Below, piece after piece: positions 1-64,000 of a stretch of DNA of 64,000 nt. The position numbers and the translations under genes are program-made. The stretch spans positions 10,313-74,312 of the forward strand of contig CAZTRG010000296.1 of assembly GCA_964615885.1 (NCBI GenBank), written 5' to 3'. This stretch comes from an uncultured Planctomycetia bacterium. GTDB taxonomy: Bacteria > Planctomycetota > UBA8108. The notes beneath the pieces were generated by a model. It saw only the letters and a program-made list of their open reading frames with translations. It did no database searches and was not told the origin of the DNA. Numbering within the stretch: position 1 is the stretch's first letter; every line of letters begins with the position of its first letter.

Positions 1-547
1 TCTGCAAGAGCTCAGCCATTGCCTCCGGGAGCTCTCCCTCAAGTCCGAGATGCCCGGCAAGTTCCCGCGCATCTTCGGCTGCCAGGCCCTCCTTCGGGTC
101 AAAGCAGGCCTTGAAGATCTTTTCTGGAGAGCTTGCAGCCACCTCCTCTATGTCCATACCTCCCTCGGCGGACAACATCAGCACGGGGAGCCCGAGCTGG
201 CGGTCCAGGACAATACCGGCATAAAACTCACTGGCAATATCACAAGCCTTGGCAACCAGGATCTTTTTTACTGTCCGGCCCTCTGGCCCGGTCTGGGGAG
301 TTACCAGCTGCATTCCCAGGATAGCCTCGCTGTGTTCGCGGACTTCTTCGAGATTGCTCGCCAGCTTGACTCCACCACCCTTTCCTCTCCCGCCGGCATG
401 GATCTGGGCTTTCACCACCCAGAGGGATCCTCCCAGTTGCTCAGCGGCAGCCACTGCCCCATCAACAGTATCAACCGCAGTTCCTTCCGGCACAGGAACG
501 CCGGCAGCGGCAAGAACTTCTTTTGCCTGGTACTCGTGAATCTTCAA
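1..547 (-). CDS. sucC: Succinate--CoA ligase (ADP-forming) beta subunit, N-terminal part only. The gene runs off the window start; the C-terminus lies beyond position 1. Probable TTG start at 547.
   Basis: Manual minus-strand translation of 1-560 gives (M)KIHEYQAKEVLAAAGVPVPEG ... YAGIVLDRQLGLPVLMLSAEGGMDIEEVAASSPEKIFKACFDPKEGLAAEDARELAGHLGLEGELPEAMAELLQ. This matches the ATP-grasp N-terminal half of SucC (E. coli MNLHEYQAKQLF..., ...[43 protein letters not shown]...). This frame is absent from the ORF track (it has no ATG start and runs off the window edge); the plus-strand ORF 50..568 is its antisense. Confidence 0.7.
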   Translation of the reverse strand, partial: MKIHEYQAKEVLAAAGVPVPEGTAVDTVDGAVAAAEQLGGSLWVVKAQIHAGGRGKGGGVKLASNLEEVREHSEAILGMQLVTPQTGPEGRTVKKILVAKACDIASEFYAGIVLDRQLGLPVLMLSAEGGMDIEEVAASSPEKIFKACFDPKEGLAAEDARELAGHLGLEGELPEAMAELLQ

Positions 548-741
548 GGGAATCCCCGATCTGGTTGATGCCCGCCAAGGGGCCGATGACTTATCCAGTC
601 CTCAGAATAAGAAGCGTCGATTATAGGAATGGGCACCTGCACAACAAGCCGAAAAGCCTGCCCTGCAGCAAACAATACAGGCAGGGGTTCAGCACTGCTG
701 CCGGGAAGGCAGCATCACCCGGGGCCTGGAAGAGGCAGACC

Positions 742-3033
742 TCAGCCGCGGCCGGAGGACGCTGTCTTCTTCTTGCTGAGGCGCTTCCTGAGCCGCTCGT
801 AACCGCGGCGGCAGACCTGGTTTGTGCGATCAAGCTCCTTGACCACCTTCAGGTATTCCCTGACCGCCAGGACATCCTCACCCATCGATTCGTAGATGAC
901 CCCCATCATTGCCCGCAGATCAGCCTCCAGGAGCCTGGTATCCTTGAGCTCGTTACTGGCCCCTAGAACCTGCAGGCCCTGCCTGAGAGACACCACCGCC
1001 TTCTCGGGTTTTTCCTGCATGCGGTAAACACGGGCATATTTCAGGTAGAGGCGAATGTTCTCTTTTTCGAGTTCCTCACGGATCGTCAGGGCTGCCCGGT
1101 TATGAGCGCGTCTTTCGAAGGGAAGACTGTCAAGCTGGGGAATATCTGTCGCGCCAAGGACCTGGATATTTCCCAGGGTCTCCTCGATCTTCTTCTCTGC
1201 CAGCAGATAATTTTCCAGCGCTGATTGGACCTCGAGTTTGCGCTCCGCCTTGGTGAGCTCATTCCTGCCGGTTGCAATTCCCCAGTGGCTGTCCGCCACC
1301 CCCAGCAAGGCAGGCAGGCTGGATGAATCCAGCACCCGGCTGGTTTCATATTGATCAAGAGCTTCTTTGAAATGGCCCTGGAGACGAAGAACATTTCCAA
1401 GCTCAAAGTGAATCCAGTGAAGATCCTGCTCTGTAGCTTCCGGCAGGGAGCTGTCAATGAACCCCTTGAGAATCTCTGAGGCCTGGAGATAGAGGGAGTC
1501 TTTCTTCTCCTGGTCTTTCTCGACCCGGGCCAGCTCCGAATAGAGCAAGGTGGCGTAGCTTACGTGGGCCTTGAGAAAGCTGGGGTCCTTTCTGCGTGCT
1601 TCCCTCAGGTAGCTGGCTGCCCTGTCATAGCGTTTTTCCGCCCAGAACTGATGCGCCTTGAGCCAGAAAGCCCGGCTCTCCTTACGAGCATCCGTCTCAA
1701 TCTTCCGGTTGTTCAAGACCAGGAGTGACTTTGCCCGCATTTGCTCTGAATTCTCTTTCCACCACTGCTTCCATTTCCCCACAGCCTCCGCCCTCGCGGC
1801 AGGGGTTCCCTCGGCCCTGAAGCCAAAGTTGTTCCGCGTAGAATCCCGCAGGACCCTTGCTGCCAGCGCCCGGATACCTGCCTCCTTCTCTCCCCCCAGC
1901 TCGAGAGCCTCGATAAGAGTAGGGGCCGGGAAAAAGATCCTGTTCCTTACAAGGGCAACGGCAGTAACCATCTTCAGTTCGCCCTTGGATTCGTTATAAA
2001 GATCGAGGAGGGCCTTGTTCTGATTCAGCCGGCGCAGGATCTCAACCGAAAGGGACCGCAGCCGTACATCTTCCTCCGGCCTGCTGATCAGGTACTTTGC
2101 AAGCGGCACGGACTCATCCACGAACTTCGGATAGAGAACCTTCAGGAGCGACTCCTTGACCGCCAGGTTTCCGTAGACCAGCTCCTGGTAGATCTTCGGT
2201 TCAGCAGTTTCCATCTCGAAGGTCACAACCTTCTTGAGGTCATGAACCTGCAGGACTCGGTCAAGAGCCACAAGCGTCTTCGCCCCGGCTGCATCACCAG
2301 CACCTGCTAGCCCGGCCCGGGCTTTCTGAACCTTATCGAGTGCGAAAATGCCGCAGCGAATGAGAAACTTCTCAGCCTGCTCAGCAGCGCCCGGCTCTCC
2401 CTTTGAGAGAATACCGATGGCCTCATCCATCCCAGCGGAAAGTTCGATGGTGTAGTAGTCCGAAGCTGATTCGAGAATCTGGTTTCGATAATAGACGCGC
2501 AGAACCTTGTCACGTCGATAGGTAACCTTCGCTCCATTGGCCAGCTCGATCCGAATCTCTACCCCGGTTTCCTTGATAATCGTACAGGCAACCCTGTGCT
2601 GGTTAACTTTCAGGACCACCAGGTCGGTATCCAGCCTCTGCTGCGAATGCCGGCCTTTGAAGAATTCAATCTTCTCAACCTCAGCCTTCAGGATCCGCTT
2701 TGCGGCACCCCGGTACTCCAGCGAGATGGCATTCCCACCGAGCTCTACCACACTGCCATGCTGCACCGATCCATCTCTCAGATGAACCTTGTCGAGCTTC
2801 TGAAGTGCCTGCAAGCTGGATTTACTTGAAACCGTTTTCTTCGAAGGAGGTGCAGGGGGACCAGTATCCGGCCCGGCTGCCGGAGGTCTTTTACCTTCGA
2901 TTCCACCTGTTGCCTGCTTGCCAGGATCTTCCTGTGAAAATCCTGGTAAAGAAAATGCGCTGAGCGCCAGCACAAGGGGAAAAACGGCTCGCCTGTAAGC
3001 GCCTTGTTTTCCTGCCAATGGTTTAAGCTCCAA
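742..3033 (-). CDS. Secreted TPR-repeat protein (763 aa), function unknown
   Basis: N-terminal signal peptide (RRAVFPLVLALSAFSLPGFSQE). TPR-like helical repeats follow (e.g. FWAEKRYDRAASYLREARRKDPSFLKAHVSYATLLYS, ALDQYETSRVLDSS). Clean ORF bounded by intergenic regions. Confidence 0.5.
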   Translation of the reverse strand: MELKPLAGKQGAYRRAVFPLVLALSAFSLPGFSQEDPGKQATGGIEGKRPPAAGPDTGPPAPPSKKTVSSKSSLQALQKLDKVHLRDGSVQHGSVVELGGNAISLEYRGAAKRILKAEVEKIEFFKGRHSQQRLDTDLVVLKVNQHRVACTIIKETGVEIRIELANGAKVTYRRDKVLRVYYRNQILESASDYYTIELSAGMDEAIGILSKGEPGAAEQAEKFLIRCGIFALDKVQKARAGLAGAGDAAGAKTLVALDRVLQVHDLKKVVTFEMETAEPKIYQELVYGNLAVKESLLKVLYPKFVDESVPLAKYLISRPEEDVRLRSLSVEILRRLNQNKALLDLYNESKGELKMVTAVALVRNRIFFPAPTLIEALELGGEKEAGIRALAARVLRDSTRNNFGFRAEGTPAARAEAVGKWKQWWKENSEQMRAKSLLVLNNRKIETDARKESRAFWLKAHQFWAEKRYDRAASYLREARRKDPSFLKAHVSYATLLYSELARVEKDQEKKDSLYLQASEILKGFIDSSLPEATEQDLHWIHFELGNVLRLQGHFKEALDQYETSRVLDSSSLPALLGVADSHWGIATGRNELTKAERKLEVQSALENYLLAEKKIEETLGNIQVLGATDIPQLDSLPFERRAHNRAALTIREELEKENIRLYLKYARVYRMQEKPEKAVVSLRQGLQVLGASNELKDTRLLEADLRAMMGVIYESMGEDVLAVREYLKVVKELDRTNQVCRRGYERLRKRLSKKKTASSGRG

Positions 3034-3249
3034 TTCTTACCTCAGCCCCACCTGGAGGCTTCTCTCTTCACATAAATAATTCCCGGCGAAGCCTTTGTGC
3101 CCTCCCCCAGAACACTGCCTGGAAGGGGGGAACAAACCTATCCTTTGTAAAATCAGGATCACTTCTGGCCTGCCAGTAATGAGAGATTGTAACTCTTTCG
3201 AGTAACATGCAACAAGTAATCTTCCTAACCTATACCTAATAAAGCACTT

Positions 3250-3299
3250 AAACCCTTTAAGGGAAAAGGGTTTGCGACCCTAAAAGCGGCGATTAATAT
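3250..3299 (+). promoter_or_regulatory. Inverted repeat AAACCCTT-N8-AAGGGTTT (3250-3273) overlapping a candidate sigma-70 promoter (TTGCGA 3272-3277, N16, TAATAT 3294-3299) immediately upstream of the yhaM-like gene. Possible operator.
   Basis: Read directly from the sequence in the only AT-richer stretch (3180-3308) of a divergent intergenic region. The start codon at 3309 would make the transcript nearly leaderless. No experimental support. Confidence 0.2.
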
Positions 3300-3308
3300 A
3301 CCTCGACT

Positions 3309-4337
3309 ATGACAGAACCCCAGAATGGCCCTCCCGGCACCGAACCGGCAAGTAAAAGCCCGCAATGGATAGCCAGCCTGCGTAAAGGCGACCAGGTGAA
3401 TGCCGCGACCTACCTGGTTGAAAGTTCCAACTTCAAGCAGACCCGCAACCAGAAGTATTTCATCCAGATGATCCTGCGGGACAAAACCGGATCACTCCGC
3501 TCCATCAAATGGGATGCAGATGAGGCTCTCTACAATTCCTTCTCTGTGGATGACTTCGTCAGGGTTCATGGACGAGTAGAAGAGTACCAGAACAACCGGC
3601 AAATTATTGTCGATCGTATCGAGAAGCTGCCTGCGCGTGACATCGCCTATGAGGATTTCCTGCCCGCCAGCGAGCGCAACCTCGATGAGATGGTTTCTGA
3701 ATTAAGCGAAATCGTTGAGTCATTGAGCAACCCACATCTCAAGGGGCTGCTCCTGGAATTCATCGGAGATGATGAGATCCTTTTCGCGCTGAGTCGTTGC
3801 CCGGCAGGAAAGAGCCTCCACCATGCTTTCATCGGAGGACTGCTCGAGCATATCCTTTCGCTCTGCAAGCTGGCCCGGAACCTGGCCTCCAACTACAGCC
3901 GTCTCAACCTGGACATGCTCCTGGCCGGCTGTATTCTTCACGATATCGGCAAATGCAGAGAGCTCTCATTCCAGAAGAACTTCAGCTATACAGATGAGGG
4001 ACAGCTGATTGGCCACATAGGTATCGGCCTGGTGATGATCAACGAAAAGGCAGGGAAGCTCCCGGGCTTCCCTGGGAACCTGCTGCTGCAATTGCAACAC
4101 ATCATCGCCAGCCATCATGGCCTGCTGGAATATGGAGCTCTCAAGCGCCCCATGACTCCGGAGGCGATCGCATTCCATTATCTCGACAATCTCGACTCCA
4201 AGATGGGCACGCTCGATACTATCGAGAATGAGATCTCTGCCAATTCACAGGCAACTGCAACAGGCTCCCCCACCTGGAGTGACTACAAGCCTCACCTGGA
4301 AAGAAAGCTCTTCTTCCCGGGAAAGGATCCGGAATAA
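3309..4337 (+). CDS. YhaM-family 3'-5' exoribonuclease / OB-fold plus HD-domain phosphohydrolase
   Basis: N-terminal OB-fold region (KGDQVNAATYLVESSNFKQTRNQKYFIQMILRDKTGSLRSIKWD...RVHGRVEEYQNNRQIIVDRIEKL). HD domain with the metal ligands (HHAFIGGLLEHILS, ILHDIGK, IIASHHG, FHYLDNLDSK). Confidence 0.75.
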   Translation: MTEPQNGPPGTEPASKSPQWIASLRKGDQVNAATYLVESSNFKQTRNQKYFIQMILRDKTGSLRSIKWDADEALYNSFSVDDFVRVHGRVEEYQNNRQIIVDRIEKLPARDIAYEDFLPASERNLDEMVSELSEIVESLSNPHLKGLLLEFIGDDEILFALSRCPAGKSLHHAFIGGLLEHILSLCKLARNLASNYSRLNLDMLLAGCILHDIGKCRELSFQKNFSYTDEGQLIGHIGIGLVMINEKAGKLPGFPGNLLLQLQHIIASHHGLLEYGALKRPMTPEAIAFHYLDNLDSKMGTLDTIENEISANSQATATGSPTWSDYKPHLERKLFFPGKDPE

Positions 4338-4378
4338 GGGGGCCCCCTCCCGGCCTCCGAGCACGTGGAAGCTGAAGC

Positions 4379-5248
4379 TCAGACCTTGATTTCAAGTTCC
4401 GCCAGGATTCCCCGCAAAATATCGCGGGTCTCTTCCTTGGCTTCCACCAGTGGAAGGCGAAACTCGCCCTCGATCAGCCCCTGCATCTCCATGCAGGTCT
4501 TGACCGGGATCGGGCTCGTCTCAATGAAAAGGGACTTCATCAGCGGGTAGAGCTGATGGTGGAGCGGTGCAGCTGCTGCAAAGTCACCTGCGGCGGCAAG
4601 ATGTACCAGCGCAGCCATTTGTGCAGGAACCACATTGGCGGCCACCGAGATAACCACCTTGGCGCCTACTGACATCAGCGCCAGGGTCAGGGAGTCATCT
4701 CCACTGAGAATGGTAATATCACACTCTGCAAGAATCTCGACGGTCCGGTCAACAGAACCACTGGCTTCCTTAACTGCGACGACATTCTCAATCGAGCTGA
4801 GCCTGGCAACCGTCTCGGGCAGAAGATCAATACCCGTACGCCCCGGCACGTTGTAGAGAACGACAGGAATTGAGCATTCTTCAGCTATGGCCGCGAAATG
4901 CCTGTAGAGGCCTTCCTGGGGCGGCTTATTGTAGTAGGGGGTAATCACCAGTGCCCCATCCGCGCCGGCAGCCTGGGCTGACTTGGTCAGGCTGACCGCT
5001 TCAGTGGTGGAGTTAGAACCGGTTCCGGCAAGAACAGGAACCCTCCCGGCCGCTCTCTTGATAACGAACTCGATGACGAGCTCATGTTCACGGTGAGAGA
5101 GCGTGGCCGACTCCCCTGTGGTCCCACAAGGCACCAGGCCATCAGTACCGGCCTCGACGTGGTAATCCACCAGGCCGCCAAGCCTTTCGAGGTCAACCTC
5201 TCCATCTTTAAACGGCGTTACAAGCGCTACGTAGGATCCGTTAAACAT
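4379..5248 (-). CDS. dapA: 4-hydroxy-tetrahydrodipicolinate synthase
   Basis: MFNGSYVALVTPF...YHVEAGTDGLVPCGTTGESATLSHREHE...TPYYNKPPQEGLYRHF...LYNVPGRTG aligns closely with E. coli DapA. The ORF track begins 15 codons upstream (5293). The Met at 5248 (MFNGS) matches the DapA N-terminus and leaves room for a TATAAT at 5302-5307. Confidence 0.9.
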   Translation of the reverse strand: MFNGSYVALVTPFKDGEVDLERLGGLVDYHVEAGTDGLVPCGTTGESATLSHREHELVIEFVIKRAAGRVPVLAGTGSNSTTEAVSLTKSAQAAGADGALVITPYYNKPPQEGLYRHFAAIAEECSIPVVLYNVPGRTGIDLLPETVARLSSIENVVAVKEASGSVDRTVEILAECDITILSGDDSLTLALMSVGAKVVISVAANVVPAQMAALVHLAAAGDFAAAAPLHHQLYPLMKSLFIETSPIPVKTCMEMQGLIEGEFRLPLVEAKEETRDILRGILAELEIKV

Positions 5249-5301
5249 CACCTGTCTCCGTGAAAACGAGCTGGTGGCTCTCCCGCCACCCAAGGCCTTG
5301 C

Positions 5302-5307
5302 ATTATA
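5302..5307 (-). promoter_or_regulatory. Candidate -10 hexamer (TATAAT on the minus strand) upstream of dapA
   Basis: A perfect TATAAT (plus strand reads attata) in the 149-nt glmM-dapA intergenic region of a >60% GC genome. No good -35 at 17-bp spacing was found. Confidence 0.2.
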
Positions 5308-5397
5308 GGCGCGGCTCTCGTACAGGTCCATCAATGATGCCCTGGCCCCGAATCGGTACTGACAGGCCCCACACCTTGCGCCTGGGCAGGAAAGCGG

Positions 5398-6765
5398 TCA
5401 CTGCTCACCCATCGAATCCCTGATCACTGCACAGATTTCCCCGCAAAGCTGGTCGACCAGTTGCTGCTGGGGCCCCTCCAGCATCACGCGCAGCAAGGGC
5501 TCAGTACCGGAATACCGGAGCAGGACCCTTCCCTCTTCGCCCAGCTGGGCCTCGACCTTTCCGACGATCTCCTGCACGGCCCCTACCTCCTCAAGCGGCA
5601 CCCTCTCCCGCACCTTCACATTCATCAGGACCTGCGGATAGCTGGTCATGATCCCGGCCGCAGCGTCAAGGTCGAGGTCCTGGTCGCGGAGGAAATCCAG
5701 CATCTGGATCGCGGCAAGAACACCGTCACCGGTGGAGGAATGCTCCATCAAGATAATATGCCCTGACTGCTCACCTCCAACCGGATGCCTGCCCTCTCTC
5801 ATCTGGCAGTATACATTCCGGTCCCCCACCGAGGTCCTTATCAGCTCGATTCCACATTCTCCAAGGGAACGCTCCAATCCGATATTTGACATCACCGTCG
5901 CAACAACTGCATTGCCCGGCAGCTTCCCAGCCGCCTGGTAATAACGGCCTCCGAGGGCGAGAACGAGATCACCGTCAAAGATCGCTCCGGTAGCGCTGAT
6001 CGGGATTAACCGGTCTGCATCTCCATCGAAACAGAAACCTATATCAAAACCCGACCCTATAACCTCCTCGGAAAGTTTGCCGGGGAAAAGAGAACCGCAG
6101 CCATCATTGATGTTTTTACCATCCGGCTGGTCCCCGATTGACCGGACCTCCATCCCAAGGCGGCGAAAAGCCTCGGGCGCCACCGCACTGGCTGCCCCAT
6201 TGGCGGCATCGATAAATACCTTCCGTCCTTCAAGCCCCCCACCGGAGGTTGACACCAGGAAATTGACATACCTTTCAAAGGCATCGTCTGAAAGATCCCG
6301 CAGGGTTCCGCCTTGGGCAGCTTCGGCTGAAACGCCGGAATCGAATCTCCTGGAGACCTCCTCTTCAAATTGATCAGAAACCTTGGATCCGGCTGCAGAG
6401 ATGAGCTTGATTCCGTTGTCACGGGCAGGGTTGTGGGATGCCGACAGGACAATTGCGAGGCAGCATTCTTTCGACGAGCGTGCAAGCTCGGCAATACCGG
6501 GGGTCGGCAGGATTCCGAGATCACAAACATCCAGACCCGCGGAAAGAAAGCCCCGGGATAATTGCCCGAGTAATTCAGGACCGGACTCTCGAGTATCCCG
6601 CCCGATATAAACAGCGCCCCCTCGCTCCGGACCGATATCGAGAGGGAAATCCCCACGGTCCTGGAGCAGCGAGGCCAGCGCCCTGCCGATTGCTTCAACC
6701 GAATCGGTAGACAGCAGGCCCTCGCCCGCCCTCGCCCGAATACCATCAGTGCCGAAAATGCTCAC
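5398..6765 (-). CDS. glmM: Phosphoglucosamine mutase
   Basis: MSIFGTDGIRARAGEG N-terminus. Phosphoserine loop SASHNPARDNGIKL. Metal-binding FDGDADRL. Sits in the conserved position downstream of cdaA-cdaR. Confidence 0.9.
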   Translation of the reverse strand: MSIFGTDGIRARAGEGLLSTDSVEAIGRALASLLQDRGDFPLDIGPERGGAVYIGRDTRESGPELLGQLSRGFLSAGLDVCDLGILPTPGIAELARSSKECCLAIVLSASHNPARDNGIKLISAAGSKVSDQFEEEVSRRFDSGVSAEAAQGGTLRDLSDDAFERYVNFLVSTSGGGLEGRKVFIDAANGAASAVAPEAFRRLGMEVRSIGDQPDGKNINDGCGSLFPGKLSEEVIGSGFDIGFCFDGDADRLIPISATGAIFDGDLVLALGGRYYQAAGKLPGNAVVATVMSNIGLERSLGECGIELIRTSVGDRNVYCQMREGRHPVGGEQSGHIILMEHSSTGDGVLAAIQMLDFLRDQDLDLDAAAGIMTSYPQVLMNVKVRERVPLEEVGAVQEIVGKVEAQLGEEGRVLLRYSGTEPLLRVMLEGPQQQLVDQLCGEICAVIRDSMGEQ

Positions 6766-6785
6766 CTCTATCTCCTCGACAAACC

Positions 6786-7916
6786 CTATTCCTCTTCACT
6801 GCCCTTCTTTGCAGGGACACTGATTTCATAGGACCAGAAAGCTGCCTGTTGTTCTTTTCGACTTTCATGGCGAAGAACCTCTACCTCTGGAAAATCCTTC
6901 ACCCTGAGGTCACCTTCCAGGAAAGTAAAGGTGCCGCCCTTTTCAGCATCAAGGCCGGTAGGAGGCGGGACGATGAGCGTGATCTCAGGCAGCTCCCTGA
7001 GCTGCTCGATCTGCGCCCGGACCCCCTTAAGGCCTACCGGAATCGTCTCTGTACCGAGGGGAACATCCTTGAGCCTGACCTTGAGAGCTGCCGGCGTCAA
7101 GGGCAGCTGGAAAAGCAGGCGCCCCCTCTCAACCGAGTGTTGCTCCAGGCTCTCCTGGAGGGACGCATTGACCTGGATCTTTACCCGCTCAGGGAACCGG
7201 ACCCAGCGCTTTTCCTCATCTCTTTCCAGGTTGAAATTCTTCAGGATCTGGACAGTCTGCCGCACCCTGGCGTTGTCCGGAACAAGACGCAGATCAAAAA
7301 GGCCGTCCACCCTGCCCTGGTAATTCACCGAAACCGTGACCTTAACGCTGACCCTCTCCTCATCCAGGATCGATTTCGGTCCCCGGATCAGCAATCCTGC
7401 CTCAGGTCCGTCAACCTTGATGTTCACCTTGTCCTCAGGCTTCCGATTGGCAACCTCAACAATCCCTGGAAGATCAGGAATGACCCTCTCCTCGATTTCA
7501 CTCTGCAGAAGGAAATATTTCTCGGGCTGGAATCTCGTGACTGAAACCCCTGATTTGGGGAACCCGAAGTCTTCCTGCTTGAACTCGTGGCCGAGATCCT
7601 CCTTCTCAACAAAGAGCTCAACTGCGAATTTCTTTCCCTGCCCGGCCTTCAACTCCTCAACCTGTTCACGCGGCCCCTCAATGGTCAGGTCCACCTCGTG
7701 CTCACCTTCCTCCGCCAGGTAGCTTTCCTTCTGCTGCGGCTTGCGCACCCCGACAATGGCCATGGTGCCGTCATCCCTGGGCTTGAATTTTACCCAGTAT
7801 TTCAGGGTGGCACGTTCAACCTCGTACTGGTAAGCCACGAACCAGATACTGACAGAAAAAAACAGGGCGATCAGCTTGCTGCGCCAGTTCGCTAAAAATA
7901 ATTTCTGGAGTCTCAT
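6786..7916 (-). CDS. cdaR: YbbR-domain protein, regulator of diadenylate cyclase CdaA
   Basis: N-terminal TM (LIALFFSVSIWFVAY) followed by repeated YbbR-like beta-rich modules. Overlaps the cdaA stop by 4 bp (7913-7916). Canonical cdaA-cdaR-glmM synteny. Confidence 0.7.
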   Translation of the reverse strand: MRLQKLFLANWRSKLIALFFSVSIWFVAYQYEVERATLKYWVKFKPRDDGTMAIVGVRKPQQKESYLAEEGEHEVDLTIEGPREQVEELKAGQGKKFAVELFVEKEDLGHEFKQEDFGFPKSGVSVTRFQPEKYFLLQSEIEERVIPDLPGIVEVANRKPEDKVNIKVDGPEAGLLIRGPKSILDEERVSVKVTVSVNYQGRVDGLFDLRLVPDNARVRQTVQILKNFNLERDEEKRWVRFPERVKIQVNASLQESLEQHSVERGRLLFQLPLTPAALKVRLKDVPLGTETIPVGLKGVRAQIEQLRELPEITLIVPPPTGLDAEKGGTFTFLEGDLRVKDFPEVEVLRHESRKEQQAAFWSYEISVPAKKGSEEE

Positions 7917-8773
7917 CCCTGGGCGCCCTTGTAACCTGCACTGTCCGGCATCTCATCCATCTCTGCCATCTCTTCCTGCTCCTCGAGCTCAACGAAATGA
8001 CGCACGAGCAGTTCGCGCAGGCGGTCGGTATCTACCTTTTCAATCTCACCCCGGCTGGCGAAGGAGACGTTTCCGGTCTCCTCTGAAACGATAACAACAA
8101 TCGCATCGGTCTCTTCGCTGAGTCCAAGACCTGCACGATGCCTTGTCCCGGCTGTATTCCCCGGCCCGGGACTGTCACTCAGGGGAAAAAGACACCCTGC
8201 CGCAGCAATCCGGTCATCACGAATAACAACGGCCCCATCATGAAGATCAGAGCCGGGAAAGAAGATCGTTGAGAGCAGGCCGCTTGTCACCACTGCATCG
8301 ATCTGGGTTCCATGCTCAATGTAATTCCTCAGCCCCACCTCTCTCTCGATAGCAACCAGGGCGCCAATTTTCCTCCGGGACATACGAAACGCTGCCCGAA
8401 CGATCTCCTCAACGACGCCCTTGGTTTCCCGCTTGAGGAACATCCCGAACAGCCTCGTCTGCCCGAGGCGAACAAGAGCACGGCGCAATTCCGGCTGGAC
8501 AACGATCACGATCGCTGGAATGGCGGCAGCTCCGAAAAATCGAATGATAACGAGCAAGCGGTCAAAACGCTCGAAGCGCTCGGCAACAATGGCAAGCAGG
8601 ATTGGAAAGGTCAGCATCAGCAGCGCGATGCCCTTGAGAATACCCTCGCCCCTTGTACCTTCCATGAAACGCAGGAATGCGTAAATAACCAGGTAGATCA
8701 CCAGGATCTCTACCAGGTACTCAAGCCTGATCCAGCTCACCGCGTTCCAGAAACCTTCCAGGAAATTCGTCAC
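7913..8773 (-). CDS. cdaA: Diadenylate cyclase (c-di-AMP synthase), membrane-anchored CdaA type
   Basis: Three N-terminal TM helices. DisA_N/DAC domain motifs DGAVVIRDDRIAAAGCLFPLS and GTRHRAGLGLSEETDAIVVIVSEETGNVS. Confidence 0.85.
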   Translation of the reverse strand: MTNFLEGFWNAVSWIRLEYLVEILVIYLVIYAFLRFMEGTRGEGILKGIALLMLTFPILLAIVAERFERFDRLLVIIRFFGAAAIPAIVIVVQPELRRALVRLGQTRLFGMFLKRETKGVVEEIVRAAFRMSRRKIGALVAIEREVGLRNYIEHGTQIDAVVTSGLLSTIFFPGSDLHDGAVVIRDDRIAAAGCLFPLSDSPGPGNTAGTRHRAGLGLSEETDAIVVIVSEETGNVSFASRGEIEKVDTDRLRELLVRHFVELEEQEEMAEMDEMPDSAGYKGAQG

Positions 8774-9742
8774 TCAGGAACCTCCCTCTTCCGAACCCTG
8801 CAGCACACCGGCTGCTGATGTTCCCGGCGATTTCAGCTGCAGCGCCTCGAAGACATCGAGAAGGTCGCGGGTGTAGGGGACATTGTGCACCCTGAGGATC
8901 AGGGCGCCTTCAAGTACTGCTATCGTATTGGCTGCAACAGTGGCCACATCCCGCTGTGCAGGTTCCCGCCCACGGTCGCCCTGGTCGCCAAGCATCCGCG
9001 AGAGAAACATTTTCCGCGAGGCGCCAAAAAGAACCGGTCGGCCGAGATCACAGAGCTGGCGCAGCCCCCCCATGATCTCGATGTTGTGCCCGGGCTCCTT
9101 GGCAAAGCCTATGCCGGGGTCCAGGACGATACGTCCCCTGGAAATCCCCCCCGCCTCAAGCTCATCCATCCGCCCCTTGAGAAAATCACAGATCTCGTTC
9201 ATCACACCATCGGGATACAGGGTGCGCTCCTGCATATCAGAAGGTGTACCCCTCATATGCATGAGGATGACCGGGCACTGGTATTCTTTGAGAACAGGAA
9301 TCCAGCCGGGGTCCTCACAGGCGCTGACATCGTTAACCACGTCAGCGCCGGCTTCGAGCGCGGCACGCCCCACCGCAGGGTCCCTGGTGTCAATCGACAC
9401 GACCGTCTCGGAGCTTTCCCTGATCCCCCTGATAACAGGCAGGATCCTTGCCAGCTGTTCATCCCCAGAGACAGGCTCTGCTCCCGGGCGGGTCGACTCA
9501 CCGCCAACATCGATAATATCTGCCCCTTCCCGGACCATCTGAAGCGCCTCAGTGACGGCGGCCCCTGCATCTGCATAGCGGCCCCCGTCTGAAAAAGAAT
9601 CGGGGGTGCAATTCAGGATGCCCATCAGCGCCGGCCGCGGGCCGATCTTCCAGGTACCGCCACGCACCAGCTCAAGCTCGAATTCAGCTCCAGGGGCAGT
9701 GCCTGTCATGCCGTTGAGTCCGCCAGGGTCTTCAATTCCCAT
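8774..9742 (-). CDS. folP: Dihydropteroate synthase, with a ~40-aa N-terminal extension
   Basis: Pterin-binding motifs ILNCTPDSFSDGG, ADIIDVGGESTRPGAEPVS, LFGASRK. Lies immediately upstream of cdaA with no intergenic gap. Confidence 0.85.
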   Translation of the reverse strand: MGIEDPGGLNGMTGTAPGAEFELELVRGGTWKIGPRPALMGILNCTPDSFSDGGRYADAGAAVTEALQMVREGADIIDVGGESTRPGAEPVSGDEQLARILPVIRGIRESSETVVSIDTRDPAVGRAALEAGADVVNDVSACEDPGWIPVLKEYQCPVILMHMRGTPSDMQERTLYPDGVMNEICDFLKGRMDELEAGGISRGRIVLDPGIGFAKEPGHNIEIMGGLRQLCDLGRPVLFGASRKMFLSRMLGDQGDRGREPAQRDVATVAANTIAVLEGALILRVHNVPYTRDLLDVFEALQLKSPGTSAAGVLQGSEEGGS

Positions 9743-9770
9743 CCGTATTTCCCTCTAGCTGCCGGCATCT

Positions 9771-10268
9771 CTACCAGGCTTCCACCTTGAGCAGAATCTT
9801 CTCAGCAAGGTTGTCGATCGCGCGTTTTCGCGCCGCATCAATGCTCTCCCCCCGGGAAGCTGAAAGGGGCTGGGTCTCCACCACCTTCTCCTCGCGAACC
9901 TTCCTGTTGGCATAGTCTTCGATCCTGAGATCAATCCGGATGGAAACCAGCGACTCAAGCTTCTCATCCAGCTCGCCTTCGGCCAGTACCTGCTCCCTGA
10001 ATTCCCGGACCCAGCCATAGACGGTCATATCTGACTCCCCATCGGCCACCAGGCGCAGTCCCGTCCGCCCCTGGATCTCTTCACGCAAGGCAGAGGTCAG
10101 CTCGGTTTCAATGTCTCGTCTTAATGGAAAGGTCTGGTTCGTAAAGGTCGGCACCGCAATACGGTAGACTCCCCTGGGAGTCTGTACCCCAAGCCGGTAA
10201 CCACAACCCTGCAAGAGGAGGGTGGCTGCGTAAAACAGGAACAGAATACCTATTTGATGCCTGGTCAC
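9771..10268 (-). CDS. lptE: LPS-assembly lipoprotein LptE-like
   Basis: Lipobox LLLQGC followed by GCGYRL (compare E. coli LptE ...ITAGCGWHLR). About 165 aa, a typical size. Adjacent to a bamD-like gene. Similarity judged from memory only. Confidence 0.5.
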   Translation of the reverse strand: MTRHQIGILFLFYAATLLLQGCGYRLGVQTPRGVYRIAVPTFTNQTFPLRRDIETELTSALREEIQGRTGLRLVADGESDMTVYGWVREFREQVLAEGELDEKLESLVSIRIDLRIEDYANRKVREEKVVETQPLSASRGESIDAARKRAIDNLAEKILLKVEAW

Positions 10269-11278
10269 TGGCTCGTTGTCTTTTCGATCCGGCTGCGTAT
10301 TTCCCGGGCCTCACGCGCTGCCAGGGAGTTGGGGAAATTATCAAGCACAACCCGAAGGTAGATATCACAGGCGCGCAGCTCACTCTCATTGAGATAAAAC
10401 TTGGCGATCCTCAGGTTCTTTTCCCCCTCCAGCTCATTGATCTCACGAAGCTTCCCCCTGGCCTCCTCCCAGTATTCACCGCGAGGATAACTCTGAAGAT
10501 AGTTTTTGAAACGCCGGCGGGACTGCAGGAGCTTGTTCTCATCATAGACTGCGCCTCGTACCTGGAGGTACTCCGCCAGCGCAGACTTGTATTCAGCCAG
10601 CTCCTTCCACTCGCTCTCAGACATCTTCACGATGCTGTCATAGAGCAGAACGGATTCCGCATACTTTCCCTGGTCATAATAATAATTGGCCACCTCGAGG
10701 TAGGCATCATCGGCAAAGGAAAGATAGGGATTCTCCGTGACCAGGCCATCGACGGGGTCCAGCAGTATATCGATCCCGTAATCCGGTGAAGACACCTGGA
10801 AAACCTTCAACATGGACCTGGTCTTTCTCTCCTTGAGATAAGCCAGCGCGATTTCAAAGACCCTCCTGCGAGCCTTGTCGATGAGCTCCGGCGATGGGAA
10901 ATCCTCCTGGTAGACCTTCCTGTAGTACTCGAGAGCATCTTCGTAGCGACCCAGCTGGTAGCAGCATTCCCCGAGGTAGAATCGGAGGTCCAGCATCTTC
11001 GCTGCCGCAGTGGAATCGTCAAGAAACCTGAGAGCTGCCAGCGCATCTGCATAGGCCCCTGCCTCAAAGGCCTTCAGCGCCTCCATACGCACCCGCGCGC
11101 TGGAGCCCCATGCACCAGACGCAGGAAGGATCCACCCGCTCTCTGCTGTCCACCTCGTATCACCCGCTCCGTTTTCAATCCTGGGGCTGTCATCAGCCTC
11201 CGGAATCTGGGGGCTGGCACAGCCCAGCGCCAACAAAACGCACAGCAGGCTCGCCAGAGAACGACCTTTCAAAATCAT
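10265..11278 (-). CDS. bamD: TPR lipoprotein, BamD (YfiO)-like outer-membrane assembly factor
   Basis: Lipobox LLALGC. TPR pairs with the BamD-like C-terminal pattern (LRIAKFYLNESELRACDIYLRVVLDNFPNS, compare E. coli [28 protein letters not shown]). Overlaps the lptE-like start by 4 bp. Confidence 0.55.
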   Translation of the reverse strand: MILKGRSLASLLCVLLALGCASPQIPEADDSPRIENGAGDTRWTAESGWILPASGAWGSSARVRMEALKAFEAGAYADALAALRFLDDSTAAAKMLDLRFYLGECCYQLGRYEDALEYYRKVYQEDFPSPELIDKARRRVFEIALAYLKERKTRSMLKVFQVSSPDYGIDILLDPVDGLVTENPYLSFADDAYLEVANYYYDQGKYAESVLLYDSIVKMSESEWKELAEYKSALAEYLQVRGAVYDENKLLQSRRRFKNYLQSYPRGEYWEEARGKLREINELEGEKNLRIAKFYLNESELRACDIYLRVVLDNFPNSLAAREAREIRSRIEKTTSQ

Positions 11279-11327
11279 CTACTGCATCCCTCCATGAGAG
11301 TCCGGCAAAAAGAGACTGCCGGAAAAG

Positions 11328-12095
11328 CTACAACCAACTGGCCTGATATCTTAACATCTTGAGCGGACGTTCCAACAGGGCGGTAAAACTGTGTGCCAGG
11401 CACAAATGTACCTGTCTGAAATTCTTTTTCTCCAGCCCATTAGACGAGGGCGGGGCAGGTTGCTGCGACAGGTCCTTCAACAGGCGGACCCCGCTACCCG
11501 GCAGAGTAATTGACCCACCGGGGATGGTCTGGGATTTCCCGTTACACTCTCTGCAGACAAGCCCTCCTGCCAGCGGATTAAAATAGGCGGGGCGACTCCC
11601 ACCCGGCCACGGCAAAGCGCAAACAGCGCAGGCATCAACGGATCCCAGGAAGCCCAGCAGGTGAAGGGCGCGGATCTCAAAATGCAGCATATACCAGGGA
11701 ATCTTTTCCACAGAATCAGTCGAGAAGAACGTCAGGGTTCGCACCGCAAGATCAAAAAGTTCGGGATTACGGTCAGCCGGCAGGCTGACACCACGTAGAA
11801 ACTCCAAGAGCTGGCTGGCAGCTATGTACCTTTTCCAGCAGGTGCGAAGTCCCCTCCAACCATCAACCACCTCCGCTTCTGCAAGGATTGACAGACCGGG
11901 ATTCCTCCGCTTCAGGTAGACAAGATCATAGATCGCCGCAAGATCAAATGGACCCTGGAATGAGTTCTTCGGTCGATGGGCACCCTTTGCAATCCCCTCC
12001 AGGAGCCCCTCCTCCCGGCTGAAAAGGGATACAACCTGGCTGGTATTGCTGTAGTCTACGCAGCGAATGGGAATAGCTAGGGTCTTACGTTTCAC
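11328..12095 (-). CDS. recO: DNA repair protein RecO
   Basis: N-terminal OB-fold region (LAIPIRCVDYSNTSQVVSLFSREEGLLEGIAKGA) and C-terminal Zn-finger cysteines (CAVCA...CREC). Confidence 0.8.
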   Translation of the reverse strand: MKRKTLAIPIRCVDYSNTSQVVSLFSREEGLLEGIAKGAHRPKNSFQGPFDLAAIYDLVYLKRRNPGLSILAEAEVVDGWRGLRTCWKRYIAASQLLEFLRGVSLPADRNPELFDLAVRTLTFFSTDSVEKIPWYMLHFEIRALHLLGFLGSVDACAVCALPWPGGSRPAYFNPLAGGLVCRECNGKSQTIPGGSITLPGSGVRLLKDLSQQPAPPSSNGLEKKNFRQVHLCLAHSFTALLERPLKMLRYQASWL

Positions 12096-12161
12096 CTCTG
12101 GGTACAGCCTCTAAGCTGGACAGTCACAAATCCGGCTTCTGCCGGGGATGGGAGAGCCTGT

Positions 12162-13475
12162 TTATCCAGGTCCCTCAGCAACACTTCCATCTCCTTCGGA
12201 AATCTGCAATTCCAGGCGGTAGACACGCCGCCCATCCGCACTGGTTACCTTGAAATGTACCCCGTTTAAATCAAAGGTATCACCGATGGCGGGTATCCTG
12301 CCCATACTGGAAAAGACAAAACCACCAATGGTGTCGTAGTTGTCATTCTCAGGAATACCGAGGTCAAGCTCCTCGTTGAGATCGTCAATGTGCACCGCCG
12401 CATCGACACTGACCAGGCCCTCCTCCAGGCGTTGGATCGGCTCCAGGTCCTCCTTCTGCTCGTACTCATCACTGATCTCGCCGACAATCTCCTCGATCAC
12501 ATCCTCAATCGTAACCAGCCCATCAGTCCCACCATGCTCATCAAGCACAATGGCTATGTGAAGACGGTGCTGCTTGAACTCCTGGAGCAGATCGTCAATT
12601 TTCTTTGATCCGCTTACCCGGTAGGGGCTGCGTACGATGGATTCAAGACTGATATCTTCCTTGCCGTACAGGCTCTTGAGCAGATCCTTTACATAGAGGA
12701 TGCCCACGATGTTGTCTTTGCTTTCACTGTAGACCGGAATTCTTGAGAGCCCGCAATCAATGGCCTTTTCCAGGTTTGAATCGAGGGGTTCTTCCAGCTC
12801 GAGGCAGATCATCTCCGTGCGGGGAGTCATCACCTCTGAAACGGAAACATCGCCAAAGGAAATGATCGATTCGATCATGTCGATCTCTTCGGACTCCAGC
12901 AAACCTTCGCGCTCAACCTCTTCCGCCTTGGAGAGCAGCTCTTCCTCCAGGATAGAGGCCGAGTCTCTGTGCGAGCTGCGCCCGAAAATCCGGGCAAGCG
13001 GCCGCAGGATCCCTTCCAGCAGCCAGCGAGCAGGAGCGAAACAGGCGTGCAGGAAACGAATGAGCCTGGAAAAGCGCGCCAACCAGGCCTCCGGCCAGAG
13101 CCTGCCGATGATGGAAGCCAACAGCTCCAGGACCAGGATCTGCACCCCGGCAATCTTCAGGACCAGGCCCCCGAAAAGAAGAGCTGTTTCCGTACTCAGC
13201 CGAAAACCATCCCCTGGCAGGCCATCCAGAAGTATGCAGCAGGACACAACGCACCTCAGGACGATATCGAGGTTCCCCAGGGTGCCTTCGTAATCTTCCT
13301 TGAAGCGGGCAAAGCGCTCAACGCGCTCCTGGCTCCAATCAACAGACCTCTCCAGCAAGGCCTTCCGGGAAAACCGTTCGGTAGCCTTCCGGCAGATAGA
13401 GATGAAGAGCCCTGCCGCAATGAATGCGAGAGAAACCACCAGCCAGAAATGTCCATACGCCAGCAGTGCGTCCAA
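12162..13475 (-). CDS. CNNM/CorC-HlyC family transporter (DUF21 TM domain, CBS pair, CorC_HlyC domain)
   Basis: N-terminal polytopic DUF21 region. CBS pair (VSEVMTPRTEMICLE...RIPVYSESKDNIVGILYVKDLL; HIAIVLDEHGGTDGLVTIEDVIEEIVGEI). C-terminal transporter-associated domain (DGRRVYRLELQI). Confidence 0.8.
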   Translation of the reverse strand: MDALLAYGHFWLVVSLAFIAAGLFISICRKATERFSRKALLERSVDWSQERVERFARFKEDYEGTLGNLDIVLRCVVSCCILLDGLPGDGFRLSTETALLFGGLVLKIAGVQILVLELLASIIGRLWPEAWLARFSRLIRFLHACFAPARWLLEGILRPLARIFGRSSHRDSASILEEELLSKAEEVEREGLLESEEIDMIESIISFGDVSVSEVMTPRTEMICLELEEPLDSNLEKAIDCGLSRIPVYSESKDNIVGILYVKDLLKSLYGKEDISLESIVRSPYRVSGSKKIDDLLQEFKQHRLHIAIVLDEHGGTDGLVTIEDVIEEIVGEISDEYEQKEDLEPIQRLEEGLVSVDAAVHIDDLNEELDLGIPENDNYDTIGGFVFSSMGRIPAIGDTFDLNGVHFKVTSADGRRVYRLELQISEGDGSVAEGPG

Positions 13476-13541
13476 TTCTACCTCTGCTAAAGTGCACCCA
13501 TTAACCTGGGAGCTGCCTGATCTGCAACCCCTTCTAAACGC

Positions 13542-16500
13542 TTACTTATCTGCATCTTCACCCGCTTCCGGCCCTTCCTGCTCAACCCCTTCCGGGCTGC
13601 CCTCCTCCGCAGGTTCGCCACCGGCCTCCGGAGCGCCGCCGGCTTGCTCCTGGGCCTTCTTGAAATCCTCTGCCAGCTCGTTCACCAGGCGCCCGACATT
13701 GCCCTGGCGCTGATGAAGACGCTCAAGCGTCCGCGACCACTGCTCTGAACCCTGGCCATCGTTGCTCTGGCGGAAATCTTCAAGCTGCCCTGTCTGCCGG
13801 TTGATCTCAAGCTGCAGATTCTTGAGCATCAGCAATTCTGCCAGGATCGTCACCAGGGGTTGCCTTCCCTGCTGCTGCAGCTGCTGTTGCTGTTGCTGCT
13901 GCTGTTGTTGTTGCTGTTGCTGCTGCTGGCGCTTCATCAGCTCGAGCTGTTCCTGCAGGGAAGCCATCATCCTCTCCAGGTCGACAACAATTTCCTTCTG
14001 CAGAAACTGGGTAAAGGAATCCGTCTCAAGCTCCAGGAGAAGATCCCGAACCTGTTGCATATCGGCGCTCACATTGTTCAGCATAAAGCTGAAGACCTTG
14101 GAGGACTCTTCCTCAAGGCGCCCGATCAACGAGACCACCTTCTGCGCCAGCTCCCCTTCACCCTGCGCGAGAGGTTCGAGAAGACGCTGCAGAGAGGCTC
14201 TCCTGCGGCGGCTCAAGCGCCCGCTGGGCCTGCTCTCCTGGGCCTTGGCCGTCCCCGCATTGATCTCCAGCTGGGCATCCCTTGCCTCGGTCAACTCGTT
14301 GATCATCGAGACAAGCTCCTGCTCACGCTTTAACTCCGCGAGGCTTTCCTCCTCTCTACGAAGCTCTTCCTCCTGCTGCTGCAGCTTCGCGAGGGCATCC
14401 TCCTGGTTCTTCTCAGCCTCTTCCGGGTTATCCTTCTCCAGGTTTTCAGAGGCCTTCTTCATGTCCCTTGAGGCTTCCTCAAGTTGTTGAGAGCGCTGCT
14501 GCTGCCCGGATGACTTGCTCTGCCGTGCAGCCTGCGAGGTCTGCCGCGACAGCTCTTCCTGCTCCTGGGCCTCCTTCTCAAATTTTTTGCGCCGCTCGAG
14601 CCTGGCCAGCTCTTCTTTTTTCTCCTCCTCAACAGCCTCTTCAGCCTTCTTGAGTTGCTCAAGAGCTTCTTCCTGCTTCTTACGGCTCAGCTCCCTGCGG
14701 CCCTGGGCCGAATCCCTCATCTTGCTGGCAGCCTGCTCCAGGGACCTGGAAATTTCCTGGAGACGTCCAGGCTCCTGCTGGTCCTTGCGCCGGAGCTTCC
14801 GTTCAAGCCGATCGGCCTCTTTCGCTGCCTCCTCCGTCTTGCGGGAAAGTTTCCTGCTAAGGTCACGGCGCTTTTCTTCCTCTGAACGCTTCGCAAGACC
14901 CTCCCTTGCTTTTTGCAGCTCCTTGCTGGCCTGCTCAAGAGCAGCGCCAGCCTCCCTTCCGGACTGCTCGGCCTGTTCCCTGCGTGCTTCGCTGAGCGAC
15001 TCCCTGGCCTGCCTCATCGCCTGCGATGCTTTCTGGAACAGGGAGGCCCCTCTCTTCAGTGCCTCGCGCGCTGATTCAGAAAAGCTCTTCTGTGCCTGCT
15101 CCCCCAGCTGGGCAGAGGATGCCGACGCCTTGCGCGCCAGCCGGCTCTCCTCCTGTTCAAGACCCGCCGTCTGCAGGGAGTTCCTGGCCCGGGCCTCCTT
15201 CAGCTGGCGGCTAATCTCCTCCCTGGCCTTCTCCAGCTCTTCCACCGCAGCAGCCTGGTTCTTTTCCGCCCCGGCGAAGTCTCCCTGCTGGATTTTCCTG
15301 CCGGCCTGCTCATTCTTTCCCGCAGCTGCCGAAAAGTTCTCCCTGGCCTCCCCGGGCAACTCCGCATTCTCAGACTCTTTGCCAAGGCGCTGAATTTTCC
15401 CCTGCAGATCCGCCGTACGGCTCTCCAGCTCCGACTTCAAGCGCGAGATCTCCTGGGCGGCTCGTGCCTGCTCCAGCTCACTGACCCCCTTGCGAATCCT
15501 GGGCTCGGTCTTCTTTCCGGGATCTTTTTCCGACGGCTGGCCCTGCTTCCCAGCCTCCTGCCCGGTTTCCTTTCCGGCTTCCTTTCCGGCTTCCTTCCCA
15601 TCTCCTGGGGTCTTTTCCGTTTTCTCGGGACTGTCATCGCCGGGTGAGTCCTTGCCGGCATCTTTCCCCGGTTGATTTTCACCGCCACCGGACGGCTTTT
15701 CATTACCGCCTTCTTTACCGGTCTTGCCGGGTGAGTCCTGGCCGGCCTCGGGGCTCCCCGCTTTTGCAGCTCCGGCCATTTGCTTCAGCTCTTCAGCCCT
15801 CGATCCAAGGTCGCGCAGGTCTCCGGTCAATCCCCGGGCCTGCCGGATGAGGCCATCGAGCTCCTCAAGAACCTTCTTTGCATCCGCGATGGTCTCCTGG
15901 TCCTTCCGGGACTCTTTACCGCCGGGCAATTTCTCTATTCCCTCGTTAACCCTTTCCTGCAGCTTCTGCAGGGCCTGGGCCTCTGCGAGGGCGCTCTCAA
16001 TCGCCTCACGGTCCAGGGCCTTCCCCTCCGAATCGATTTGATCTACCGGCTTGCCATCAAGCAGCCCCTTCTGCATCTCCAGGGCCTTCCTGATCATCTC
16101 CTGGAGATCCTCCAGCTGGGCTGAATTCTGTTTCGATTCAAGAAACTCCCGGGTCTTATCCAGCAGGCGCTCCTGTTGCTGCTTGAGCTCTGCGGCGATT
16201 TGCCGGTCCTTCTTGAGCTGCTCCAATTGCTTGCCGGTACGGTCCTCGCTGAACTGGCTGGCCTCCAGCACGGAGAGGATTCCCTCGATGACCTTGATCG
16301 CATCATTCTGGCTGGAGACAGCCTCGATAAACTGCTTGTTGGAGAGCATTCCCTCAATCTGGGAGAGGGTGTCAGGCAGGCGCTGGTTCCTGATCTGGCG
16401 GGCAGCCTCTCTCAGGCGCTCCGCATCCTCGGGCTCACTGGCCTCCAGCTTTGCAGCCACCTTCTCCATGTCATTGGCAAGCTTGATGACGATGGCCCGG

Positions 16501-16685
16501 ATCTGTTCCTGCTCGCGCGAGAGCTCCTGGTCGGAGGCCTGCTGCGGCTGCCCCAGGGCTTCTGATGTGGCAAGCGGACACCAGGCCAGGAAACAGATAA
16601 AGCTGACTCTGCAAAGAACTAACCGATTTGGCATGATCAGATACATCTTAACCGACTGTAAGCACGAAGGCATCCCACTCCTCAT
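13542..16685 (-). CDS. Secreted 1047-aa coiled-coil protein, E/K/R/Q/A-rich, with a ~21-residue polyglutamine tract. Last gene of the MoxR/BatA-like operon.
   Basis: Signal peptide (LVLCRVSFICFLAWCPLATSEA). Long heptad-like charged segments. Q17-L-Q3 run. GKEA tandem repeats. ATGA start/stop overlap with the upstream gene at 16682-16685. Confidence 0.6.
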   Translation of the reverse strand: MRSGMPSCLQSVKMYLIMPNRLVLCRVSFICFLAWCPLATSEALGQPQQASDQELSREQEQIRAIVIKLANDMEKVAAKLEASEPEDAERLREAARQIRNQRLPDTLSQIEGMLSNKQFIEAVSSQNDAIKVIEGILSVLEASQFSEDRTGKQLEQLKKDRQIAAELKQQQERLLDKTREFLESKQNSAQLEDLQEMIRKALEMQKGLLDGKPVDQIDSEGKALDREAIESALAEAQALQKLQERVNEGIEKLPGGKESRKDQETIADAKKVLEELDGLIRQARGLTGDLRDLGSRAEELKQMAGAAKAGSPEAGQDSPGKTGKEGGNEKPSGGGENQPGKDAGKDSPGDDSPEKTEKTPGDGKEAGKEAGKETGQEAGKQGQPSEKDPGKKTEPRIRKGVSELEQARAAQEISRLKSELESRTADLQGKIQRLGKESENAELPGEARENFSAAAGKNEQAGRKIQQGDFAGAEKNQAAAVEELEKAREEISRQLKEARARNSLQTAGLEQEESRLARKASASSAQLGEQAQKSFSESAREALKRGASLFQKASQAMRQARESLSEARREQAEQSGREAGAALEQASKELQKAREGLAKRSEEEKRRDLSRKLSRKTEEAAKEADRLERKLRRKDQQEPGRLQEISRSLEQAASKMRDSAQGRRELSRKKQEEALEQLKKAEEAVEEEKKEELARLERRKKFEKEAQEQEELSRQTSQAARQSKSSGQQQRSQQLEEASRDMKKASENLEKDNPEEAEKNQEDALAKLQQQEEELRREEESLAELKREQELVSMINELTEARDAQLEINAGTAKAQESRPSGRLSRRRRASLQRLLEPLAQGEGELAQKVVSLIGRLEEESSKVFSFMLNNVSADMQQVRDLLLELETDSFTQFLQKEIVVDLERMMASLQEQLELMKRQQQQQQQQQQQQQQQQLQQQGRQPLVTILAELLMLKNLQLEINRQTGQLEDFRQSNDGQGSEQWSRTLERLHQRQGNVGRLVNELAEDFKKAQEQAGGAPEAGGEPAEEGSPEGVEQEGPEAGEDADK
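13868..13928. repeat. Imperfect trinucleotide repeat (CTG/TTG)n on the plus strand, equal to (CAG/CAA)n on the coding strand, encoding polyQ
   Basis: ctgctgctgcagctgctgttgctgttgctgctgctgttgttgttgctgttgctgctgctg read directly. About 20 units with mixed synonymous codons. Confidence 0.9.
15564..15599. repeat. Three tandem 12-bp units (ggtttcctttcc / ggcttcctttcc / ggcttccttccc) encoding GKEA-type tetrapeptide repeats in the coiled-coil protein
   Basis: Read from the sequence. The protein shows ...GKEAGKEAGKETGQEAGKQ... Confidence 0.8.
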
Positions 16686-19081
16686 TCTTCTTCCTCCGGT
16701 TCACCCTCACCGCCCCCGAGAAGATTCCTGGTATTGTCACGCAGCCCTTCCTGGCGGCGCTTGATCTCCCTCATCAACTGGATGAGCCCACGCAAATCGC
16801 CGAATTCACTCATTCGTACAACAATAGACTCAAGGTCTCTCTCTACCTCGAGCTGAGAACCAACAATCCTGCCCAGGCTGGCCGGATCCTGGTCCGATTC
16901 CTGGACCAGCGAACGAAGCTCATCGAGCTCCCCCGCGATCCGGTCAGATTTGAGCTTTGAGATCTCAGTTAATTCTTTCTCCAGCCCGGTGAGCCAGTCC
17001 TTCCACTTCTGCTCGCCCACCTTGTTGATCTTCATCTTGGCGAGCAGCCGGCCGAGGTTCCCCGACAGGTCGAGCAATCCTTCCGAAACCCGTACCTGGT
17101 CCTGGCGATGCCGGGAGATGCGTCCGGCCGAATCCTTTCCCAGTTTCTTTCCGAGAAGAAACTGGCTCTGCGATTCCTCGAGGTCCTTTCTTACCGATTC
17201 CTGTCGTCCCCTCAGCCTGTCGGCAATATCACGCAGGGCCATGACCTCACGGGCATACTGGTCCTCGAGATACTCCGGATCAACCACCTGCAGAAGGTAT
17301 TCCTGGGACACTCCGATATTTCCCTTCCCCCCTCCCCCATCACCGAAATCCTCCGCAAGAACAAAGAATTGAAACCGCGCACCCGATGAAGGAGCGCCAC
17401 CATCTCCCCCACCAAGCTCAGCGACCTTCAGGACATACGGATCAAGCTCCGGCTCGCTCTCTCCCCCCGCCGGGCCGGCAGCCGAGACATCGAGCAGGGT
17501 CACCAGGTTGCGCTCAGGCTCGGTCTCTCCGGCAGAATAATAGCTGCCCTGGAGTTCGATTTTTTTCACTGCGTAGTCGTCCTTGATAACTGCAAGGATG
17601 GGAACCTCCGCACGAGGCGACACGTCTTCTGTCAGCCGTTGCGGCTCAACAATCCTCACCACCGGCTTGCGATCGGCGACCGCCTGGATCCTGAAACGCT
17701 CCGATTGAGTACTTCGAAATCCTCCCGGATCTTCAAACTGGAAGAAATAGCTGCCGCTTCCCTCGACCACGAAATTCCCGCTGAACCGCCTTCCCTCTGT
17801 AATCTCCAGGGTGGCGGCTTCCGGGTCAGGCCAGCTGGAGTCCTTTGCCCCGGCAACCTCTTTTTCATCGACCCCTTTTTTCAAAACCAGGTAGGCCTTG
17901 GCAATCTCAACATTGGCTGCCAGCCTGAAGCTGACCTTCGTTCCCGCGGGCACCTTCAAATTACCGTGGCGCTGAACAACCTCTTCAGCACTCTTGCCGG
18001 TATAGACCGGGTTGCGGTAGGCCACCCTGTTGAAGCCCCCCTCCTCCCACTCCTTCATATCGATCCTCGGACGGTTGCGGACCTTGACCTCTACCCATTC
18101 TGTCTCATCCTCGCCGCTGCCATCGAAGGCCTTGAAACTGAAAGCCTTGCTTACATTTCTGAATACATAGGCAAAGCGCCTGGAGCCCTGGCTCGACTCC
18201 ATGGGCTTCCTTCCACCTGAACCATCCTCGAGCTTCCACTCTATCTCGACAATCCTTGGCGAGCCCCGCAGGACACGTACCGCAACAGACAGGTCATCTC
18301 CAACGGCGACAAACTCCGGAGTGCCCTCCTCGATCTCCAGCTGGATACTCTTTGGCCAGTCCACCGACCTGTCGAGAAACACGTTTCTCTGCAGCCAGAT
18401 TGCTGCGAGATCCGGCTGCCAGCCGGCCCCTGCGCCGATCGTAGCTGCCGCCAGGCAAAAGATGCCGAAATTCAACTTCAGGCGCCTGAGATCTATAACC
18501 TTGCCGGAGAGAAGCGAACCAGCCCCTGACTCAACCTCCTCGACCACCGAATCAAGCATCTCCCGGGAGACATCACGGGATCCGGCGCTCTCAGCGCGGC
18601 AGAGCTCAACAGCGGTAACCAGCGCCTGGTTGAGCTCCGGGTTGGCCTCCTCTATAAGCATCGCCAGCTCAGGATCCTCAAGCTTGCGCGAAAGCGGCGC
18701 CAGGACTCCCCGCATAAGCAGCCAGAGAAACCCGGCGGAAGCCCCAAGCAGGAAAACCAGCCTGGCCGCAAAGGGCAATCCCCTCGACTGGCCGGAGCCC
18801 ACCAGGTTGAGGAAATAATCGAGCCCGAAAGAAACCAGCAAGGCGAGGGCCACGATGGATCCCAGGCGCAAAAGACCGCGCAGGAATGAAATCGTGCGGA
18901 TCTTCCGGCGTAGCAGGGCAAGGATCTGCAGGCTCCGCTGCGGCGTCTTTCCTGGTGTTGAGGTCGAGCCTGTCAAAGGATCAGTTTTCCGTGATCGGCA
19001 GATACTGGTTCGGATATTGCAGGATGATCGACGCCATGGCGGTTGCATAGTTGGAGCCCACCAGGTCGGTCCACTGGCCAC
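16682..19081 (-). CDS. Membrane protein with two N-terminal TM helices, a ~680-aa extracytoplasmic region and a C-terminal coiled coil. Part of the MoxR/BatA-like operon.
   Basis: TM segments (LGSIVALALLVSFGLDYFL; LVFLLGASAGFLWLLM). Gly/acidic stretches (GGGDGGAPSSG, DFGDGGGGKG). The annotated ATG at 19081 overlaps the upstream gene by 100 nt; a TTG at 18976, 5 nt after the upstream stop, is an alternative start. Confidence 0.45.
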   Translation of the reverse strand: MASGPTWWAPTMQPPWRRSSCNIRTSICRSRKTDPLTGSTSTPGKTPQRSLQILALLRRKIRTISFLRGLLRLGSIVALALLVSFGLDYFLNLVGSGQSRGLPFAARLVFLLGASAGFLWLLMRGVLAPLSRKLEDPELAMLIEEANPELNQALVTAVELCRAESAGSRDVSREMLDSVVEEVESGAGSLLSGKVIDLRRLKLNFGIFCLAAATIGAGAGWQPDLAAIWLQRNVFLDRSVDWPKSIQLEIEEGTPEFVAVGDDLSVAVRVLRGSPRIVEIEWKLEDGSGGRKPMESSQGSRRFAYVFRNVSKAFSFKAFDGSGEDETEWVEVKVRNRPRIDMKEWEEGGFNRVAYRNPVYTGKSAEEVVQRHGNLKVPAGTKVSFRLAANVEIAKAYLVLKKGVDEKEVAGAKDSSWPDPEAATLEITEGRRFSGNFVVEGSGSYFFQFEDPGGFRSTQSERFRIQAVADRKPVVRIVEPQRLTEDVSPRAEVPILAVIKDDYAVKKIELQGSYYSAGETEPERNLVTLLDVSAAGPAGGESEPELDPYVLKVAELGGGDGGAPSSGARFQFFVLAEDFGDGGGGKGNIGVSQEYLLQVVDPEYLEDQYAREVMALRDIADRLRGRQESVRKDLEESQSQFLLGKKLGKDSAGRISRHRQDQVRVSEGLLDLSGNLGRLLAKMKINKVGEQKWKDWLTGLEKELTEISKLKSDRIAGELDELRSLVQESDQDPASLGRIVGSQLEVERDLESIVVRMSEFGDLRGLIQLMREIKRRQEGLRDNTRNLLGGGEGEPEEEE

Positions 19082-20183
19082 CAGCCTCCTGCAACAGGAG
19101 CAGATCCTGTCTTATCGCCTCGTACCAACGCTGCCAGAAGCTGCCGCCTTTCTGAAAGGCTGCCTGCACTGCGTAGTACTGGAAATAATAATAATCAAAG
19201 GTGTAGCGAGCCTCTCCCCGAAGCGGACGCTCCCGCCAGATGTAGCGAAGCCCCTCGTTGATCTGAAAGGCATCGTATTCTCCTGCACTGTAAAGAGTCG
19301 TCACTCCTGCCGCCGTCAAGGCCGGGGTCCAGCGACTGTGAACCCCCCTGAACTCAAGGCCCAGCTGGTAGGTAAAAGCCCCGACCCCGGGGACGAAGCT
19401 CTTCTTGACATAGTTTACGGCCTTATCGATCGTCCCCGATGGGACCTCGATCCCTGCATTGCGGGCTGCACGAAGAGCCATCATCTGGCAAACCGTGATC
19501 GACATATCTGAATCCTGGGCACCTGGACGGTACCGCCAGCCGCCTTCCGGATTCTGGGCGTTGACAATCAACCTGATAGAGCTCTTCAGGGCCCGTTTCA
19601 TCCTGTCGGTATCACGATAGGAACCGGTTCCATAGGCTTCCGCCAGGAACAGGGTGGCGAAGGCGTGGCTGTACATCCGCGAGCCATTGGCACTGATAAA
19701 ACCATTGGCCGCAGATACCCGGCTGATCACATATTCGAGTGCTTTCTCAAGCACCTCGCAGAAGGTGACCTTTCTGCCGTTCTTCATGACATAGCCGGCA
19801 GAGCCCTGGCCCGGCAGAACGCCATGAGCCAGGAAGGCGATCCCGGCAAGACCGGTCACCCCCACATGTGGAGCGACGGTTCCCCGGTAGGTCATATGAA
19901 CCTTGCGACCGACCCTGTCGGTCCAGGAGCCATCGCGATTCTGGTTCAGGGCGAGAAATTTGAGCCCCTTTTCAATCGCCCCCGCGGTAGAAGCATGCAC
20001 TCCGCGAGCCAGCGGCCTGGGCTTCACTCGAGGGCTTGGCGGCTTCTTTTCCTGTGCGAAGGATAAGACCGGGAGCCCTGAAACCAGGCAGATCGCCACC
20101 AGCAGCGAGAAACGCACAAAAAGCGGCCTGGAGAAATAGTTGGGGGGTTCTTTTAACAGTTTTCCGCTGTCCATCGGGAACAT
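18981..20183 (-). CDS. Secreted prenyltransferase / squalene-hopene-cyclase-like (alpha/alpha-toroid) repeat protein
   Basis: Signal peptide. Repeats of the QW-like signature (AIEKGLKFLALNQNRDGSW; NAQNPEGGWRY; GGQWTD). Paralogous to the C-terminal domain of the 41270..42976 protein. Confidence 0.6.
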   Translation of the reverse strand: MFPMDSGKLLKEPPNYFSRPLFVRFSLLVAICLVSGLPVLSFAQEKKPPSPRVKPRPLARGVHASTAGAIEKGLKFLALNQNRDGSWTDRVGRKVHMTYRGTVAPHVGVTGLAGIAFLAHGVLPGQGSAGYVMKNGRKVTFCEVLEKALEYVISRVSAANGFISANGSRMYSHAFATLFLAEAYGTGSYRDTDRMKRALKSSIRLIVNAQNPEGGWRYRPGAQDSDMSITVCQMMALRAARNAGIEVPSGTIDKAVNYVKKSFVPGVGAFTYQLGLEFRGVHSRWTPALTAAGVTTLYSAGEYDAFQINEGLRYIWRERPLRGEARYTFDYYYFQYYAVQAAFQKGGSFWQRWYEAIRQDLLLLQEAGGQWTDLVGSNYATAMASIILQYPNQYLPITEN

Positions 20184-20291
20184 CCGGGCTGAGCCTGGGG
20201 CCTTGCTGTAACTACCTTGGGGATTTTACCGCCAATGATACGTAAAATCCTTTGAATAAAGGCTTTTGAGGCCCGGGGAGCGGCCTGAACG

Positions 20292-22838
20292 TCAAAATGT
20301 AGGGCCACCGAAGGCCGAGAGCCAGCTCTGGGAGGAAATGATAATCTGCCCACCGCCGATATGCGGACTGCCGACCTGGAAAAGCCGCCCCGCAACGGTC
20401 TCTCTCGAGAGTAACCGGAGGCGTTTTCTCAGGTCAAAACCAACTGTTTCAAGCTGTCCACGGCTGGCATAAAGCACACCGCTTGAGGTCAGCAATCCCC
20501 TCGCCTTGATAGAATCCGGCTCCCATACAAGCGGAGAACCAATCCGGGAAACCTGCGGCAGTCGCGTCAATCTGTCGATGGTCTCATCCGGCCCCGCGGC
20601 CTTCTTACTGCCGGCCGGAATCGAACGAGGCAAGCTGCCAGCCAGCTCTCCCTCGATGTTGAGCGAAGAGATATCGAGGGCGAAAATCCCATCCCTGCCT
20701 GAAAAATATAATCTTCCCTGGTGAGCTCCCAGGAGGTCACGAAGATCACCGGCAGAGTTGTCATAGGTCCAGAGGATCTGGCCTTCCCGGCTGGCGCCAC
20801 CCGGCCCGCACCCGGTATCGATCGCAAAGAGGTATTGTGAATCCCTCGGAGCCACAATCAGCACGTTGCCGATCAGCAGGGGAGAGTTGAGCCCCCAGTG
20901 GAGCTCTCTCATGCGGGGAAACCTCCCAATTGTCGGGGGCGGCTTAATATAATCATAAGCAGTCACCCACAGCACCCTCCCACTGCGGCTTTCGATCGCG
21001 GCCACGGCACCGAGATTCGAAAGATAGTAAAGGACTCCGTCCTTCTCAGTCAGGAAGGAGGCAAAAGGCTCCCTTCCCAGCTCGCCAAACATCGTCTGTT
21101 CCATCTGGGCAGAGGAGACGGACGCCTCCCAGACGGTCTTGCCGGTGCGCAGGTCGAGAGCCCGCACCAGGCTGTTGATGTAACCATCCTGCTTCCAGCC
21201 ACCGGCGAAAACGAGCCCATCTCGAACCAGTGCCGGAGAGGAATAGCTGATCTCTGCCGGGATCTCATTGGGGCCGTAGATATCCTGCTGCACCGCGTCA
21301 CGCAGGTCCTCGGTACGCCAGATGAGCTCTCCACTCTTGCGGGAAAATGCCGCCAGGGATCTCGTTGGAATGCTGACCGTGATGTCATACCCCATGTAAT
21401 GACGGCGCCTGGAGAACCCGGCGATGTAATGCGACAGCAGGAGCTCATCGGGCAGCTCCTGCAGACCGGAAAATCGATCCGCACCGGCAGCCCTGTCCCG
21501 GCCCCAGGTGGTTACGGTATAGAGCGCAGAGTCGCTCTGTTCGCGGTACCTTCCCTTTAACCCGGCGGGGGTCGGCTTGGGAATCTGCCGCAACAGCTTC
21601 CCGACTCCCGGACGTGCATCGATCTCGTAGATACTGTAGACGCCGGAAAGGAATACGGTATTGCGCTGTACAAGCGGAACAAAGGGGTAATCAATTCCAC
21701 GTGGCTGGAATATCTGCCCGCGAGCAAACCCACCGTTGAGCAGCGGGTCATAGTTATCTGCGATGGCCACCGTAGAGGCCCAGTCGAGGCTTTTCCAGGA
21801 TGCCTCCAGGGGACCACCCGGGAGATCGGGAAGTCCACCGGCACCCAGCCTGGGCGAAGCCGCCCCACCGGGAACCTCGCCTCCCCAGTAGCTTTCCTGG
21901 ACAGTGCCGGCCGGCAGCGGCAGCCCCCCCTGGAAATCAGCCTTTTCAAGCCTCTTTACAAGGTCCTCATAGCCTGCGAATGCATCTTCTCCTGCTGCCC
22001 GGGAGAACCCGGCATAGCGCTTCTTTTCATGGCTGAAAAGTTTCGATCTTCCACCGTGCCTGAGGCAGGTCAGCGCCTTTTCCACCAGCCGGCTGATCGA
22101 TTTCGAGGCTGGTTCTTCCCTGGCCGAATCTTCCAGGACAGCCCTGTATCCGACCCAGGCCTTATCGTAAAAGCCGGCCTCAAAATCCAGGTCAGCCTTT
22201 AATTCACGGGCAAAAAATCCCGGCTCGGTAAGGGAGTAAAGCCTGCAGACATCATCGAGGACAGCCCTGTCCCCCTCCTGCCGGTAGCGCTGAAGAAGCT
22301 GGCTGGCAGCCTCCGTATAGAGCTTGCGGTAGGTGCCGCGCGCCTGGGCGGGAAGCATGCCCAGGACGATCCTGGCAGCCCGGCCGGCCTCGACATACCG
22401 CCCCCATTCCCTGTTAACCTGGGCAGCTTCCTCGAACCTCTGAACCCGGGGCCTGGGAAGCTGGCCGGGCCGGATAATGACCGGGCCACGGGATGGGCGA
22501 GCCGGAGGTGGTTTGAGGACCTGCTTGCGGGAAGGAGAGGCCAGCAGCGCCCGGAGACGGCCAAGATCTCCTACCGATACCGGCAGACGCACCATCCCCC
22601 CCTTCTGAGAGCTGATAAGACCCTGGAGGATTCGAACACCGGTGGAGTGATCATTCCGGCCGACTGCATCCAGTGCCTCCAGAAGCTTCGACTCCCACTC
22701 TCCCCCGGCCCCGGCCACCAGGACCTGCTCACGAGCCGGCAAGGCCAGCTGGCAACTCACCAGGAGTGTGAGGGAAACTGCAAACACCCACCGGTAGCGC
22801 GGCGAGGTTATTTTTCCGGGGCTTTGTGCAAACACCAT
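20292..22838 (-). CDS. Secreted PQQ-like (BamB-type) beta-propeller repeat protein, 848 aa
   Basis: Signal peptide (VFAVSLTLLVSCQLALPA). Recurrent A-x-D-x-x-T/S-G-x-x-L/VW repeats (LVRALDLRTGKTVWEA; VAAIESRSGRVLWVT; LFAIDTGCGPG...ILWTY). Confidence 0.55.
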   Translation of the reverse strand: MVFAQSPGKITSPRYRWVFAVSLTLLVSCQLALPAREQVLVAGAGGEWESKLLEALDAVGRNDHSTGVRILQGLISSQKGGMVRLPVSVGDLGRLRALLASPSRKQVLKPPPARPSRGPVIIRPGQLPRPRVQRFEEAAQVNREWGRYVEAGRAARIVLGMLPAQARGTYRKLYTEAASQLLQRYRQEGDRAVLDDVCRLYSLTEPGFFARELKADLDFEAGFYDKAWVGYRAVLEDSAREEPASKSISRLVEKALTCLRHGGRSKLFSHEKKRYAGFSRAAGEDAFAGYEDLVKRLEKADFQGGLPLPAGTVQESYWGGEVPGGAASPRLGAGGLPDLPGGPLEASWKSLDWASTVAIADNYDPLLNGGFARGQIFQPRGIDYPFVPLVQRNTVFLSGVYSIYEIDARPGVGKLLRQIPKPTPAGLKGRYREQSDSALYTVTTWGRDRAAGADRFSGLQELPDELLLSHYIAGFSRRRHYMGYDITVSIPTRSLAAFSRKSGELIWRTEDLRDAVQQDIYGPNEIPAEISYSSPALVRDGLVFAGGWKQDGYINSLVRALDLRTGKTVWEASVSSAQMEQTMFGELGREPFASFLTEKDGVLYYLSNLGAVAAIESRSGRVLWVTAYDYIKPPPTIGRFPRMRELHWGLNSPLLIGNVLIVAPRDSQYLFAIDTGCGPGGASREGQILWTYDNSAGDLRDLLGAHQGRLYFSGRDGIFALDISSLNIEGELAGSLPRSIPAGSKKAAGPDETIDRLTRLPQVSRIGSPLVWEPDSIKARGLLTSSGVLYASRGQLETVGFDLRKRLRLLSRETVAGRLFQVGSPHIGGGQIIISSQSWLSAFGGPTF

Positions 22839-22931
22839 CTCGTACTGCCTGCTAATGAATGACTTCCGCTGAAACTATCTTATCTTCCTCTCGGGCACTT
22901 CGCCCACATTACTTTAGCCGGGGCCGGTTGC

Positions 22932-25469
22932 TCAAACCAGGCGTACCGCCTTGCGCAGTATCCACTCCATTGCGAGAATCGAGACAATCAGCACCACGAC
23001 CCACCACTCATCCCAGAGGTTTTGAGCCTTCGGTGTACGTTCGCTTGTGTGGGTAATTCCCTGCACCTTCTCAACAGCCTTCATGATATCGGGGAAATCA
23101 AAGTAGGCGCCGCCGGACAATTCAGCAACCTGCTTGCCGAGGGTCCTGTTGAGGCGGGTATCACGGGCTTCCAGGGCAGGAACCTCCACCGTGTAGGAGG
23201 TGAATGCAGAGCGCTCCTGGGGCGTACCAAGCCAGATATCGTGCCGCCCCCTGGTACCGGCTGAAATACTTCCCCGGTAGATCCCCTGGCCCTGGAGGTG
23301 CAGAGCCAGCTCGATCTCCTGGACGCTCTCTTCGGATTCTCCCTGCACCTGGTGGTAAACCGAGATGGTTTCGTCCTCGGAAGGATTCATGTTCGCATCA
23401 TAAACCTGGGCCTCTACGCCCACGCTCTCTCCGATACTGTAGACCTCCTTGTCAGAGGTGATCGTGAAACGCGGGGTTTTTCCAAGCAGCCTCCCCGCAG
23501 CAACGAAGCGGCAGACCTGGCCCCAGAACCTGTAGAAGTGGAGGTTGTCCACTCCTGCGCGCCAGCGCCAGGTGTTGTCAACAGCACTGAAGAAGGTCCT
23601 GCCCTTTCCGTAATTCATGAAGGCAAAAATAACCAGTGGCTTCGGGGGATTGCTCAGCGGCTGGGTCAGCTCAGGATGCTGGGCCAGCACCACCGCATTG
23701 CCCTTGGGCCGACCGGCCCTGGCGAACCAGAAAAACCCGGGCAGGTGATCGTAGAAACGCCCATCCTCGTTTTCCCAGAGCTGAAGGTTCCGCTCCGGGT
23801 CGTTGTCGAGCCTCATCACAGGATGCTCGCGGCCCACAGCACTCAGCTTGACGTTGAAAGACTTTGTCACCGGGGAATCAAAATCGTTCAGGGTACCTGC
23901 CTCGCTCACCTGGACAGGAAGAAGGGTGTAGAGATCAGAAGAACGCGGATAGCGCGATGGGTTATGGTGCGGGCCGCTGAGAAAGACCACTCCTCCCCCT
24001 GCTGCAACAAACTCCTTGAGCAATTCAAGCCGGGCAAGACCAAGGTGACGCTCAGGGTCGACATCTCCGAGGATGATCACGTGGTATTTAAAGAGCTCAT
24101 CCCGCTGGGATGGGAAGGCGTTCAGCGCAGGCACCCCGGGGGAAGAATCCTGGGTAAACTCCGGATCCGCAGAGAAAAGAAAGATCTGGGTCTCCATCGT
24201 CTTGTCCCGGATCAGGGCATTCTTGAGGTAGCGATACTCCCAGCGGGGAAGGTACTCGGCGTAGAGCACCTTGATCTTCTGGTCCAGCACAGTGATGTTG
24301 CGGGAGAGGGAGGTGTTGTCAGAGAAGACCTCCCCTCCCTGGAACTCCACCTCGACAGTGGCTGTCATCTTTCCGGGTTTTTTCGGGTGGTGAATGAAGC
24401 GGAGTCCCTGGCGTTTCCCCCCACCCTCCAGCACGATGTACTGGGTGTCGACAATAACGGAATCGATACGCAGGTCCACCCGCACTCGCTCTCCCTCGAA
24501 ACCATCGGCCACCACCGACACATCCAGGGGGACATCATCATCGACAAGAACGACATCATTCACATCCACATTGGTAACCCGGATATCCTTCGGCTCATCC
24601 GGGTTGCCGACCCCTACCGCGAAAACAGGGATCTTGCGTTCTCCCAGTCCCCTGGCAAATTCCGTAAGCGAAATCGTATCAGCATTCTGCTGGAAATCGC
24701 TCAGCATGATCACGCCGGAAACCTCCTCGCGGCGCTTGCCGAAGCCGAGCCCCAGGACACCGGAAACCGCGTCCCTGAGTCCCTCGGCTACCTTGGTCTC
24801 CTGCACCCGCTGGTCCCCCCGAACCTTTGAATAGGCAGGCAGGATCTCATCTGCCTCTTCTGTATCTTCTCCTCCTGCCTCCTCGGAGCCTTCGGTGGCG
24901 GAAGAATCATCACCGGCCCCGAGCTTCGAGTAGGTCTTCAGGCTGTTGACCGACCCGCTGAAAGTGTAAACCGCCAGCTTGGCTTTCTTTCTCAGCTTAT
25001 CTATAAAGCCGATCTCCTGGTCCCGCACCAGCCTTCGGACAAGATCATAACGGGTCATCTCTTCACCCGCCGCAGGCCCCAAAAGCTCGGCGATCGCTTC
25101 AGAGATCTCAGGCTGGGAATACTTGTCTCGAATGTCCTGGCTGAGGGAATCGTCCACCAGCAGAACGAGGGTGCTGTCGGTGGTCTCGTAGGTTTTCTTC
25201 TGTCGCACCGGCTGGGCGATCATCAGCAGTGCCAGCACCAGCACCAGGAACCGCAAGGCCCCAAGGGTCCAGCGCCAGCGCGGATTGCCTACCGGCTTTT
25301 CGCGCTTGTAGAAGAAGGTAACCCAGCCGACCACCAGGGGAAGAATGACAAGGACCACAACCCATGGCTCGGGCATCTCGAGCCAGCGAATCTTTTCCTC
25401 TGTCACGAGTCCGGGCTGTGCCCCGGCCTGCGCGAAACAGCCAGGCGTAAAAAAAGCTGTCGGCATCAA
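22932..25469 (-). CDS. BatA-like protein: N-terminal double-TM aerotolerance-regulator domain plus VWA domain, and a long C-terminal region with a terminal TM
   Basis: PWVVVLVILPLVVGW...LRFLVLVLALLMIAQP TM pair. MIDAS motif LVLLVDDSLSQDI (DxSxS). The likely true start is the internal Met at ~25376 (MPEPWVVV); the ORF as listed overlaps the upstream gene by ATGA. Confidence 0.7.
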   Translation of the reverse strand: MMPTAFFTPGCFAQAGAQPGLVTEEKIRWLEMPEPWVVVLVILPLVVGWVTFFYKREKPVGNPRWRWTLGALRFLVLVLALLMIAQPVRQKKTYETTDSTLVLLVDDSLSQDIRDKYSQPEISEAIAELLGPAAGEEMTRYDLVRRLVRDQEIGFIDKLRKKAKLAVYTFSGSVNSLKTYSKLGAGDDSSATEGSEEAGGEDTEEADEILPAYSKVRGDQRVQETKVAEGLRDAVSGVLGLGFGKRREEVSGVIMLSDFQQNADTISLTEFARGLGERKIPVFAVGVGNPDEPKDIRVTNVDVNDVVLVDDDVPLDVSVVADGFEGERVRVDLRIDSVIVDTQYIVLEGGGKRQGLRFIHHPKKPGKMTATVEVEFQGGEVFSDNTSLSRNITVLDQKIKVLYAEYLPRWEYRYLKNALIRDKTMETQIFLFSADPEFTQDSSPGVPALNAFPSQRDELFKYHVIILGDVDPERHLGLARLELLKEFVAAGGGVVFLSGPHHNPSRYPRSSDLYTLLPVQVSEAGTLNDFDSPVTKSFNVKLSAVGREHPVMRLDNDPERNLQLWENEDGRFYDHLPGFFWFARAGRPKGNAVVLAQHPELTQPLSNPPKPLVIFAFMNYGKGRTFFSAVDNTWRWRAGVDNLHFYRFWGQVCRFVAAGRLLGKTPRFTITSDKEVYSIGESVGVEAQVYDANMNPSEDETISVYHQVQGESEESVQEIELALHLQGQGIYRGSISAGTRGRHDIWLGTPQERSAFTSYTVEVPALEARDTRLNRTLGKQVAELSGGAYFDFPDIMKAVEKVQGITHTSERTPKAQNLWDEWWVVVLIVSILAMEWILRKAVRLV

Positions 25470-27790
25470 CCTGCCCTCCTGCCGAAAAACTGGGCAAGCG
25501 CCGTCTCGAGCAACAGGAGTGCAATCACCGCCGCCAGGCAGTGCTTCCAGAACTCGCGGCCAAGCAATTGCTTCTGCTCTTGCCGCCGGCTTTCCACCTT
25601 CTCTGAATAATCGAGGAACTGTTCAGGCTGCACCTCAAAGTGGGTCCCCAGCTCCGAGTCGGCTATTCCACGGAGGTCGCTCTCATCGGTTGAAATATTG
25701 ACGCTGAAATACTCAACGGAGTTGGACTTCGCAGCATCCCCTGGCGGGACATCACTGCCTTCAAGGCTGCGGTTCAGATCCAGCCTGTAGAGCCCCGGGA
25801 TATCTGTCTGGCCATAGGTGATGGAAAATCTCCCGGGGTCGTCAAGTTCGCGCATCGGAGTGCGGGCAGTACGCCCCCCGGGGAGGCTTCTCCCTGGAAT
25901 CGGTGGCGCGCGGAGCATGACCTCCAGAGCGAATTCAGAGCCATCGTAAAACCTCTGAAATTCATCGCCGATCCCCAGGTTGTCATTCAGGGTGCGAAAG
26001 CCAACCAGGTAGGCTATCGATTCATAGAGGAACACCACGTAATCCTGCCAGGCAGGAAACTCGTTCCAGTCATCATCTGCAGATGAGGTGAACCACATGA
26101 CCCGCCCACGGCCGTAGGAGTTGTCAAAGACAGCAGGGCTCCTGTCAAGATCGTTGTAGCGGCAGAAGATCCGGGCGCCGGTCTCCTCCTTCGGCACTGC
26201 AAGCTTCATGAAACGGTAGAAGGGAACCAGGGCCCTGTGCAGCTCGGTGCGTTCCTTGTGCTGGGCAAAATAATCAGCCACGGGGTGAGAGCTGTCTGAA
26301 AACTGCAGGTACACAGGGCTGAGGCTGTCCCCGCGCTGCTCAACCACCTCGAAGGGCAGAAGGCTCTTGGGGCCAGGGGTGTAAAAGAGACTGTTGTAAA
26401 CCTGGGGGTCGACATTATCCCCCATGAACACAACCAGGAACCCGCCCTCGTCAACATAGCGTTGCAGGGTGGCAAGCTCGGCAGGGGCGATGGATTCCAG
26501 GTTCGCCAGGACCACCATGGAATACCTTTTCCATTCCATATCACGGACAAGGTCTGCAGACAGGTTGACCGGCTGAAAGGGTGTAATCCGGCCACCGAGA
26601 ACAGCCAGGGCATCATCCCTCGGCTGCAGCGCCGTCTGCAGGTAGAAGGTCTCGGTCTCGAGTGGATCGACCGCCGGGTCACCATCCACCAGCAGGACCT
26701 CTATTTCATCACGCACCTCGACAGCGAGGAAGCGCTTGTTGTCGATCACAAGGCCATCGGTACGCACCTCGGCAACAACTGTATGGTAGCCGGGTTCATC
26801 AAAACGATAGGGAAGGCTGCGGGTGACCGTACCCCCGGCAGGAATCCTCAGGATCTCTCCCTCCCCGGCTTCCCCACTCTCCGCTCCCATGGCCGGATCG
26901 ACCTGGATAGTAAAAACAAGGCCATCGGCCTCCTTGTCCCCGTAGTTCCTGAGCGTCACCTGGATCTCAACTGTTACTCCCTTTGAGAAGAGATCAGGCT
27001 TTACCGCCAGGCTGGTAACGGCCACGTTGGGCCGGTTGCTCTCCGATGCTCCAATTCGTGAAAACACGACATCGTGCCCATCCTGCTTGAGCTCCTTGAG
27101 CAGCTGCTTGAGCTCCGGAGAGCGTGGACCTTCATCTCCCAGCCAGTCCTTTCGCTGCAGGTCGCTCAGCAGGACGATCCTGCAGGGTTCAACAGGGCCT
27201 CCATCGGAAGCTACGAACTGCTCGCTGAGGTCCTTGATGGAGCGCAGCGAGGTCACCAGGCGCAGCCCCCTGCTGGTACCGGTCAAACGGCCAAGCTCCG
27301 CCTCCAGCAGGGCCCGGTTGGTGCTGTTCATCTGCTTTCGCTCAAGCACCACCGCCGGCACATGCCCAAGCGTCATCACTGCCACATAGGCATCTTCCTC
27401 CACATAGGTACCCACCACGTCCAGGATCGTCTGCTTCGCACTCTCAAGCAGGCTCGACCCTCCATCGACGTAGTCCATGCTGAAGGATGTATCGACCGCA
27501 AAGATCCAGTTCTTGTTGCCGGCAACAGTGCTCGAGGCGGTGTCAGACAGCATGCGGGGACGCGACACCGCCAGGGCCAGCAGAAGCACAATCAGGCACC
27601 GGATCAACAAGAGCAGGAGGTTCTGTACCTGCAGCCGGCGGCGGCTCTTTTTGAGCGCCTTCAGCAGGAACTCCATGGCAGCCCATTTGCGGCGTCGATA
27701 GCGCTGGCGGTTGATCAGGTAGATGAGGATCGGGACACCAACGAGGGCGCCTAGCCAGAGCAGGAGGGGATTGACAAAAAAACTGCTCAC
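25466..27790 (-). CDS. BatA-like protein: N-terminal double-TM domain plus VWA domain, 774 aa
   Basis: PLLLWLGALVGVPILIYLI...LLLLLIRCLIVLLLALAVSRP. MIDAS motif IFAVDTSFSMD. ATGA overlap with the upstream DUF58 gene. Confidence 0.7.
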   Translation of the reverse strand: MSSFFVNPLLLWLGALVGVPILIYLINRQRYRRRKWAAMEFLLKALKKSRRRLQVQNLLLLLIRCLIVLLLALAVSRPRMLSDTASSTVAGNKNWIFAVDTSFSMDYVDGGSSLLESAKQTILDVVGTYVEEDAYVAVMTLGHVPAVVLERKQMNSTNRALLEAELGRLTGTSRGLRLVTSLRSIKDLSEQFVASDGGPVEPCRIVLLSDLQRKDWLGDEGPRSPELKQLLKELKQDGHDVVFSRIGASESNRPNVAVTSLAVKPDLFSKGVTVEIQVTLRNYGDKEADGLVFTIQVDPAMGAESGEAGEGEILRIPAGGTVTRSLPYRFDEPGYHTVVAEVRTDGLVIDNKRFLAVEVRDEIEVLLVDGDPAVDPLETETFYLQTALQPRDDALAVLGGRITPFQPVNLSADLVRDMEWKRYSMVVLANLESIAPAELATLQRYVDEGGFLVVFMGDNVDPQVYNSLFYTPGPKSLLPFEVVEQRGDSLSPVYLQFSDSSHPVADYFAQHKERTELHRALVPFYRFMKLAVPKEETGARIFCRYNDLDRSPAVFDNSYGRGRVMWFTSSADDDWNEFPAWQDYVVFLYESIAYLVGFRTLNDNLGIGDEFQRFYDGSEFALEVMLRAPPIPGRSLPGGRTARTPMRELDDPGRFSITYGQTDIPGLYRLDLNRSLEGSDVPPGDAAKSNSVEYFSVNISTDESDLRGIADSELGTHFEVQPEQFLDYSEKVESRRQEQKQLLGREFWKHCLAAVIALLLLETALAQFFGRRAG

Positions 27791-28692
27791 CGCCTTAGAC
27801 TCCCTGCTCGCTTGGCCAGGTAGGTAGAGAGCGCCACATCAAGCGGGTCACTCGTGTCAAGAGCCACGTAATCAAATCGATTATTCCGGCAGGCCCTTCG
27901 CAGGCGGCTGAGGAACTTCTCCAGCTCCTCGAGATAGGCCTCCTTGAGCAGGCGGGGATTGGCCAGGACCTCCTCCATTCCTTCCAGCCCCTCAAACATG
28001 GTCATATTCTGAAAGGGAAAGGTCCTCTCATCGGTGTCGAGCAGGTGAAAGAGGATCACCTCGTGGTTGCAGTAGCGCAGGTGCTTCAGCCCCCGCTCGA
28101 TGTGCTCGATATCATCCAGCATGTCTGAGATGATGACGACCAGGCCCCGGCGGTGAATCCTGCCGGCAAACTCGTGCAGGATAACACCGAGATCGGTCTT
28201 TTCCTTCAAGCCGGGATTCTCAGCCAGCTCCAGGAGGGTCTTGAGATGAGATCCTGTCGAGCGGGCCCCCACCATGTCGCAGACCTTCTCATCAAAAAGA
28301 GCGAGCCCGACGGCATCCTGCTGTTGCAGAAGCAGGTAGGAGAGCGAGGCTGCCACCATCACGCCGTAGTCAAACTTGCTGACCCCATCGGATCCGTAGC
28401 TCATGGACTCCGAGGAATCCAGGAGTATGTGAGTACTGAGGTTGGTCTCTTCCTCGTACTGCTTGATGTAAAAGCGGTCGGAGCGTCCGAAGACCTTCCA
28501 GTCAATATGACGGACATCATCACCGGGAACGTATTCACGGTGTTCAGCAAACTCGATACTGAAGCCGTGGTACGGACTCCGGTGGAGGCCGGAAATAAAC
28601 CCCTCCACAATCAACCGGGCCTTGATCTCCAGGCGTGATATGCCGTTCAGGACCTTGGGATCGAGGTACTTGGAAGGCGATTCAGCAGCCAA
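27787..28692 (-). CDS. DUF58 (VWA-like) protein, the usual partner of MoxR ATPases
   Basis: Characteristic motifs HRSPYHGFSIEFAEHREYVPGDDVRHIDWKVFGRSDRFYIKQYEEE and HILLDSSESMSYG. Located immediately downstream of moxR. Confidence 0.85.
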   Translation of the reverse strand: MAAESPSKYLDPKVLNGISRLEIKARLIVEGFISGLHRSPYHGFSIEFAEHREYVPGDDVRHIDWKVFGRSDRFYIKQYEEETNLSTHILLDSSESMSYGSDGVSKFDYGVMVAASLSYLLLQQQDAVGLALFDEKVCDMVGARSTGSHLKTLLELAENPGLKEKTDLGVILHEFAGRIHRRGLVVIISDMLDDIEHIERGLKHLRYCNHEVILFHLLDTDERTFPFQNMTMFEGLEGMEEVLANPRLLKEAYLEELEKFLSRLRRACRNNRFDYVALDTSDPLDVALSTYLAKRAGSLRR

Positions 28693-28767
28693 TCATCTCT
28701 CCCTGAAAACTCTCAACCGATGAAATTAAAGTACAGGACAAAGGCAATGCCCGCCCGCAGTTCTCCA

Positions 28768-29883
28768 CTACCCGCTGGCAGCTGCCCCTGCCGCACCGGT
28801 ATCGTGTACGGGGGTTTCCTCCACCAGCCTGTCGATAATCGTCTCAGGACTGACTCCTTCGGCTTCCGCACTGAAGTTCGTCAGGATCCTGTGGCGCAGT
28901 ACAGGATAAGCAACCGCCTGGACATCCTCGGCAGAAACGTGGTTGCGGCCATAGAGAACAGCCCGGGCCTTGGCTCCAAGAATGAGGTACTGCGAAGCTC
29001 GCGGCCCCGCTCCCCATGCAAGCCAGCCCTTGATGTAATCGGGAGCCTCATCCTTATTGATCCGGGTTGCCCGTGTAAGCCTGAGGACGTAACGAATGAC
29101 CTCATCTGCAACCGGTACCTTTCGGACGATTTCCTGCAAATCCCTGATCTCCTCACCATTGAGGATTTCTTCAACCTCGGCCTCCATGCCGACCGTGGTC
29201 CGCTTCATGATCTCGACCTCTTCATCTTCGGTCGGGTAATCCACGAGAATATTGAACATGAAACGGTCGAGCTGGGCCTCTGGAAGCGGATAGGTACCTT
29301 CCTGCTCAATCGGGTTCTGGGTCGCAAGGACGAAGAAGGGCTCATCAAGCTCGTGCTTCTTGCCCCCTGCTGTCACCTGGCGCTCCTGCATGGCCTCCAG
29401 CAAGGCCGCCTGGGTCTTGGGGGGAGTCCTGTTGATCTCATCTGCAAGAATGACGTTGGCGAATACCGGTCCCTGGAGAAACCTGAAGTTCCTCTCCCCG
29501 GTACCCTTGTCCTCCTGGATCACCTCGGTACCCGTGATATCCGATGGCATGAGATCCGGGGTGAACTGGATTCTTGAAAAAGACAGGGAGAGGCAGCGCG
29601 CAAGGGTGCTGATGATCAGGGTCTTGGCAAGCCCGGGAACCCCCACCAGCAGGCTGTGCCCCCTGGCGAAAATTGAGATCAGAATCTGCTCGAGGACCTC
29701 GTCCTGGCCAACGATCACCTTGCCCAGCTCCGCACGGATCCTGTCGTAACTCTCCCGCAGTTTTTTTACCGTTTCAAGGTCACTCGAATCGAGGGGTGCC
29801 TCTGTTGGGGCCTGGGAGCTCTCGTCCTGGTTTTCGCCGGCTTCAGTTTTGTCGATGTCTTCTTCGCTCATCTCGACCTTCAC
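28768..29883 (-). CDS. moxR: MoxR-family AAA+ ATPase
   Basis: [33 protein letters not shown] (Walker A). [28 protein letters not shown] (Walker B / sensor). Classic MoxR/AAA_3 layout. First gene of the minus-strand operon. Confidence 0.9.
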
Positions 29884-30407
29884 CGCCCTTTCCTGCAGGG
29901 CAAAATACCCGCCTGGCTATCCAGCCGGCCGGCATCGTGCTGAGTTTAAATATTGAATTCCAGATGGTCCCTGAAGCCCTCACCGGGAAAGAACACTCCC
30001 CGGAGAACCTCCTTTTTCCAGCAGCCGAAGTAGCTACGTAAGCTATGGAAGTGAAAGGGTTTCAAGCCGCAGGAATGATAAAATCACCCTCCAGCCTAGT
30101 CAAACACTATTAGCCCCCCGCTCAAGGGCGCGACCCGCGCTCAACATTTCCCTGGCGCCGGTCACAGCCACTCACTTTCACTGCCACTTGCAGCCGGCCA
30201 CACCCCCGAAGAACCGGGGACAGGTTCAAGGCCACACCGCAGGCTGCCGGCAGGCACTGGCAGGATCGGCAAAGAAGGCGGTGCCCCTCTGGAGTTGTAC
30301 TTGCTTTCTCTTAGGCTGCCCATATACTTACCCGATCAATTTTCACTTAAGCGGCAGCCAGCGCTGCACTTGTCTCCTTCACAGGAGACGACTCCAGGGA
30401 GTCTCAG

Positions 30408-31919
30408 ATGCACTCGGACGGGCAAACTGCCAGCGCCCTCTTTGAGAGAGGGGATGGTCTTACCTACAACGATTTCATCGTTCTGCCCGGACATATTGAC
30501 TTCGCTGCAACCGATGTCGGCTTATCGACCCTCATCACGCGCCGGATCGCCCTGAAGAACCCCATCTGCAGCTCGCCGATGGACACCGTGACCGAGAACA
30601 AGATGGCCATCGGAATGGCCTTGCTCGGTGGAATCGGGATTATCCACTACAACAACACTCCGGAGGCGCAGGTCGAGGAGGTCCGCAAGGTCAAGCGGTT
30701 TGAAAACGGCTTCATCACCGACCCGGTGGTGCTTGGACCGAAAAACACCATTGCCGATGTAGACCTGATCTTCCAGGAGCAGGGTTTCGCAGGCATTCCC
30801 ATCACAGAAGATGGGACCCTCAAAGGTAAATTAATCGGAATCGTCACCAACCGGGATGTTGATTTTGAGCCGGATCGCAACTGCCCCCTGCAGGAGGTTA
30901 TGGTTACCGACCTGGTAACGGCCCCCGAAGGCGTCACCCTCAACGAAGCGAACAAGATCCTTCGTGAGTCCAAAAAAGGGAAATTGCCGATCATCGACGA
31001 AAAGGGCTGCCTTGTTTCCCTCGTCTCACGTACAGACCTGAAAAAGAACAGGGACTTCCCCGAAGCCAGCAAAGATGAGAGCAAACAGCTCAGGGTCGGC
31101 GCAGCTATCTCCACCCAGCAGGCCGACCGCGAGAGGCTTGAAGGCCTTGTCGAAGCGGGAGTCGACCTGGTGGTCATTGACGCCGCCCAGGGTGATTCGG
31201 TTTTCCAGGTCGAGATGATCGAGGAGATCAAGAAGAACCACCCGACTGTAGACGTACTTGCAGGCAACGTGGTGACCACCAACCAGTGCGAGCACCTCAT
31301 CGATGCAGGAGCCGACGGCATCCGAATCGGCATGGGCCCCGGATCGATCTGCATTACCCAGGACACCATGGCTGTCGGCCGTGCCCAGGCAACCGCCGTT
31401 TACCAATGTGCCAAGTATTGCAGGACGCGCAAGATCCCGGTCGTTGCCGATGGCGGGATCAACAACACAGGCGCCCTCGGAAAGGCCCTGGCACTCGGAG
31501 CCAACGTGGGAATGATGGGATCGATGTTTGCCGGAACCCAGGAGACCCCTGGCGATTATTTCTACAAGGATGGAATGCGGGTCAAGAAATACCGGGGGAT
31601 GGCTTCGGTCGAGGCCATGGAGCGCGGCGGTGGAAAGCGCTACATGTACTCCAACAGAAACATCAAGGTTGCCCAGGGAGTATCCGGCCTGGTTGTCGAT
31701 AAGGGCTCGGTCTATGACCTGGTCCCCTACCTCGTACAGAGCCTGCGCCAGTCATTCCAGGACATGGGACACCGTACCATCGAAGATCTTCACCAGGCCC
31801 TGGAGAACGATGGGATTCGTTTTGAGAGACGATCCCCCTCAGCCCAGCGCGAAGGTGGAGTCCATGGCCTCATGGCCTACGATGAGCCGTTCAGGGAGGG
31901 CGGGCGAGAGAGACAATAA
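30408..31919 (+). CDS. guaB: Inosine-5'-monophosphate dehydrogenase, with CBS pair
   Basis: Catalytic loop [45 protein letters not shown] pair between the barrel halves. Confidence 0.9.
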
Positions 31920-32018
31920 TCACTCCCCCTCCTACCCCTGTGCCTGCTAAGCTATCGTAAATTCCCCAGGAGCTGCCGCCCCTGGCTTTTTCCCAATTGA
32001 TTATCCGGAACCAAACCC

Positions 32019-33557
32019 TTGCCTGAATTCGTAGCAATATTGGACTTCGGCTCCCAGTACACGCAGCTGATCGCGCGCCGGGTCCGAGAACAGAAGGTCT
32101 ACTGCGAGATCCTGAAGTGTGACACTTCCCCCGAGGATCTCTCCGGCAGACAGCTGAAAGGAATTATCCTCTCAGGCGGGCCTTCAGGTGTCTACGAAGA
32201 GGATGCTCCACGCTGTAATCCCGCCATTTTCGACCTCAAGGTTCCCATCCTGGGAATCTGCTATGGCATGCAGCTTGGGTGCGAAATTCTTGGTGGAAAG
32301 GTCATCCCTGCCAAACACCGTGAATACGGATCCACCGAGCTGGATGTCTCTGTGGAAGACGACCTCTTCAGCGGCCTCGAAAGCACAACCACTGTCTGGA
32401 TGAGCCATGGCGACCGGGTCACCGATATCGAAGAGGGATTCGAGACCATCGCAAAAACAGACAACTGCCCCCATGCCGGTATCCGGCACCGGGAAGCAGG
32501 CTTCCACGGAATCCAGTTCCATCCCGAGGTGACCCATACGCCCGAGGGATCCAAGATCCTTCGCAACTTTCTCTACTCCATCTGCGACTGCTCGGGCGAC
32601 TGGTCCCTGAGCCGCTTCATCGAGGAAAAAACGGCTGAGCTCAAAGAGACCATCGGCTCGAAGAATGTCGTCCTTGGCCTCTCCGGTGGCGTTGATTCAA
32701 GTGTCGTCGCCCTCCTTCTTGACCGCTCCATCGGCAAGCAGCTGACCTGCATTTTCGTCGACAACGGTGTCCTGAGAAAAGATGAACGCGAGCAGGTCAG
32801 GGATATGTTTACCGACCACTATGAGTTCAACCTGCGGGTTGTCGATGCGACCGAGGTCTTCCTCAATAACCTGGCCGGTGTTGAAGATCCCGAGGAGAAG
32901 CGCAAGCGAATCGGCAATACATTCATCGATGTCTTCAAGGAAGAGGCGGCCGACATTCCCGATGTCGAATTCCTCGCCCAGGGAACACTCTATCCCGATG
33001 TCATCGAAAGTCTCTCCCCCATAGGCGGCCCCTCGGCCACCATCAAGAGCCACCACAATGTCGGCGGCCTGCCCGAACAGCTTGGCTTTGAGCTCGTCGA
33101 GCCCCTCAGGAGCCTGTTTAAAGACGAGGTTCGCCAGATCGGCAAAGAGATGGGCCTGGCCCCCGAGCTTCTCCACAGGCAGCCCTTCCCCGGCCCCGGG
33201 CTGGCGGTCCGGGTGCTGGGAGAGGTGACGGCTGACCGGCTCGATATCCTGCGCAACGCCGATGCCATCATCCAGGAAGAGATCGAGAAGTGGGAAGGCT
33301 ACCCGGGTATCTGGCAATCCTTCGGGGTGCTCCTCCCGGTTCAGACGGTAGGGGTCATGGGAGACCAGAGAACCTACGACAATGTTGTAGCCCTTCGCAT
33401 CGTGGAATCTCTCGATGGAATGACAGCCAACTGGATCCACCTCCCACAGGAGATCCTGGCCACTATCTCATCAAGGATCTGCAACGAGGTGCCGGGAATC
33501 AACCGGGTTGTCCTCGACATCTCCTCCAAGCCACCTTCCACCATCGAATGGGAATGA
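32019..33557 (+). CDS. guaA: GMP synthase (glutamine-hydrolysing)
   Basis: GATase1 N-terminus (ILDFGSQYTQLIARRVRE, catalytic GICYGMQL). ATP-PPase motif SGGVDSSV. C-terminal dimerisation domain ending IEWE. Confidence 0.9.
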   Translation: MPEFVAILDFGSQYTQLIARRVREQKVYCEILKCDTSPEDLSGRQLKGIILSGGPSGVYEEDAPRCNPAIFDLKVPILGICYGMQLGCEILGGKVIPAKHREYGSTELDVSVEDDLFSGLESTTTVWMSHGDRVTDIEEGFETIAKTDNCPHAGIRHREAGFHGIQFHPEVTHTPEGSKILRNFLYSICDCSGDWSLSRFIEEKTAELKETIGSKNVVLGLSGGVDSSVVALLLDRSIGKQLTCIFVDNGVLRKDEREQVRDMFTDHYEFNLRVVDATEVFLNNLAGVEDPEEKRKRIGNTFIDVFKEEAADIPDVEFLAQGTLYPDVIESLSPIGGPSATIKSHHNVGGLPEQLGFELVEPLRSLFKDEVRQIGKEMGLAPELLHRQPFPGPGLAVRVLGEVTADRLDILRNADAIIQEEIEKWEGYPGIWQSFGVLLPVQTVGVMGDQRTYDNVVALRIVESLDGMTANWIHLPQEILATISSRICNEVPGINRVVLDISSKPPSTIEWE

Positions 33558-33570
33558 CCAGGCGAACCCC

Positions 33571-34059
33571 ATGACAGACCAGGAAGGCAAACTTGATGCC
33601 AGCGGAAGGTGTTTCGCAATTGCTGCCTCCCGCTTCAACGATTTCGTCGTGGAAGGTCTTCTCAAGGGGGCCCGGGACACTCTCCTGGAGCTTGGAGCAG
33701 GAGAAGATTCCATCGAGGTCTACCAGGTTCCCGGGGCATTTGAGATCCCGGCGATAGCCCGCAAGCTGGTTGAAGAGAACCGCTTCGATGCGGTCATCTG
33801 CCTCGGGGCGGTTATCCGCGGCGAGACTCCTCATTTTGACTATGTCGCGGGAGAATCAGCGCGTGAGCTTGCCCACCTCGCAGCCAGGAGCCCCATACCG
33901 GTCATCTATGGGATCCTGACCACCGACACCATCGAGCAGGCTCTTGACCGGATCGAGTTCAGGGAGGACGGCAACAAGGGATCCTATGCAGCCAGGGCCG
34001 CAGTGGAAATGGCGGATCTCTTTGCCGGGCTCAAAGGGAGTCAAGCTCCTGATGCCTAA
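33571..34059 (+). CDS. ribH: 6,7-dimethyl-8-ribityllumazine synthase
   Basis: FAIAASRFNDFVVEGLLKGA...VPGAFEIPAIARKL...DAVICLGAVIRGETPHFDYVAG. The start is taken as MTDQEG just after the guaA stop; the ORF track begins 21 codons earlier inside guaA. Confidence 0.85.
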   Translation: MTDQEGKLDASGRCFAIAASRFNDFVVEGLLKGARDTLLELGAGEDSIEVYQVPGAFEIPAIARKLVEENRFDAVICLGAVIRGETPHFDYVAGESARELAHLAARSPIPVIYGILTTDTIEQALDRIEFREDGNKGSYAARAAVEMADLFAGLKGSQAPDA

Positions 34060-34498
34060 GCGAAACAGAACACTCGCCAGGGAGCTCGCCCTGCAGACAC
34101 TCTACCAGCAGGATCTCGCAGGCAACAAGTCCCGGAAAATGTGGCTCTACAGGGATTGGGAAATCTGCGCAATCCTGGCGCAGGCCACCGACAACCACAA
34201 GGTTCGCAGCTATGCCAGGATGCTCATCCTGGGAACATTAAAAAACATCCGGGAGCTCGATGAACGCATCAGCGAGGTCACTAACAACTGGAAACTGGAG
34301 CGAATCGCCGCCGTAGATCGCGCAGCGCTCCGCCAGGGACTCTACGAACTGCTCGAGGTCGAAGAGGTTCCTCCAAAGGTCGTTATCAATGAAACTGTCG
34401 AGCTGGCCAAGACCTTCAGCACTGCCAAGTCAGGTGCCTTTGTTAACGGTGTCCTTGATAAGCTCTACCAAAACCTGTTAGCCACGTCTGAAAGCTGA
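34052..34498 (+). CDS. nusB: Transcription antitermination factor NusB
   Basis: MPKRNRTLARELALQTLYQ... arginine-rich N-terminus typical of NusB. Canonical ribH-nusB order with an 8-nt overlap. Confidence 0.75.
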   Translation: MPKRNRTLARELALQTLYQQDLAGNKSRKMWLYRDWEICAILAQATDNHKVRSYARMLILGTLKNIRELDERISEVTNNWKLERIAAVDRAALRQGLYELLEVEEVPPKVVINETVELAKTFSTAKSGAFVNGVLDKLYQNLLATSES

Positions 34499-34527
34499 CT
34501 CAACAGATAATTCCGGAGGCCGGTTGA

Positions 34528-35658
34528 ATGGCATGGTTCAAAAAATGGAGATCGGGCAAGAAAAAAGATCCCGAGGCTTTACCCGCCGAAGCAGCTGAAG
34601 CTCCCCTGGAGGAAGAAGAGGAGCCGGCCGGGGAAGATTCCGGACTGGAAACCGAGCCAGCCGATCCGCCCCCTCCCGCTCCAGAGCCGCAAAAGCAGGA
34701 AGAACCGGAGAAAAAACCGGAGAAAAAGAAGAGGTCTGCCTGGTCCATCCTGCGCCGGGGACTGGAGAAGACCCGCCAGGGTATTGCGGGGATCTTCAGC
34801 CTGGGCAGGGCCATCGACGAGGAGCTGGTCGATGAAATCCAGGACAGTCTCATCGCCGCTGATTTCGGTCCGGAAACCGTAACCGAGCTGATCGAGGGCG
34901 AAGACGGCCTGCGCAAAGCCTGGAAAGACAAGAAGCTCAAGGAATCAACCGAGGTCCGTGATTTTCTCAAGGACCTGCTGAAGGGCAATCTCAAGAAGAG
35001 AGACAACAGCCTCCTGCAGGCAGCCGAGGCGCCCACTGTTATCCTGGTTTCCGGGGTGAATGGAACCGGCAAGACCACCAGCATCGCAAAGCTTGCCCAC
35101 CGCCTCTCGGCTGAGGGCAAGACTGTAATTCTTGCCGCAGCAGACACCTTCCGGGCAGCTGCGGTTGAGCAGCTGACCATCTGGAGCCAGCGACTCGGCA
35201 TCGAGATTGTAACGGGAGAGGCCGAGTCCGACCCGGCCTCCGTAGCCTACAGGGCTGCTGAACAGGCCGCCGAAACCGGTGCAGATTACCTGATCGTCGA
35301 CACCGCGGGACGCCTCCACACCCAGACCAACCTGATGAAAGAGCTCTCCAAGATCCGCAACGTACTGGAAAAGAAAATCAGCGGCGCGCCCCATGAATCG
35401 CTGCTGGTTCTCGATGCCACAACTGGACAGAATGCCCTCCTGCAGGCCTCGCACTTCCTGGAGGCAGTCCAGGTCAGCGGCATCGTCCTGACCAAGCTCG
35501 ATGGTACCGCCAAGGGAGGGATCGTGGTGGCCATCAACAACCGCCTCCAGATCCCCGTCAAGTTCATCGGGGTTGGAGAGCAGGTTGAAGACCTCGAGGC
35601 CTTCAACCCTGACGGATTCGTCGATGCCCTGCTCGATTCAGCCGAAAGCACCAGCTAA
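34528..35658 (+). CDS. ftsY: Signal-recognition-particle receptor FtsY
   Basis: Acidic N-terminal A domain. NG domain with G1 motif VILVSGVNGTGKTTSIAKLA, LIVDTAGR, TKLDGTAKGG. Confidence 0.85.
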   Translation: MAWFKKWRSGKKKDPEALPAEAAEAPLEEEEEPAGEDSGLETEPADPPPPAPEPQKQEEPEKKPEKKKRSAWSILRRGLEKTRQGIAGIFSLGRAIDEELVDEIQDSLIAADFGPETVTELIEGEDGLRKAWKDKKLKESTEVRDFLKDLLKGNLKKRDNSLLQAAEAPTVILVSGVNGTGKTTSIAKLAHRLSAEGKTVILAAADTFRAAAVEQLTIWSQRLGIEIVTGEAESDPASVAYRAAEQAAETGADYLIVDTAGRLHTQTNLMKELSKIRNVLEKKISGAPHESLLVLDATTGQNALLQASHFLEAVQVSGIVLTKLDGTAKGGIVVAINNRLQIPVKFIGVGEQVEDLEAFNPDGFVDALLDSAESTS

Positions 35659-35674
35659 AAGCTGCTGCTTTCGA

Positions 35675-38600
35675 TCAGAATCCAAACGGCAGGCAACCGG
35701 CCTCGTCCAGGCGGAAAGGCAGGCTCAGGCTCTGGAGTGACTGGCTCTCACCGGTGCCGAACTTCGACTGGAAGTAGACACGGAACCGGACGAAGCGCGT
35801 ACCCTTGAGATTCCTCGGGTCACGCACCAGGCCATTCAGCTCATCAGCCTGGCCATGGACATCAAGGCTCTCGCCGGCGCTTTCCCAGACCACGACAGCC
35901 CTCGTTCCCGGAGGCTGCTGGAAGGTATTGTAAACCACCCTGGCGCCATCAAGCATGAGGCCGTGGGTGGAAGCCGAGAAGCCCGGTCCAACGCCGAGAC
36001 GATGGATTCGAGAGACAGCTACCGATTCGACGATATCCCAGAGGAAGGGGCCCGTTGTAACGCTCGGGTTGACTCCCTGGCTCCTGATTCGCGAGGTCGG
36101 GGAGAACTCGATACGGATCCGGCCATTTGCCGCACCCCCACCCAGGCCGCCAAAGGCGGTCCCGGTAAGAGCCGGCGGAGAAGCCTGGCTGGCACGAATA
36201 TTACCCTCGTAGAGACGAATACCTGAGGAGAAGAAGGGTGGCAACCTGTTGGCCTCTCCAGCGCTGACGTCAGACTGGAAGCCGTTCTCTATCGTGATCG
36301 TGTTCTTGACCTGGAGGAAGATCGTTCCACCGGCCCCGGCCCCACCATTACCGGCAAGGTCAATCGACTGGAAGGCATCACCCCCACGGGCAAGAAGCTT
36401 GGAGGTCGAACGCAGGTAGAGGTCGTTGGCAACGATATTGATAATACCGCCACCACCGCCGCCGCCCGTTCCGGGAGCGTAGAGAGCCTCACCCTTGTAG
36501 GGATAGGTTCCGGAGATACTTCCGTTCTGGTAGGTACGGCTGACATTGGCGCTCGCGCCACCACCGCCTCCACCGAGGCCGCCGACAAGCGCCAGCCCGA
36601 TAATCACGTTGTTGAGGTAGAGGCGCTGGTCCCTGAAGTTGACCAGGTCACCGCCCTGTCCCACCAGAGAATTACGCAGGCCACCACGGCCGGGCAGGAG
36701 AAGGACGTCTCCATTAGAGCCCGCCCTCAGGTTTCCACCACCGCCGCCACCGCCACCGGACTCGAAACAGTCGATTCCACAGGTACGGCCGCCGAGGCTT
36801 GAACCTCCGGTCGACCCGGTGATCGGGGGATTCTGGATTCCAAAGGTGTTGGCCGTCTCGATGATATTGGGCAGCAGCGAGTCACCCGCATCCGAGACCT
36901 GGATATTGTTGGGGTTCACATCAAAGTTCGTGACCATTCCCCCGTCGCCACCGGCGCCACCACCGGCCCCGGGAACACCGCCAAAGCCGAAGGCCGGCAG
37001 GCCGCCACCCTGGGTAAAGCGAAGTGCACCACCGTGGCCACCGGAAGCATCGATGGTCCCGGAAATTTCAGCGTAGTCCCTGACCGAGATCCGAAGAGGA
37101 TTAGGGCCGGTCGCGCGCAGGACAACGTCCTCGTCGATAATAAGCGCGGAGAGATCCATGAAGCCCGGATTGTTATCCGAAGCACGGGTTTCCTTCACGA
37201 TATTGCCGACCGGAGAGCGCAGGGTGCTGGAGGCCGTATCAAAGACCCAGACCGAAAGAGGACGACCGGTCTGCGTGTCGCTGAGCGGAGCTCCTGTATC
37301 GGGGTCGAGACTCTGGATAAAGCGCAGGTGAACCACTCCGTCCCTGCCGCGGCCGAATTCCGGCTCTTCAGGTGCCTCGATAAAGCCGCCGTTCATCAGA
37401 ACGGTCGGATCATCTGCAGGCTGGATAGTACTTGGAGAGATGAATACCGAGGTTCCGCTCGAATGAGAAACCCTGGAACCTTCGATAGCGCGAGTCAGGC
37501 CGGTGAAGGTGTTGGCGGTCTTGCCGCTGTAGGCTATGACCTCATCGTCAATCTTCACCTTACCTGCATTCGGGAATGCCTGGGTCGACTGAACCCGGAT
37601 CGTCTGGTTTCGGTTATTGGAACCGCTGAGCGTAGAGGTCAGCCTGGTAGAGGCCTGGAGGGTCATACAGAAAGGCGTTCCGCCTGTTCCGCTCTCGAGG
37701 CGAATATAACCATCACTGCCTATTCCGCGTCCACCGGTACGATTCTGGCCATTGGAGGGACCGCCGGTACCACCGGCTCCACCCCTGACCTGGAGACTGT
37801 CACAGGTGCTTACGTCAACACTTCCGGTGGCGCGCAGGTGGATAGATCCTCCACTTCCGCCGCCGCCCGCTCCACCGTTGGTCGTTCCTGCCGGGGCCTC
37901 TCCAGGAGGCACCCTTCCGGAACCGCCCCCGCCGCCATTGGCCTGGACCGAACCGATCACAACGACTCCACCGCGTGCGGTCAGCCTCAAGGCTCCACCG
38001 CCGCCGCCACCGCCACCGCCACCGGTAGCGGCAAACTCACCGCCCGTGGTGCGGGAAAGACTGGCCCCTCCACCACCTCCACCCGACCCGGTGGTCAGGG
38101 GGGTGAGCAGGGCATTTCCTCGTATCACACCGCCAGCACCCACGCGAGGTGCGGAGAAATTGGGAATGTTGGGGTTGCCGTAATTACCATCGCCACCGGC
38201 TTCCCTGTGGCCACCACCACCGCCGGGAGCACCGGCAAAGGTAGAGTTCCGGGCCTGGTCAGGATTGATAGCCGCCGGGGTCGTTCCACCAACGCCGCCT
38301 CCATTAGCTCCGGCCATGGCCGGCTCAAGAAGACGTACAGTAGCCCCTGTATTCAACTGCATAAGAGCGCCGTCACCTCCAGCGCCGCCGCCAGCGGTTC
38401 CATCTCCACCTTGTCCACCCACCAGGGAGCCATCCGCTCCATCTCCACCATTGAGATCAAGAGCTCCCATGATGGTAAACACCGGGTCTGTATCAGACGC
38501 CGCGTTTCCACCACCGGAAACCCGCATCACAAGGGGGCGGTCCCCCTGCACGAAGACAGTGGTCTGCGGTGCAATGGTGAAGGTTGCAAAATGAAATTCA

Positions 38601-40330
38601 TCGACGGCCTCACCGGGATTGATAACCCTGTTTCCATCAGGGGTCCCATCATCGGTGAGGATATAAGGTCTTGATTCTTCGGCAATAACCGCCGGCTCGC
38701 CCTCGAGGGCAACATTCCTCAGCAGCACGTGAGAAACATCTACACGGTCAGTATCGATCAGGTAGTACTGGCCGGTGATCGTATCGGGGTCGATGAAATT
38801 ATCTACTGGCTGAATCTCGAGGTAGACCTCGGCCTCACCCTGGCCGAACTGGTAGATATCATTGGTGTTCGTCTCACCCTCCAGGAGGCCGGGGTTGTAA
38901 GGAGCTCCCCAGCTGGCATCGCTCAGATTGAGATTCCGGCCGAAATCGGTATCAAAAGACTCTACGACCTCGCCGGAACGCCAGCCGACCACTTCATCTT
39001 CAGGGCGGTCCTCGACCCAGTAATAGATAAACGAGGGCGCCTCAAAAGCATGCTCACTGAATTCGCGCTCACCGGCATCAGGAATCGGCCTCACCCTGAA
39101 ATGTACCTTCCAGTACCTGGGGGGAGTGACTCCACCTTCGATGGTCTCGTTCAGTTCCCTGAAGAGCGGGTCGCACTGGGCGTCCCACACAAAGGTCCTG
39201 CGAAGCCCGCCTGAAGGAAGGAGCCTCCGGCCGGGATATTTATGCTGAATGGTTCCGCAGGTAATCTCGAATTTTCCTTCGTTATCGGGATCCTCATCGC
39301 GTGGCTTGGCCGGGTTCCATTCAAGGTCCGGCTGGCCGACATCCACGGCCCATTCAAACTCCATGGTATAGGATGCGTCGACCACCAGCTCATAGCAGGT
39401 ATAGTCAACACGTACGGGGCCGGTTGAAACACCACTGGGAACTCTCATCCCATTGACCACCGCACCGATCACCTCGATCAGGTTTTCATTGGCCACGGGA
39501 ATCTCGACCCGGTTCGAGATACCTGCAGTACTCCTGGCAACGATTCCAAGGTTCTCGCGCGGAAGCGCAAAGGGGAAGGAAACATTGTTGTTCCCATTGT
39601 TTCCATCATTGAGAACAAAAGAAAATGACTCATAGCCGGAAGGAGCCTCGCCAGGAACAAAACCTCCCGAGTTGTTGTTGATGAAGGTGCTCGAGGTCAC
39701 GCGGACACTGTTGCCGCTGCCATCATCGATATCGATATAGAGGACATCGGAGAGATTGATTCCGTAAAGGTTAACCCTGCTGTTCTCCTGGAACCGCGAG
39801 AGCAGAGGAGTGTAGACGACGTATTCCTCATCTTCATTTGCACCAAGGGTCACCGCGTAGATCGCCGGACAGGCATCGAAGCCGACAGCGCCGGCTGAAA
39901 CTCCATGGCAGAGCAGCTCGATGTTGCCGGAGGTCACACCGGTGGGAACAATGACTTCCAGGGAAGACTCAACCGTCTCACTGTCGAGATCAACCCTTCG
40001 GTTGACCACGCTCAGCGGCATTCCGAGAATCGCTCCACCGCCGGCGGAGAAGAGCACACGGTGCTCATCGATGTTGTCAGAGAAGTTGAACCCGTTGAGC
40101 TGGATAATCGTTCCAGGGCAAAGCGGATCTTCTGCACTCCCACTGCCAACTCGCTCATAATTGAGCAGGACGCATGCGGTCAGGTCTTGCGGTTGCACCG
40201 GCTCCTGGGGCCCGAAGGGATTCGTGCCACCACCGGTATTCGACTGGTCCCAGGAGAGATCACACCCTCCTACGAAAAGAGAAACCCCCAGAAGGGCCAT
40301 AATGAAGAGGCTATTCCGATTCATGGACAC
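35675..40330 (-). CDS. Giant (1551 aa) glycine-repeat lipoprotein with IPT/TIG-like modules. Possible surface adhesin or beta-helix protein.
   Basis: Lipoprotein signal (LLGVSLFVGGC). IPT-like segment (PGTIIQLNGFNFSD). Long runs of GGxGGxG / GGGGGGG repeats (e.g. GGQGGDGTAGGGAGGDG, TGGGGGGGGGGALR). The plus-strand ORFs across this gene are antisense artefacts. Confidence 0.6.
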   Translation of the reverse strand: MSMNRNSLFIMALLGVSLFVGGCDLSWDQSNTGGGTNPFGPQEPVQPQDLTACVLLNYERVGSGSAEDPLCPGTIIQLNGFNFSDNIDEHRVLFSAGGGAILGMPLSVVNRRVDLDSETVESSLEVIVPTGVTSGNIELLCHGVSAGAVGFDACPAIYAVTLGANEDEEYVVYTPLLSRFQENSRVNLYGINLSDVLYIDIDDGSGNSVRVTSSTFINNNSGGFVPGEAPSGYESFSFVLNDGNNGNNNVSFPFALPRENLGIVARSTAGISNRVEIPVANENLIEVIGAVVNGMRVPSGVSTGPVRVDYTCYELVVDASYTMEFEWAVDVGQPDLEWNPAKPRDEDPDNEGKFEITCGTIQHKYPGRRLLPSGGLRRTFVWDAQCDPLFRELNETIEGGVTPPRYWKVHFRVRPIPDAGEREFSEHAFEAPSFIYYWVEDRPEDEVVGWRSGEVVESFDTDFGRNLNLSDASWGAPYNPGLLEGETNTNDIYQFGQGEAEVYLEIQPVDNFIDPDTITGQYYLIDTDRVDVSHVLLRNVALEGEPAVIAEESRPYILTDDGTPDGNRVINPGEAVDEFHFATFTIAPQTTVFVQGDRPLVMRVSGGGNAASDTDPVFTIMGALDLNGGDGADGSLVGGQGGDGTAGGGAGGDGALMQLNTGATVRLLEPAMAGANGGGVGGTTPAAINPDQARNSTFAGAPGGGGGHREAGGDGNYGNPNIPNFSAPRVGAGGVIRGNALLTPLTTGSGGGGGGASLSRTTGGEFAATGGGGGGGGGGALRLTARGGVVVIGSVQANGGGGGSGRVPPGEAPAGTTNGGAGGGGSGGSIHLRATGSVDVSTCDSLQVRGGAGGTGGPSNGQNRTGGRGIGSDGYIRLESGTGGTPFCMTLQASTRLTSTLSGSNNRNQTIRVQSTQAFPNAGKVKIDDEVIAYSGKTANTFTGLTRAIEGSRVSHSSGTSVFISPSTIQPADDPTVLMNGGFIEAPEEPEFGRGRDGVVHLRFIQSLDPDTGAPLSDTQTGRPLSVWVFDTASSTLRSPVGNIVKETRASDNNPGFMDLSALIIDEDVVLRATGPNPLRISVRDYAEISGTIDASGGHGGALRFTQGGGLPAFGFGGVPGAGGGAGGDGGMVTNFDVNPNNIQVSDAGDSLLPNIIETANTFGIQNPPITGSTGGSSLGGRTCGIDCFESGGGGGGGGNLRAGSNGDVLLLPGRGGLRNSLVGQGGDLVNFRDQRLYLNNVIIGLALVGGLGGGGGGASANVSRTYQNGSISGTYPYKGEALYAPGTGGGGGGGIINIVANDLYLRSTSKLLARGGDAFQSIDLAGNGGAGAGGTIFLQVKNTITIENGFQSDVSAGEANRLPPFFSSGIRLYEGNIRASQASPPALTGTAFGGLGGGAANGRIRIEFSPTSRIRSQGVNPSVTTGPFLWDIVESVAVSRIHRLGVGPGFSASTHGLMLDGARVVYNTFQQPPGTRAVVVWESAGESLDVHGQADELNGLVRDPRNLKGTRFVRFRVYFQSKFGTGESQSLQSLSLPFRLDEAGCLPFGF

Positions 40331-40737
40331 CCCGACTCCTTTTCAGATACTTGCCAGCAGGCGATCTGCTTATTTCTTACGGATTGGTAAAACTTTAACC
40401 CTGTTTTCGCTTCCAGCTCTCTCAACAGTCAAACGCAGATTCCGGCAGAAAATAACCAGGAGAAGCGATTAAAACCGACCGCTCTGTCCTGTCAGCTATT
40501 CTTTGTCTACTCTGCGAATGGAACTATCAAATCCTTCCTGCAAAGAAGCCCGGTCAAAAAGGACTTGCCGGCTCAAAAAGAACCGCCAGGGCCGGGAAAC
40601 AAGCAGGGTGTCAGAGAGGAAATTTTATTCCAGGTAAACTAACCGGCACGAGCTGAAGACCCTTTACCCGAGACTGTTTTTCACAGCCCCGGGAGATCGG
40701 ATAACGTACCGAAAAGACGATGTTAACTCTCCACTGT

Positions 40738-40759
40738 GGGTTTGAAAACCCCCTTTTCC
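40738..40759 (+). terminator. Terminator-like hairpin (GGGTT-tgaa-AACCC) followed by CCTTTTCC in the 940-bp non-coding region. Possible 3' end of a plus-strand sRNA.
   Basis: Read directly from the sequence. No flanking coding gene on the plus strand would use it. Confidence 0.15.
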
Positions 40760-41269
40760 TGATAAAGAAAAGACATTAAAGACGCCTCTGCAGAATTGAA
40801 GGACTGTACTTCCAGGTTTCCGACTTCCACCTCACGGACAAACACGGCCTTAACCCTGCCCCTCTAAAACAGAAACAGGATCCAGGAACACTTCTGCAGA
40901 CAAAAAAACAAAAGGCTGAACTCCTTCAAGCTCGACTTACAAGCTGTCACAACCTTGATTAACGCAATTGTCGTTCCGCGACCTGCGTTTTCTTACTTCT
41001 TCTACTAAACAGTATAACTCAAAGAGTTTATGGGAATCTGGAACCACTTTGACAGCAGCTGAAATGCAAATATCGTCATTAAGTGTGTCCCTTTCGTCCC
41101 ACTCGTCCATAAAATGGACACCGCCTGGCTGAAAAATACGAGGCCTTCATCGATTACCTCCACCCCATATTTCAGGCAGCCGAGTAACAGATGGCTTACA
41201 ATGCAGTAGAGACTTTCCCCAACGGGGCAACCAGCATTCAGCAGCCCCAGGTATCCGGATCCATTCGCG

Positions 41270-42976
41270 ATGTTCCGCAGTTTTAAATACCTGTTCAAAC
41301 GAGAAATTGAGTTCTTCTCCCGCCTGCGCTTTTCGATGAAAAAGAGCGTTCAGCCCGGTAGAAAACCCAGCCGGTCGAAAAGGAAAAACCCTTTCCTCGT
41401 CGCCGGCCCGCCTCCCGTGCAGCGAATCACCTTCAGGAGAAGGTATCCGAGGTTAACCAGCCTGCTGGCCATTGGGATCTCGCTCGTGGTTCATATCGGG
41501 GTAGCGCTGCTGATCTACATCCAGCTCTTTGACAGGCCACCCCCCCATGAGAAAAATGAAATCACCGTCACGATACGGCTGCCCTCAAAAAAACCTCCCG
41601 GCAAGAAGCCCGAGGAGCTGAAGAAGCCCCGGCCGGAAGAGAAAAAGCCGGAGAACCCCGAACCGGTAAAGAAGGTCGTCAAAGAAGTGGTCAAGCCGAA
41701 GCCCCTTCCCCCGAAAACGACTCCACGTGAGGTCAAAAAGAAGCCGGCAGTGGTAAAGTCACCCAGCAGAAAGAAGGCTCCCAGCACCAAGAGCCTCAGG
41801 CAGATCCCGAAGGCTCCTCCCCTGGGACTGGGAGTTTCTCCCCCGGGACTCACCGCTGGAGGGTCCAAGGTCGGCGGGGGAATTCTTGGTTCGCGGGGAC
41901 GCGATGCCAAGCTGGTTGCCCTGCAGCGCTACGGCGGTAACGGACGAACGGAGAATGCTGTCGATAAAGGCCTGGCCTGGCTGGCCGCCCACCAGGATCC
42001 CGATGGTGGCTGGGATGCAAAAGATTACCAGCGCCACTGCCGCCACCATCGCCCCTGCAAAGGCCAGGGCCTGGGCGAATTCGACATGGGAGTGACGGCC
42101 CTTGCAACGCTCGCCTTCCTTGGCTCCGGGCACTCCCCCAACAAGGAGGGGCCCTACCGCCGCCATGTCACCAAGTCCCTGAAGTACATCACCGATGCCC
42201 AGAGCGGCATCGGCAGCTTTGAGCCACGCGGTGACAAGTATAACTACAATCATGCCCTGGCAACCCTGGCGCTGGCGGAAGCCTACGCTATGACCCGTGA
42301 CTCCTTCTACAAGGACAGCCTTCAGAGTGCTCTCAGGTACTCCTTCTCCTCCCAGCAGGCCGGCGGGGGCTGGGATTACAGCAGCATCAAGACCGGGCGC
42401 AACGACCTCTCCATTACCGGCTGGCAGGTCATGGGCCTGCGGGCCGCCCAGAAAGCCGGCATCCCCATACCGGCCCGGGTCCGGCAGAACCTCAGCCACT
42501 TTCTCAACCGGGCCTTCACCCCAAGCGGTTACGGGATCTACGCCAACCTCCCACCGGAGGCCGGGCGCAAGGGCGCCAACATGGTAGCCGTTGCATTGAT
42601 GACCCACCTCTACAACGGCGGACTCAGCTCGGACTCAAGGGCCCGCAGGGCTGTCAGCCGGCTTGTAAAAGACAACCCTCCTGAGGTCAAGGGAATGGCA
42701 CGCTGGGATCTCTCCTACCAGTCCTATTACTACTGGTACACCGCCACCCTGGCTCTCTTCAATGTCGGCGGTAAGACCTGGGAAGCCTGGAACACCCTCC
42801 TGCAACAGAAGGTGCTGCCGCTGCAGGACAGGGAACCCCACAGCTCCGGAAGCTGGGCGCCCGAACCCAACTGGGTGGGCCACTACGGCGGCCGCGTCTA
42901 CTCAACGGCCATCAATGTCCTGACCCTTGAGGTTTACTACCGCTACCGGCCGGTCTTTACTGTACGTAAATCATAG
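41270..42976 (+). CDS. Membrane-anchored protein: N-terminal TM, Pro/Lys-rich TonB-like linker, then a C-terminal squalene-cyclase-like repeat domain
   Basis: TM LTSLLAIGISLVVHIGVALLIYI. Linker KKPEELKKPRPEEKKPENPEPVKKVVKEVVKPKPLPPK. Repeat signatures AVDKGLAWLAAHQDPDGGWD, SQQAGGGWDY, HSSGSW. The start may be the internal Met (MKKSVQ). Confidence 0.6.
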   Translation: MFRSFKYLFKREIEFFSRLRFSMKKSVQPGRKPSRSKRKNPFLVAGPPPVQRITFRRRYPRLTSLLAIGISLVVHIGVALLIYIQLFDRPPPHEKNEITVTIRLPSKKPPGKKPEELKKPRPEEKKPENPEPVKKVVKEVVKPKPLPPKTTPREVKKKPAVVKSPSRKKAPSTKSLRQIPKAPPLGLGVSPPGLTAGGSKVGGGILGSRGRDAKLVALQRYGGNGRTENAVDKGLAWLAAHQDPDGGWDAKDYQRHCRHHRPCKGQGLGEFDMGVTALATLAFLGSGHSPNKEGPYRRHVTKSLKYITDAQSGIGSFEPRGDKYNYNHALATLALAEAYAMTRDSFYKDSLQSALRYSFSSQQAGGGWDYSSIKTGRNDLSITGWQVMGLRAAQKAGIPIPARVRQNLSHFLNRAFTPSGYGIYANLPPEAGRKGANMVAVALMTHLYNGGLSSDSRARRAVSRLVKDNPPEVKGMARWDLSYQSYYYWYTATLALFNVGGKTWEAWNTLLQQKVLPLQDREPHSSGSWAPEPNWVGHYGGRVYSTAINVLTLEVYYRYRPVFTVRKS

Positions 42977-43009
42977 TTCGTACAAGCCGGCTTCAAGAGC
43001 AGTGGCAAC

Positions 43010-43714
43010 ATGACATCAGCTCGACCCGAAAAACCCGAGACCGTACGTGAATGGGACCGCCTGGCCATCGAAGAGTATGGGATCCCCGGGATCGTGCTCA
43101 TGGAAAACGCCGGGGCTGGTGCCGCAGCGATCATCTCCAGGCTGAATCGTGATGACCCCCGCAGCTATGCTCCCCCTTTTATCATCCTCTGCGGGCCGGG
43201 AAACAACGGCGGCGATGGCTTCGTGGTGGCACGCCACCTGTTCAACTCAGGTTTCCCCGTCGAGGTGTACCTCTCCTTCGAGCCCGGAGGGCAGCATGAA
43301 GATTCAGATGCAGGCATCAACCTCACCACTATCAGGAAGATGGGAATACCCGTTGAGACTCCCGGGCCGGTCGAGCTCGACCGGATTCTTCAACAGAAGG
43401 GAACCTGCACAATTATCGATGGGCTCCTGGGAACAGGCCTCAGCCGCCCTCTTGAGGATCCCTACCTTGCCTGGGTCGGCGCAATAGCAGCGAGCGGACA
43501 GGCGGTGATCGCCCTGGATATTCCCTCCGGCCTCGATGCCGGCAGCGGAGAGATCCTCGGCAGCTGTGCAGCAGCAGACCACACCATTACCTTTGCAGCA
43601 GCGAAAACGGGGCTCTGCCAGGGCAGCGGACCTGACTTTACCGGTCGATTACACGTGGTAAAAATCGGAATTCCGCAAAACATCTGTGAAAATGGCGAAA
43701 AGCATCAGGGTTGA
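43010..43714 (+). CDS. nnrE: NAD(P)H-hydrate epimerase (YjeF N-terminal domain only)
   Basis: PGIVLMENAGAGAAAII...ILCGPGNNGGDGFVVARHL motif of the YjeF_N family. No fused C-terminal dehydratase domain. Confidence 0.7.
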   Translation: MTSARPEKPETVREWDRLAIEEYGIPGIVLMENAGAGAAAIISRLNRDDPRSYAPPFIILCGPGNNGGDGFVVARHLFNSGFPVEVYLSFEPGGQHEDSDAGINLTTIRKMGIPVETPGPVELDRILQQKGTCTIIDGLLGTGLSRPLEDPYLAWVGAIAASGQAVIALDIPSGLDAGSGEILGSCAAADHTITFAAAKTGLCQGSGPDFTGRLHVVKIGIPQNICENGEKHQG

Positions 43715-43846
43715 GCCCTCTTTTTTCGATACTTTTGATACAGAAGCTCTTTTCCCAAGGTAACCTAGTAGTTACTGAGACCTTCCGGTTCACGGCAATG
43801 CCGGCCCCGGAAAAGTAAAGACTCACCAGCGCCTGGATACTCTGCC

Positions 43847-44491
43847 ATGCTTGATAAATTCGAAAAGATCTGCCACGGGTTCTGCGGTGTTACCGTGCTG
43901 ATCGTGGCATGCCTCTACCTCAACCCCTTCGGGTTCTGGTTCGATATTCCCGACAACAAGCCGCGGGAATTCCTGCAGAAATCGACGGCCACCAGCAAGC
44001 CCCCCCAGAGTCTCCTCAAGCCCAGGGAGGGATCGAAAACTCCGGCCTGGTCACCGATCGAAAACACCAAGAAGAAGAACAGCGTCATCGCCAAGTTGAA
44101 AAAAGCCAACCCCAAGATCTCCTCTAAAGATCTGCAGGAAAAATACATGCAGATCCCAAAGGAGAGCTTCGATTTCATCCGCAACGAGACAAACTGGCTG
44201 CCTGAGCTCAAGCAGGCCGGCCGGGCCATACAAAAGAACCGGGACGGGTCCACCAGCCTGGTGATCACCAAGATCAAGAACAACTCCGTCCTCACCCGGG
44301 TGCTGGGCCTCGAAGCAGGCGACCGCATTGAATTGATCAACGGTGAGAGGTGCGACTTCAGCGAAGACTCCACATTAAGCCACCGTAACAGGGCCAGGGA
44401 CATCTTCGAAACCATCGGAAGTGGCGGCACCGCCACGGTCACCATCATGCGCAACAACGCTCCCCAGCAGATTACCCTAAGTCTCAGATGA
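43847..44491 (+). CDS. Small membrane protein with a C-terminal PDZ-like domain
   Basis: N-terminal TM (VTVLIVACLYLNPFGFWF). C-terminal segment LVITKIKNNSVLTRVLGLEAGDRIELINGERCDF...ATVTIMRNNAPQQITLSL resembles a PDZ fold. Slightly lower GC than its neighbours. Stop overlaps the next gene's start. Confidence 0.35.
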   Translation: MLDKFEKICHGFCGVTVLIVACLYLNPFGFWFDIPDNKPREFLQKSTATSKPPQSLLKPREGSKTPAWSPIENTKKKNSVIAKLKKANPKISSKDLQEKYMQIPKESFDFIRNETNWLPELKQAGRAIQKNRDGSTSLVITKIKNNSVLTRVLGLEAGDRIELINGERCDFSEDSTLSHRNRARDIFETIGSGGTATVTIMRNNAPQQITLSLR

Positions 44492-45651
44492 TCAGGCGTT
44501 CACGGGCACTCGGCCATCTGATGGATCTTCTGAAAACACCCGGCCCAAGCGGTGGAGAGTCCGCTGTTGCCAGGCTGGTCAGGGAAAAGCTTGTGGCCTT
44601 CGGCTGCAGGAAAGCCTGGATCCGCCATGACAAGGCGCATGAGAAAATCGGCGAGGGCTATGAGGTCGGCAACCTGATCGCAAGGCTGCCCGGCACCGTC
44701 AAGGCTCCCCGGCTGCTCTTTTCCGGGCACATGGACACCGTGCCGCTGTGCCGCGGTGCGGTGCCCCTGCGCAAGGGCAACCGGATTGTTCCACGCGGTA
44801 AAACAGCCCTGGGAGGAGACAATCGAACCGCCGTGGGTTGCCTGCTCACCCTGGCTGAAACCATCCTCCGCAACCAGGTCCCCCACCCCCCGCTGACCCT
44901 GTTGTTTACCGTCGGCGAGGAGGTCGGGCTCAAAGGCGCCCGGCAGGTCAAGCCGGCCGACCTTGGGAAGCCAGTCATGGGCTTCAATTACGATGGCGGC
45001 GACCCTGCCTCCGTTACGATCGGAGCAACCGGCGCCGACCGGTGGAGTGTTGAGATCACAGGGGTCTCCTCCCATGCCGGCGTCCATCCGGAAGAAGGGG
45101 TCTCAGCAACCCTGATCGCCAGCCGGGCCATCACCTCCATCGCCGCAAAAGGCTATTTCGGCGCTGTCAAGAAGGGCCGGAAGACAGGTACCTCGAACAT
45201 CGGACCGGTCCACGGAGGCGAGGCTACCAACCAGGTTACAGACCACATGGTCCTCAGGGGAGAGTGCAGAAGCCATGATCCTGCATTTCTCGACCGGATC
45301 ACTGCGGTTCACCTCGCCGAATTTGAGAAGGCTGCAGCCTCGGTGCGCAACACTGCCGGCGAATGCGGCAGCATTCAATTCACTTCGTCTCGCGACTATC
45401 ACTCTTTTGAAATGGAGCGGGATTCAGAAGTCGTGCTCCGGACAGAAGAAAAGATCAGGGCTCTCGGCTCCACCCCACTGCTCAAGATCGCCAATGGAGG
45501 ACTGGATGCGAACTGGCTCAATCAAAAGGGAATTCCCACGGTGACACTGGGCGCCGGGCAGCACAATGCCCATACGCTGAAGGAATACGTGGACATCCGG
45601 GAATACCTTGGTGGTTGCGAGCTGGCCCTCAGCCTTGCAAGGGCCGACTGA
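44488..45651 (+). CDS. M20-family metallopeptidase (PepT / DapE / ArgE-like)
   Basis: Metal-binding motifs FSGHMDTVPL and GGDNRTAVGCLL. Catalytic Glu region FTVGEEVGLKGA. Dimerisation-domain-sized insert. Confidence 0.7.
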   Translation: MIRRSRALGHLMDLLKTPGPSGGESAVARLVREKLVAFGCRKAWIRHDKAHEKIGEGYEVGNLIARLPGTVKAPRLLFSGHMDTVPLCRGAVPLRKGNRIVPRGKTALGGDNRTAVGCLLTLAETILRNQVPHPPLTLLFTVGEEVGLKGARQVKPADLGKPVMGFNYDGGDPASVTIGATGADRWSVEITGVSSHAGVHPEEGVSATLIASRAITSIAAKGYFGAVKKGRKTGTSNIGPVHGGEATNQVTDHMVLRGECRSHDPAFLDRITAVHLAEFEKAAASVRNTAGECGSIQFTSSRDYHSFEMERDSEVVLRTEEKIRALGSTPLLKIANGGLDANWLNQKGIPTVTLGAGQHNAHTLKEYVDIREYLGGCELALSLARAD

Positions 45652-45657
45652 GCGCCC

Positions 45658-47082
45658 TCAAGCCTCTATACCCAGCTTGCGAACCAGGTTGTAGAGGGTC
45701 TTGACGTTGATACCCAGCTGCCTTGCTGTCTTCGTCTTGTTGCCCCTGTTTTTAGCCAGCGCCTTTGCAATATGCGCCCGCTTCACATCCTCGAGGCTGG
45801 CAGAAGAATCAAGCTCCTCAAGAACCGGCTCGCACAGTCCCTGCTGAAGATGTTCCCTGATTTCGGCAGGACCAATAAGGGAGCTGTCAGAAAGCAGGAG
45901 CAGGCGCTCGACGAGGTTTTCCAGCTCACGCACATTACCCTCCCATTGCAGGCCGGCAAGCAGCTCAAGAGCCTGGGGGCTGAACTCGCATTCGCCAAGC
46001 CCCCTGCGACCTTCCAGGCGGGCTGAAAAATGGTCGATGAGAGCGGGAATGTCCGATGTTCTCTGGCGAAGAGGAGGAAGCTCAAGGGCTACCACGTTCA
46101 GCCTGTAGTAGAGATCCAGGCGAAACCGGCCTTCCCTGACTTCTGTCTGCAGGTCGCGGTTAGAGGCTGCAAGCAGGCGGACATCTGCCTTGAGCAGCCG
46201 CGAGCCCCCCAGCCGCCTGAACTCACCCGACTGGAGAACCCGGAGAACCTTGACCTGCATGGCCGGGGTCATCTCTCCCACCTCATCGAGAAATACAGTG
46301 CCGCCCTCTGCCATCTCAAACAGGCCCTGGCGCCGGTCGAGCGCTCCGGTAAAAGCTCCCCTCTCGTGACCGAAAAGCTCACTCTCAAGCAATGATTCCG
46401 GCAGGGCTCCACAGTTGATGGCGACGAAATTCCTGCCGGACCTGGAGCTGTACTGATGGATATGCCGGGCGAGGACCTCTTTTCCAGTGCCGCTTTCACC
46501 CTGGATCAGGACGGTTGCATCGGCGGGAGCGACCTTTTCTGCAAGCGAAACCACCTTCCGCATCTGCGGGCTGCCACAGACCATTCGCACACTCTCTTTG
46601 CGACCGGCCGAACCGGCCCCATTGGAGGAAGCAGGAGCTTCGCTGGTCTTCTGTCCTGCGCGCTGCAGATGGTTTTCGAGCTTCCGGGAGATCTCCTCCC
46701 TTGCCTCCTCTGCAAAAATAAAATCTGCTGCCCCGGCTGCCATGGTGTTGAGAACCAGCTCACGATCAGGATCAATGGCCACAGCCACCAGTGGCAGAGA
46801 CGGAGGCACATACCGGCTGAGCGTCCTGACCACCTCGACACGCTCATGGCTCTCAACGGCCACCAGGATGAGTCCCGGGAGGAAATCATCGAGATAATCG
46901 CTGAGCATTTCCCCGGTTTCGAGATATTTACGGTTGAGCCCGTCTGCAAAGAAAACCTTCTCAAGCAGGATCTTCAGCTCCGGGTTCCGGTTGATGACCA
47001 CCAGGTCATGCCCCCTTACTGCCCCGTCGCGGCTCAACAAACGGGAGTCGATTCTGTCAACACCGATGGCGGGATCAGGCAC
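45658..47082 (-). CDS. Sigma-54-dependent transcriptional activator (NtrC/FleQ-like): atypical receiver, AAA+ domain and Fis-type HTH
   Basis: [15 protein letters not shown] (Walker A). [12 protein letters not shown] (Walker B). [15 protein letters not shown] (GAFTGA). C-terminal [25 protein letters not shown]. The N-terminal receiver-like domain lacks the DD pair and the phospho-acceptor Asp. Confidence 0.85.
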
Positions 47083-47920
47083 TGGCGGTCGTCCTTTCCC
47101 TGTAGCTGGAGAGCTTGTCGAGAAACACCTTCACGATCGTTTCATCCAGCTGGCTTCCACCTGCACTCGAGAGGTTTTCACGGATCTTTGCCTCCGACAG
47201 GCTGCCCTGGTAAGGACGGCAACCGGCCATGGCATCATAGGAATCACAAACCGCTATGATCCGGGCCTCCAGCGGAATGTCGGCACCTGAGAGCCCATCC
47301 GGATAGCCTCCACCATCCACTCTTTCATGATGATGGCGAACCGCCGCGGGAGCCCAGGAGCAGCCCATCAGTGCAGCCAGCGGAGCAACCAGGGATTGTG
47401 AATGTACCGGGTGAGCCTTGATCTCTTCGTATTCCTGCGGCAGCAATCTGCCGGGCTTCCTCAGGACCTCACCAGAGACCGCCAGCTTTCCTGCATCATG
47501 GAGACTTCCCACCCACTGGATATCTTCCACCTTCCCCGGGGGAAGGCCGAGGTCTTCTGCCACCAGGGCTGCAAGAATCCCAACCCTGCGGCTATGGCCT
47601 GCAAGGTAATCGGCCTTGCGGGACAGGGCCTCCATGATATCCCTGGTCCTCTCCCTCAGAACGGCCTGCAGGGCCGTGGAGCTTGAAAAACCGGAGGTGT
47701 CTGCATTGGCAGAGAAGCTCCCTGCCACAGCCGCAGTTCCGCGCGGACTGACTGCCGGCAACAGGATATTGCCGGGAGAGGGAGGTTCACCTGCAAGGCC
47801 CGGCATCAACAAGTCCGTCAGCAGCAGGGATGTCGAGGGGCAGGCCGGAGGATTCTTTCCCACGGCTGCCTTGGCCTCGCGTTTTTCCCTTTTGCTGGCG
47901 CTTTTATTTTTTCTCATCAT
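47075..47920 (-). CDS. HD-GYP domain phosphodiesterase (putative c-di-GMP hydrolase)
   Basis: HSRRVGILAALVAEDLGL...SLHDAGKLAV...HHERVDGGGYPDGL. 8-nt overlap with the downstream EBP and 4-nt overlap with the upstream AAA+ gene. Confidence 0.8.
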   Translation of the reverse strand: MMRKNKSASKREKREAKAAVGKNPPACPSTSLLLTDLLMPGLAGEPPSPGNILLPAVSPRGTAAVAGSFSANADTSGFSSSTALQAVLRERTRDIMEALSRKADYLAGHSRRVGILAALVAEDLGLPPGKVEDIQWVGSLHDAGKLAVSGEVLRKPGRLLPQEYEEIKAHPVHSQSLVAPLAALMGCSWAPAAVRHHHERVDGGGYPDGLSGADIPLEARIIAVCDSYDAMAGCRPYQGSLSEAKIRENLSSAGGSQLDETIVKVFLDKLSSYRERTTASA

Positions 47921-48864
47921 CTCTGCCCCGCAGGGTCCACAGCTTCTGTATCTGGGTACCCACTCCCGGAAGGCTTCGCCTCCGGATCCACCGCCTCTTC
48001 TGCCGGACGGTTCTTCGTCAACAGCAGGTCTCCGAATACACCATCAAGCCTGTTGAGAACCTTGAATTCTTCCATGCATTCATCGAGCTGACGGCTGACC
48101 TTCCTCAGGGCCGGGTCCTGCCTCCCGCCAAGCCAGAAATTGGCGATTCTCGGCGAGAGGTGCTCGGCTGCTATTTCTCCGCTGACGGACCTGAGCAGCC
48201 TGCTGAGCTCGCTTGCAAGCTCAGCGTGGTTGCCGGGCCATGGATAAGAGCTGAGAGCCTCCAGGGCGTCGGGGCAGAAGACAGCCTCGGAGCCTGCAGT
48301 GAAATGGCGAACCAGGGCCCCGAGATCCTCCCTGCGCTTCCTCAGCGGGTCCAGGGCCAGCTGGGAGCCCGCGAAGGTGTCAAACAGCTTACGGTCAAAC
48401 AACCCGGCCCGCGTGAAAGAGGCGATATCTCTTGAGCTTGAAAACACCAGCCTGCTGAAGCCTCGCTCCCGGAGCTCTCCTCGACTGCAGGACTCGATAT
48501 ATTCCCGCAGGAGGGCCTGGATGGAAGGAGCCATTTCTTCGCACCTGGCGAGATAGCAGGTCCCCCCAGCGGATTCCTGGAGGATGCCCGGCTTCACGTT
48601 CTCCCCGGCCGCCGAATGGCTGCAGGCGAAGAGCTCGGCACCGAGCTCTTCGGAGAAAAACTCTGAGCAATCAACAACCTGGAAAGGATGCGCTCTTCGC
48701 AGGGAGCCACTGTGGATCAGGCGGGCGATCCGGTCCTTACCAACCCCGGGTTCTCCCGACAGGAGAACAGGCCCATCGAGGCTCGAATGAACTCGCACAA
48801 AATCACCCATCAGCCCCACTGCGGAACTTGACCCCACCATCGACCAGCAGCTTCCCGGCTTCAT
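47917..48864 (-). CDS. Degenerate sigma-54-activator-like AAA+ protein: Walker A retained, Walker B acidic residues and GAFTGA absent, no HTH
   Basis: LLSGEPGVGKDRIARLIH and ...PFQVVDCSEF resemble the EBP AAA+ core. The Walker B position reads GGTCYLARCEEM instead of GGTxFLDExGE. The GAFTGA position reads ELFACSHSAAGEN. No Fis-type HTH at the C-terminus. Confidence 0.55.
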   Translation of the reverse strand: MKPGSCWSMVGSSSAVGLMGDFVRVHSSLDGPVLLSGEPGVGKDRIARLIHSGSLRRAHPFQVVDCSEFFSEELGAELFACSHSAAGENVKPGILQESAGGTCYLARCEEMAPSIQALLREYIESCSRGELRERGFSRLVFSSSRDIASFTRAGLFDRKLFDTFAGSQLALDPLRKRREDLGALVRHFTAGSEAVFCPDALEALSSYPWPGNHAELASELSRLLRSVSGEIAAEHLSPRIANFWLGGRQDPALRKVSRQLDECMEEFKVLNRLDGVFGDLLLTKNRPAEEAVDPEAKPSGSGYPDTEAVDPAGQR

Positions 48865-49376
48865 CGATTCCTCCCCGGAGCGCTCAAGCTGTTGCTGCCT
48901 GGAAGGATCGTGCCGCTCTCAACCGCCTGGCTGGTCCCGGCACCAGCAGGACCCTGTTCCAATATGCCGAAGGAATCGGAGAGCAAGCCGGGCAGCTTGC
49001 CCACGCACCCGGCACACAAGCTCTTCCCGGTTTTTTCGCAACTGCCGGCCGCCTGCCGGCCGTCTTGTTTCAACTGCCCGTACATTGTTCAACATCCAAT
49101 GTGTTAACTGGTTTGTGGCAAATGAGGACACAACTCTGCTGCCTGCCCATGGCAGCAAGCTCATCCGCCAGGCTCCCGCGAAGCGGTTAACCGGCCCCAA
49201 AACCCGGTTCCGCAGAAGTATATGGCCTCATCCGGGGGTCGTCAAACCGATCAAATCACCGATAAGAAGAGCACTGAAGTGCCTCACAATGGCCTGAAAC
49301 AGCCTCCGGAGACCATCCGGATAACTTCTGCCGGCAGGGCTGCCGGCAGGGTACCGTTTTCGGAAGTTCAGCCACC

Positions 49377-52300
49377 TCAGGCTGAACTGCTGGCTGCCAT
49401 CTCTTCCATCTTTTCAGGGTCGTAGGACTCCAGCGAAACGGCCACTCGCTTAGAGACGCCCCGCTCCTGCATGGTGATGCCATAGAGTGTGTCGGCCTCG
49501 CCCATGGTGACCTTGTTATGGGTAATAATGATGAACTGGGTGTTGGCGAGGAAATCATCCAGGAGGACGGTAAATCGCCTGACATTCGCATCATCAAGAG
49601 GGGCATCGACCTCGTCCAGGATACAGAAAGGACTGGCCTTCGATTTGAAGATCGCCAGGAGCAAGGCGATTGTCGTCATCGTCTTCTCGCCACCGGACAT
49701 CTGCATCAGGGTTCGGAGCTTCTTGCCGGGAGGCCGGGCGACGATGTCGATTCCTGCCTCCAGGATATCGACCCCCTCCTCCAGGACCAGCTCTGCACGG
49801 CCCCCTCCGAAACACTTCCTGAAGAGATCCTTGAAGTTGGTCTGAACCGAGTCGAAGGTGTCCTGGAAGAGCTGCCTGCACTTGGCGTTGAGCTCGGCAA
49901 TGATGGCCTGGAATTCCTTCTCTGAATTTTCCAGGTCCGTCTTCTGGTCCATCTGAAACTTGTAGCGCTCCTCGAGCTCATCGAGTTCATCCAGCGCCTC
50001 CAGGTTGACGTTCCCCAGCTTGCGCATCTTCTCTCGCAGCTCTCCGAGCTCATCCTGTGCCTCCACAGGATTCCAGTCAGGCAGGGGTCGAAGGTAGCGC
50101 TCCTCATCGCTGAGTTCCGGTTCCGGCTCCGGTTCCTGCTGCTCCTGCTCAGAGCCAGGAGCAGCTTCTGTTCCTGCCTCGCCTTCCGCCTCTTCCTGGT
50201 CCTCCGGGGACTCGGGAAGCGGCGGCGGCCCTGCCTCCCGCCAGTGGCGCGCCTTCTCCAGGAGGGATTTGAGATCGATCCCATATTCCTCCTCGATCCG
50301 GTCGAGGGCTGTTTCCCGGCGGTGGCGTTCCTCCTGGTCTTTCAGCTGAAGGGCCTCCTTCCGGTCGGAATACTCCTTGATGACAGCCCGCACACTCTCA
50401 CACTGCCTATGGAGGCCATCCTCTTCCCGGGAGAGAAGCTGCTCCCGCTTCTCCTTGCTCTCGAGTTCCCCGACAAGCTCGACCTCCCGGTCACCCAGCT
50501 CCATAAGACGGCACCTGGCATCGACCTGGTCCTTGCGGGTCTCGAGAATCTTATCCTTCGTCAGGCTGATGGTTCTTCCAAGGTCTTCACAGCGGGCTTT
50601 CTGATCTTCGTAGTTCCTCTCCTGGCGCTGGAGAAACTCGTCAATGTTCTCCTCCTCATGCTCCACCTTACCCAGTGCCAGCTTAGCCTCAGAAACCCCG
50701 TCTTTGGCCGATTCCGCCTCCTGCCTCAACGATTCGAGGTCCTTTTCGAGCTGTTCGATGGAGGTTTCTGCCTCTGAACACTCCGAATCAAGCCTCGCAA
50801 TCTCGCTGGAATGATCTGACTCAACCCGGCTTTTGCGCGCAATATCCCTGAGCACCTCATCTCTCTCCTGGATATTCACTTTGATTTCCCGCTCCAGCTT
50901 CTCAACCTCCCTGGCCGCCTGCTCGATCTCTCCCTCGCAAACCATAGCCAGGCGCCGGGCATCATCTGCTGAGCGCCCCTTGTTTCCCCGGGCAAGACGG
51001 AGCTTACCAAGCTTCGCCCTCAGACCCTCAATCTCCCCCTCCAGGAGGGTACACTCCCGGTCACGGACCTGGATGGACTCACTGAGCCTGTCCAGCTCAA
51101 CCCCTTCGGCAAACCCGCCCTTTCCGCTTGCCGGCGCCGAGAGCCCGCCCCAGGGTTCGAGCAATTCCCCAGCAGGAGTGACAATCCTGCAGCTACCTGC
51201 TCCGTTGCGAGAGAGGGAGAAGGCCAGGGCTACATCCTCCACCAGCAGAACATCTGCAAGCAGCTGGTCGGCGACGGATTCAAAACCCGGCTCCACCTCA
51301 ACAAAATCCCGCAGGGGGCCAAGCACCCCATCTGCCTGGGAGAACGAAACGGCTGTAGCCGGAGCAGCCGGGGCAATACGGTCCAGCGATATAATTCCCG
51401 CGCCCTCGCCATCCTCACGCCTGACACAGCTCAGCAGTTCAAACACACCCTCCTGGCCTTCGACAATCACGGCATGGTTCATCTCACCAAGGGCCACCTC
51501 CAGTGCGGGTGCATACTCATCCGGAACCCGGAAAATCGACTGGACCCTGCCATTTACCTGCGCGGCTCCGTCGAGCTCGCCGGAACGCCTGGAAAACACA
51601 GCGGAGCTGTCCTGCAGAGAATTGAGGGCCTCGAAGCGCGAGGTGTCACGGTTGAGCTCCTTCCGCATCCCCCGCAGCTTCTCCTCCATCTCCTCTATGC
51701 GAGCCTCGAAGGTTTCCATCGCCTGTGAAATTTTTTCCCGCTCACGCTCCACCTCTCCGAGAGCTCCCCGGCTTTTCTCGGTCTTCTTCTCAAGGTTCTC
51801 GGCCCCGTCCATACAACGTCGCAGGGCCTCCTCCTGCCGGCTGATGGTTCCATCGTAATGAACCTCTCTCTCCCGGAGGCTCTTGAGGCTGGCCGTGGTT
51901 TCTACCAGGAGGTTATAGGTGGCCGCGCGTTCCTGCAGCCCTTCAACCAGGCCCTCCTTGCGGGACTCAAGCAGGCGCCGCAGGTCCGCCACCTGCCCCC
52001 GGCGCAGCCGCAGCTCTTCCTTTGCGTCCGCGAGCACTGTGCGGCAGGCTTCGAGGTTTGACTGGAGGCCACCGGACTTGCTCCGCTCCTGGTGGACCTG
52101 CAGCCGTGTTCTCTCCAGGCTGGCTGCAGCCTGGTGCAGCTCCTCTTTCCGGGCTGATTCTTCCTCGATCAGCTCCACGTACCTCTTGTCGGCATGGTTG
52201 ATCTCTCCCTTGGTGCGCTCCCTGGCCAGGCGCTCCTCTTCCACCCTGTCGCGGGATTGCTGAAGGTCGCTTCGCAGCTGCTCCCGCTCACCCCGCCTGG

Positions 52301-53111
52301 ATTCGATCTGTTCGCCAAGGCGGCGCAGCTCACCCTCCTGGACCGTGATCTTCTCCAGGACATCATCAAGCCCGGTGGAAAGCTTTGAGCCCTCCACCAC
52401 AGATCCCTGGTAAGCATCCAGGGCAATACGAACCCTGAGATCCCTGATGCGGTCAGAGTAGGCCTGGTAGCGCCTTGCCTTGCTCGCCTGGGCCTTGACG
52501 CGCCGGACCCTCTTGCCCACTTCATCAATAAGATCCTGCAGCCTGCTGAGGTTGTCCTCCACCCGCAGCAAGGCCCTCAGGCTCTCCGCCTTGCGGACCC
52601 TGTACTTGGAGATCCCGGCGGCCTCTTCGAAAACCACCCGGCGGTCGGAATTGCTGGCCTGCAGAAGAACATCGATCTTGCCCTGCTCCAGGATGGAATA
52701 GGAGGTTGCCCCGAAACCTGTATCCAGGAAGAGGGTCTTGATGTCCTTGAGGCGGCAGGGCTGCTTGTTGATGAGATATTCACTCTCGCCGCTTCTGAAC
52801 AGGCGCCTGGTGACCGCCACCTCTGAGAAGTCGATATCGAAATACCTGTCGGCATTGTCAAACACGACCGTGACCTCAGCATAGCCAAGCGGTTTGCGGT
52901 TCTGGGTACCGCCGAAGATAACATCCTGCATCTCCGTACCCCGGAGTCCCTTGGGGGACTGGCTTCCAAGGATCCACTTGAAGGCATCGACTACGTTTGA
53001 CTTCCCGCAACCGTTCGGCCCGACGATCCCTGTAACGCCCGGTTTGAAATCCAGGCTCGTACGGTCCGCGAACGACTTAAAACCTACCAGCTCAAGCTTC
53101 TTCAGATGCAC
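49377..53111 (-). CDS. smc: Chromosome segregation protein SMC
   Basis: N-terminal Walker A MHLKKLELVGFKSFADRTSLDFKPGVTGIVGPNGCGKSNVVDAF. Long coiled coils and hinge. C-terminal signature/Walker B (LSGGEKTMTTIALLLAIF...FCILDEVDAPLD). Confidence 0.9.
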   Translation of the reverse strand: MHLKKLELVGFKSFADRTSLDFKPGVTGIVGPNGCGKSNVVDAFKWILGSQSPKGLRGTEMQDVIFGGTQNRKPLGYAEVTVVFDNADRYFDIDFSEVAVTRRLFRSGESEYLINKQPCRLKDIKTLFLDTGFGATSYSILEQGKIDVLLQASNSDRRVVFEEAAGISKYRVRKAESLRALLRVEDNLSRLQDLIDEVGKRVRRVKAQASKARRYQAYSDRIRDLRVRIALDAYQGSVVEGSKLSTGLDDVLEKITVQEGELRRLGEQIESRRGEREQLRSDLQQSRDRVEEERLARERTKGEINHADKRYVELIEEESARKEELHQAAASLERTRLQVHQERSKSGGLQSNLEACRTVLADAKEELRLRRGQVADLRRLLESRKEGLVEGLQERAATYNLLVETTASLKSLREREVHYDGTISRQEEALRRCMDGAENLEKKTEKSRGALGEVEREREKISQAMETFEARIEEMEEKLRGMRKELNRDTSRFEALNSLQDSSAVFSRRSGELDGAAQVNGRVQSIFRVPDEYAPALEVALGEMNHAVIVEGQEGVFELLSCVRREDGEGAGIISLDRIAPAAPATAVSFSQADGVLGPLRDFVEVEPGFESVADQLLADVLLVEDVALAFSLSRNGAGSCRIVTPAGELLEPWGGLSAPASGKGGFAEGVELDRLSESIQVRDRECTLLEGEIEGLRAKLGKLRLARGNKGRSADDARRLAMVCEGEIEQAAREVEKLEREIKVNIQERDEVLRDIARKSRVESDHSSEIARLDSECSEAETSIEQLEKDLESLRQEAESAKDGVSEAKLALGKVEHEEENIDEFLQRQERNYEDQKARCEDLGRTISLTKDKILETRKDQVDARCRLMELGDREVELVGELESKEKREQLLSREEDGLHRQCESVRAVIKEYSDRKEALQLKDQEERHRRETALDRIEEEYGIDLKSLLEKARHWREAGPPPLPESPEDQEEAEGEAGTEAAPGSEQEQQEPEPEPELSDEERYLRPLPDWNPVEAQDELGELREKMRKLGNVNLEALDELDELEERYKFQMDQKTDLENSEKEFQAIIAELNAKCRQLFQDTFDSVQTNFKDLFRKCFGGGRAELVLEEGVDILEAGIDIVARPPGKKLRTLMQMSGGEKTMTTIALLLAIFKSKASPFCILDEVDAPLDDANVRRFTVLLDDFLANTQFIIITHNKVTMGEADTLYGITMQERGVSKRVAVSLESYDPEKMEEMAASSSA

Positions 53112-53214
53112 CTTGAAACGCCTCTCTTCACTTCCAGCCCGGAAAAGCCTTCCGCCCAGATGGGTGGAACCCGGGTCAGTCTTTCACTTCTTCAATTCCC
53201 GCCCTGCCCGCTGC

Positions 53215-55227
53215 CTACTCCTCTCTCAAGACCGCCGCATCCTGCGGCGCAAAAACTTCCAGGGCCCCCGCGATCAGCCCGCAGTACTGCTCCTGGCTGA
53301 TCGAGCCCAGGCTAGTTCCCACGACTCCTCCTCGGGGAACAACCTTCGTCAAATACCGGGCAAGAAGCCCCATCGATTTCAGCGGATCCTGCTCCCTGGA
53401 ACGAACACCGGAGCAGTAGAGAGCCCCGGCATCTTCAAGAGGCCGGACATTCTCCGGATACAGGCGCCCATCCATAACCTGGAGACGCCTGATCTGCCCC
53501 AGGTTGCGGCTCTCCTCAAGGACCAGGGATAAGCCGAGGCGATTCTCCTCCACCTCGAGTCTCTTCTCTAAACCGCCGATGATTTCCAGGGCCTTGTCTG
53601 CTGCGGCGCCGGATTCATGCAGCTGGGTTCCGCAGAGATAGTGGGCGCATTCATTCAGTCCCACCAGGCCGATGATTCCCGTCGCGCCCTCCTCCAGCAG
53701 TCTCCCCCCAGCACCAATACCTGCCAGCTCGCAGAGACCGGCGAAGATACTCTCCTCCCCGGAAAACACCTTCGTCAGCAAACGGGTTCTTTCACGGATC
53801 CCCTTAACCGCCAGGGCGACAATTTCATCCAGCTCAGTTTCAATACTTGCACCACCGCCTCGCGCAGAACGGTAAGCGGCCCGCGGCAGGTTGATCGTCG
53901 TCTTTCCTGCCACCAGGACAGGCAAGCGGGACCGGTCCTGCAGACGGCTGCAGGACACCGGCACCAGGTCGAACTCGATGCCTGCTTCTGAGAGCAACAC
54001 CAGCCTGGCAGCCAGGTTCTCAATCCCCTCTGCAGCTGAAGGCTGGAGCCTTATGAGCAAATGCGGAGCTTCGCCTCCCCGGCGGACTCCCCCAATGAGG
54101 GAATCAAGGAATTCCAGGTGGCCGTCCCGGGCCGTGTCCAGCTCGATGACCAGTCCGGGAGCTCCATCGGACTGCCCTGAAGGGGACAGGGGAAGACGGT
54201 CCACCCCGGGCGAAGTGAAGGGTACATTTTCAGCCTGCACCTCCCGGGACACCAGCTCCCCGATACCCGGCTCCTCCAGCGAGAGAACGTCCTCAAAACC
54301 AGCCAGGAGCCTGTAACAACGAAGCGGATTGGCCAGGTCATGCACATAAAACCTGCCGTTGCGGTGGGCTCTTGCGACCTCCGGAGACAGAACCTCTTCC
54401 AGCGAGTACTGCAGGAGCATTCTGCGGGCGATATCCTGTTCAATCTCCCTGGGAGTCGAACGCAATCCCGGGGAATTGCCGGCAGCTTCGCCATGGATCA
54501 TCTTCTCCATGTCGTATTTCGGCAGCCCCAGGGGAGCCTGCTTTTTGAGCTTGGTATCATAGCCACGCTCAAAGAGCTCGTTATCCACCAGCTCCCTGAT
54601 CAGCGCGGTCGAGATCAGCAGGATCCCCGTACGAAGAACCTTGGCCTCGACACTCGCAGCAATCTCCTCTGCTACCGCGGGGTCAAGATCGGCCTCCCTG
54701 ATGAGTGCTGCGGTTATCCTGGCCTTCTTCCAGGAAGAGACTCCCGCATCGGTTTTCTCAACGGCCGGCAATTCGCCCGGCGTCCCTTTTTCCCGGGGCG
54801 CTTTCTCCCGGCGCACCTCCAGTGTCTGGCGCAGCACCTCCCGCTTCCTGCGGTAGAGAATATAAGACTTGGCGATCTCTCCGCAGTCGGGACGTGACAT
54901 CAGCACCTTCTCCACCACGTCCTGGATCTCTTCGATGTGAGGAATGCCGCTTTCCAGCGATCCGGATTTCTCAGTCAGCAGGAAGTGCCCGACCACCTCC
55001 GCAAGCTCTCGCGCATACCCGGCGTCGGCTGCACCGACTGAAACCTGGGCGCGGTAGATTGCATCGGAGATTTTATCCAGGTCAAAGGGGACAACCCGGC
55101 TGTCTCGTTTTCGCACTTCGCGGATATTCATGATGACATTGGCCTGGGCTCTTCGCCCGGCTCGATCCTCTGCGGTACTTCGTCTTTCGTTCGAAACCCG
55201 CAACAGTGTCACACAATTAGTGGGCAA
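53215..55227 (-). CDS. ATP-cone protein with class III (NrdD-like) ribonucleotide-reductase-like N-terminal motifs. No canonical glycyl-radical motif recognised.
   Basis: ATP-cone starting at the internal Met (MNIREVRKRDSRVVPFDLDKISDAIYRA, ~55131). NrdD-like segment SPEVARAHRNGRFYVHDL (compare E. coli NrdD PEELVHAHHKGLIHLHDM). C-terminus has Cys pairs (CAHYLC, YCSG, YCG) but no RVCGY-type motif. Immediately downstream of nrdR. Confidence 0.45.
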   Translation of the reverse strand: MPTNCVTLLRVSNERRSTAEDRAGRRAQANVIMNIREVRKRDSRVVPFDLDKISDAIYRAQVSVGAADAGYARELAEVVGHFLLTEKSGSLESGIPHIEEIQDVVEKVLMSRPDCGEIAKSYILYRRKREVLRQTLEVRREKAPREKGTPGELPAVEKTDAGVSSWKKARITAALIREADLDPAVAEEIAASVEAKVLRTGILLISTALIRELVDNELFERGYDTKLKKQAPLGLPKYDMEKMIHGEAAGNSPGLRSTPREIEQDIARRMLLQYSLEEVLSPEVARAHRNGRFYVHDLANPLRCYRLLAGFEDVLSLEEPGIGELVSREVQAENVPFTSPGVDRLPLSPSGQSDGAPGLVIELDTARDGHLEFLDSLIGGVRRGGEAPHLLIRLQPSAAEGIENLAARLVLLSEAGIEFDLVPVSCSRLQDRSRLPVLVAGKTTINLPRAAYRSARGGGASIETELDEIVALAVKGIRERTRLLTKVFSGEESIFAGLCELAGIGAGGRLLEEGATGIIGLVGLNECAHYLCGTQLHESGAAADKALEIIGGLEKRLEVEENRLGLSLVLEESRNLGQIRRLQVMDGRLYPENVRPLEDAGALYCSGVRSREQDPLKSMGLLARYLTKVVPRGGVVGTSLGSISQEQYCGLIAGALEVFAPQDAAVLREE

Positions 55228-55240
55228 TGCTCAATACCAC

Positions 55241-55747
55241 TCAGTGCAGGACTTCATCTTTTAGCTCGCCCGCCACAGGGGAGGTGCAGGCGGTTGGCGA
55301 ACGGCGCAGAGGCTCAACGGCCTCGTGGAATTGTTCCACATCAGTAAATTCCCGGTAGACGGAGGCGAACCTCACATAGGCAACCTGGTCGATCTCCTTG
55401 AGGATCTCGCTGACATGCTCTCCCACCGAGCGGGTGCTGACCTCGTTGTCGTATTTCTCAAACACCTCGGTCTCAACACGGCTGGCGATAGCCTCCAGCT
55501 GTTCTTCGGAGATGGGGCGTTTCTTGCAGGCGAAGCGGAGTCCCTGCAGGATCTTGTCCCGGTTGAAATGCTCACGCCGCTGGTCCTGTTTAACCACCAG
55601 CCGTGGAGCGGCCTCAATCCTCTCATAGGTCGTGAACCTTTTATCGCACCCCAGGCACTTGCGCCGCCTGCGGATTGAATTGCCCTCACCTATGACGCGC
55701 GAATCGACAACTCTGTCGTTGTCCTTCTTGCAAAAGGGACACTGCAT
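55241..55747 (-). CDS. nrdR: Transcriptional repressor NrdR (zinc ribbon plus ATP-cone)
   Basis: MQCPFCKKDNDRVVDSR...RRRRKCLGCDKRFTTYE zinc ribbon followed by an ATP-cone. The start is taken at the internal Met (MQCPFC); the ORF track begins 17 codons upstream. Confidence 0.85.
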   Translation of the reverse strand: MQCPFCKKDNDRVVDSRVIGEGNSIRRRRKCLGCDKRFTTYERIEAAPRLVVKQDQRREHFNRDKILQGLRFACKKRPISEEQLEAIASRVETEVFEKYDNEVSTRSVGEHVSEILKEIDQVAYVRFASVYREFTDVEQFHEAVEPLRRSPTACTSPVAGELKDEVLH

Positions 55748-56015
55748 ATACGAAAGCTCCTCTGTGATTACCGCGCGATTGCCTGCAGCTGCAGGCAATT
55801 ACAATTCAACCGCCCTGTTGGACGGCAGCTCTTCACACGGACCGTCCTGGGGCCTCTCCAACAACTGGAGGACTCTCCTGATCTTCTCTTCTTCTGACTT
55901 CTCTTCTTTTTTCTTCTTCTCTTCTATCCCACTGCTGTGGGGACGGGTCCATTAGTTAACACACAACTACCTGTGGTGCAAGGGGTAGTGTTATCGGAGC
56001 GGCACCTTTTTAGGG

Positions 56016-57421
56016 TCATTTGCCGATGCAGAAACTGGAAAACACATGGGCGAGCACATCATCTGGCGTTACCTTGCCGGTGAGGTCCTCCAGGCACCGC
56101 AATGCGTCCCGCAGATCAGCAGCTGCAAGCTCAAGCCCCAACCCTTCAGCAAGAACCTCCAGGGCTCTCTCAAGAGCCCCGGAAGCCGCCTGCAGAGCGG
56201 ATTCCTGGTGGGCGCTGACCAGCAAGTCCGGCGGCTCCCCCGCCTTGAGGCCCGAATCAGAAGTTTTCAGCGCCCGGGAACGCACGGCCTCCCGCAGGCT
56301 GGAGATTCCCGTACCTTTCAGCGCCGAAACAAACAGTGCAGCAGGGTATTGCCGCTGAAGGCTGGCCCGGTCCTGCTCTTCCAGGAGATCTGCCTTGTTA
56401 AAAATCAGCAGCTTCACCCTTGAATCAAGGGCAGCGCAGGCCTCCAGGCTTTCGGCCGGATCGCTGGTGGCATCAACCAGCCAGAGAACTGCATCGGCAT
56501 ACTCGAGCTCGAAACGGGTGAGCCGCTCGACGGCAGTCCTGGTCTCAGGGTTCATTTTTTTATCGAGCCCCACAGCTGCAGCCCCTTCCGGACAGCTTCC
56601 TGCAAGATCAACCCACATCACGGAGAGCCCCGCTTCACGGGTAGCTGCCCGTACAGGATCGCGGGTGGTTCCGGCCAGCTCCGACACCAGCGCCGCCCTG
56701 CTGCCCAGGAGAGTGTTGAGAAGACTCGACTTCCCTGCATTGGGCAGGCCGGCGAGAACACAGCGAAACCCATCCCCTCCCGCCAGGCGCAGCGTGGTCG
56801 AACTCCTCAGCTGGTCCATCTGCTCCGCAGCCTCCCGGACCCCGGCCGAGATCTCTCCGGCAGCCATCCCGGGGAGGTCCTCATCAGAAAAATCGATGCA
56901 GCTCTCCAGCAGTGCAAGCGACCTGGTCAGGAGTTCTGACACCTCCCCCGCCTTCTCTCCCAGCTCACCAGCCAGGCCGCGCTGGGCTGCCCGCAGCTCC
57001 GCCTCCCCGGTGGCGCTGATCACCTGGGCAACGGCTTCGGCCTGGGCAAGGTCGATTCGCCCGTTTCGAAAAGCTCGCAGGGTGAACTCACCTGGCCCGG
57101 CCCGGCGCACCCCCTCCTCCAGGGCAAGCCTTCTTGCCAGGAGCCCCATCAAGGGGGCACTGGCCGGAAGATGAATCTCGACCATGTCCTCCCTGGTATA
57201 GGAGCTCGGTGCCCTGTAGACGACAACCCAGGCCTTCACCAGGTCTCCAGCGACCAGCAGCTCGAGCTCGACACCTTCAAATCCCCGGCATTCATCGAGG
57301 AGGCCGGGCCTCGACGCGAGCTTTTCGACAGCCGGAATCGAGGCGGGCCCGCTCAGGCGAAAGACACCACGGGCGGCGGTTCCTGCGGCTGTGGCAGAAG
57401 CGAAGATCGTTCCATCGAGCA
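56016..57421 (-). CDS. mnmE: tRNA modification GTPase MnmE
   Basis: G domain (AGLPNAGKSSLLNTLLG; DLAG). C-terminal signature FSSFCIGK. The N-terminus (M)LDGTIFASATAAG resembles MnmE's TIAAIATPPG. A GTG start at 57421 is proposed because the longer ATG ORF overlaps yidC by 190 nt. Confidence 0.85.
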
Positions 57422-57453
57422 CGGCCAGCCCTCCCTGTTCCGGCGCGATTCCT

Positions 57454-60135
57454 TCAGCGTTTCCTGCGGCGGTTCTTTTTCTTCTTCGCCGAGGTTGGAG
57501 CCGGCCTCTGTCCCGCCGACTTGTTTTTTGCCGGGTAGAGGGGCTCCTGGGGAGCCGAAACAGTGGCAGCTCCCTCCACCTCGAGATCCTCTTTGGCCAG
57601 CTGCGCCTTGATAATCTTGCTCTCAGCGATTCCGAGTGCCGCACTGGTCATGATGTAGAGCATGAAGCCGGCGGGGAAGGAATAGAAGATGACCCCGAAG
57701 AAGAGCATCATGAATTTCATCATTTTCTGCTGCGCCGCTTGCTGAGGCTCTTTCGCGGGTGGCTGCATATAGCTCTGGTTGACCAGGGTCAGGATCACAT
57801 ACAGAATCGGCAGGATGTTGAGGTGCCCGTAGAAAGGCCAGAAATTGAGGAGGCCGATAGTGTATTGCGGCCCCATAATCGCCCGGTCGAGCATATCAGG
57901 CCTGGTGAGGTCACCGATCCAGAGGAAGCTCGCCTGGCGTAATTCGATCGTGTAATCAAGACTGTAGATGATTCCAATCCAGATCGGCATCTGCAGGAAG
58001 ATCACCAGGCAGCCGAGCATCTGCTTGGCTGGGTTCACATTGTGCTTCTTCCAGAGCTTCTGGACCTCCTGGGAGTATTTCATACGGTCCGCGCCGTGTT
58101 TCTCCTGCAGGGCGTCCATCTCCGGCTTGATCTTGCCCATCACCTTGCCCATGCGCATCATGCCGCGCTGGTTTTTACGCGTGATCGGGTGCAGGCAGAT
58201 CTTGACGAGAACGGTCAGCAGGATGATGGCGGCCCCCCAGCCCCCGGTGATCCCATGCAGGAGGTGAAGGATCCCCATGAAAAACTTGATCAGGCCGCTT
58301 GTCATGCCCAGGTCATTGGCCCCATCCAGGTTCAGCCGGTCACCCGCTTTTATGAAATCACTGAAGCGGGGCCCCAGGTAGAGTCCGAACTCGATGGTCT
58401 GCGTCTTCTTTACCGGCAGCCTGCGCCGGCACTTGAACGCTGCCTCAAAGCTCTTGCGCTGCTCAAGGGCTTCCTTCAGTTTTGGATCTTTTACTGTTTC
58501 CAGCGGGTAGGGAATCGCAGCGACATGCAAACCCTCAACCCCTTCATCGAGGGGCCTCTCCCCCCTGGGAAACATAAGAGCTGTAAAGTAGGAATTGACC
58601 GTCGCCACCCAGGCGTAGCTGTCCTTTTTATCAAGGTTCGGGATCTCATCCGGATCTTTAACGCGAGCTTCGGCGCCTTCGCTGTTGGCGTAGTTGGTCG
58701 CCCAGGCAAACTGCATATCAAGGCCAACCCACCTTTCCGATGTAGTTGAAATGGCGCAGGGGCCATAGATCCTGAAGGGGAACCCCCTGATCGTCTTGTC
58801 CGATGTGTTGGTTAATTCAATCGTGACGTGGAGCAGGCGGCCGTCTGCATAAGCCGGTGCTTCACCAAGCACCCCGGAGAAATCTCCGTCGCCAGCAGGA
58901 GAAATTTTCTTACGGACAAGAATTTCGCTGCCCTCGAACCGGACCAGCTTCTCAAAGACAATCTCCCCGGGCTGATCCCCGCTCTGAACAATCTTCTCGC
59001 TCCAGGGGCCGCTCCAGCCATCAGCCAGGTCATCCGCAGGCTTTCCCGAAAGGGAACCCATCTCCAGGAGAATACGGCCGGCCTTTCGCTCCAGGAGAAG
59101 CGGTTGGTTTTCGCGGCCTTGATCTCCCTCCACCGCAGTCCATGTGTCCAGGAGGGTGACACCCGCGATGCCCCCCCTCTCAGAATCAACAGCTACCTTG
59201 AAGCGGTCGGGAACAAAGTCTTCCCAGGTTCTGTTGATCCTGAAAAGCTCTCCACCGATCCCATTGTCAGCGTAATTGATCATCTGCCCTGGCGCACTGC
59301 TGCCAAAGCTGAGATCAAAAGTGACCTCGCTGTCCCCATCGGCCAGCCCTCCCTCCAGGGCTATACCTTTTGCATCGGCCACTGCAGCCTCAGCCTTTTC
59401 CTCCACCGACAGGACTGCCAGGCGGTCAGACTTGCGCAAGGCAACCCATTCGGCCTCACCTTCGGTGCGCCCGCCCGGTTGCGCCGGGTCGAAGGCCCAG
59501 CTCCTGACCTCACCCTTCACACGGCTCGCCGCAATAACCCGGTCCCCTTCAGCTGAAAAAGATGGGCCATGAATGCGGTAGCGCAGGGGCTTCTCCAGGG
59601 GCTCGCCGCCGGCACCTTTGAAGGTCAGCTCAACGCTTAATTGCTGGATGTCATCTGCAACGGCATCGTCATCGGTGATCACCCTCGTGATCGTATAGGC
59701 ACCCGCCTTCCCCTCATCTTGCCAGACGTTCTTTTCAGGAGCCTTGTCTTCCCCCTGGAAATTCACCGGCTCGAAACCCGCAGCCCCCTCAATGCTCAAA
59801 CCCGCCGCACCGGCAGAGCCTGCAAGCTCTTTGCCGTCCTTGAGGAGCCTCCCCTCCTTCACCTCGATTCCGGCAGCCGTAGATGCGGGCTTCTCCGGTT
59901 CAGCGGGCTCAGTAAGCTCCCCAGGCTTCTGAGGCTTCTCCGAAGGAGCTTCACCGGGTTTTCCGGGCTTCAGCTCAGGCTGGGCAGGATCTTTCGCAGC
60001 GGGCTTCTTATTCCCACCCGCCAGGTTCGCTTCTTCCTTTTGAGCGTCCTTCTCCGCCGGCTTGGGCTGCAACGAAACCCAGAAAACCATCAGGGCGGCG
60101 GAACAAATGAAGGCAAGTATGTAGCGCGGTAACAT
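57454..60135 (-). CDS. yidC: Membrane protein insertase YidC, 893 aa, with an unusually large periplasmic domain
   Basis: N-terminal TM1. ~600-aa periplasmic region. C-terminal Oxa1 core (GWGAAIILLTVLVKICLHPITRKNQRGMMRM...MPIWIGIIYSL...). Lys/Arg-rich tail. Conserved yidC-mnmE order. Confidence 0.8.
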   Translation of the reverse strand: MLPRYILAFICSAALMVFWVSLQPKPAEKDAQKEEANLAGGNKKPAAKDPAQPELKPGKPGEAPSEKPQKPGELTEPAEPEKPASTAAGIEVKEGRLLKDGKELAGSAGAAGLSIEGAAGFEPVNFQGEDKAPEKNVWQDEGKAGAYTITRVITDDDAVADDIQQLSVELTFKGAGGEPLEKPLRYRIHGPSFSAEGDRVIAASRVKGEVRSWAFDPAQPGGRTEGEAEWVALRKSDRLAVLSVEEKAEAAVADAKGIALEGGLADGDSEVTFDLSFGSSAPGQMINYADNGIGGELFRINRTWEDFVPDRFKVAVDSERGGIAGVTLLDTWTAVEGDQGRENQPLLLERKAGRILLEMGSLSGKPADDLADGWSGPWSEKIVQSGDQPGEIVFEKLVRFEGSEILVRKKISPAGDGDFSGVLGEAPAYADGRLLHVTIELTNTSDKTIRGFPFRIYGPCAISTTSERWVGLDMQFAWATNYANSEGAEARVKDPDEIPNLDKKDSYAWVATVNSYFTALMFPRGERPLDEGVEGLHVAAIPYPLETVKDPKLKEALEQRKSFEAAFKCRRRLPVKKTQTIEFGLYLGPRFSDFIKAGDRLNLDGANDLGMTSGLIKFFMGILHLLHGITGGWGAAIILLTVLVKICLHPITRKNQRGMMRMGKVMGKIKPEMDALQEKHGADRMKYSQEVQKLWKKHNVNPAKQMLGCLVIFLQMPIWIGIIYSLDYTIELRQASFLWIGDLTRPDMLDRAIMGPQYTIGLLNFWPFYGHLNILPILYVILTLVNQSYMQPPAKEPQQAAQQKMMKFMMLFFGVIFYSFPAGFMLYIMTSAALGIAESKIIKAQLAKEDLEVEGAATVSAPQEPLYPAKNKSAGQRPAPTSAKKKKNRRRKR

Positions 60136-60409
60136 TTGCAGGAAGACCCGTTAACCAGTTCCATAAAATCAGCAGGAGCAACAAACAATAAAGTGTTGCA
60201 GAGGAAAGTCCACCCCTGCATTCACACTTTGTCCCGGCAATAGAAAAAGGGAACGGGCCGGGCCATTTCCGCGTTCACAAGTCCCCTCTGTAAAAAGAGA
60301 TCTGGCGAACCGCCGGAGAATCCCCGGGTTAAAAACCAGGCGGGTAAATAGCGCCGGTATCGACTGCGGAATGAGCGCCAGGAAACGCTACGGTCCCCGA
60401 GGAGTTGCC

Positions 60410-61183
60410 TTACTTTCCCTCTTTGAGCCTTTCGGCGAGGTACTCGGGCAGACCGGGGCTTTCTTCAAACCTTTTGAGGGTCCGCTCGATGTCGTATTCA
60501 ATGCGGCGGAAGTGGATCGCCTCGTCATCGATGACAACGTAGGAAGCTCTTGAGTCCCCATCGCGGGGCTGTCCGACCGAACCTACATTCACCATGACCC
60601 GCTCAGGGCGGGTGCTGTACTCGTAGCGGTTGTCGATCTGGGCCGGATCGAGAAAGAGGTAGGGCACGGACTGCGCAAAAACACCCGGATGATGGGTATG
60701 CCCTGCAAAACAGACCTTCCAGGACAGCTCCGGTGGAGATTCAAAGATTTCGTCCATCTTTGAACGGTCACGAATATCCTGTTTGAAAACGTACTCCCTG
60801 GTGGGGTCCCTCGGAGATCCATGCACGTAGAGGATCTCCCCCTCCTTGTGCTGCTTGGACAGGCCACCGATGAAATTCCACATTTCGCGGTTCTCATCCT
60901 CAGGGCTGTCAGGGAGGCTGAGCTGTTCCTTGGTCCAGTCGATGGCGGCCTTGGCCTTGGGATTGAATCCAATCGGACCGAACAGAACTGCCTCTTCGTG
61001 GTTGCCCAGGAGGTTAAGGCCGCACTTGCGGGCCATGAGGATACATTCACGTGGATCGGGACCGTAGCCGATGATATCGCCCAGGCAGTAAATGTCCTCA
61101 CACCCCTGCTCTTCAATATCAGCCATTACGGCTTCAAAGGCAGCCTGGTTCGCATGAATATCTGAGATGACAGCGCGCTTCAA
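60410..61183 (-). CDS. Calcineurin-like metallophosphoesterase
   Basis: Metal-site motifs ISDIHAN, CLGDIIGYGP, GNHE, YVHGSPRDP, HTHHPGVF. Confidence 0.7.
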   Translation of the reverse strand: MKRAVISDIHANQAAFEAVMADIEEQGCEDIYCLGDIIGYGPDPRECILMARKCGLNLLGNHEEAVLFGPIGFNPKAKAAIDWTKEQLSLPDSPEDENREMWNFIGGLSKQHKEGEILYVHGSPRDPTREYVFKQDIRDRSKMDEIFESPPELSWKVCFAGHTHHPGVFAQSVPYLFLDPAQIDNRYEYSTRPERVMVNVGSVGQPRDGDSRASYVVIDDEAIHFRRIEYDIERTLKRFEESPGLPEYLAERLKEGK

Positions 61184-61462
61184 GGAAAGTACACCTCAAT
61201 ACATGCGGTTAAATTCAGGAAGAAACCCATGATACTTATTTCTCCCCGCTTCTCCCCGCAGAGAAAATTGCCCTCGCGTAATGGAAAAAACCCGCTCCGA
61301 CCGACCGGGCCATTGAATACATCCACCACTGACTTCTCGTCGTGAGACGAACAAGAGCTTCTGCATTTCGTAAGACCCCACAAAACAAGGTGCTTACGAT
61401 TTTAAGCTGGGTACGATACCCCTCCATTTCAACTCTGTCAAGCTTCAACGACTCACCTGCAC

Positions 61463-63772
61463 CTATTCACAAATAGCGTCTTCTGTGGGATCAGGGCCGG
61501 GAGCCGGGAAGGGAGCCGGCGGATTGCCCGCCTGGTCTCCGGTGTCCCGCAGATAGCTCAGGAGTCTCATCAGATCGCCGAAATTGAGCTGGCCATCATC
61601 ATTGAGATCCGCCGCATCCCGGTTTTCAGGCCAGGCACCGGCGCCACCGAAGAGAAGACCTGAAAGGAGAGTTACATCGGAGTCTGTGACCTGGCGATCT
61701 CCGTCAATGTCACCCCGGACAAACTCCGGAGGCATCTCGTAAACCAGCAGGACCTCGTTCTGGATAAGAGTCAGCGGATCCCGCACAAGAACCTGGACCG
61801 GTCCGGCTGAATCCCTGCTCGGGCAGATAAAGCTCAGGTGCTGTTCAGAGTGGAAAACAAACCCGGAGCTGTCCACCTCCACTCCCTCAACGAACACTTC
61901 GCAGCGATCGGTGAAGCCAGCTCCAAAGACATCAACGGAGCTTCCACCGCATACGGTTACGGCTTCAGGCTGGATGAGGTTGACCTCTATGAAATTGGCA
62001 GCCTGCTTCTGCTCCTGGGAACACTCACCCTCTACAATCCCGAGCGGAGTCGGCAGCGAGAGGATCTCAAGAGCATCTGCGGCGGGGTCGAGAGGATCCA
62101 TCAGCTCGACTGAGACAAAGGCCTCGTCTCCGATGGGAAGACCCTCCTGTGGAGCCCGAACGAGCAGGCTCCGGCCATCACTGGAAACAGCGGGACGGCC
62201 GGAACGGTCAAAATGCTCCGCCACCAGCGCTTCACGACCATCGATCTCGAGCTTCACGACCGTACTGCTGGAGAAACCGGTCCCCTGGAGTTCAATAAAG
62301 TCGCCGCAATCGGCTCTCAGCGTTCCGATGTCGACCCCAAGCAGGCTGGGGGTCTCGAAAGAATAAGCTTCGCTGAGCACCACCACCTGGGAACCGACGG
62401 TAATTTCCACATCATAAGCCAGGCTGTTTTCCAGGGGGAGAATCGCCGGGCGCTGTCCCAGTGAATCCGGCACGACAAAGGACACCGCTGCCCTGCCCGT
62501 GGAGACCAGGTTAGCGGCAGACACCGTCAGGATGTCTCCTTCGCCCTCGGAGGGCAGAAGCCGGATCACCGGTACAAGGTCACCGTTACCGTTCAGGCCG
62601 ACCCCTGACAGTCCCACCTCGTTACCGCCGGTAAAGGGACCGGTGGCCGGTGAGATCGAGTGCAGCTGAACCTCGGGGAATTCACCGCCGAGTTCCAGGG
62701 TGGCATCAAAGAACGAATCGATCACCGGGCGGCCTGGAACAGCCTGCTCCGGGAAGAACGCAGTAGGCTGGTCAGCAGAAGATTCCTTCACAAAGGAGAT
62801 GGCTGAGAGAGTCCTGGGAGCATCGGAAGAAAGCCTGGACCGGAAGCTGAGGTTCAATATCGAGCCGTTTTCAAACGGTTGCAGCAAATCGGTCTCCAGG
62901 GTACCGAAATTAAAGCTGATCCAGCCAATTCTCAGATCGCCGGTGGAGTTGATATCAGCAAGAGATGAATCCGTCGGGAGGAAGATTTCCCCAAGGCCGG
63001 CTGCGACGGTGCCTGCCTGCTCGGGATCCACGGGCAGCAGCTCGAGCTCGGTGGGATCAAACTGCAGGTGAATGTTGAAGGCATTGAACTCGTAGCTGGG
63101 GATCTCAGCAGGCGCCCTCAGGCTTCCGCTGACCACCACATCCATCACCTGGTCGTCACCTGTGGGGGAAACGCCGAGCTTGAGGTAGCTGTTGGCAAAC
63201 TCGATCTGGCCATCGGCTGATTCAACAGAGCGGAACTTGTCAAACCCCTTGAACCGGATGCGGGCATCTTCGATCTCCAGGGAGGCCTGCCCGGGAAGTT
63301 CGGCTGGAAGCGCGGCCTCCAGCTTCACGATGGTCACCAGGGCGCCTGGGGTTTGCTCAACAGGCGAAAGGTCTCCCTCCCGCACCTCTATTTTCTGCAT
63401 CCCATCACCGAGGGGAATCCCGGCTGCAAGTGCGGGAGCCAGGATTGAAATCGATTCGGGAAGGATAAGGTCAAATTCTACGGCATCGATTTCCGCACCT
63501 GCCCCCGTTGTGAGGGGGAGCAATGCGAGAACCGGGATCTCAAAGGATGCCTCGCCAACAGCTGCAACCGTCGGGCCGATTGAAACCCTTGGCTCATAGA
63601 CAAGATCAGTACAGCTGGTTTGTTCCTGGCCGGCCCGGAGGCTGACCGTGTAGGAGCCCACGGGCTCCACTGAGTCGAAGAAAAATCCGGTATCACTCGG
63701 GAGAATGTCGGAAACAACCCGCACCCCGACCTCTTCACCGTCGATGAAATGGGCCATCTCCAGGGTCAACAT
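61463..63772 (-). CDS. Large secreted protein with IPT/TIG modules and a C-terminal dockerin-like double Ca-binding repeat. The N-terminus probably lies beyond the window end.
   Basis: IPT-like ISPATGPFTGGNEVGLSGVGL. C-terminal DIDGDRQVTDSDVTLLSGLL...DLNDDGQLNFGDLMRLLSYL (two dockerin-type EF-hand-like loops). The reading frame stays open upstream of the Met at 63772 for at least 80 nt. Confidence 0.55.
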   Translation of the reverse strand: MLTLEMAHFIDGEEVGVRVVSDILPSDTGFFFDSVEPVGSYTVSLRAGQEQTSCTDLVYEPRVSIGPTVAAVGEASFEIPVLALLPLTTGAGAEIDAVEFDLILPESISILAPALAAGIPLGDGMQKIEVREGDLSPVEQTPGALVTIVKLEAALPAELPGQASLEIEDARIRFKGFDKFRSVESADGQIEFANSYLKLGVSPTGDDQVMDVVVSGSLRAPAEIPSYEFNAFNIHLQFDPTELELLPVDPEQAGTVAAGLGEIFLPTDSSLADINSTGDLRIGWISFNFGTLETDLLQPFENGSILNLSFRSRLSSDAPRTLSAISFVKESSADQPTAFFPEQAVPGRPVIDSFFDATLELGGEFPEVQLHSISPATGPFTGGNEVGLSGVGLNGNGDLVPVIRLLPSEGEGDILTVSAANLVSTGRAAVSFVVPDSLGQRPAILPLENSLAYDVEITVGSQVVVLSEAYSFETPSLLGVDIGTLRADCGDFIELQGTGFSSSTVVKLEIDGREALVAEHFDRSGRPAVSSDGRSLLVRAPQEGLPIGDEAFVSVELMDPLDPAADALEILSLPTPLGIVEGECSQEQKQAANFIEVNLIQPEAVTVCGGSSVDVFGAGFTDRCEVFVEGVEVDSSGFVFHSEQHLSFICPSRDSAGPVQVLVRDPLTLIQNEVLLVYEMPPEFVRGDIDGDRQVTDSDVTLLSGLLFGGAGAWPENRDAADLNDDGQLNFGDLMRLLSYLRDTGDQAGNPPAPFPAPGPDPTEDAICE

Positions 63773-64000
63773 CCCCTCTCCATAGCCACGCCAGGGTTCA
63801 CTCCAGCTGACCTCGACACCGCCGGATTCCTTGCGGCAGGCGAGTCCGACATCTGAGATGTCCGGAGCAGAGACGGTAAAGGAGAGGAAGGAAATCGTTT
63901 CGCTCTCAACCAGGGAACCAGGCCCGAGACCACCGCAGTTCTGCCCAATGCCGATTTTCTTGGAGGCCGTAAGGCTCAGGGTATAAGTTCCCGCAGCAGC

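Follow-up and report, generated by a model that had tools for sequence, protein, structure and literature searches.

The window analysed here is a stretch of 64,000 nucleotides on contig CAZTRG010000296.1, and the loci compared with it likewise come from uncultured Planctomycetota. On its minus strand it carries three overlapping genes, which encode a degenerate AAA+ protein of the sigma-54 activator type (pEBP), an HD-GYP protein and a sigma-54 activator (EBP). They are preceded by a promoter, a leader and a short upstream open reading frame (Table 1).

Table 1. Genes and other features of the pEBP locus (positions are those of the window)
Feature	Position	Strand	Description
pEBP	47917-48864	minus	ORF, 315 aa
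HD-GYP	47075-47920	minus	ORF, 281 aa
EBP (sigma-54 activator)	45658-47082	minus	ORF, 474 aa, GTG start
Upstream ORF	48861-49085	minus	74 codons; starts at a conserved ATG, its terminal ATGA overlapping the pEBP start codon
Conserved, probably structured 5' leader	49086-49210	minus	Alignment and RNAalifold
Sigma-70-like operon promoter	49217-49245	minus	TTGACG, 17-nt spacer, TATACT; consensus scan 10/12
Putative sigma-54-type -24/-12 element	40963-40978	minus	CGGAACGACAATTGCG; points at giant lipoprotein gene 35675-40330

The reading of the ORFs and of their junctions agrees with the original prediction of three genes overlapping by 4 nt and 8 nt. The pEBP and HD-GYP genes share ATGA, where ...CAG AGA TGA is read over ATG ATG AGA, and the HD-GYP and EBP genes share GTGCCTGA (GTG CCT GA). 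The further claim that the genes are almost certainly co-translated has to be qualified. The HD-GYP/EBP overlap is kept across the orthologous loci, whereas the pEBP/HD-GYP overlap is replaced there by gaps of 12-51 nt, the ATGA coupling not being kept in L002, L004 and L005. In the window pEBP may nevertheless be translationally coupled to HD-GYP through this overlap, and co-translation is what we infer from the junctions.

The hexamers of the promoter and their spacing are invariant in nine loci, which belong to two clades with only about 40% identity between their pEBPs. The leader contains the invariant GGGTTTTGGGG...GTYAAYCGCT and has a mean column identity of 86% over 136 columns. RNAalifold predicts a long hairpin, at whose base this invariant segment pairs with the nucleotides immediately preceding the first ATG; 92.6% of the cells are paired, compared with 35-44% in slid controls, and five pairs change on both sides. 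No match to the leader was obtained in Rfam and no further lineages carrying it were found in metagenomes. The upstream ORF is also open in L005 and L002, where it again ends on the pEBP start, while this conserved ATG is in frame with pEBP in P0006 and in clade B. The dN/dS of the upstream ORF is 0.85, and it would seem to be a translated spacer and not a conserved peptide. Further along the strand, the window, L002, L094 and L090 share the pattern YGGAAC-N5-TTGCR at the aligned position, with diverging immediate flanks. This sigma-54-like element is a possible, tentatively proposed target promoter of EBP.

The degenerate AAA+ protein and its family

By Pfam, pEBP consists of a Sigma54_activat domain (PF00158, E 2.5e-17) and AAA_lid_14 (PF25601, E 1.5e-8), and neither an HTH nor an N-terminal domain was recognized. 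Residues 237-315 gave no match to HTH_8 or any other Pfam family even at E<=10, and hhalign found nothing in common between the C-terminus and the linker plus HTH of EBP. The state of the motifs was read from HMMER alignments to ZraR and NtrC1, from BLASTP against the neighbouring EBP and from MAFFT, all of which agree. Walker A is kept, including its Lys (GEPGVGKD opposite GESGTGKE). The GAFTGA loop (L1) is lost and ELFACSHSA--AGE is found at its position; in GGTCYLARCEE the DE of Walker B has become AR, and in WPGNHAEL, opposite W.GNVREL, the sensor II Arg has become Ala. Moreover the R-finger positions are not retained in the stretch GLFDRKLFDTF, and L2 is partly missing as well in the pEBPs of the clade to which the window belongs. 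The predicted retention of Walker A and loss of Walker B, GAFTGA and the DNA-binding domain are thus confirmed by the alignments and Pfam.

Manual mis-alignment, by which intact Walker B and GAFTGA residues might have been displaced, was checked as a source of these losses and is excluded, as the alignments agree with the AF2 model and the Foldseek matches. The model (pLDDT 78.8) has the fold of an EBP AAA+ domain and is best matched by the AAA+ domains of FleQ, NtrC1 and ZraR (E about 1e-17), FleQ being the top match only marginally. The C-terminus carries a new conserved helical motif, IANFWLGGRxDPxVRKV...EFKVLxRLDxxFGxLL, which forms two helices in the model and for which no relative was detected by Pfam or hhalign.

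pEBP retains its AAA+ fold and lid as well as the Lys of the P-loop, and nucleotide binding is plausible, judging from the P-loop. Hydrolysis is not expected, since neither the acidic residues of Walker B nor the sensor II Arg nor an Arg finger at a fixed position remains. Without the L1 loop and, in the clade of the window, part of L2, the protein is predicted to be unable to engage sigma-54, and without an HTH unable to bind DNA. Contacts within the ring might also be weaker with the Arg fingers lost and L2 truncated. As predicted from these motifs, pEBP cannot be an active sigma-54 activator and would at best be a variant of the hetero-oligomeric bEBP type.

The pEBP family is small and confined to Planctomycetota: 1.84 billion representatives yielded about 15 clusters at 50% identity. 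Its members are all of about 300 aa and have the same lesions and the new C-terminal motif in common. Throughout the family GExGxGK is retained and the hhhhDE of Walker B is replaced by GTCYL[AS][RHN].EE, with AR, SR, SH or AN at the DE position; the sensor II Arg has given way to Ala, His, Leu, Asp or Glu, and the positions equivalent to R162/R168 are variable or lost. GAFTGA occurs in none of the members, and clade B deletes the loop. These lesions are present even in pEBPs only 35-40% identical to the window protein, which indicates that they are real and ancient. The dN/dS of pEBP is 0.24-0.34, against 0.12-0.13 for EBP, the frame is intact, and even members with 35% identity retain the invariant residues and the C-terminal motif. 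The original prediction had allowed for a pseudogene should full-length homologues with an HTH turn up. No such close homologue was found; since an HTH is missing from all of the closest relatives, which have about 300 aa and evolve under purifying selection, pEBP is not a frameshifted remnant. A search by regular expression found, elsewhere in the database, single proteins joining a canonical EBP AAA+ domain to one without these motifs.

The neighbouring genes and their conservation

An HD-GYP phosphodiesterase had been placed between the two AAA+ genes, and the sequence of the middle protein bears this out: the HD and HHExxDGxGYP motifs and the ligand set of such an enzyme are present. By Pfam it matches HD_5 (PF13487, E 7e-27) and HD, and all the metal ligands are kept in comparison with PmGH (PDB 4mcw), GHSRRV, LHDAGK, AHP, HHHERVDGGGYP and CDSYDA aligning with H189, H221/D222, H250, H276/H277 and D305 respectively. 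Its best match in the PDB is V-cGAP3, a cGAMP phosphodiesterase. The N-terminus holds a vestigial receiver of about 17 residues, STSLLLTDLLMPGLAGE, which can be aligned with the full Response_reg domain of the L006 orthologue and of that in the P0147 locus. This indicates that the HD-GYP protein ancestrally carried a real receiver and was probably a phosphorylatable RpfG-like response regulator.

The third protein is a complete EBP whose receiver lacks the conserved Asp residues, as had been proposed, and on this Pfam, the alignments and the AF2 model agree. It contains Sigma54_activat (PF00158, E 3.8e-70), the lid and HTH_8 (E 5.7e-10), and has Walker A and B, GAFTGA, the Arg fingers, sensor II and a Fis-type HTH; FRxDLYYR and GNVREL are among the motifs that are invariant throughout the orthogroup. 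Residues 27-146 form a (beta-alpha)5 receiver fold in the model (pLDDT 80-90; E27-30, H34-47, E51-54, H58-66, E71-75, H79-91, E98-102, H107-115, E120-123, H128-146). This pseudo-receiver has none of the five residues of phospho-chemistry, N31/R32, A75-V76, A102 and A124 standing at the Asp pair, the phospho-acceptor Asp, the Thr and the Lys, and the replacements are common to the whole orthogroup. Response_reg (PF00072) is recognized on the N-terminus only at E 0.22, with a faint match in some orthologues. In clade B the pseudo-receiver is absent and the EBPs, of 339 aa, consist of AAA+ plus HTH only. With a receiver that is degenerate, and deleted in clade B, EBP is predicted to have no working cis-regulatory input. 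PspF-like EBPs without regulatory domains are controlled in trans, by PspA or HrpV. The description of EBP as FleQ-like holds only as an analogy, in that its receiver lacks a phospho-acceptor, although the FleQ domain PF06490 gave no match on the N-terminus even at E<=10 and the best NCBIfam models are NifA, PrdR, FlbD and AtoC. No MinD/FleN-like gene was found in the cluster.

A search for the pair in other genomes brought the number of distinct loci that reach past pEBP to 13, the window included, and in each of them the gene directly precedes the orthologous EBP (the window, L002, L004-L007, L009, L011, L001, L083-L085 and P0147; L003 is a duplicate). The genes are adjacent or overlapping in all lineages examined, with HD-GYP standing between the two in the window and in several lineages. 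HD-GYP is missing from four of the 13 loci (L001, L083, L084 and L085), and the other neighbours, such as an M20 peptidase and a pentapeptide-repeat gene, vary as HD-GYP does. As HD-GYP is present only in some lineages and pEBP-EBP always, the conserved partnership is that of pEBP with EBP. The SMC...YjeF_N block is, however, syntenic as a whole in these genomes, so that the adjacency could partly reflect vertical inheritance instead of functional coupling.

Possible roles of pEBP

As pEBP remains under selection although the parts for ATPase activity, sigma-54 contact and DNA binding are gone, it probably regulates the adjacent EBP in trans. The reading that we prefer, at a probability of roughly 45%, is that pEBP is a non-catalytic EBP paralogue serving as a dedicated trans-acting regulatory subunit of this sigma-54 activator. 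It may be a nucleotide-binding, non-hydrolysing regulatory subunit or an anti-activator, which would contact the AAA+ domain of EBP either by inserting into or capping the ring as a dead protomer or by binding through the new C-terminal helices, and would in this way set the amount of active EBP hexamer formed. The effect would more likely be inhibition, as EBP has no usable phosphorylation input, although this direction is purely our supposition. The operon would be expressed from its own sigma-70-type promoter via the structured leader and the coupled upstream ORF. That pEBP modulates the true EBP had been one of the roles first suggested for it, and the strict pairing of the two genes favours it. 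The suggestion that HD-GYP sets the local signal level may hold in some lineages; with the gene missing from four loci it is not the core of the system, and where present HD-GYP could be an accessory input tying the module to the cyclic-dinucleotide pool.

The other role first suggested, that of a c-di-GMP sensor, fared less well. As a stand-alone receptor pEBP would bind c-di-GMP or another cyclic dinucleotide in its crippled AAA+ pocket, with HD-GYP setting the level of the ligand. The AAA+ domains of FleQ, VpsR and BerB bind c-di-GMP (PMC10723142; PMC6158489, PMC12421884; PMC9684580), FleQ heads the structural matches, if marginally, the P-loop is retained without catalysis, and an HD-GYP gene lies between pEBP and EBP in the window and in several lineages. 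Nevertheless the R-switch (R144) and E330xxxR334 residues of FleQ correspond to W7, H187 and G191 in pEBP, and across the family the alignment has no conserved Arg or Glu at these positions. Only R48 is kept, which corresponds to the post-Walker A Arg R185 of FleQ and is generic to EBPs. A FleQ-type site in pEBP is therefore not supported, although the ligand might be bound in another mode. In the EBP of the window these residues are only partly present. As, moreover, four lineages keep the pair without HD-GYP in the cluster, and the best solved relative of HD-GYP is a cGAMP phosphodiesterase, we regard a receptor role as unlikely. It is still less probable that pEBP mainly partners HD-GYP, replacing its lost receiver as a trans regulator or scaffold, with EBP merely co-expressed. 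The reduction of that receiver to a vestige and the ATGA coupling would fit such a role, but pEBP predates the loss of the receiver, co-occurring with full REC-HD-GYP proteins in L006 and the P0147 locus, it persists where HD-GYP is absent, and the coupling is not kept in three of the loci.

Just as little weight is given to a pEBP that is independent of its neighbour and, for example, titrates another AAA+ protein or binds sigma-54 or RNA polymerase non-productively. The sequence of pEBP is not specifically most similar to that of its partner, which means that it is no recent duplicate that would trivially co-assemble, and its new helices have no detectable relative; against this stand the strict adjacency with EBP in all lineages examined and the loss of the L1 and L2 loops, which removes the known sigma-54 contacts. 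A decaying relic without function might be suspected from pEBP being the fastest-evolving gene of the block (72% identity in L005, against 85-92% for its neighbours) and from loop deletions that progress across the family. This last reading is very improbable and effectively refuted by the dN/dS values, the intact frame, the residues and C-terminal motif conserved at 35% identity and the lack of a close full-length homologue with an HTH.

Within the regulatory-subunit reading, a more specific proposal, which must be considered speculative, is that pEBP represents the first naturally occurring pseudo-ATPase subunit in the ring of a sigma-54 activator. ATP-binding, non-hydrolysing and blind to sigma-54, it would co-assemble with EBP and, as a built-in dominant-negative or timer subunit, would tune or gate the formation of open complexes; the novel leader RNA would control its synthesis, and the output of EBP would be the sigma-54 promoter before the giant surface lipoprotein.

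Comparison with known systems

Sigma-54 activators are textbook AAA+ rings doing mechanical work on RNA polymerase. To our knowledge their regulation is known to occur through sensory domains in cis or through unrelated anti-activators (PspA, FleN, NifL, HrpV). If the preferred reading is true, a conserved dead EBP paralogue paired with an EBP devoid of sensory input would constitute a third mode, in which a pseudo-enzyme subunit does the regulating. The number of active protomers needed by a bEBP ring, a question which, as far as we know, has been addressed only with engineered mixed rings, could then also be studied in a natural experiment. Moreover, for one bacterial lineage, the locus documents how a signalling module (REC-HD-GYP, REC-EBP, pEBP) sheds its phosphorylation chemistry stepwise. 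The family is small and belongs to one lineage of uncultured organisms, and what is said here beyond sequence features is interpretation.

Among the sigma-54 activators, HrpR/HrpS of Pseudomonas syringae and FleQ/FleT of Cereibacter sphaeroides are both pairs in which each partner has GAFTGA and the ATPase motifs. Like pEBP and EBP, they are two EBP-family AAA+ genes encoded together; the partners act on each other via their AAA+ domains and, being without working N-terminal sensory domains, are controlled by assembly (PMC9542535; PMC7277832). Hetero-oligomeric bEBPs also include VnfA1/VnfA3 and RedR1/RedR2 (PMC9542535). Unlike the HrpR/HrpS and FleQ/FleT partners, pEBP has no GAFTGA, Walker B, sensor II or DNA-binding domain. 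In the pairs PspA-PspF, HrpV-HrpS, FleN-FleQ and NifL-NifA a separate protein binds the AAA+ domain of an EBP without usable cis input and controls its ATPase or assembly. FleN is, in addition, a nucleotide-binding protein (PMC10723142), and the cyclic-di-GMP enzyme RpfR physically sequesters the EBP BerB (PMC9684580). PspA, HrpV, FleN and NifL are, however, unrelated in fold to EBPs, whereas the regulator proposed here is itself an EBP AAA+ domain in degenerate form.

VpsR, TyrR and the NtrC proteins of Caulobacter and Rhodobacter resemble pEBP in having an EBP-type AAA+ domain minus the residues for sigma-54 contact, ATP hydrolysis or both (PMC6158489, PMC12421884), but they keep the HTH and act as DNA-binding sigma-70 regulators, while pEBP has neither a DNA-binding nor an N-terminal domain. 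FleQ of Pseudomonas aeruginosa has, like the EBP of the window, a receiver-like N-terminus without a phospho-acceptor followed by AAA+ and HTH, although the EBP lacks the Pfam FleQ domain and has no FleN nearby. The HD-GYP orthologues in L006 and the P0147 locus have the architecture of the RpfG-type REC-HD-GYP response regulators, from which the protein of the window differs in its vestigial receiver and in having a cGAMP phosphodiesterase as its best solved relative.

The degenerate activator-type protein and its family

The first protein of the operon (pEBP) gives Pfam matches only to the sigma-54 interaction AAA+ domain and its lid, and the NCBIfam models of many bacterial enhancer-binding proteins (EBPs) match it only in its central part. 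Its motif states were read from HMMER alignments to ZraR and NtrC1, from BLASTP against the neighbouring EBP (33% identity) and from MAFFT, all of which agree. Walker A is retained (GEPGVGKD), the DE of Walker B has become AR, Ala stands at the sensor II Arg position, both PspF-type Arg positions are lost, the L2 insertion is shortened, and the GAFTGA loop that contacts sigma-54 (L1) is missing, with a 2-residue deletion in its place. The protein begins exactly at the start of the AAA+ domain and has no HTH. An AF2 model based on 12 family sequences (pLDDT 78.8) shows the AAA+ core and the lid clearly defined and, at lower confidence, two helices at the C-terminus (238-284), and its Foldseek neighbours are the AAA+ domains of the EBPs FleQ, NtrC1, ZraR and DmpR (E about 1e-17). 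Given the concordance of the independent alignments and the nature of these structural neighbours, the motif losses described in the original prediction are real and a manual mis-alignment is excluded.

A search of 5.8 billion proteins returned 13 clusters of 253-373 aa and one fragment of 196 aa; all of these lack an HTH, all with a named source belong to Planctomycetota, and the score falls from 136 to 106 bits between them and ordinary EBPs. In a profile search of 1.84 billion representatives this signature recurred in about 15 clusters (50% identity). Three further members, reached through the loci of partner EBPs, are 35-39% identical to the pEBP of the window and carry exactly the same lesions (GTCYL[AS][RHN].EE at Walker B, no GAFTGA, no sensor II Arg). 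Members also share a C-terminal motif specific to the family, IAxFWLGxRxDPxVxKV...EFxVLSRLDxEFGDxL. Walker B and the sensor II Arg were lost already in the ancestor of the family. Basal members keep full-length L1 and L2 loops and sometimes one Arg finger, and more has been deleted in the clade of the window (clade A) and in clade B (loci L004, L007, L009 and L011), so that the decay has been progressive. In clade B the L1 loop is wholly deleted.

These data bear on whether the gene is a pseudogene, for example the frameshifted remnant of an EBP. The dN/dS of pEBP (0.34 and 0.24 for two orthologues) is above that of EBP (0.13 and 0.12) and SMC (about 0.1). These values denote a selection that is relaxed, yet clearly purifying, and together with the shared lesions and C-terminal motif of an HTH-less Planctomycetota family they show that pEBP is not a pseudogene. 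The C-terminal motif was also considered as a remnant of the Fis HTH, which was rejected: hhalign against the EBP linker and HTH found nothing (probability 0.2%), and a Pfam search of the C-terminus had no match at E<=10. An origin as a recent tandem duplicate of the partner EBP was discarded as well, the partner orthogroup being never near the top of the blastp matches, which is weak evidence as the database is biased to pEBP-like matches.

Long proteins with two or three EBP AAA+ domains were examined as possible pEBP-EBP fusions and proved to be unrelated tandem-domain EBPs whose scores are summed over domains. These proteins (P0241, P0242 and P0249-P0263) have 500-1030 aa and two or three tandem Sigma54_activat domains, and in P0253, P0255, P0257 and P0258 among others a motif search found one domain without GAFTGA and Walker B next to a canonical one. 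In such proteins an active and a dead EBP domain would be paired covalently, which is a conceptual parallel only.

The partner activator, the HD-GYP protein and the gene order

The three genes lie head to tail, with pEBP and HD-GYP overlapping by ATGA and HD-GYP and EBP by GTGCCTGA. The operon is bounded, since a gap of 512 bp separates it from the SMC gene upstream and the M20-peptidase gene downstream is convergent. GC content is even across the region (~0.59). Coordinates are collected in the table.

Features of the operon, its leader and the neighbouring intergenic region (window positions, except for the pentapeptide-repeat genes, which are given in their own loci)
Feature	Position	Strand	Remarks
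Giant gene	35675-40330	minus	1551-aa Gly-rich protein, lipoprotein-type signal (…LFVGGC), no obvious domains
Intergenic region	40331-41270		
Conserved block GGGGGTTTTCAAACCC	40722-40765		non-coding, hairpin-like
GGGTTTT-N-GTYAAY site	40722-40751	minus	in the intergenic conserved block
Sigma-54-like element CGGAACGACAATTGCG	40978-40963	minus	~640 nt upstream of the giant gene
Block CTACTGCATTGTAAGCCATCTGTT	41185-41209		24 nt
EBP	45658-47082	minus	474 aa ORF, GTG start
HD-GYP	47075-47920	minus	281 aa ORF
pEBP	47917-48864	minus	315 aa ORF
Upstream ORF	48861-49085	minus	74 codons, conserved ATG at 49085, ends ATGA on the pEBP start
Promoter and leader	49086-49245	minus	
GGGTTTT-N-GTYAAY site	49186-49205	minus	in the operon leader
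Sigma-70-like promoter	49245-49217	minus	TTGACG-17-TATACT, SMC-pEBP spacer
SMC	49377-53111	minus	
Pentapeptide-repeat gene, L001	5415-7895		
Pentapeptide-repeat gene, L083	3640-5913		
Pentapeptide-repeat gene, L084	3630-5990		
Pentapeptide-repeat gene, L085	3600-5891		

The third protein is a complete sigma-54 activator (Pfam AAA+, lid and HTH_8), in which FRxDLYYR and GNVREL are invariant among 21 orthologues and relatives. Its N-terminal domain matches Response_reg of Pfam only at E 0.22, and is modelled by AF2 as a five-fold beta-alpha receiver (pLDDT 80-90). N31/R32, A75-V76, A102 and A124 stand where a canonical receiver has its Asp-Asp, Asp, Thr and Lys, and these replacements are found throughout the orthogroup. 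The non-phosphorylatable receiver that had been predicted is thus borne out; the label "FleQ-like" holds as an analogy for a receiver without phospho-residues and not as a domain assignment, since Pfam gave no FleQ-domain match there. In clade B (L004, L007, L009, L011; proteins P0142-P0148) the N-terminal pseudo-receiver is absent and EBP is reduced to the AAA+ domain and HTH (339 aa).

The assignment of the second protein to the HD-GYP phosphodiesterase family stands, as it matches HD_5/HD of Pfam, carries HDAGK and HHHERVDGGGYP and keeps all ligands aligned to the metal centre of PmGH. Among solved structures its best relative is V-cGAP3 (5z7c), a phosphodiesterase specific for 3'3'-cGAMP, and the c-di-GMP enzymes rank below it; for this reason c-di-GMP should not be assumed to be its substrate. 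The N-terminal 95 residues have no domain match. Within them STSLLLTDLLMPGLAGE aligns with beta-3, the phospho-acceptor Asp and the MPG loop of the complete receiver domain in the orthologue from the distant genome L006, and the orthologue in the locus carrying P0147 is annotated Response_reg plus HD_5. The HD-GYP protein of the window is thus a response regulator of the RpfG type in which decay has left only a vestige of the receiver.

The original prediction also saw in pEBP a possible c-di-GMP sensor. FleQ contacts c-di-GMP via R144, R185 and E330/R334 (PMC10723142). The equivalent positions in pEBP are W7, R48, H187 and G191, the family shows neither Arg nor Glu conserved there, and R48 is the Arg common to all EBPs. 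Sensing through a site of the FleQ type fails with W7, H187 and G191 in place of R144, E330 and R334, and pEBP might still bind c-di-GMP in another mode. The EBP keeps the equivalents of R185 and R334, which are generic ATP-site residues, and the Arg that it has in the window at the R144 position is not conserved in the orthogroup.

The block NrdR-NrdD-SMC-[pEBP-(HD-GYP)-EBP]-...-YjeF_N-SQHop-like-giant gene was found in all related loci. When the search was started from EBP, four of four orthologues (44-47% identity) had an HTH-less Sigma54_activat gene of 304-317 aa immediately upstream. HD-GYP is present in both clades, in L006 and in the P0147 locus, and is absent from the cluster in L001 (a 9.18-Mb contig), L083, L084 and L085. 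As its presence varies among lineages, pEBP-EBP is the invariant pairing; the conservation of this adjacency is partly plain vertical inheritance, since the whole neighbourhood is syntenic. In five lineages outside the two clades a pentapeptide-repeat gene (~760-826 aa) separates SMC from pEBP; this gene is missing from the window, where a conserved leader takes its place. An anti-phage defence context was dismissed, the PADLOC matches being generic RtcR-like AAA+ only.

Expression signals and a candidate target

Sigma-54 autoregulation of the operon was rejected: no credible -24/-12 element lies upstream of pEBP, and the conserved promoter, invariant in nine loci, is sigma-70-like. Matches to TGGCAC-N5-TTGCW across the window are at chance level (31 against 29.5 expected). 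Downstream of the promoter comes a leader of some 125 nt whose mean column identity of 86% is far above that expected from the flanking proteins. RNAalifold folds it into a long hairpin whose base is formed by the invariant GTCAATCGCT and the nucleotides immediately ahead of the first ATG, with 92.6% of cells paired against 35-44% in slid controls and five pairs changing on both sides; coming from nine sequences of two clades, this support is modest. The region just upstream of the first ATG is occluded in the predicted hairpin. The whole window, leader included, had no Rfam match at the gathering threshold and only chance-level ones at E<=5, and a single metagenome scan for further diversity (covariation) recovered only lineages already included and chance matches. 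The conserved leader is restricted to two related clades.

L005 and L002 likewise have the upstream ORF open, and in clade B and P0006 its ATG is joined to pEBP in a single reading frame. What is conserved is the frame of the ORF and its coupling, and not the encoded peptide (dN/dS 0.85); the ORF looks like a translated spacer delivering ribosomes to pEBP.

A candidate target lies upstream of the giant gene, which closes the syntenic block in most related loci and probably has its real start at an ATG that lies 6 nt into the listed ORF (GTG start) and 12 nt after AAGGAG. Here YGGAAC-N5-TTGCR occupies the same aligned position in four lineages of clades A and B, between immediate flanks that diverge, and this putative element fits a sigma-54 promoter (-24 GG, -12 TTGC). 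It is a candidate only, since the intergenic region is full of other conserved blocks. These include GGGGGTTTTCAAACCC, a block of 90 nt in which AAGGAG directly precedes the start codon, and CTACTGCATTGTAAGCCATCTGTT, which is identical in both clades, has TACAAT on the plus strand about 65 nt upstream of the start of the SQHop-like gene and probably serves as promoter to the divergent operon on that strand. GGGTTTT-N(5-30)-GTYAAY occurs at only two sites in 64 kb (0.08 expected) and may be the site of a shared regulator; as the pattern was defined post hoc it is a lead only.

Proposed regulation and comparison with known systems

Judged by its motifs, pEBP cannot be expected to perform canonical ATP hydrolysis, to contact sigma-54 through L1 or to bind DNA. 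It retains the P-loop and the fold under selection, and its constant neighbour is an EBP without usable phosphorylation input or without any sensory domain. EBPs lacking cis-regulatory domains are controlled in trans through the AAA+ domain, as in PspA-PspF, HrpV-HrpS and FleN-FleQ. Moreover EBP paralogues can form mixed rings, as HrpR/S, FleQ/FleT, VnfA1/A3 and RedR1/2 (PMC9542535), and the c-di-GMP enzyme RpfR sequesters the EBP BerB (PMC9684580), which is one way for an enzyme like HD-GYP to talk to EBP.

We propose that pEBP would be a trans regulator of the neighbouring EBP, a general model to which we give a probability of roughly 45%. It would act as a dead protomer or cap that makes AAA+ contacts, by way of the new C-terminal helices, or in both ways, probably in a nucleotide-dependent manner, and HD-GYP would be an accessory input. 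Inhibition seems the more likely effect, although its direction is proposed with less confidence than the model itself. The case is drawn from sequences of uncultured organisms and concerns a small family of one lineage. It can be of interest as a clear and testable pseudo-enzyme hypothesis on a well-studied machine, and full-text literature searches, some of them aimed at pEBP-like proteins, found no description of one.

The closest known systems are the hetero-oligomeric EBP pairs, the anti-activators that act on EBPs in trans, and the GAFTGA-less EBP-like regulators such as VpsR. Unlike HrpR and FleT, pEBP appears to be catalytically dead and sigma-54-blind; from PspA, FleN and HrpV it is set apart by being an EBP AAA+ domain itself; and it differs from VpsR, TyrR and NtrX in having no DNA-binding domain.

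Follow-up and report, generated by a model that had tools for sequence, protein, structure and literature searches.

The open reading frame directly downstream of nrdR in the window (the whole stretch of DNA analyzed, 64,000 nucleotides) encodes a descendant of the class III ribonucleotide reductase (RNR) NrdD. We propose, with a probability of about 0.5, that it is a non-catalytic ATP/dATP-sensing protein in the NrdR/dNTP-supply circuit, which no longer performs ribonucleotide reduction. Since catalysis is gone and the sensing domain is intact under strong selection, the protein is probably now a regulator rather than an enzyme. The preliminary description of this locus had considered two possibilities: a working but divergent RNR of class III or II that generates its radical in an unusual way, and an RNR scaffold turned into a non-catalytic regulator with an ATP-cone. 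The former is not supported, given the loss of catalytic residues throughout and class II models that match the cone only, and the latter is supported by the predicted NrdD fold, the selection that is strongest on the cones, and the intact cone contacts. Control of DNA-precursor supply centers on RNRs and NrdR, each of which is also an antibacterial target. An NrdD that is non-catalytic, yet conserved and widespread, and whose ATP-cone looks functional, would be the first RNR pseudoenzyme from bacteria; it would show that an ATP-cone can signal to partners beyond glycyl-radical domains and DNA-binding ribbons.

Gene order at the locus

The genes at the locus, all on the minus strand, are as follows.

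57454-60135, minus strand: yidC
56016-57644, minus strand: mnmE
55241-55747, minus strand: nrdR, the canonical repressor with a Zn ribbon and an ATP-cone, 168 aa (TIGR00244, PF22811, PF03477)
53215-55131, minus strand: the putative NrdD-derived pseudoenzyme (hereafter the target), 638 aa, start ATG at 55131
49377-53111, minus strand: smc, directly downstream of the target

All elements described earlier were recovered, with nrdR directly upstream of the NrdD-like reading frame and smc and mnmE as flanking genes. The nrdR product scores 175.9 bits with TIGR00244 (cutoff 124.65), is also matched by PF22811 and PF03477, and carries every residue named as contacting DNA in S. coelicolor NrdR, i.e., R12, D15, R17, R26-29, and R37 (PMC9110341). 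Its start, previously set at TTG 55798, is ATG 55747, which has GGAG ahead of it. For the target, ATG 55131 gives a protein of 638 aa that agrees with the N-termini of its relatives; the alternative TTG 55227 would give 670 aa.

The triad nrdR-target-smc is a conserved unit, seen in loci L001-L017, L056, and L081-83, and nrdR adjoins the target in every family locus for which upstream DNA is available. In L081-83, the nrdR and target genes overlap by 17 nt, and a consensus scan of the window found neither a promoter nor a terminator between the two. None of the ten largest other reading frames of the window encodes an RNR, in line with the earlier statement that the target is the only RNR-like gene associated with nrdR in the window. 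The claim that nrdG is missing nearby also holds: with a planctomycete NrdG as query, tblastn gave no match in the 64-kb window, and nrdG is likewise missing from 17/17 family loci (L001-L017, up to 10 kb on each side). The RxxGY motif occurs neither in the target nor in six-frame reading frames of at least 50 aa across the whole window, in line with the reported lack of a glycyl-radical signature, and tblastn with the C-terminal and middle parts of genuine NrdD found no separate glycyl-radical module in the window. A separately encoded glycyl-radical module or activase was thus rejected for these 64 kb.

Domain architecture of the target protein

The predicted fold of the target is of the NrdD type, i.e., the ten-stranded alpha/beta barrel of RNRs and glycyl-radical enzymes, and the prediction is confident. 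Its parts are arranged as follows.

54820-55122, minus strand: ATP-cone 1, residues 4-104, with a predicted ATP/dATP site of the two-nucleotide type (Pfam ATP-cone 5-98)
54532-54771, minus strand: ATP-cone 2, about residues 121-200, degenerate, without the KR motif (second Pfam ATP-cone stretch)
54307-54459, minus strand: N-terminal core helices and first barrel strand, with the HxHD remnant
53917-54306, minus strand: shortened, fast-evolving mid-barrel, residues 276-405, with gaps versus genuine NrdD
53302-53916, minus strand: second barrel half, residues 406-610, recognizably NrdD-like (Pfam NRDD 409-541)

The Pfam ATP-cone model matches the target in two stretches (85.4 bits). The preliminary description was thus right that the protein has its own cone, and its count of one is replaced by two. 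The Pfam NRDD model scores 67.8 bits (cutoff 26.2), with a match that spans just profile positions 280-413 of 562, about a quarter of the model, versus positions 1-561 in P0111, a genuine NrdD. Every NCBIfam NrdD equivalog stays far under its cutoff, including TIGR02487 (64.5 versus 326.35) and NF005497 (85.7 versus 764). The matches of NrdJ and NrdA models are confined to residues 1-110, the ATP-cone region; a class II (NrdJ) assignment was rejected since the NrdJ models match the ATP-cone only and the predicted fold is that of NrdD. The profile searches therefore yielded neither an intact glycyl-radical domain nor a placement in NrdJ, the two outcomes that had been associated with an ordinary RNR.

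The segment 'ARAHRNGRFYVHDL' at residues 253-266, which had been noted as similar to class III RNRs, is indeed a remnant of the HxHD region. The second barrel half retains the motifs NLPRAAYRS, GLNEC, LEES, and GVR..DPL and stops ahead of the Zn ribbon and the glycyl loop; the family profile aligns to residues 444-605 of Prevotella copri NrdD (PcNrdD). Cone 2 is the most conserved stretch of the protein, contains IRELVDNELFERG, and has invariant columns from R179 to L186; the region is also found in genuine two-cone planctomycete NrdDs.

The ATP/dATP contacts of the PcNrdD cone are K7, R8, D9, R11, Y83, R87, and R91 (PMC11226230). Their seven counterparts in the target, K8, R9, D10, R12, Y93, R97, and R101, are each kept in at least 53 of the 56 family members, and it is likely that cone 1 binds ATP or dATP. 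The best sequence match of cone 1 in the PDB is 5olk, the NrdB cone of L. blandensis (E = 4.6e-11). That the nearest cone by sequence is borne by an NrdB speaks for an alternative in which the dead NrdD acts in trans, docking on a working RNR (e.g., a class II NrdJ, or a class I enzyme that lacks an ATP-cone) and conferring dATP inhibition or ATP activation on it, like the NrdB cone in L. blandensis; the retention of a functional-type cone together with an RNR-type scaffold points the same way. However, neither the window nor any of about 25 loci has an RNR gene next to the target, and the dimer interfaces of class III enzymes are unlike those of classes I and II, which leaves such a subunit quite unlikely.

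Loss of the catalytic apparatus

The target can be compared with the two-cone class III NrdDs of Planctomycetota, Omnitrophota, and relatives, which are encoded in nrdR-nrdD-nrdG operons (P0111; L047 8507-10939). It shares with them the slot 3' of nrdR and the predicted fold, and identity is about 46% from the N-terminus to residue 270, a segment that comprises both cones and the first core helices, and about 27% in the second barrel half. Unlike these enzymes, the target lacks the glycyl loop, the Zn ribbon, the CCR finger loop, the beta-A Cys, the beta-6 Asn, and the NxN flap, its first barrel half is shorter by about 100 residues, and its locus has neither nrdG nor upstream NrdR boxes.

The glycyl-radical loop (RVxGY) is found in 0/56 family members, the target included. 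The C-terminus of the target is about 130 residues short of that of genuine NrdD, and the C-terminal four-Cys Zn ribbon is missing from the target and the family alike. The CCR of the finger loop is gapped or replaced across the family; in the target, the loop is shortened to residues 392-404, 'VSCSRLQDRSRLP'. The beta-A catalytic Cys is also replaced (RCYRLL in the target), with Arg in 44 of the 56 members. Of the HxHD motif, the target keeps YVHD (residues 262-265), in which the first His is gone and the second His and the Asp are present; across the family, the second His is found in 56/56, the first His in 14/56, and the Asp in 4/56 members. The beta-6 Asn, the NxN substrate flap, and the PAE-loop Glu are lost as well, and the specificity-site hairpin region is deleted in the mid-barrel. 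Judged from the alignments, the residues and modules for radical storage, radical transfer, reduction, and substrate/effector recognition have all been lost.

An active reductase with another radical source, e.g., a glycyl radical protein supplied in trans or AdoCbl, could draw on the His and Asp that survive in YVHD and on a lone Cys394 ('VSCSRL'), which aligns near the ACCRL loop and is kept in the target and its closest marine relatives only. Nevertheless, Cys394 is missing from most of the family, the losses listed above extend over the beta-A Cys, beta-6 Asn, NxN flap, PAE-loop Glu, and specificity-site region, the window holds neither a glycyl motif nor an activase, and class II models match only the cone; such an enzyme is thus extremely improbable.

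Family, selection and origin

The target belongs to a Planctomycetota family of 56 clusters with 36-83% identity and 34 invariant columns, which is monophyletic (56/56) in an NJ tree that carries no support values. No cultured member was found, every member being from MAGs or metagenomes. The host of the present locus is a marine planctomycete.

Selection on the family is uneven along the protein, with dN/dS of 0.05-0.11 on cone 1, 0.06-0.11 on cone 2, 0.27-0.68 on the mid-barrel, which also varies in length, and 0.15-0.21 on the C-terminal half, the overall value also being 0.15-0.21. The reading frame is open in 22/22 loci that were read as lacking the glycyl motif, the Cys loop, and the Zn ribbon. 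The fast evolution and variable length of the middle third, in a protein that is useless as an enzyme, would suit a relic, i.e., an nrdD pseudogene that is by chance still open or is kept only since its translation aids the expression of a neighboring gene. This explanation is very improbable and already strongly disfavored: the dN/dS values, above all those on the cones, the 34 columns that remain invariant across such divergent clusters, the lack of any frameshift or stop in any locus, and the confident predicted fold all argue against it. It is very likely that the target is instead a dead enzyme held under purifying selection and not a decaying pseudogene.

In Planctomycetota and neighboring phyla, a genuine two-cone nrdD lies directly 3' of nrdR, followed by nrdG, with smc a few kb on; nrdG adjoins most genuine nrdD genes. 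The order in L047 is nrdR, nrdD (with ACCRL and RIVGY), a grx-like gene, nrdG, two more ORFs, and smc. In the family loci, the stripped-down gene occupies the nrdD slot and, with nrdG lost, is followed directly by smc. Gene order and alignment together mark the target gene as an in-place descendant of nrdD within the ancestral nrdR-nrdD-nrdG...smc arrangement.

An exhaustive search placed the family as one branch of a large uncharacterized superfamily of radical-domain-less NrdD relatives. The radical glycine has been lost repeatedly in the nrdR-linked NrdD lineage and the gene kept each time, which suggests a role independent of catalysis. Some database names in the superfamily are correct, and the wrong ones call the protein an active reductase; to judge by sequence, hundreds of entries annotated as 'anaerobic ribonucleoside-triphosphate reductase' cannot have reductase activity, and metabolic reconstructions are therefore wrong where they deduce anaerobic dNTP synthesis from such entries.

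The genomic settings also bear on whether the protein has acquired a role outside RNR control, in which the cone would supply an energy or dNTP-status input (e.g., to chromosome handling with smc, or to purine metabolism) or the barrel pocket would bind a new ligand. The gene smc is always directly downstream, one member of a sister subfamily has guaA and guaB as neighbors and another has dnaA, and several barrel residues are invariant (H264, N414, E540, D554, Y572, and R577). However, proximity to smc is ancestral and already present at genuine nrdD loci, and the invariant barrel residues are conserved in genuine NrdD too; thus, they look like relics of the fold and phosphate loop and not like a new site. 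A new function of this kind is considered unlikely.

Proposed function

For the preferred reading, that of a sensor in the NrdR/dNTP-supply circuit, the following mechanism is proposed. Binding of ATP or dATP to cone 1 would change the oligomeric state or the contacts of the protein, as ATP-cones do in RNRs and NrdR. The remnant barrel would serve as a dimer or docking scaffold and may still hold a nucleotide triphosphate by means of the LEES loop and the His that remains. As its output, the protein would modulate NrdR, as a co-factor or an antagonist via cone-cone contacts, and hence the working RNR genes.

That the target acts through NrdR or RNR regulation is possible, at odds somewhat short of even. 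A link with NrdR is supported by the adjacency in the family loci, the gene overlap in L081-83, the junction of the two genes in the window, free of promoter and terminator consensus sequences, and natural NrdR-NrdD fusions (P0163 and an ORF of L032), in which the NrdR cone sits in place of cone 1. The adjacency is inherited from the ancestral nrdR-nrdD operon and is thus no proof of a new functional link, and the finding that L084, a sister-subfamily member, has no nrdR nearby counts against one.

More broadly, and tentatively, the radical-domain-less NrdD relatives may be bacterial ATP/dATP sensors of a large class that has been overlooked; they would have arisen repeatedly as lineages dropped class III RNR, and would partner NrdR or an active RNR to set dNTP supply. 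If so, they would add a further protein layer of RNR regulation, and the repeated, stepwise loss, in which the glycine went before the Zn ribbon and the Cys loop, would imply that the two-cone NrdD was regulatory while still an enzyme.

Comparison with known systems

In PcNrdD (8p23), the cone orders and disorders the flap and the glycyl radical domain (PMC11226230); the target has neither, and its cone must therefore signal to something else. Like NrdR, which senses ATP and dATP, the target is an ATP-cone protein of the same operon; unlike NrdR, it has no Zn ribbon or other recognizable DNA-binding domain in Pfam searches. RNR subunits that are without catalysis and are retained for another role have precedents. 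Yeast Rnr4 is an inactive R2 subunit. MCMV M45/vIRA, a herpesvirus homologue of the RNR large subunit, has been called a 'catalytically inactive ribonucleotide reductase' homologue (PMC12845177). Unlike the target, both are of class I and come from a eukaryote or a eukaryotic virus; the role of M45 is unrelated to nucleotide sensing, and that of Rnr4 is cofactor assembly. The literature searched contained no analysis of an inactive or truncated bacterial class III NrdD; a single table row lists an NrdD-like gene, with no activase, for an organism of a different phylum that uses other RNRs.

NrdR boxes and non-coding elements

The preliminary description had pointed to 55132-55240 and the region upstream of nrdR as places for NrdR boxes (acaCwAtATaTwGtgt); neither contains one at up to 3 or up to 4 mismatches. 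A scan of the whole window at up to 3 mismatches gave one chance-level match (60181-60196). Boxes are present at 17/22 genuine nrdR-nrdD loci. Among the 22 loci scanned that carry a presumed dead NrdD, none has a box at up to 3 mismatches; two have one 4-mismatch match each, overlapping the nrdR start, and none is credible at up to 4 mismatches. Since boxes are missing from all of these loci, the operon appears to have escaped autoregulation by NrdR; this is no argument for or against a partnership with NrdR at the protein level.

An RNA element at the nrdR-target junction or upstream of nrdR was considered and rejected. Rfam gave no match in either region at the gathering threshold or at E <= 1, the fold of the junction is no better than that of shuffled sequences (z = -0.6), and there is almost no covariation upstream. 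Two stretches are nevertheless conserved at the nucleotide level.

55912-55996, minus strand: conserved block in the mnmE-nrdR interval, with two hairpins and then a purine-rich tract
55190-55262, minus strand: near-invariant block spanning the last nrdR codons, the stop, and the start of the nrdR-target spacer, including TTG 55227

The block between mnmE and nrdR is kept in 8 lineages, with negligible covariation (1 pair). The block at the nrdR-target junction, of about 70 nt, has 4 variable positions in an alignment of 10 lineages, in contrast to the synonymous sites of the flanking genes, which are saturated (dS 1.4-1.9).

Gene content of the locus

The genes at the locus lie on the reverse strand in the order yidC, mnmE, nrdR, target gene (encoding the NrdD-like protein) and smc:

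57454-60135 (-), yidC, first in this order
56016-57644 (-), mnmE, between yidC and nrdR
55241-55747 (-), nrdR, likely start ATG 55747, preceded by GGAG
53215-55131 (-), target, 638 aa from ATG 55131, a start that agrees with the N-termini of relatives; 670 aa from TTG 55227
49377-53111 (-), smc, downstream of the target

The NrdR is canonical (TIGR00244, 175.9 bits against a cutoff of 124.65), with the NrdR zinc ribbon and ATP-cone, and keeps all of R12, D15, R17, R26-29 and R37, which are DNA contacts in the S. coelicolor NrdR structure (PMC9110341). Elsewhere in the window, all on the reverse strand, are four large ORFs (799-1551 aa) for which Pfam gave no family at E <= 1e-5: 13542-16685, 16682-19081, 22932-25469 and 35675-40330.

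Loss of catalytic features

In Pfam, the target matches the ATP-cone in two stretches (85.4 bits) and NRDD weakly (67.8 bits, model positions 280-413 of 562 only); it falls far under the cutoffs of all NCBIfam NrdD equivalogs, and the matches of the NrdJ and NrdA models are confined to its cone. Its predicted fold is still that of an NrdD. When aligned with genuine two-cone Planctomycetota NrdDs, such as the database representative P0111, an 812-aa protein with RIVGY, two CxxC pairs and an ACCRL finger loop, the target stops ~130 residues early at its C-terminus and so has neither Zn ribbon nor glycyl loop; ~100 residues are also gone from the first barrel half. Scanned for the three motifs, the 120 best database relatives split cleanly: 57 clusters have none of them, and the 800-aa NrdDs do have them. 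The functional residues of P. copri NrdD (PMC11226230) were mapped via alignment onto 56 members of the target's Planctomycetota family and 10 genuine enzymes.

State of P. copri NrdD functional residues in the family
Radical Gly, next Tyr, two Zn cysteines: gapped in 56/56
Remaining two Zn cysteines: gap or replacement
Finger-loop CCR: gap or replacement
Beta-A Cys: Arg in 44/56
Beta-6 Asn: Lys in 49/56
NxN substrate flap: both Asn lost
HxHD: first His retained in 14/56, Asp in 4/56
PAE-loop Glu: lost

The window protein retains YVHD and a single Cys (C394) in a shortened finger loop, the latter being limited to its closest marine relatives. Across all six frames of the window, no ORF of >=50 aa contains RxxGY, tblastn with planctomycete NrdG or with the parts of genuine NrdD missing from the target gave no match there, and no RNR is present among the ten largest other ORFs. 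The preliminary description of nrdR followed by an ATP-cone, NrdD-like protein with neither a recognisable glycyl-radical motif nor an adjacent activase is confirmed. The target cannot be a reductase; its proposed identity as a divergent working RNR of class III or II is not supported, given the lost catalytic residues and an NrdJ match to the cone only, and residual catalysis is poorly compatible with residue losses that extend across the family.

Origin from nrdD

Scanning species-representative genomes gave 80 loci. Seventeen of these, L001-L017, carry the order nrdR-target-smc and lack nrdG; all come from Planctomycetota MAGs of marine, groundwater or sediment origin. In L001-L009 the order is mnmE-nrdR-target-smc, with yidC before mnmE wherever the contig reaches, as in the window. 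The order nrdR-target-smc is also found in L056 and L081-83 (digester-derived), with nrdR and target overlapping by 17 nt in L081-83. Genuine two-cone nrdD genes (Planctomycetota, Omnitrophota and others) likewise come immediately after nrdR, with nrdG following them; in locus L047 the order is nrdR, nrdD, a glutaredoxin-like gene, nrdG, two more ORFs and smc. The 56 family clusters form one clade containing no genuine enzyme in a neighbor-joining tree without support values, in which long-branch effects are possible. The target descends from nrdD in place.

Selection on the ATP-cones

dN/dS of the window gene against five relatives
Cone 1: 0.05-0.11
Cone 2 and first core helices: 0.06-0.11
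Second barrel half: 0.15-0.21
Shortened middle: 0.27-0.68

In 22 of 22 loci read with a gene missing the glycyl motif, Cys loop and Zn ribbon (hereafter dead nrdD), the reading frame is intact. Identity among family members is 36-83%, and 34 alignment columns are invariant. Two nucleotides are held in the P. copri NrdD cone by K7, R8, D9, R11, Y83, R87 and R91 (PMC11226230); the target counterparts, K8, R9, D10, R12, Y93, R97 and R101, are kept in at least 53/56 members, and among PDB sequences the cone best matches the two-dATP cone of L. blandensis NrdB. Cone 2, which lacks the KR motif and probably does not bind nucleotide, holds the most invariant stretch, IRELVDNELFERG. A functionless relic fits poorly with the dN/dS of the cones (0.05-0.11). 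Residue losses, purifying dN/dS and retained cone residues support the other initial proposal, a non-catalytic ATP-cone protein on an RNR scaffold, i.e., a pseudoenzyme whose selected feature is the ATP-cone.

Glycine-less NrdDs and NrdR-NrdD fusions

The RxxGY radical glycine is missing (for example, YGIKKRDSHDKINNW vs YGITRIVGYFSRINNW) from sixteen clusters of two-cone NrdDs that are otherwise intact and retain the CCR loop and Zn ribbon (P0054, P0060, P0066, P0073, P0076, P0077, P0080, P0083, P0084, P0093, P0097, P0102, P0104, P0113, P0115 and P0117; loci L026 5820-8366 and L023 8507-10909). They include Ca. Scalindua and Brocadiia and spread over at least four separate clades of the neighbor-joining tree; in L026, nrdG is still present ~400 bp downstream. 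As judged from these sequences, nrdR-linked NrdDs that were otherwise intact lost the radical glycine on at least four separate occasions, which hints that this lineage had a catalysis-independent role.

Single-ORF fusions occur in L032 8249-10957 (an Aenigmatarchaeota MAG) and P0163 (893 aa), in which NrdR (Zn ribbon and NrdR-type ATP-cone) is joined to cone 2 and to a complete NrdD that has the glycine, CCR and Zn ribbon; the cone of NrdR takes the place of NrdD cone 1. The NrdD ORF of L034 (1-3156, >1050 aa) has a long intein-like insertion after the 'SQNAFSRGGQ' region.

NrdR boxes and conserved nucleotide blocks

NrdR boxes lie upstream of 17/22 genuine nrdR-nrdD operons. Canonical boxes, some paired 31-32 bp apart, precede nrdR in L018, L020, L022, L024, L027-L029, L031-L033, L035, L038-L041 and L077. 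They are absent from all dead-NrdD loci scanned (L001-L017, L056, L079, L081-83 and the window), and because they are missing wherever nrdD is dead, the operon seems no longer to be under NrdR autoregulation. The sole box-like match in the window, 60181-60196 (ACACTTTATTGTTTGT, 3 mismatches, 46-61 bp upstream of yidC), is at chance level, with at least one match in 18/100 shuffles.

Conserved nucleotide blocks
55190-55262 (-), ~70 nt over the nrdR stop and spacer start, near-invariant in 10 lineages with saturated synonymous sites
55912-55996 (-), between mnmE and nrdR, two hairpins with purine-rich GAAGAGAAGAAGAAAAAAGAAGAG just downstream; sequence kept in 8 lineages with almost no covariation

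Rfam gave no match to the first block, its fold is not significant and it has no promoter consensus; further downstream, a 3-nt indel keeps a possible N-terminal extension of 32 codons, from TTG 55227, in frame. The nrdR/target interval of the window contains no terminator or promoter consensus.

Possible role of the cone

The P. copri NrdD cone acts via order and disorder of the flap and glycyl radical domain (PMC11226230). Both are missing from the target, in contrast to that enzyme, and its cone must therefore signal elsewhere. We favor a reading in which the cone would act in the NrdR circuit, since nrdR and the target gene remain linked and in some loci overlap, there is no terminator or promoter consensus between them, NrdR itself functions through cone-cone oligomers (PMC9110341), and the natural fusions swap NrdR ribbon and cone for NrdD cone 1. 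However, the nrdR adjacency is ancestral, and the boxes of the genuine operons are lacking at all dead-NrdD loci; a trans-acting allosteric subunit of a working RNR and a new role unrelated to RNR control are the rival readings. A role in the NrdR circuit is what we infer for the target.

Wider superfamily and annotation

When 1.84 billion representatives were searched exhaustively with a profile, 790 proteins matched at E <= 1e-30, and 119 of the 140 top representatives new to this search (P0131-P0270) lack the glycyl motif, Cys loop and Zn ribbon. A literature search found no description of dead NrdD relatives, the sole mention being a Chloracidobacterium table line, 'NrdD-like paralog ... 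(no NrdG)', and their names in source databases include 'anaerobic ribonucleoside-triphosphate reductase', 'NrdR family protein' and 'hypothetical protein'. This is a true, conserved family, uncharacterised and frequently misannotated. In five of the dead proteins, the Pfam NRDD match never passes position 500 of 562, compared with 1-561 in a genuine enzyme, and one of the five, P0156, has no NRDD match. The dead proteins comprise several subfamilies, among which a large group of ~760 aa stems from Hydrogenedentota and one Nitrospiraceae MAG. Examples of further dead subfamilies are L045 4378-6783, L078 3918-6251, L079 6049-8400, L084 8001-10292 and L085 8001-10295. In the ~760-aa sister group, nrdR lies upstream in L079 and L085, the neighbours in L085 being genes of aerobic respiration, and the L084 gene, with no nrdR nearby, stands beside guaA and guaB.
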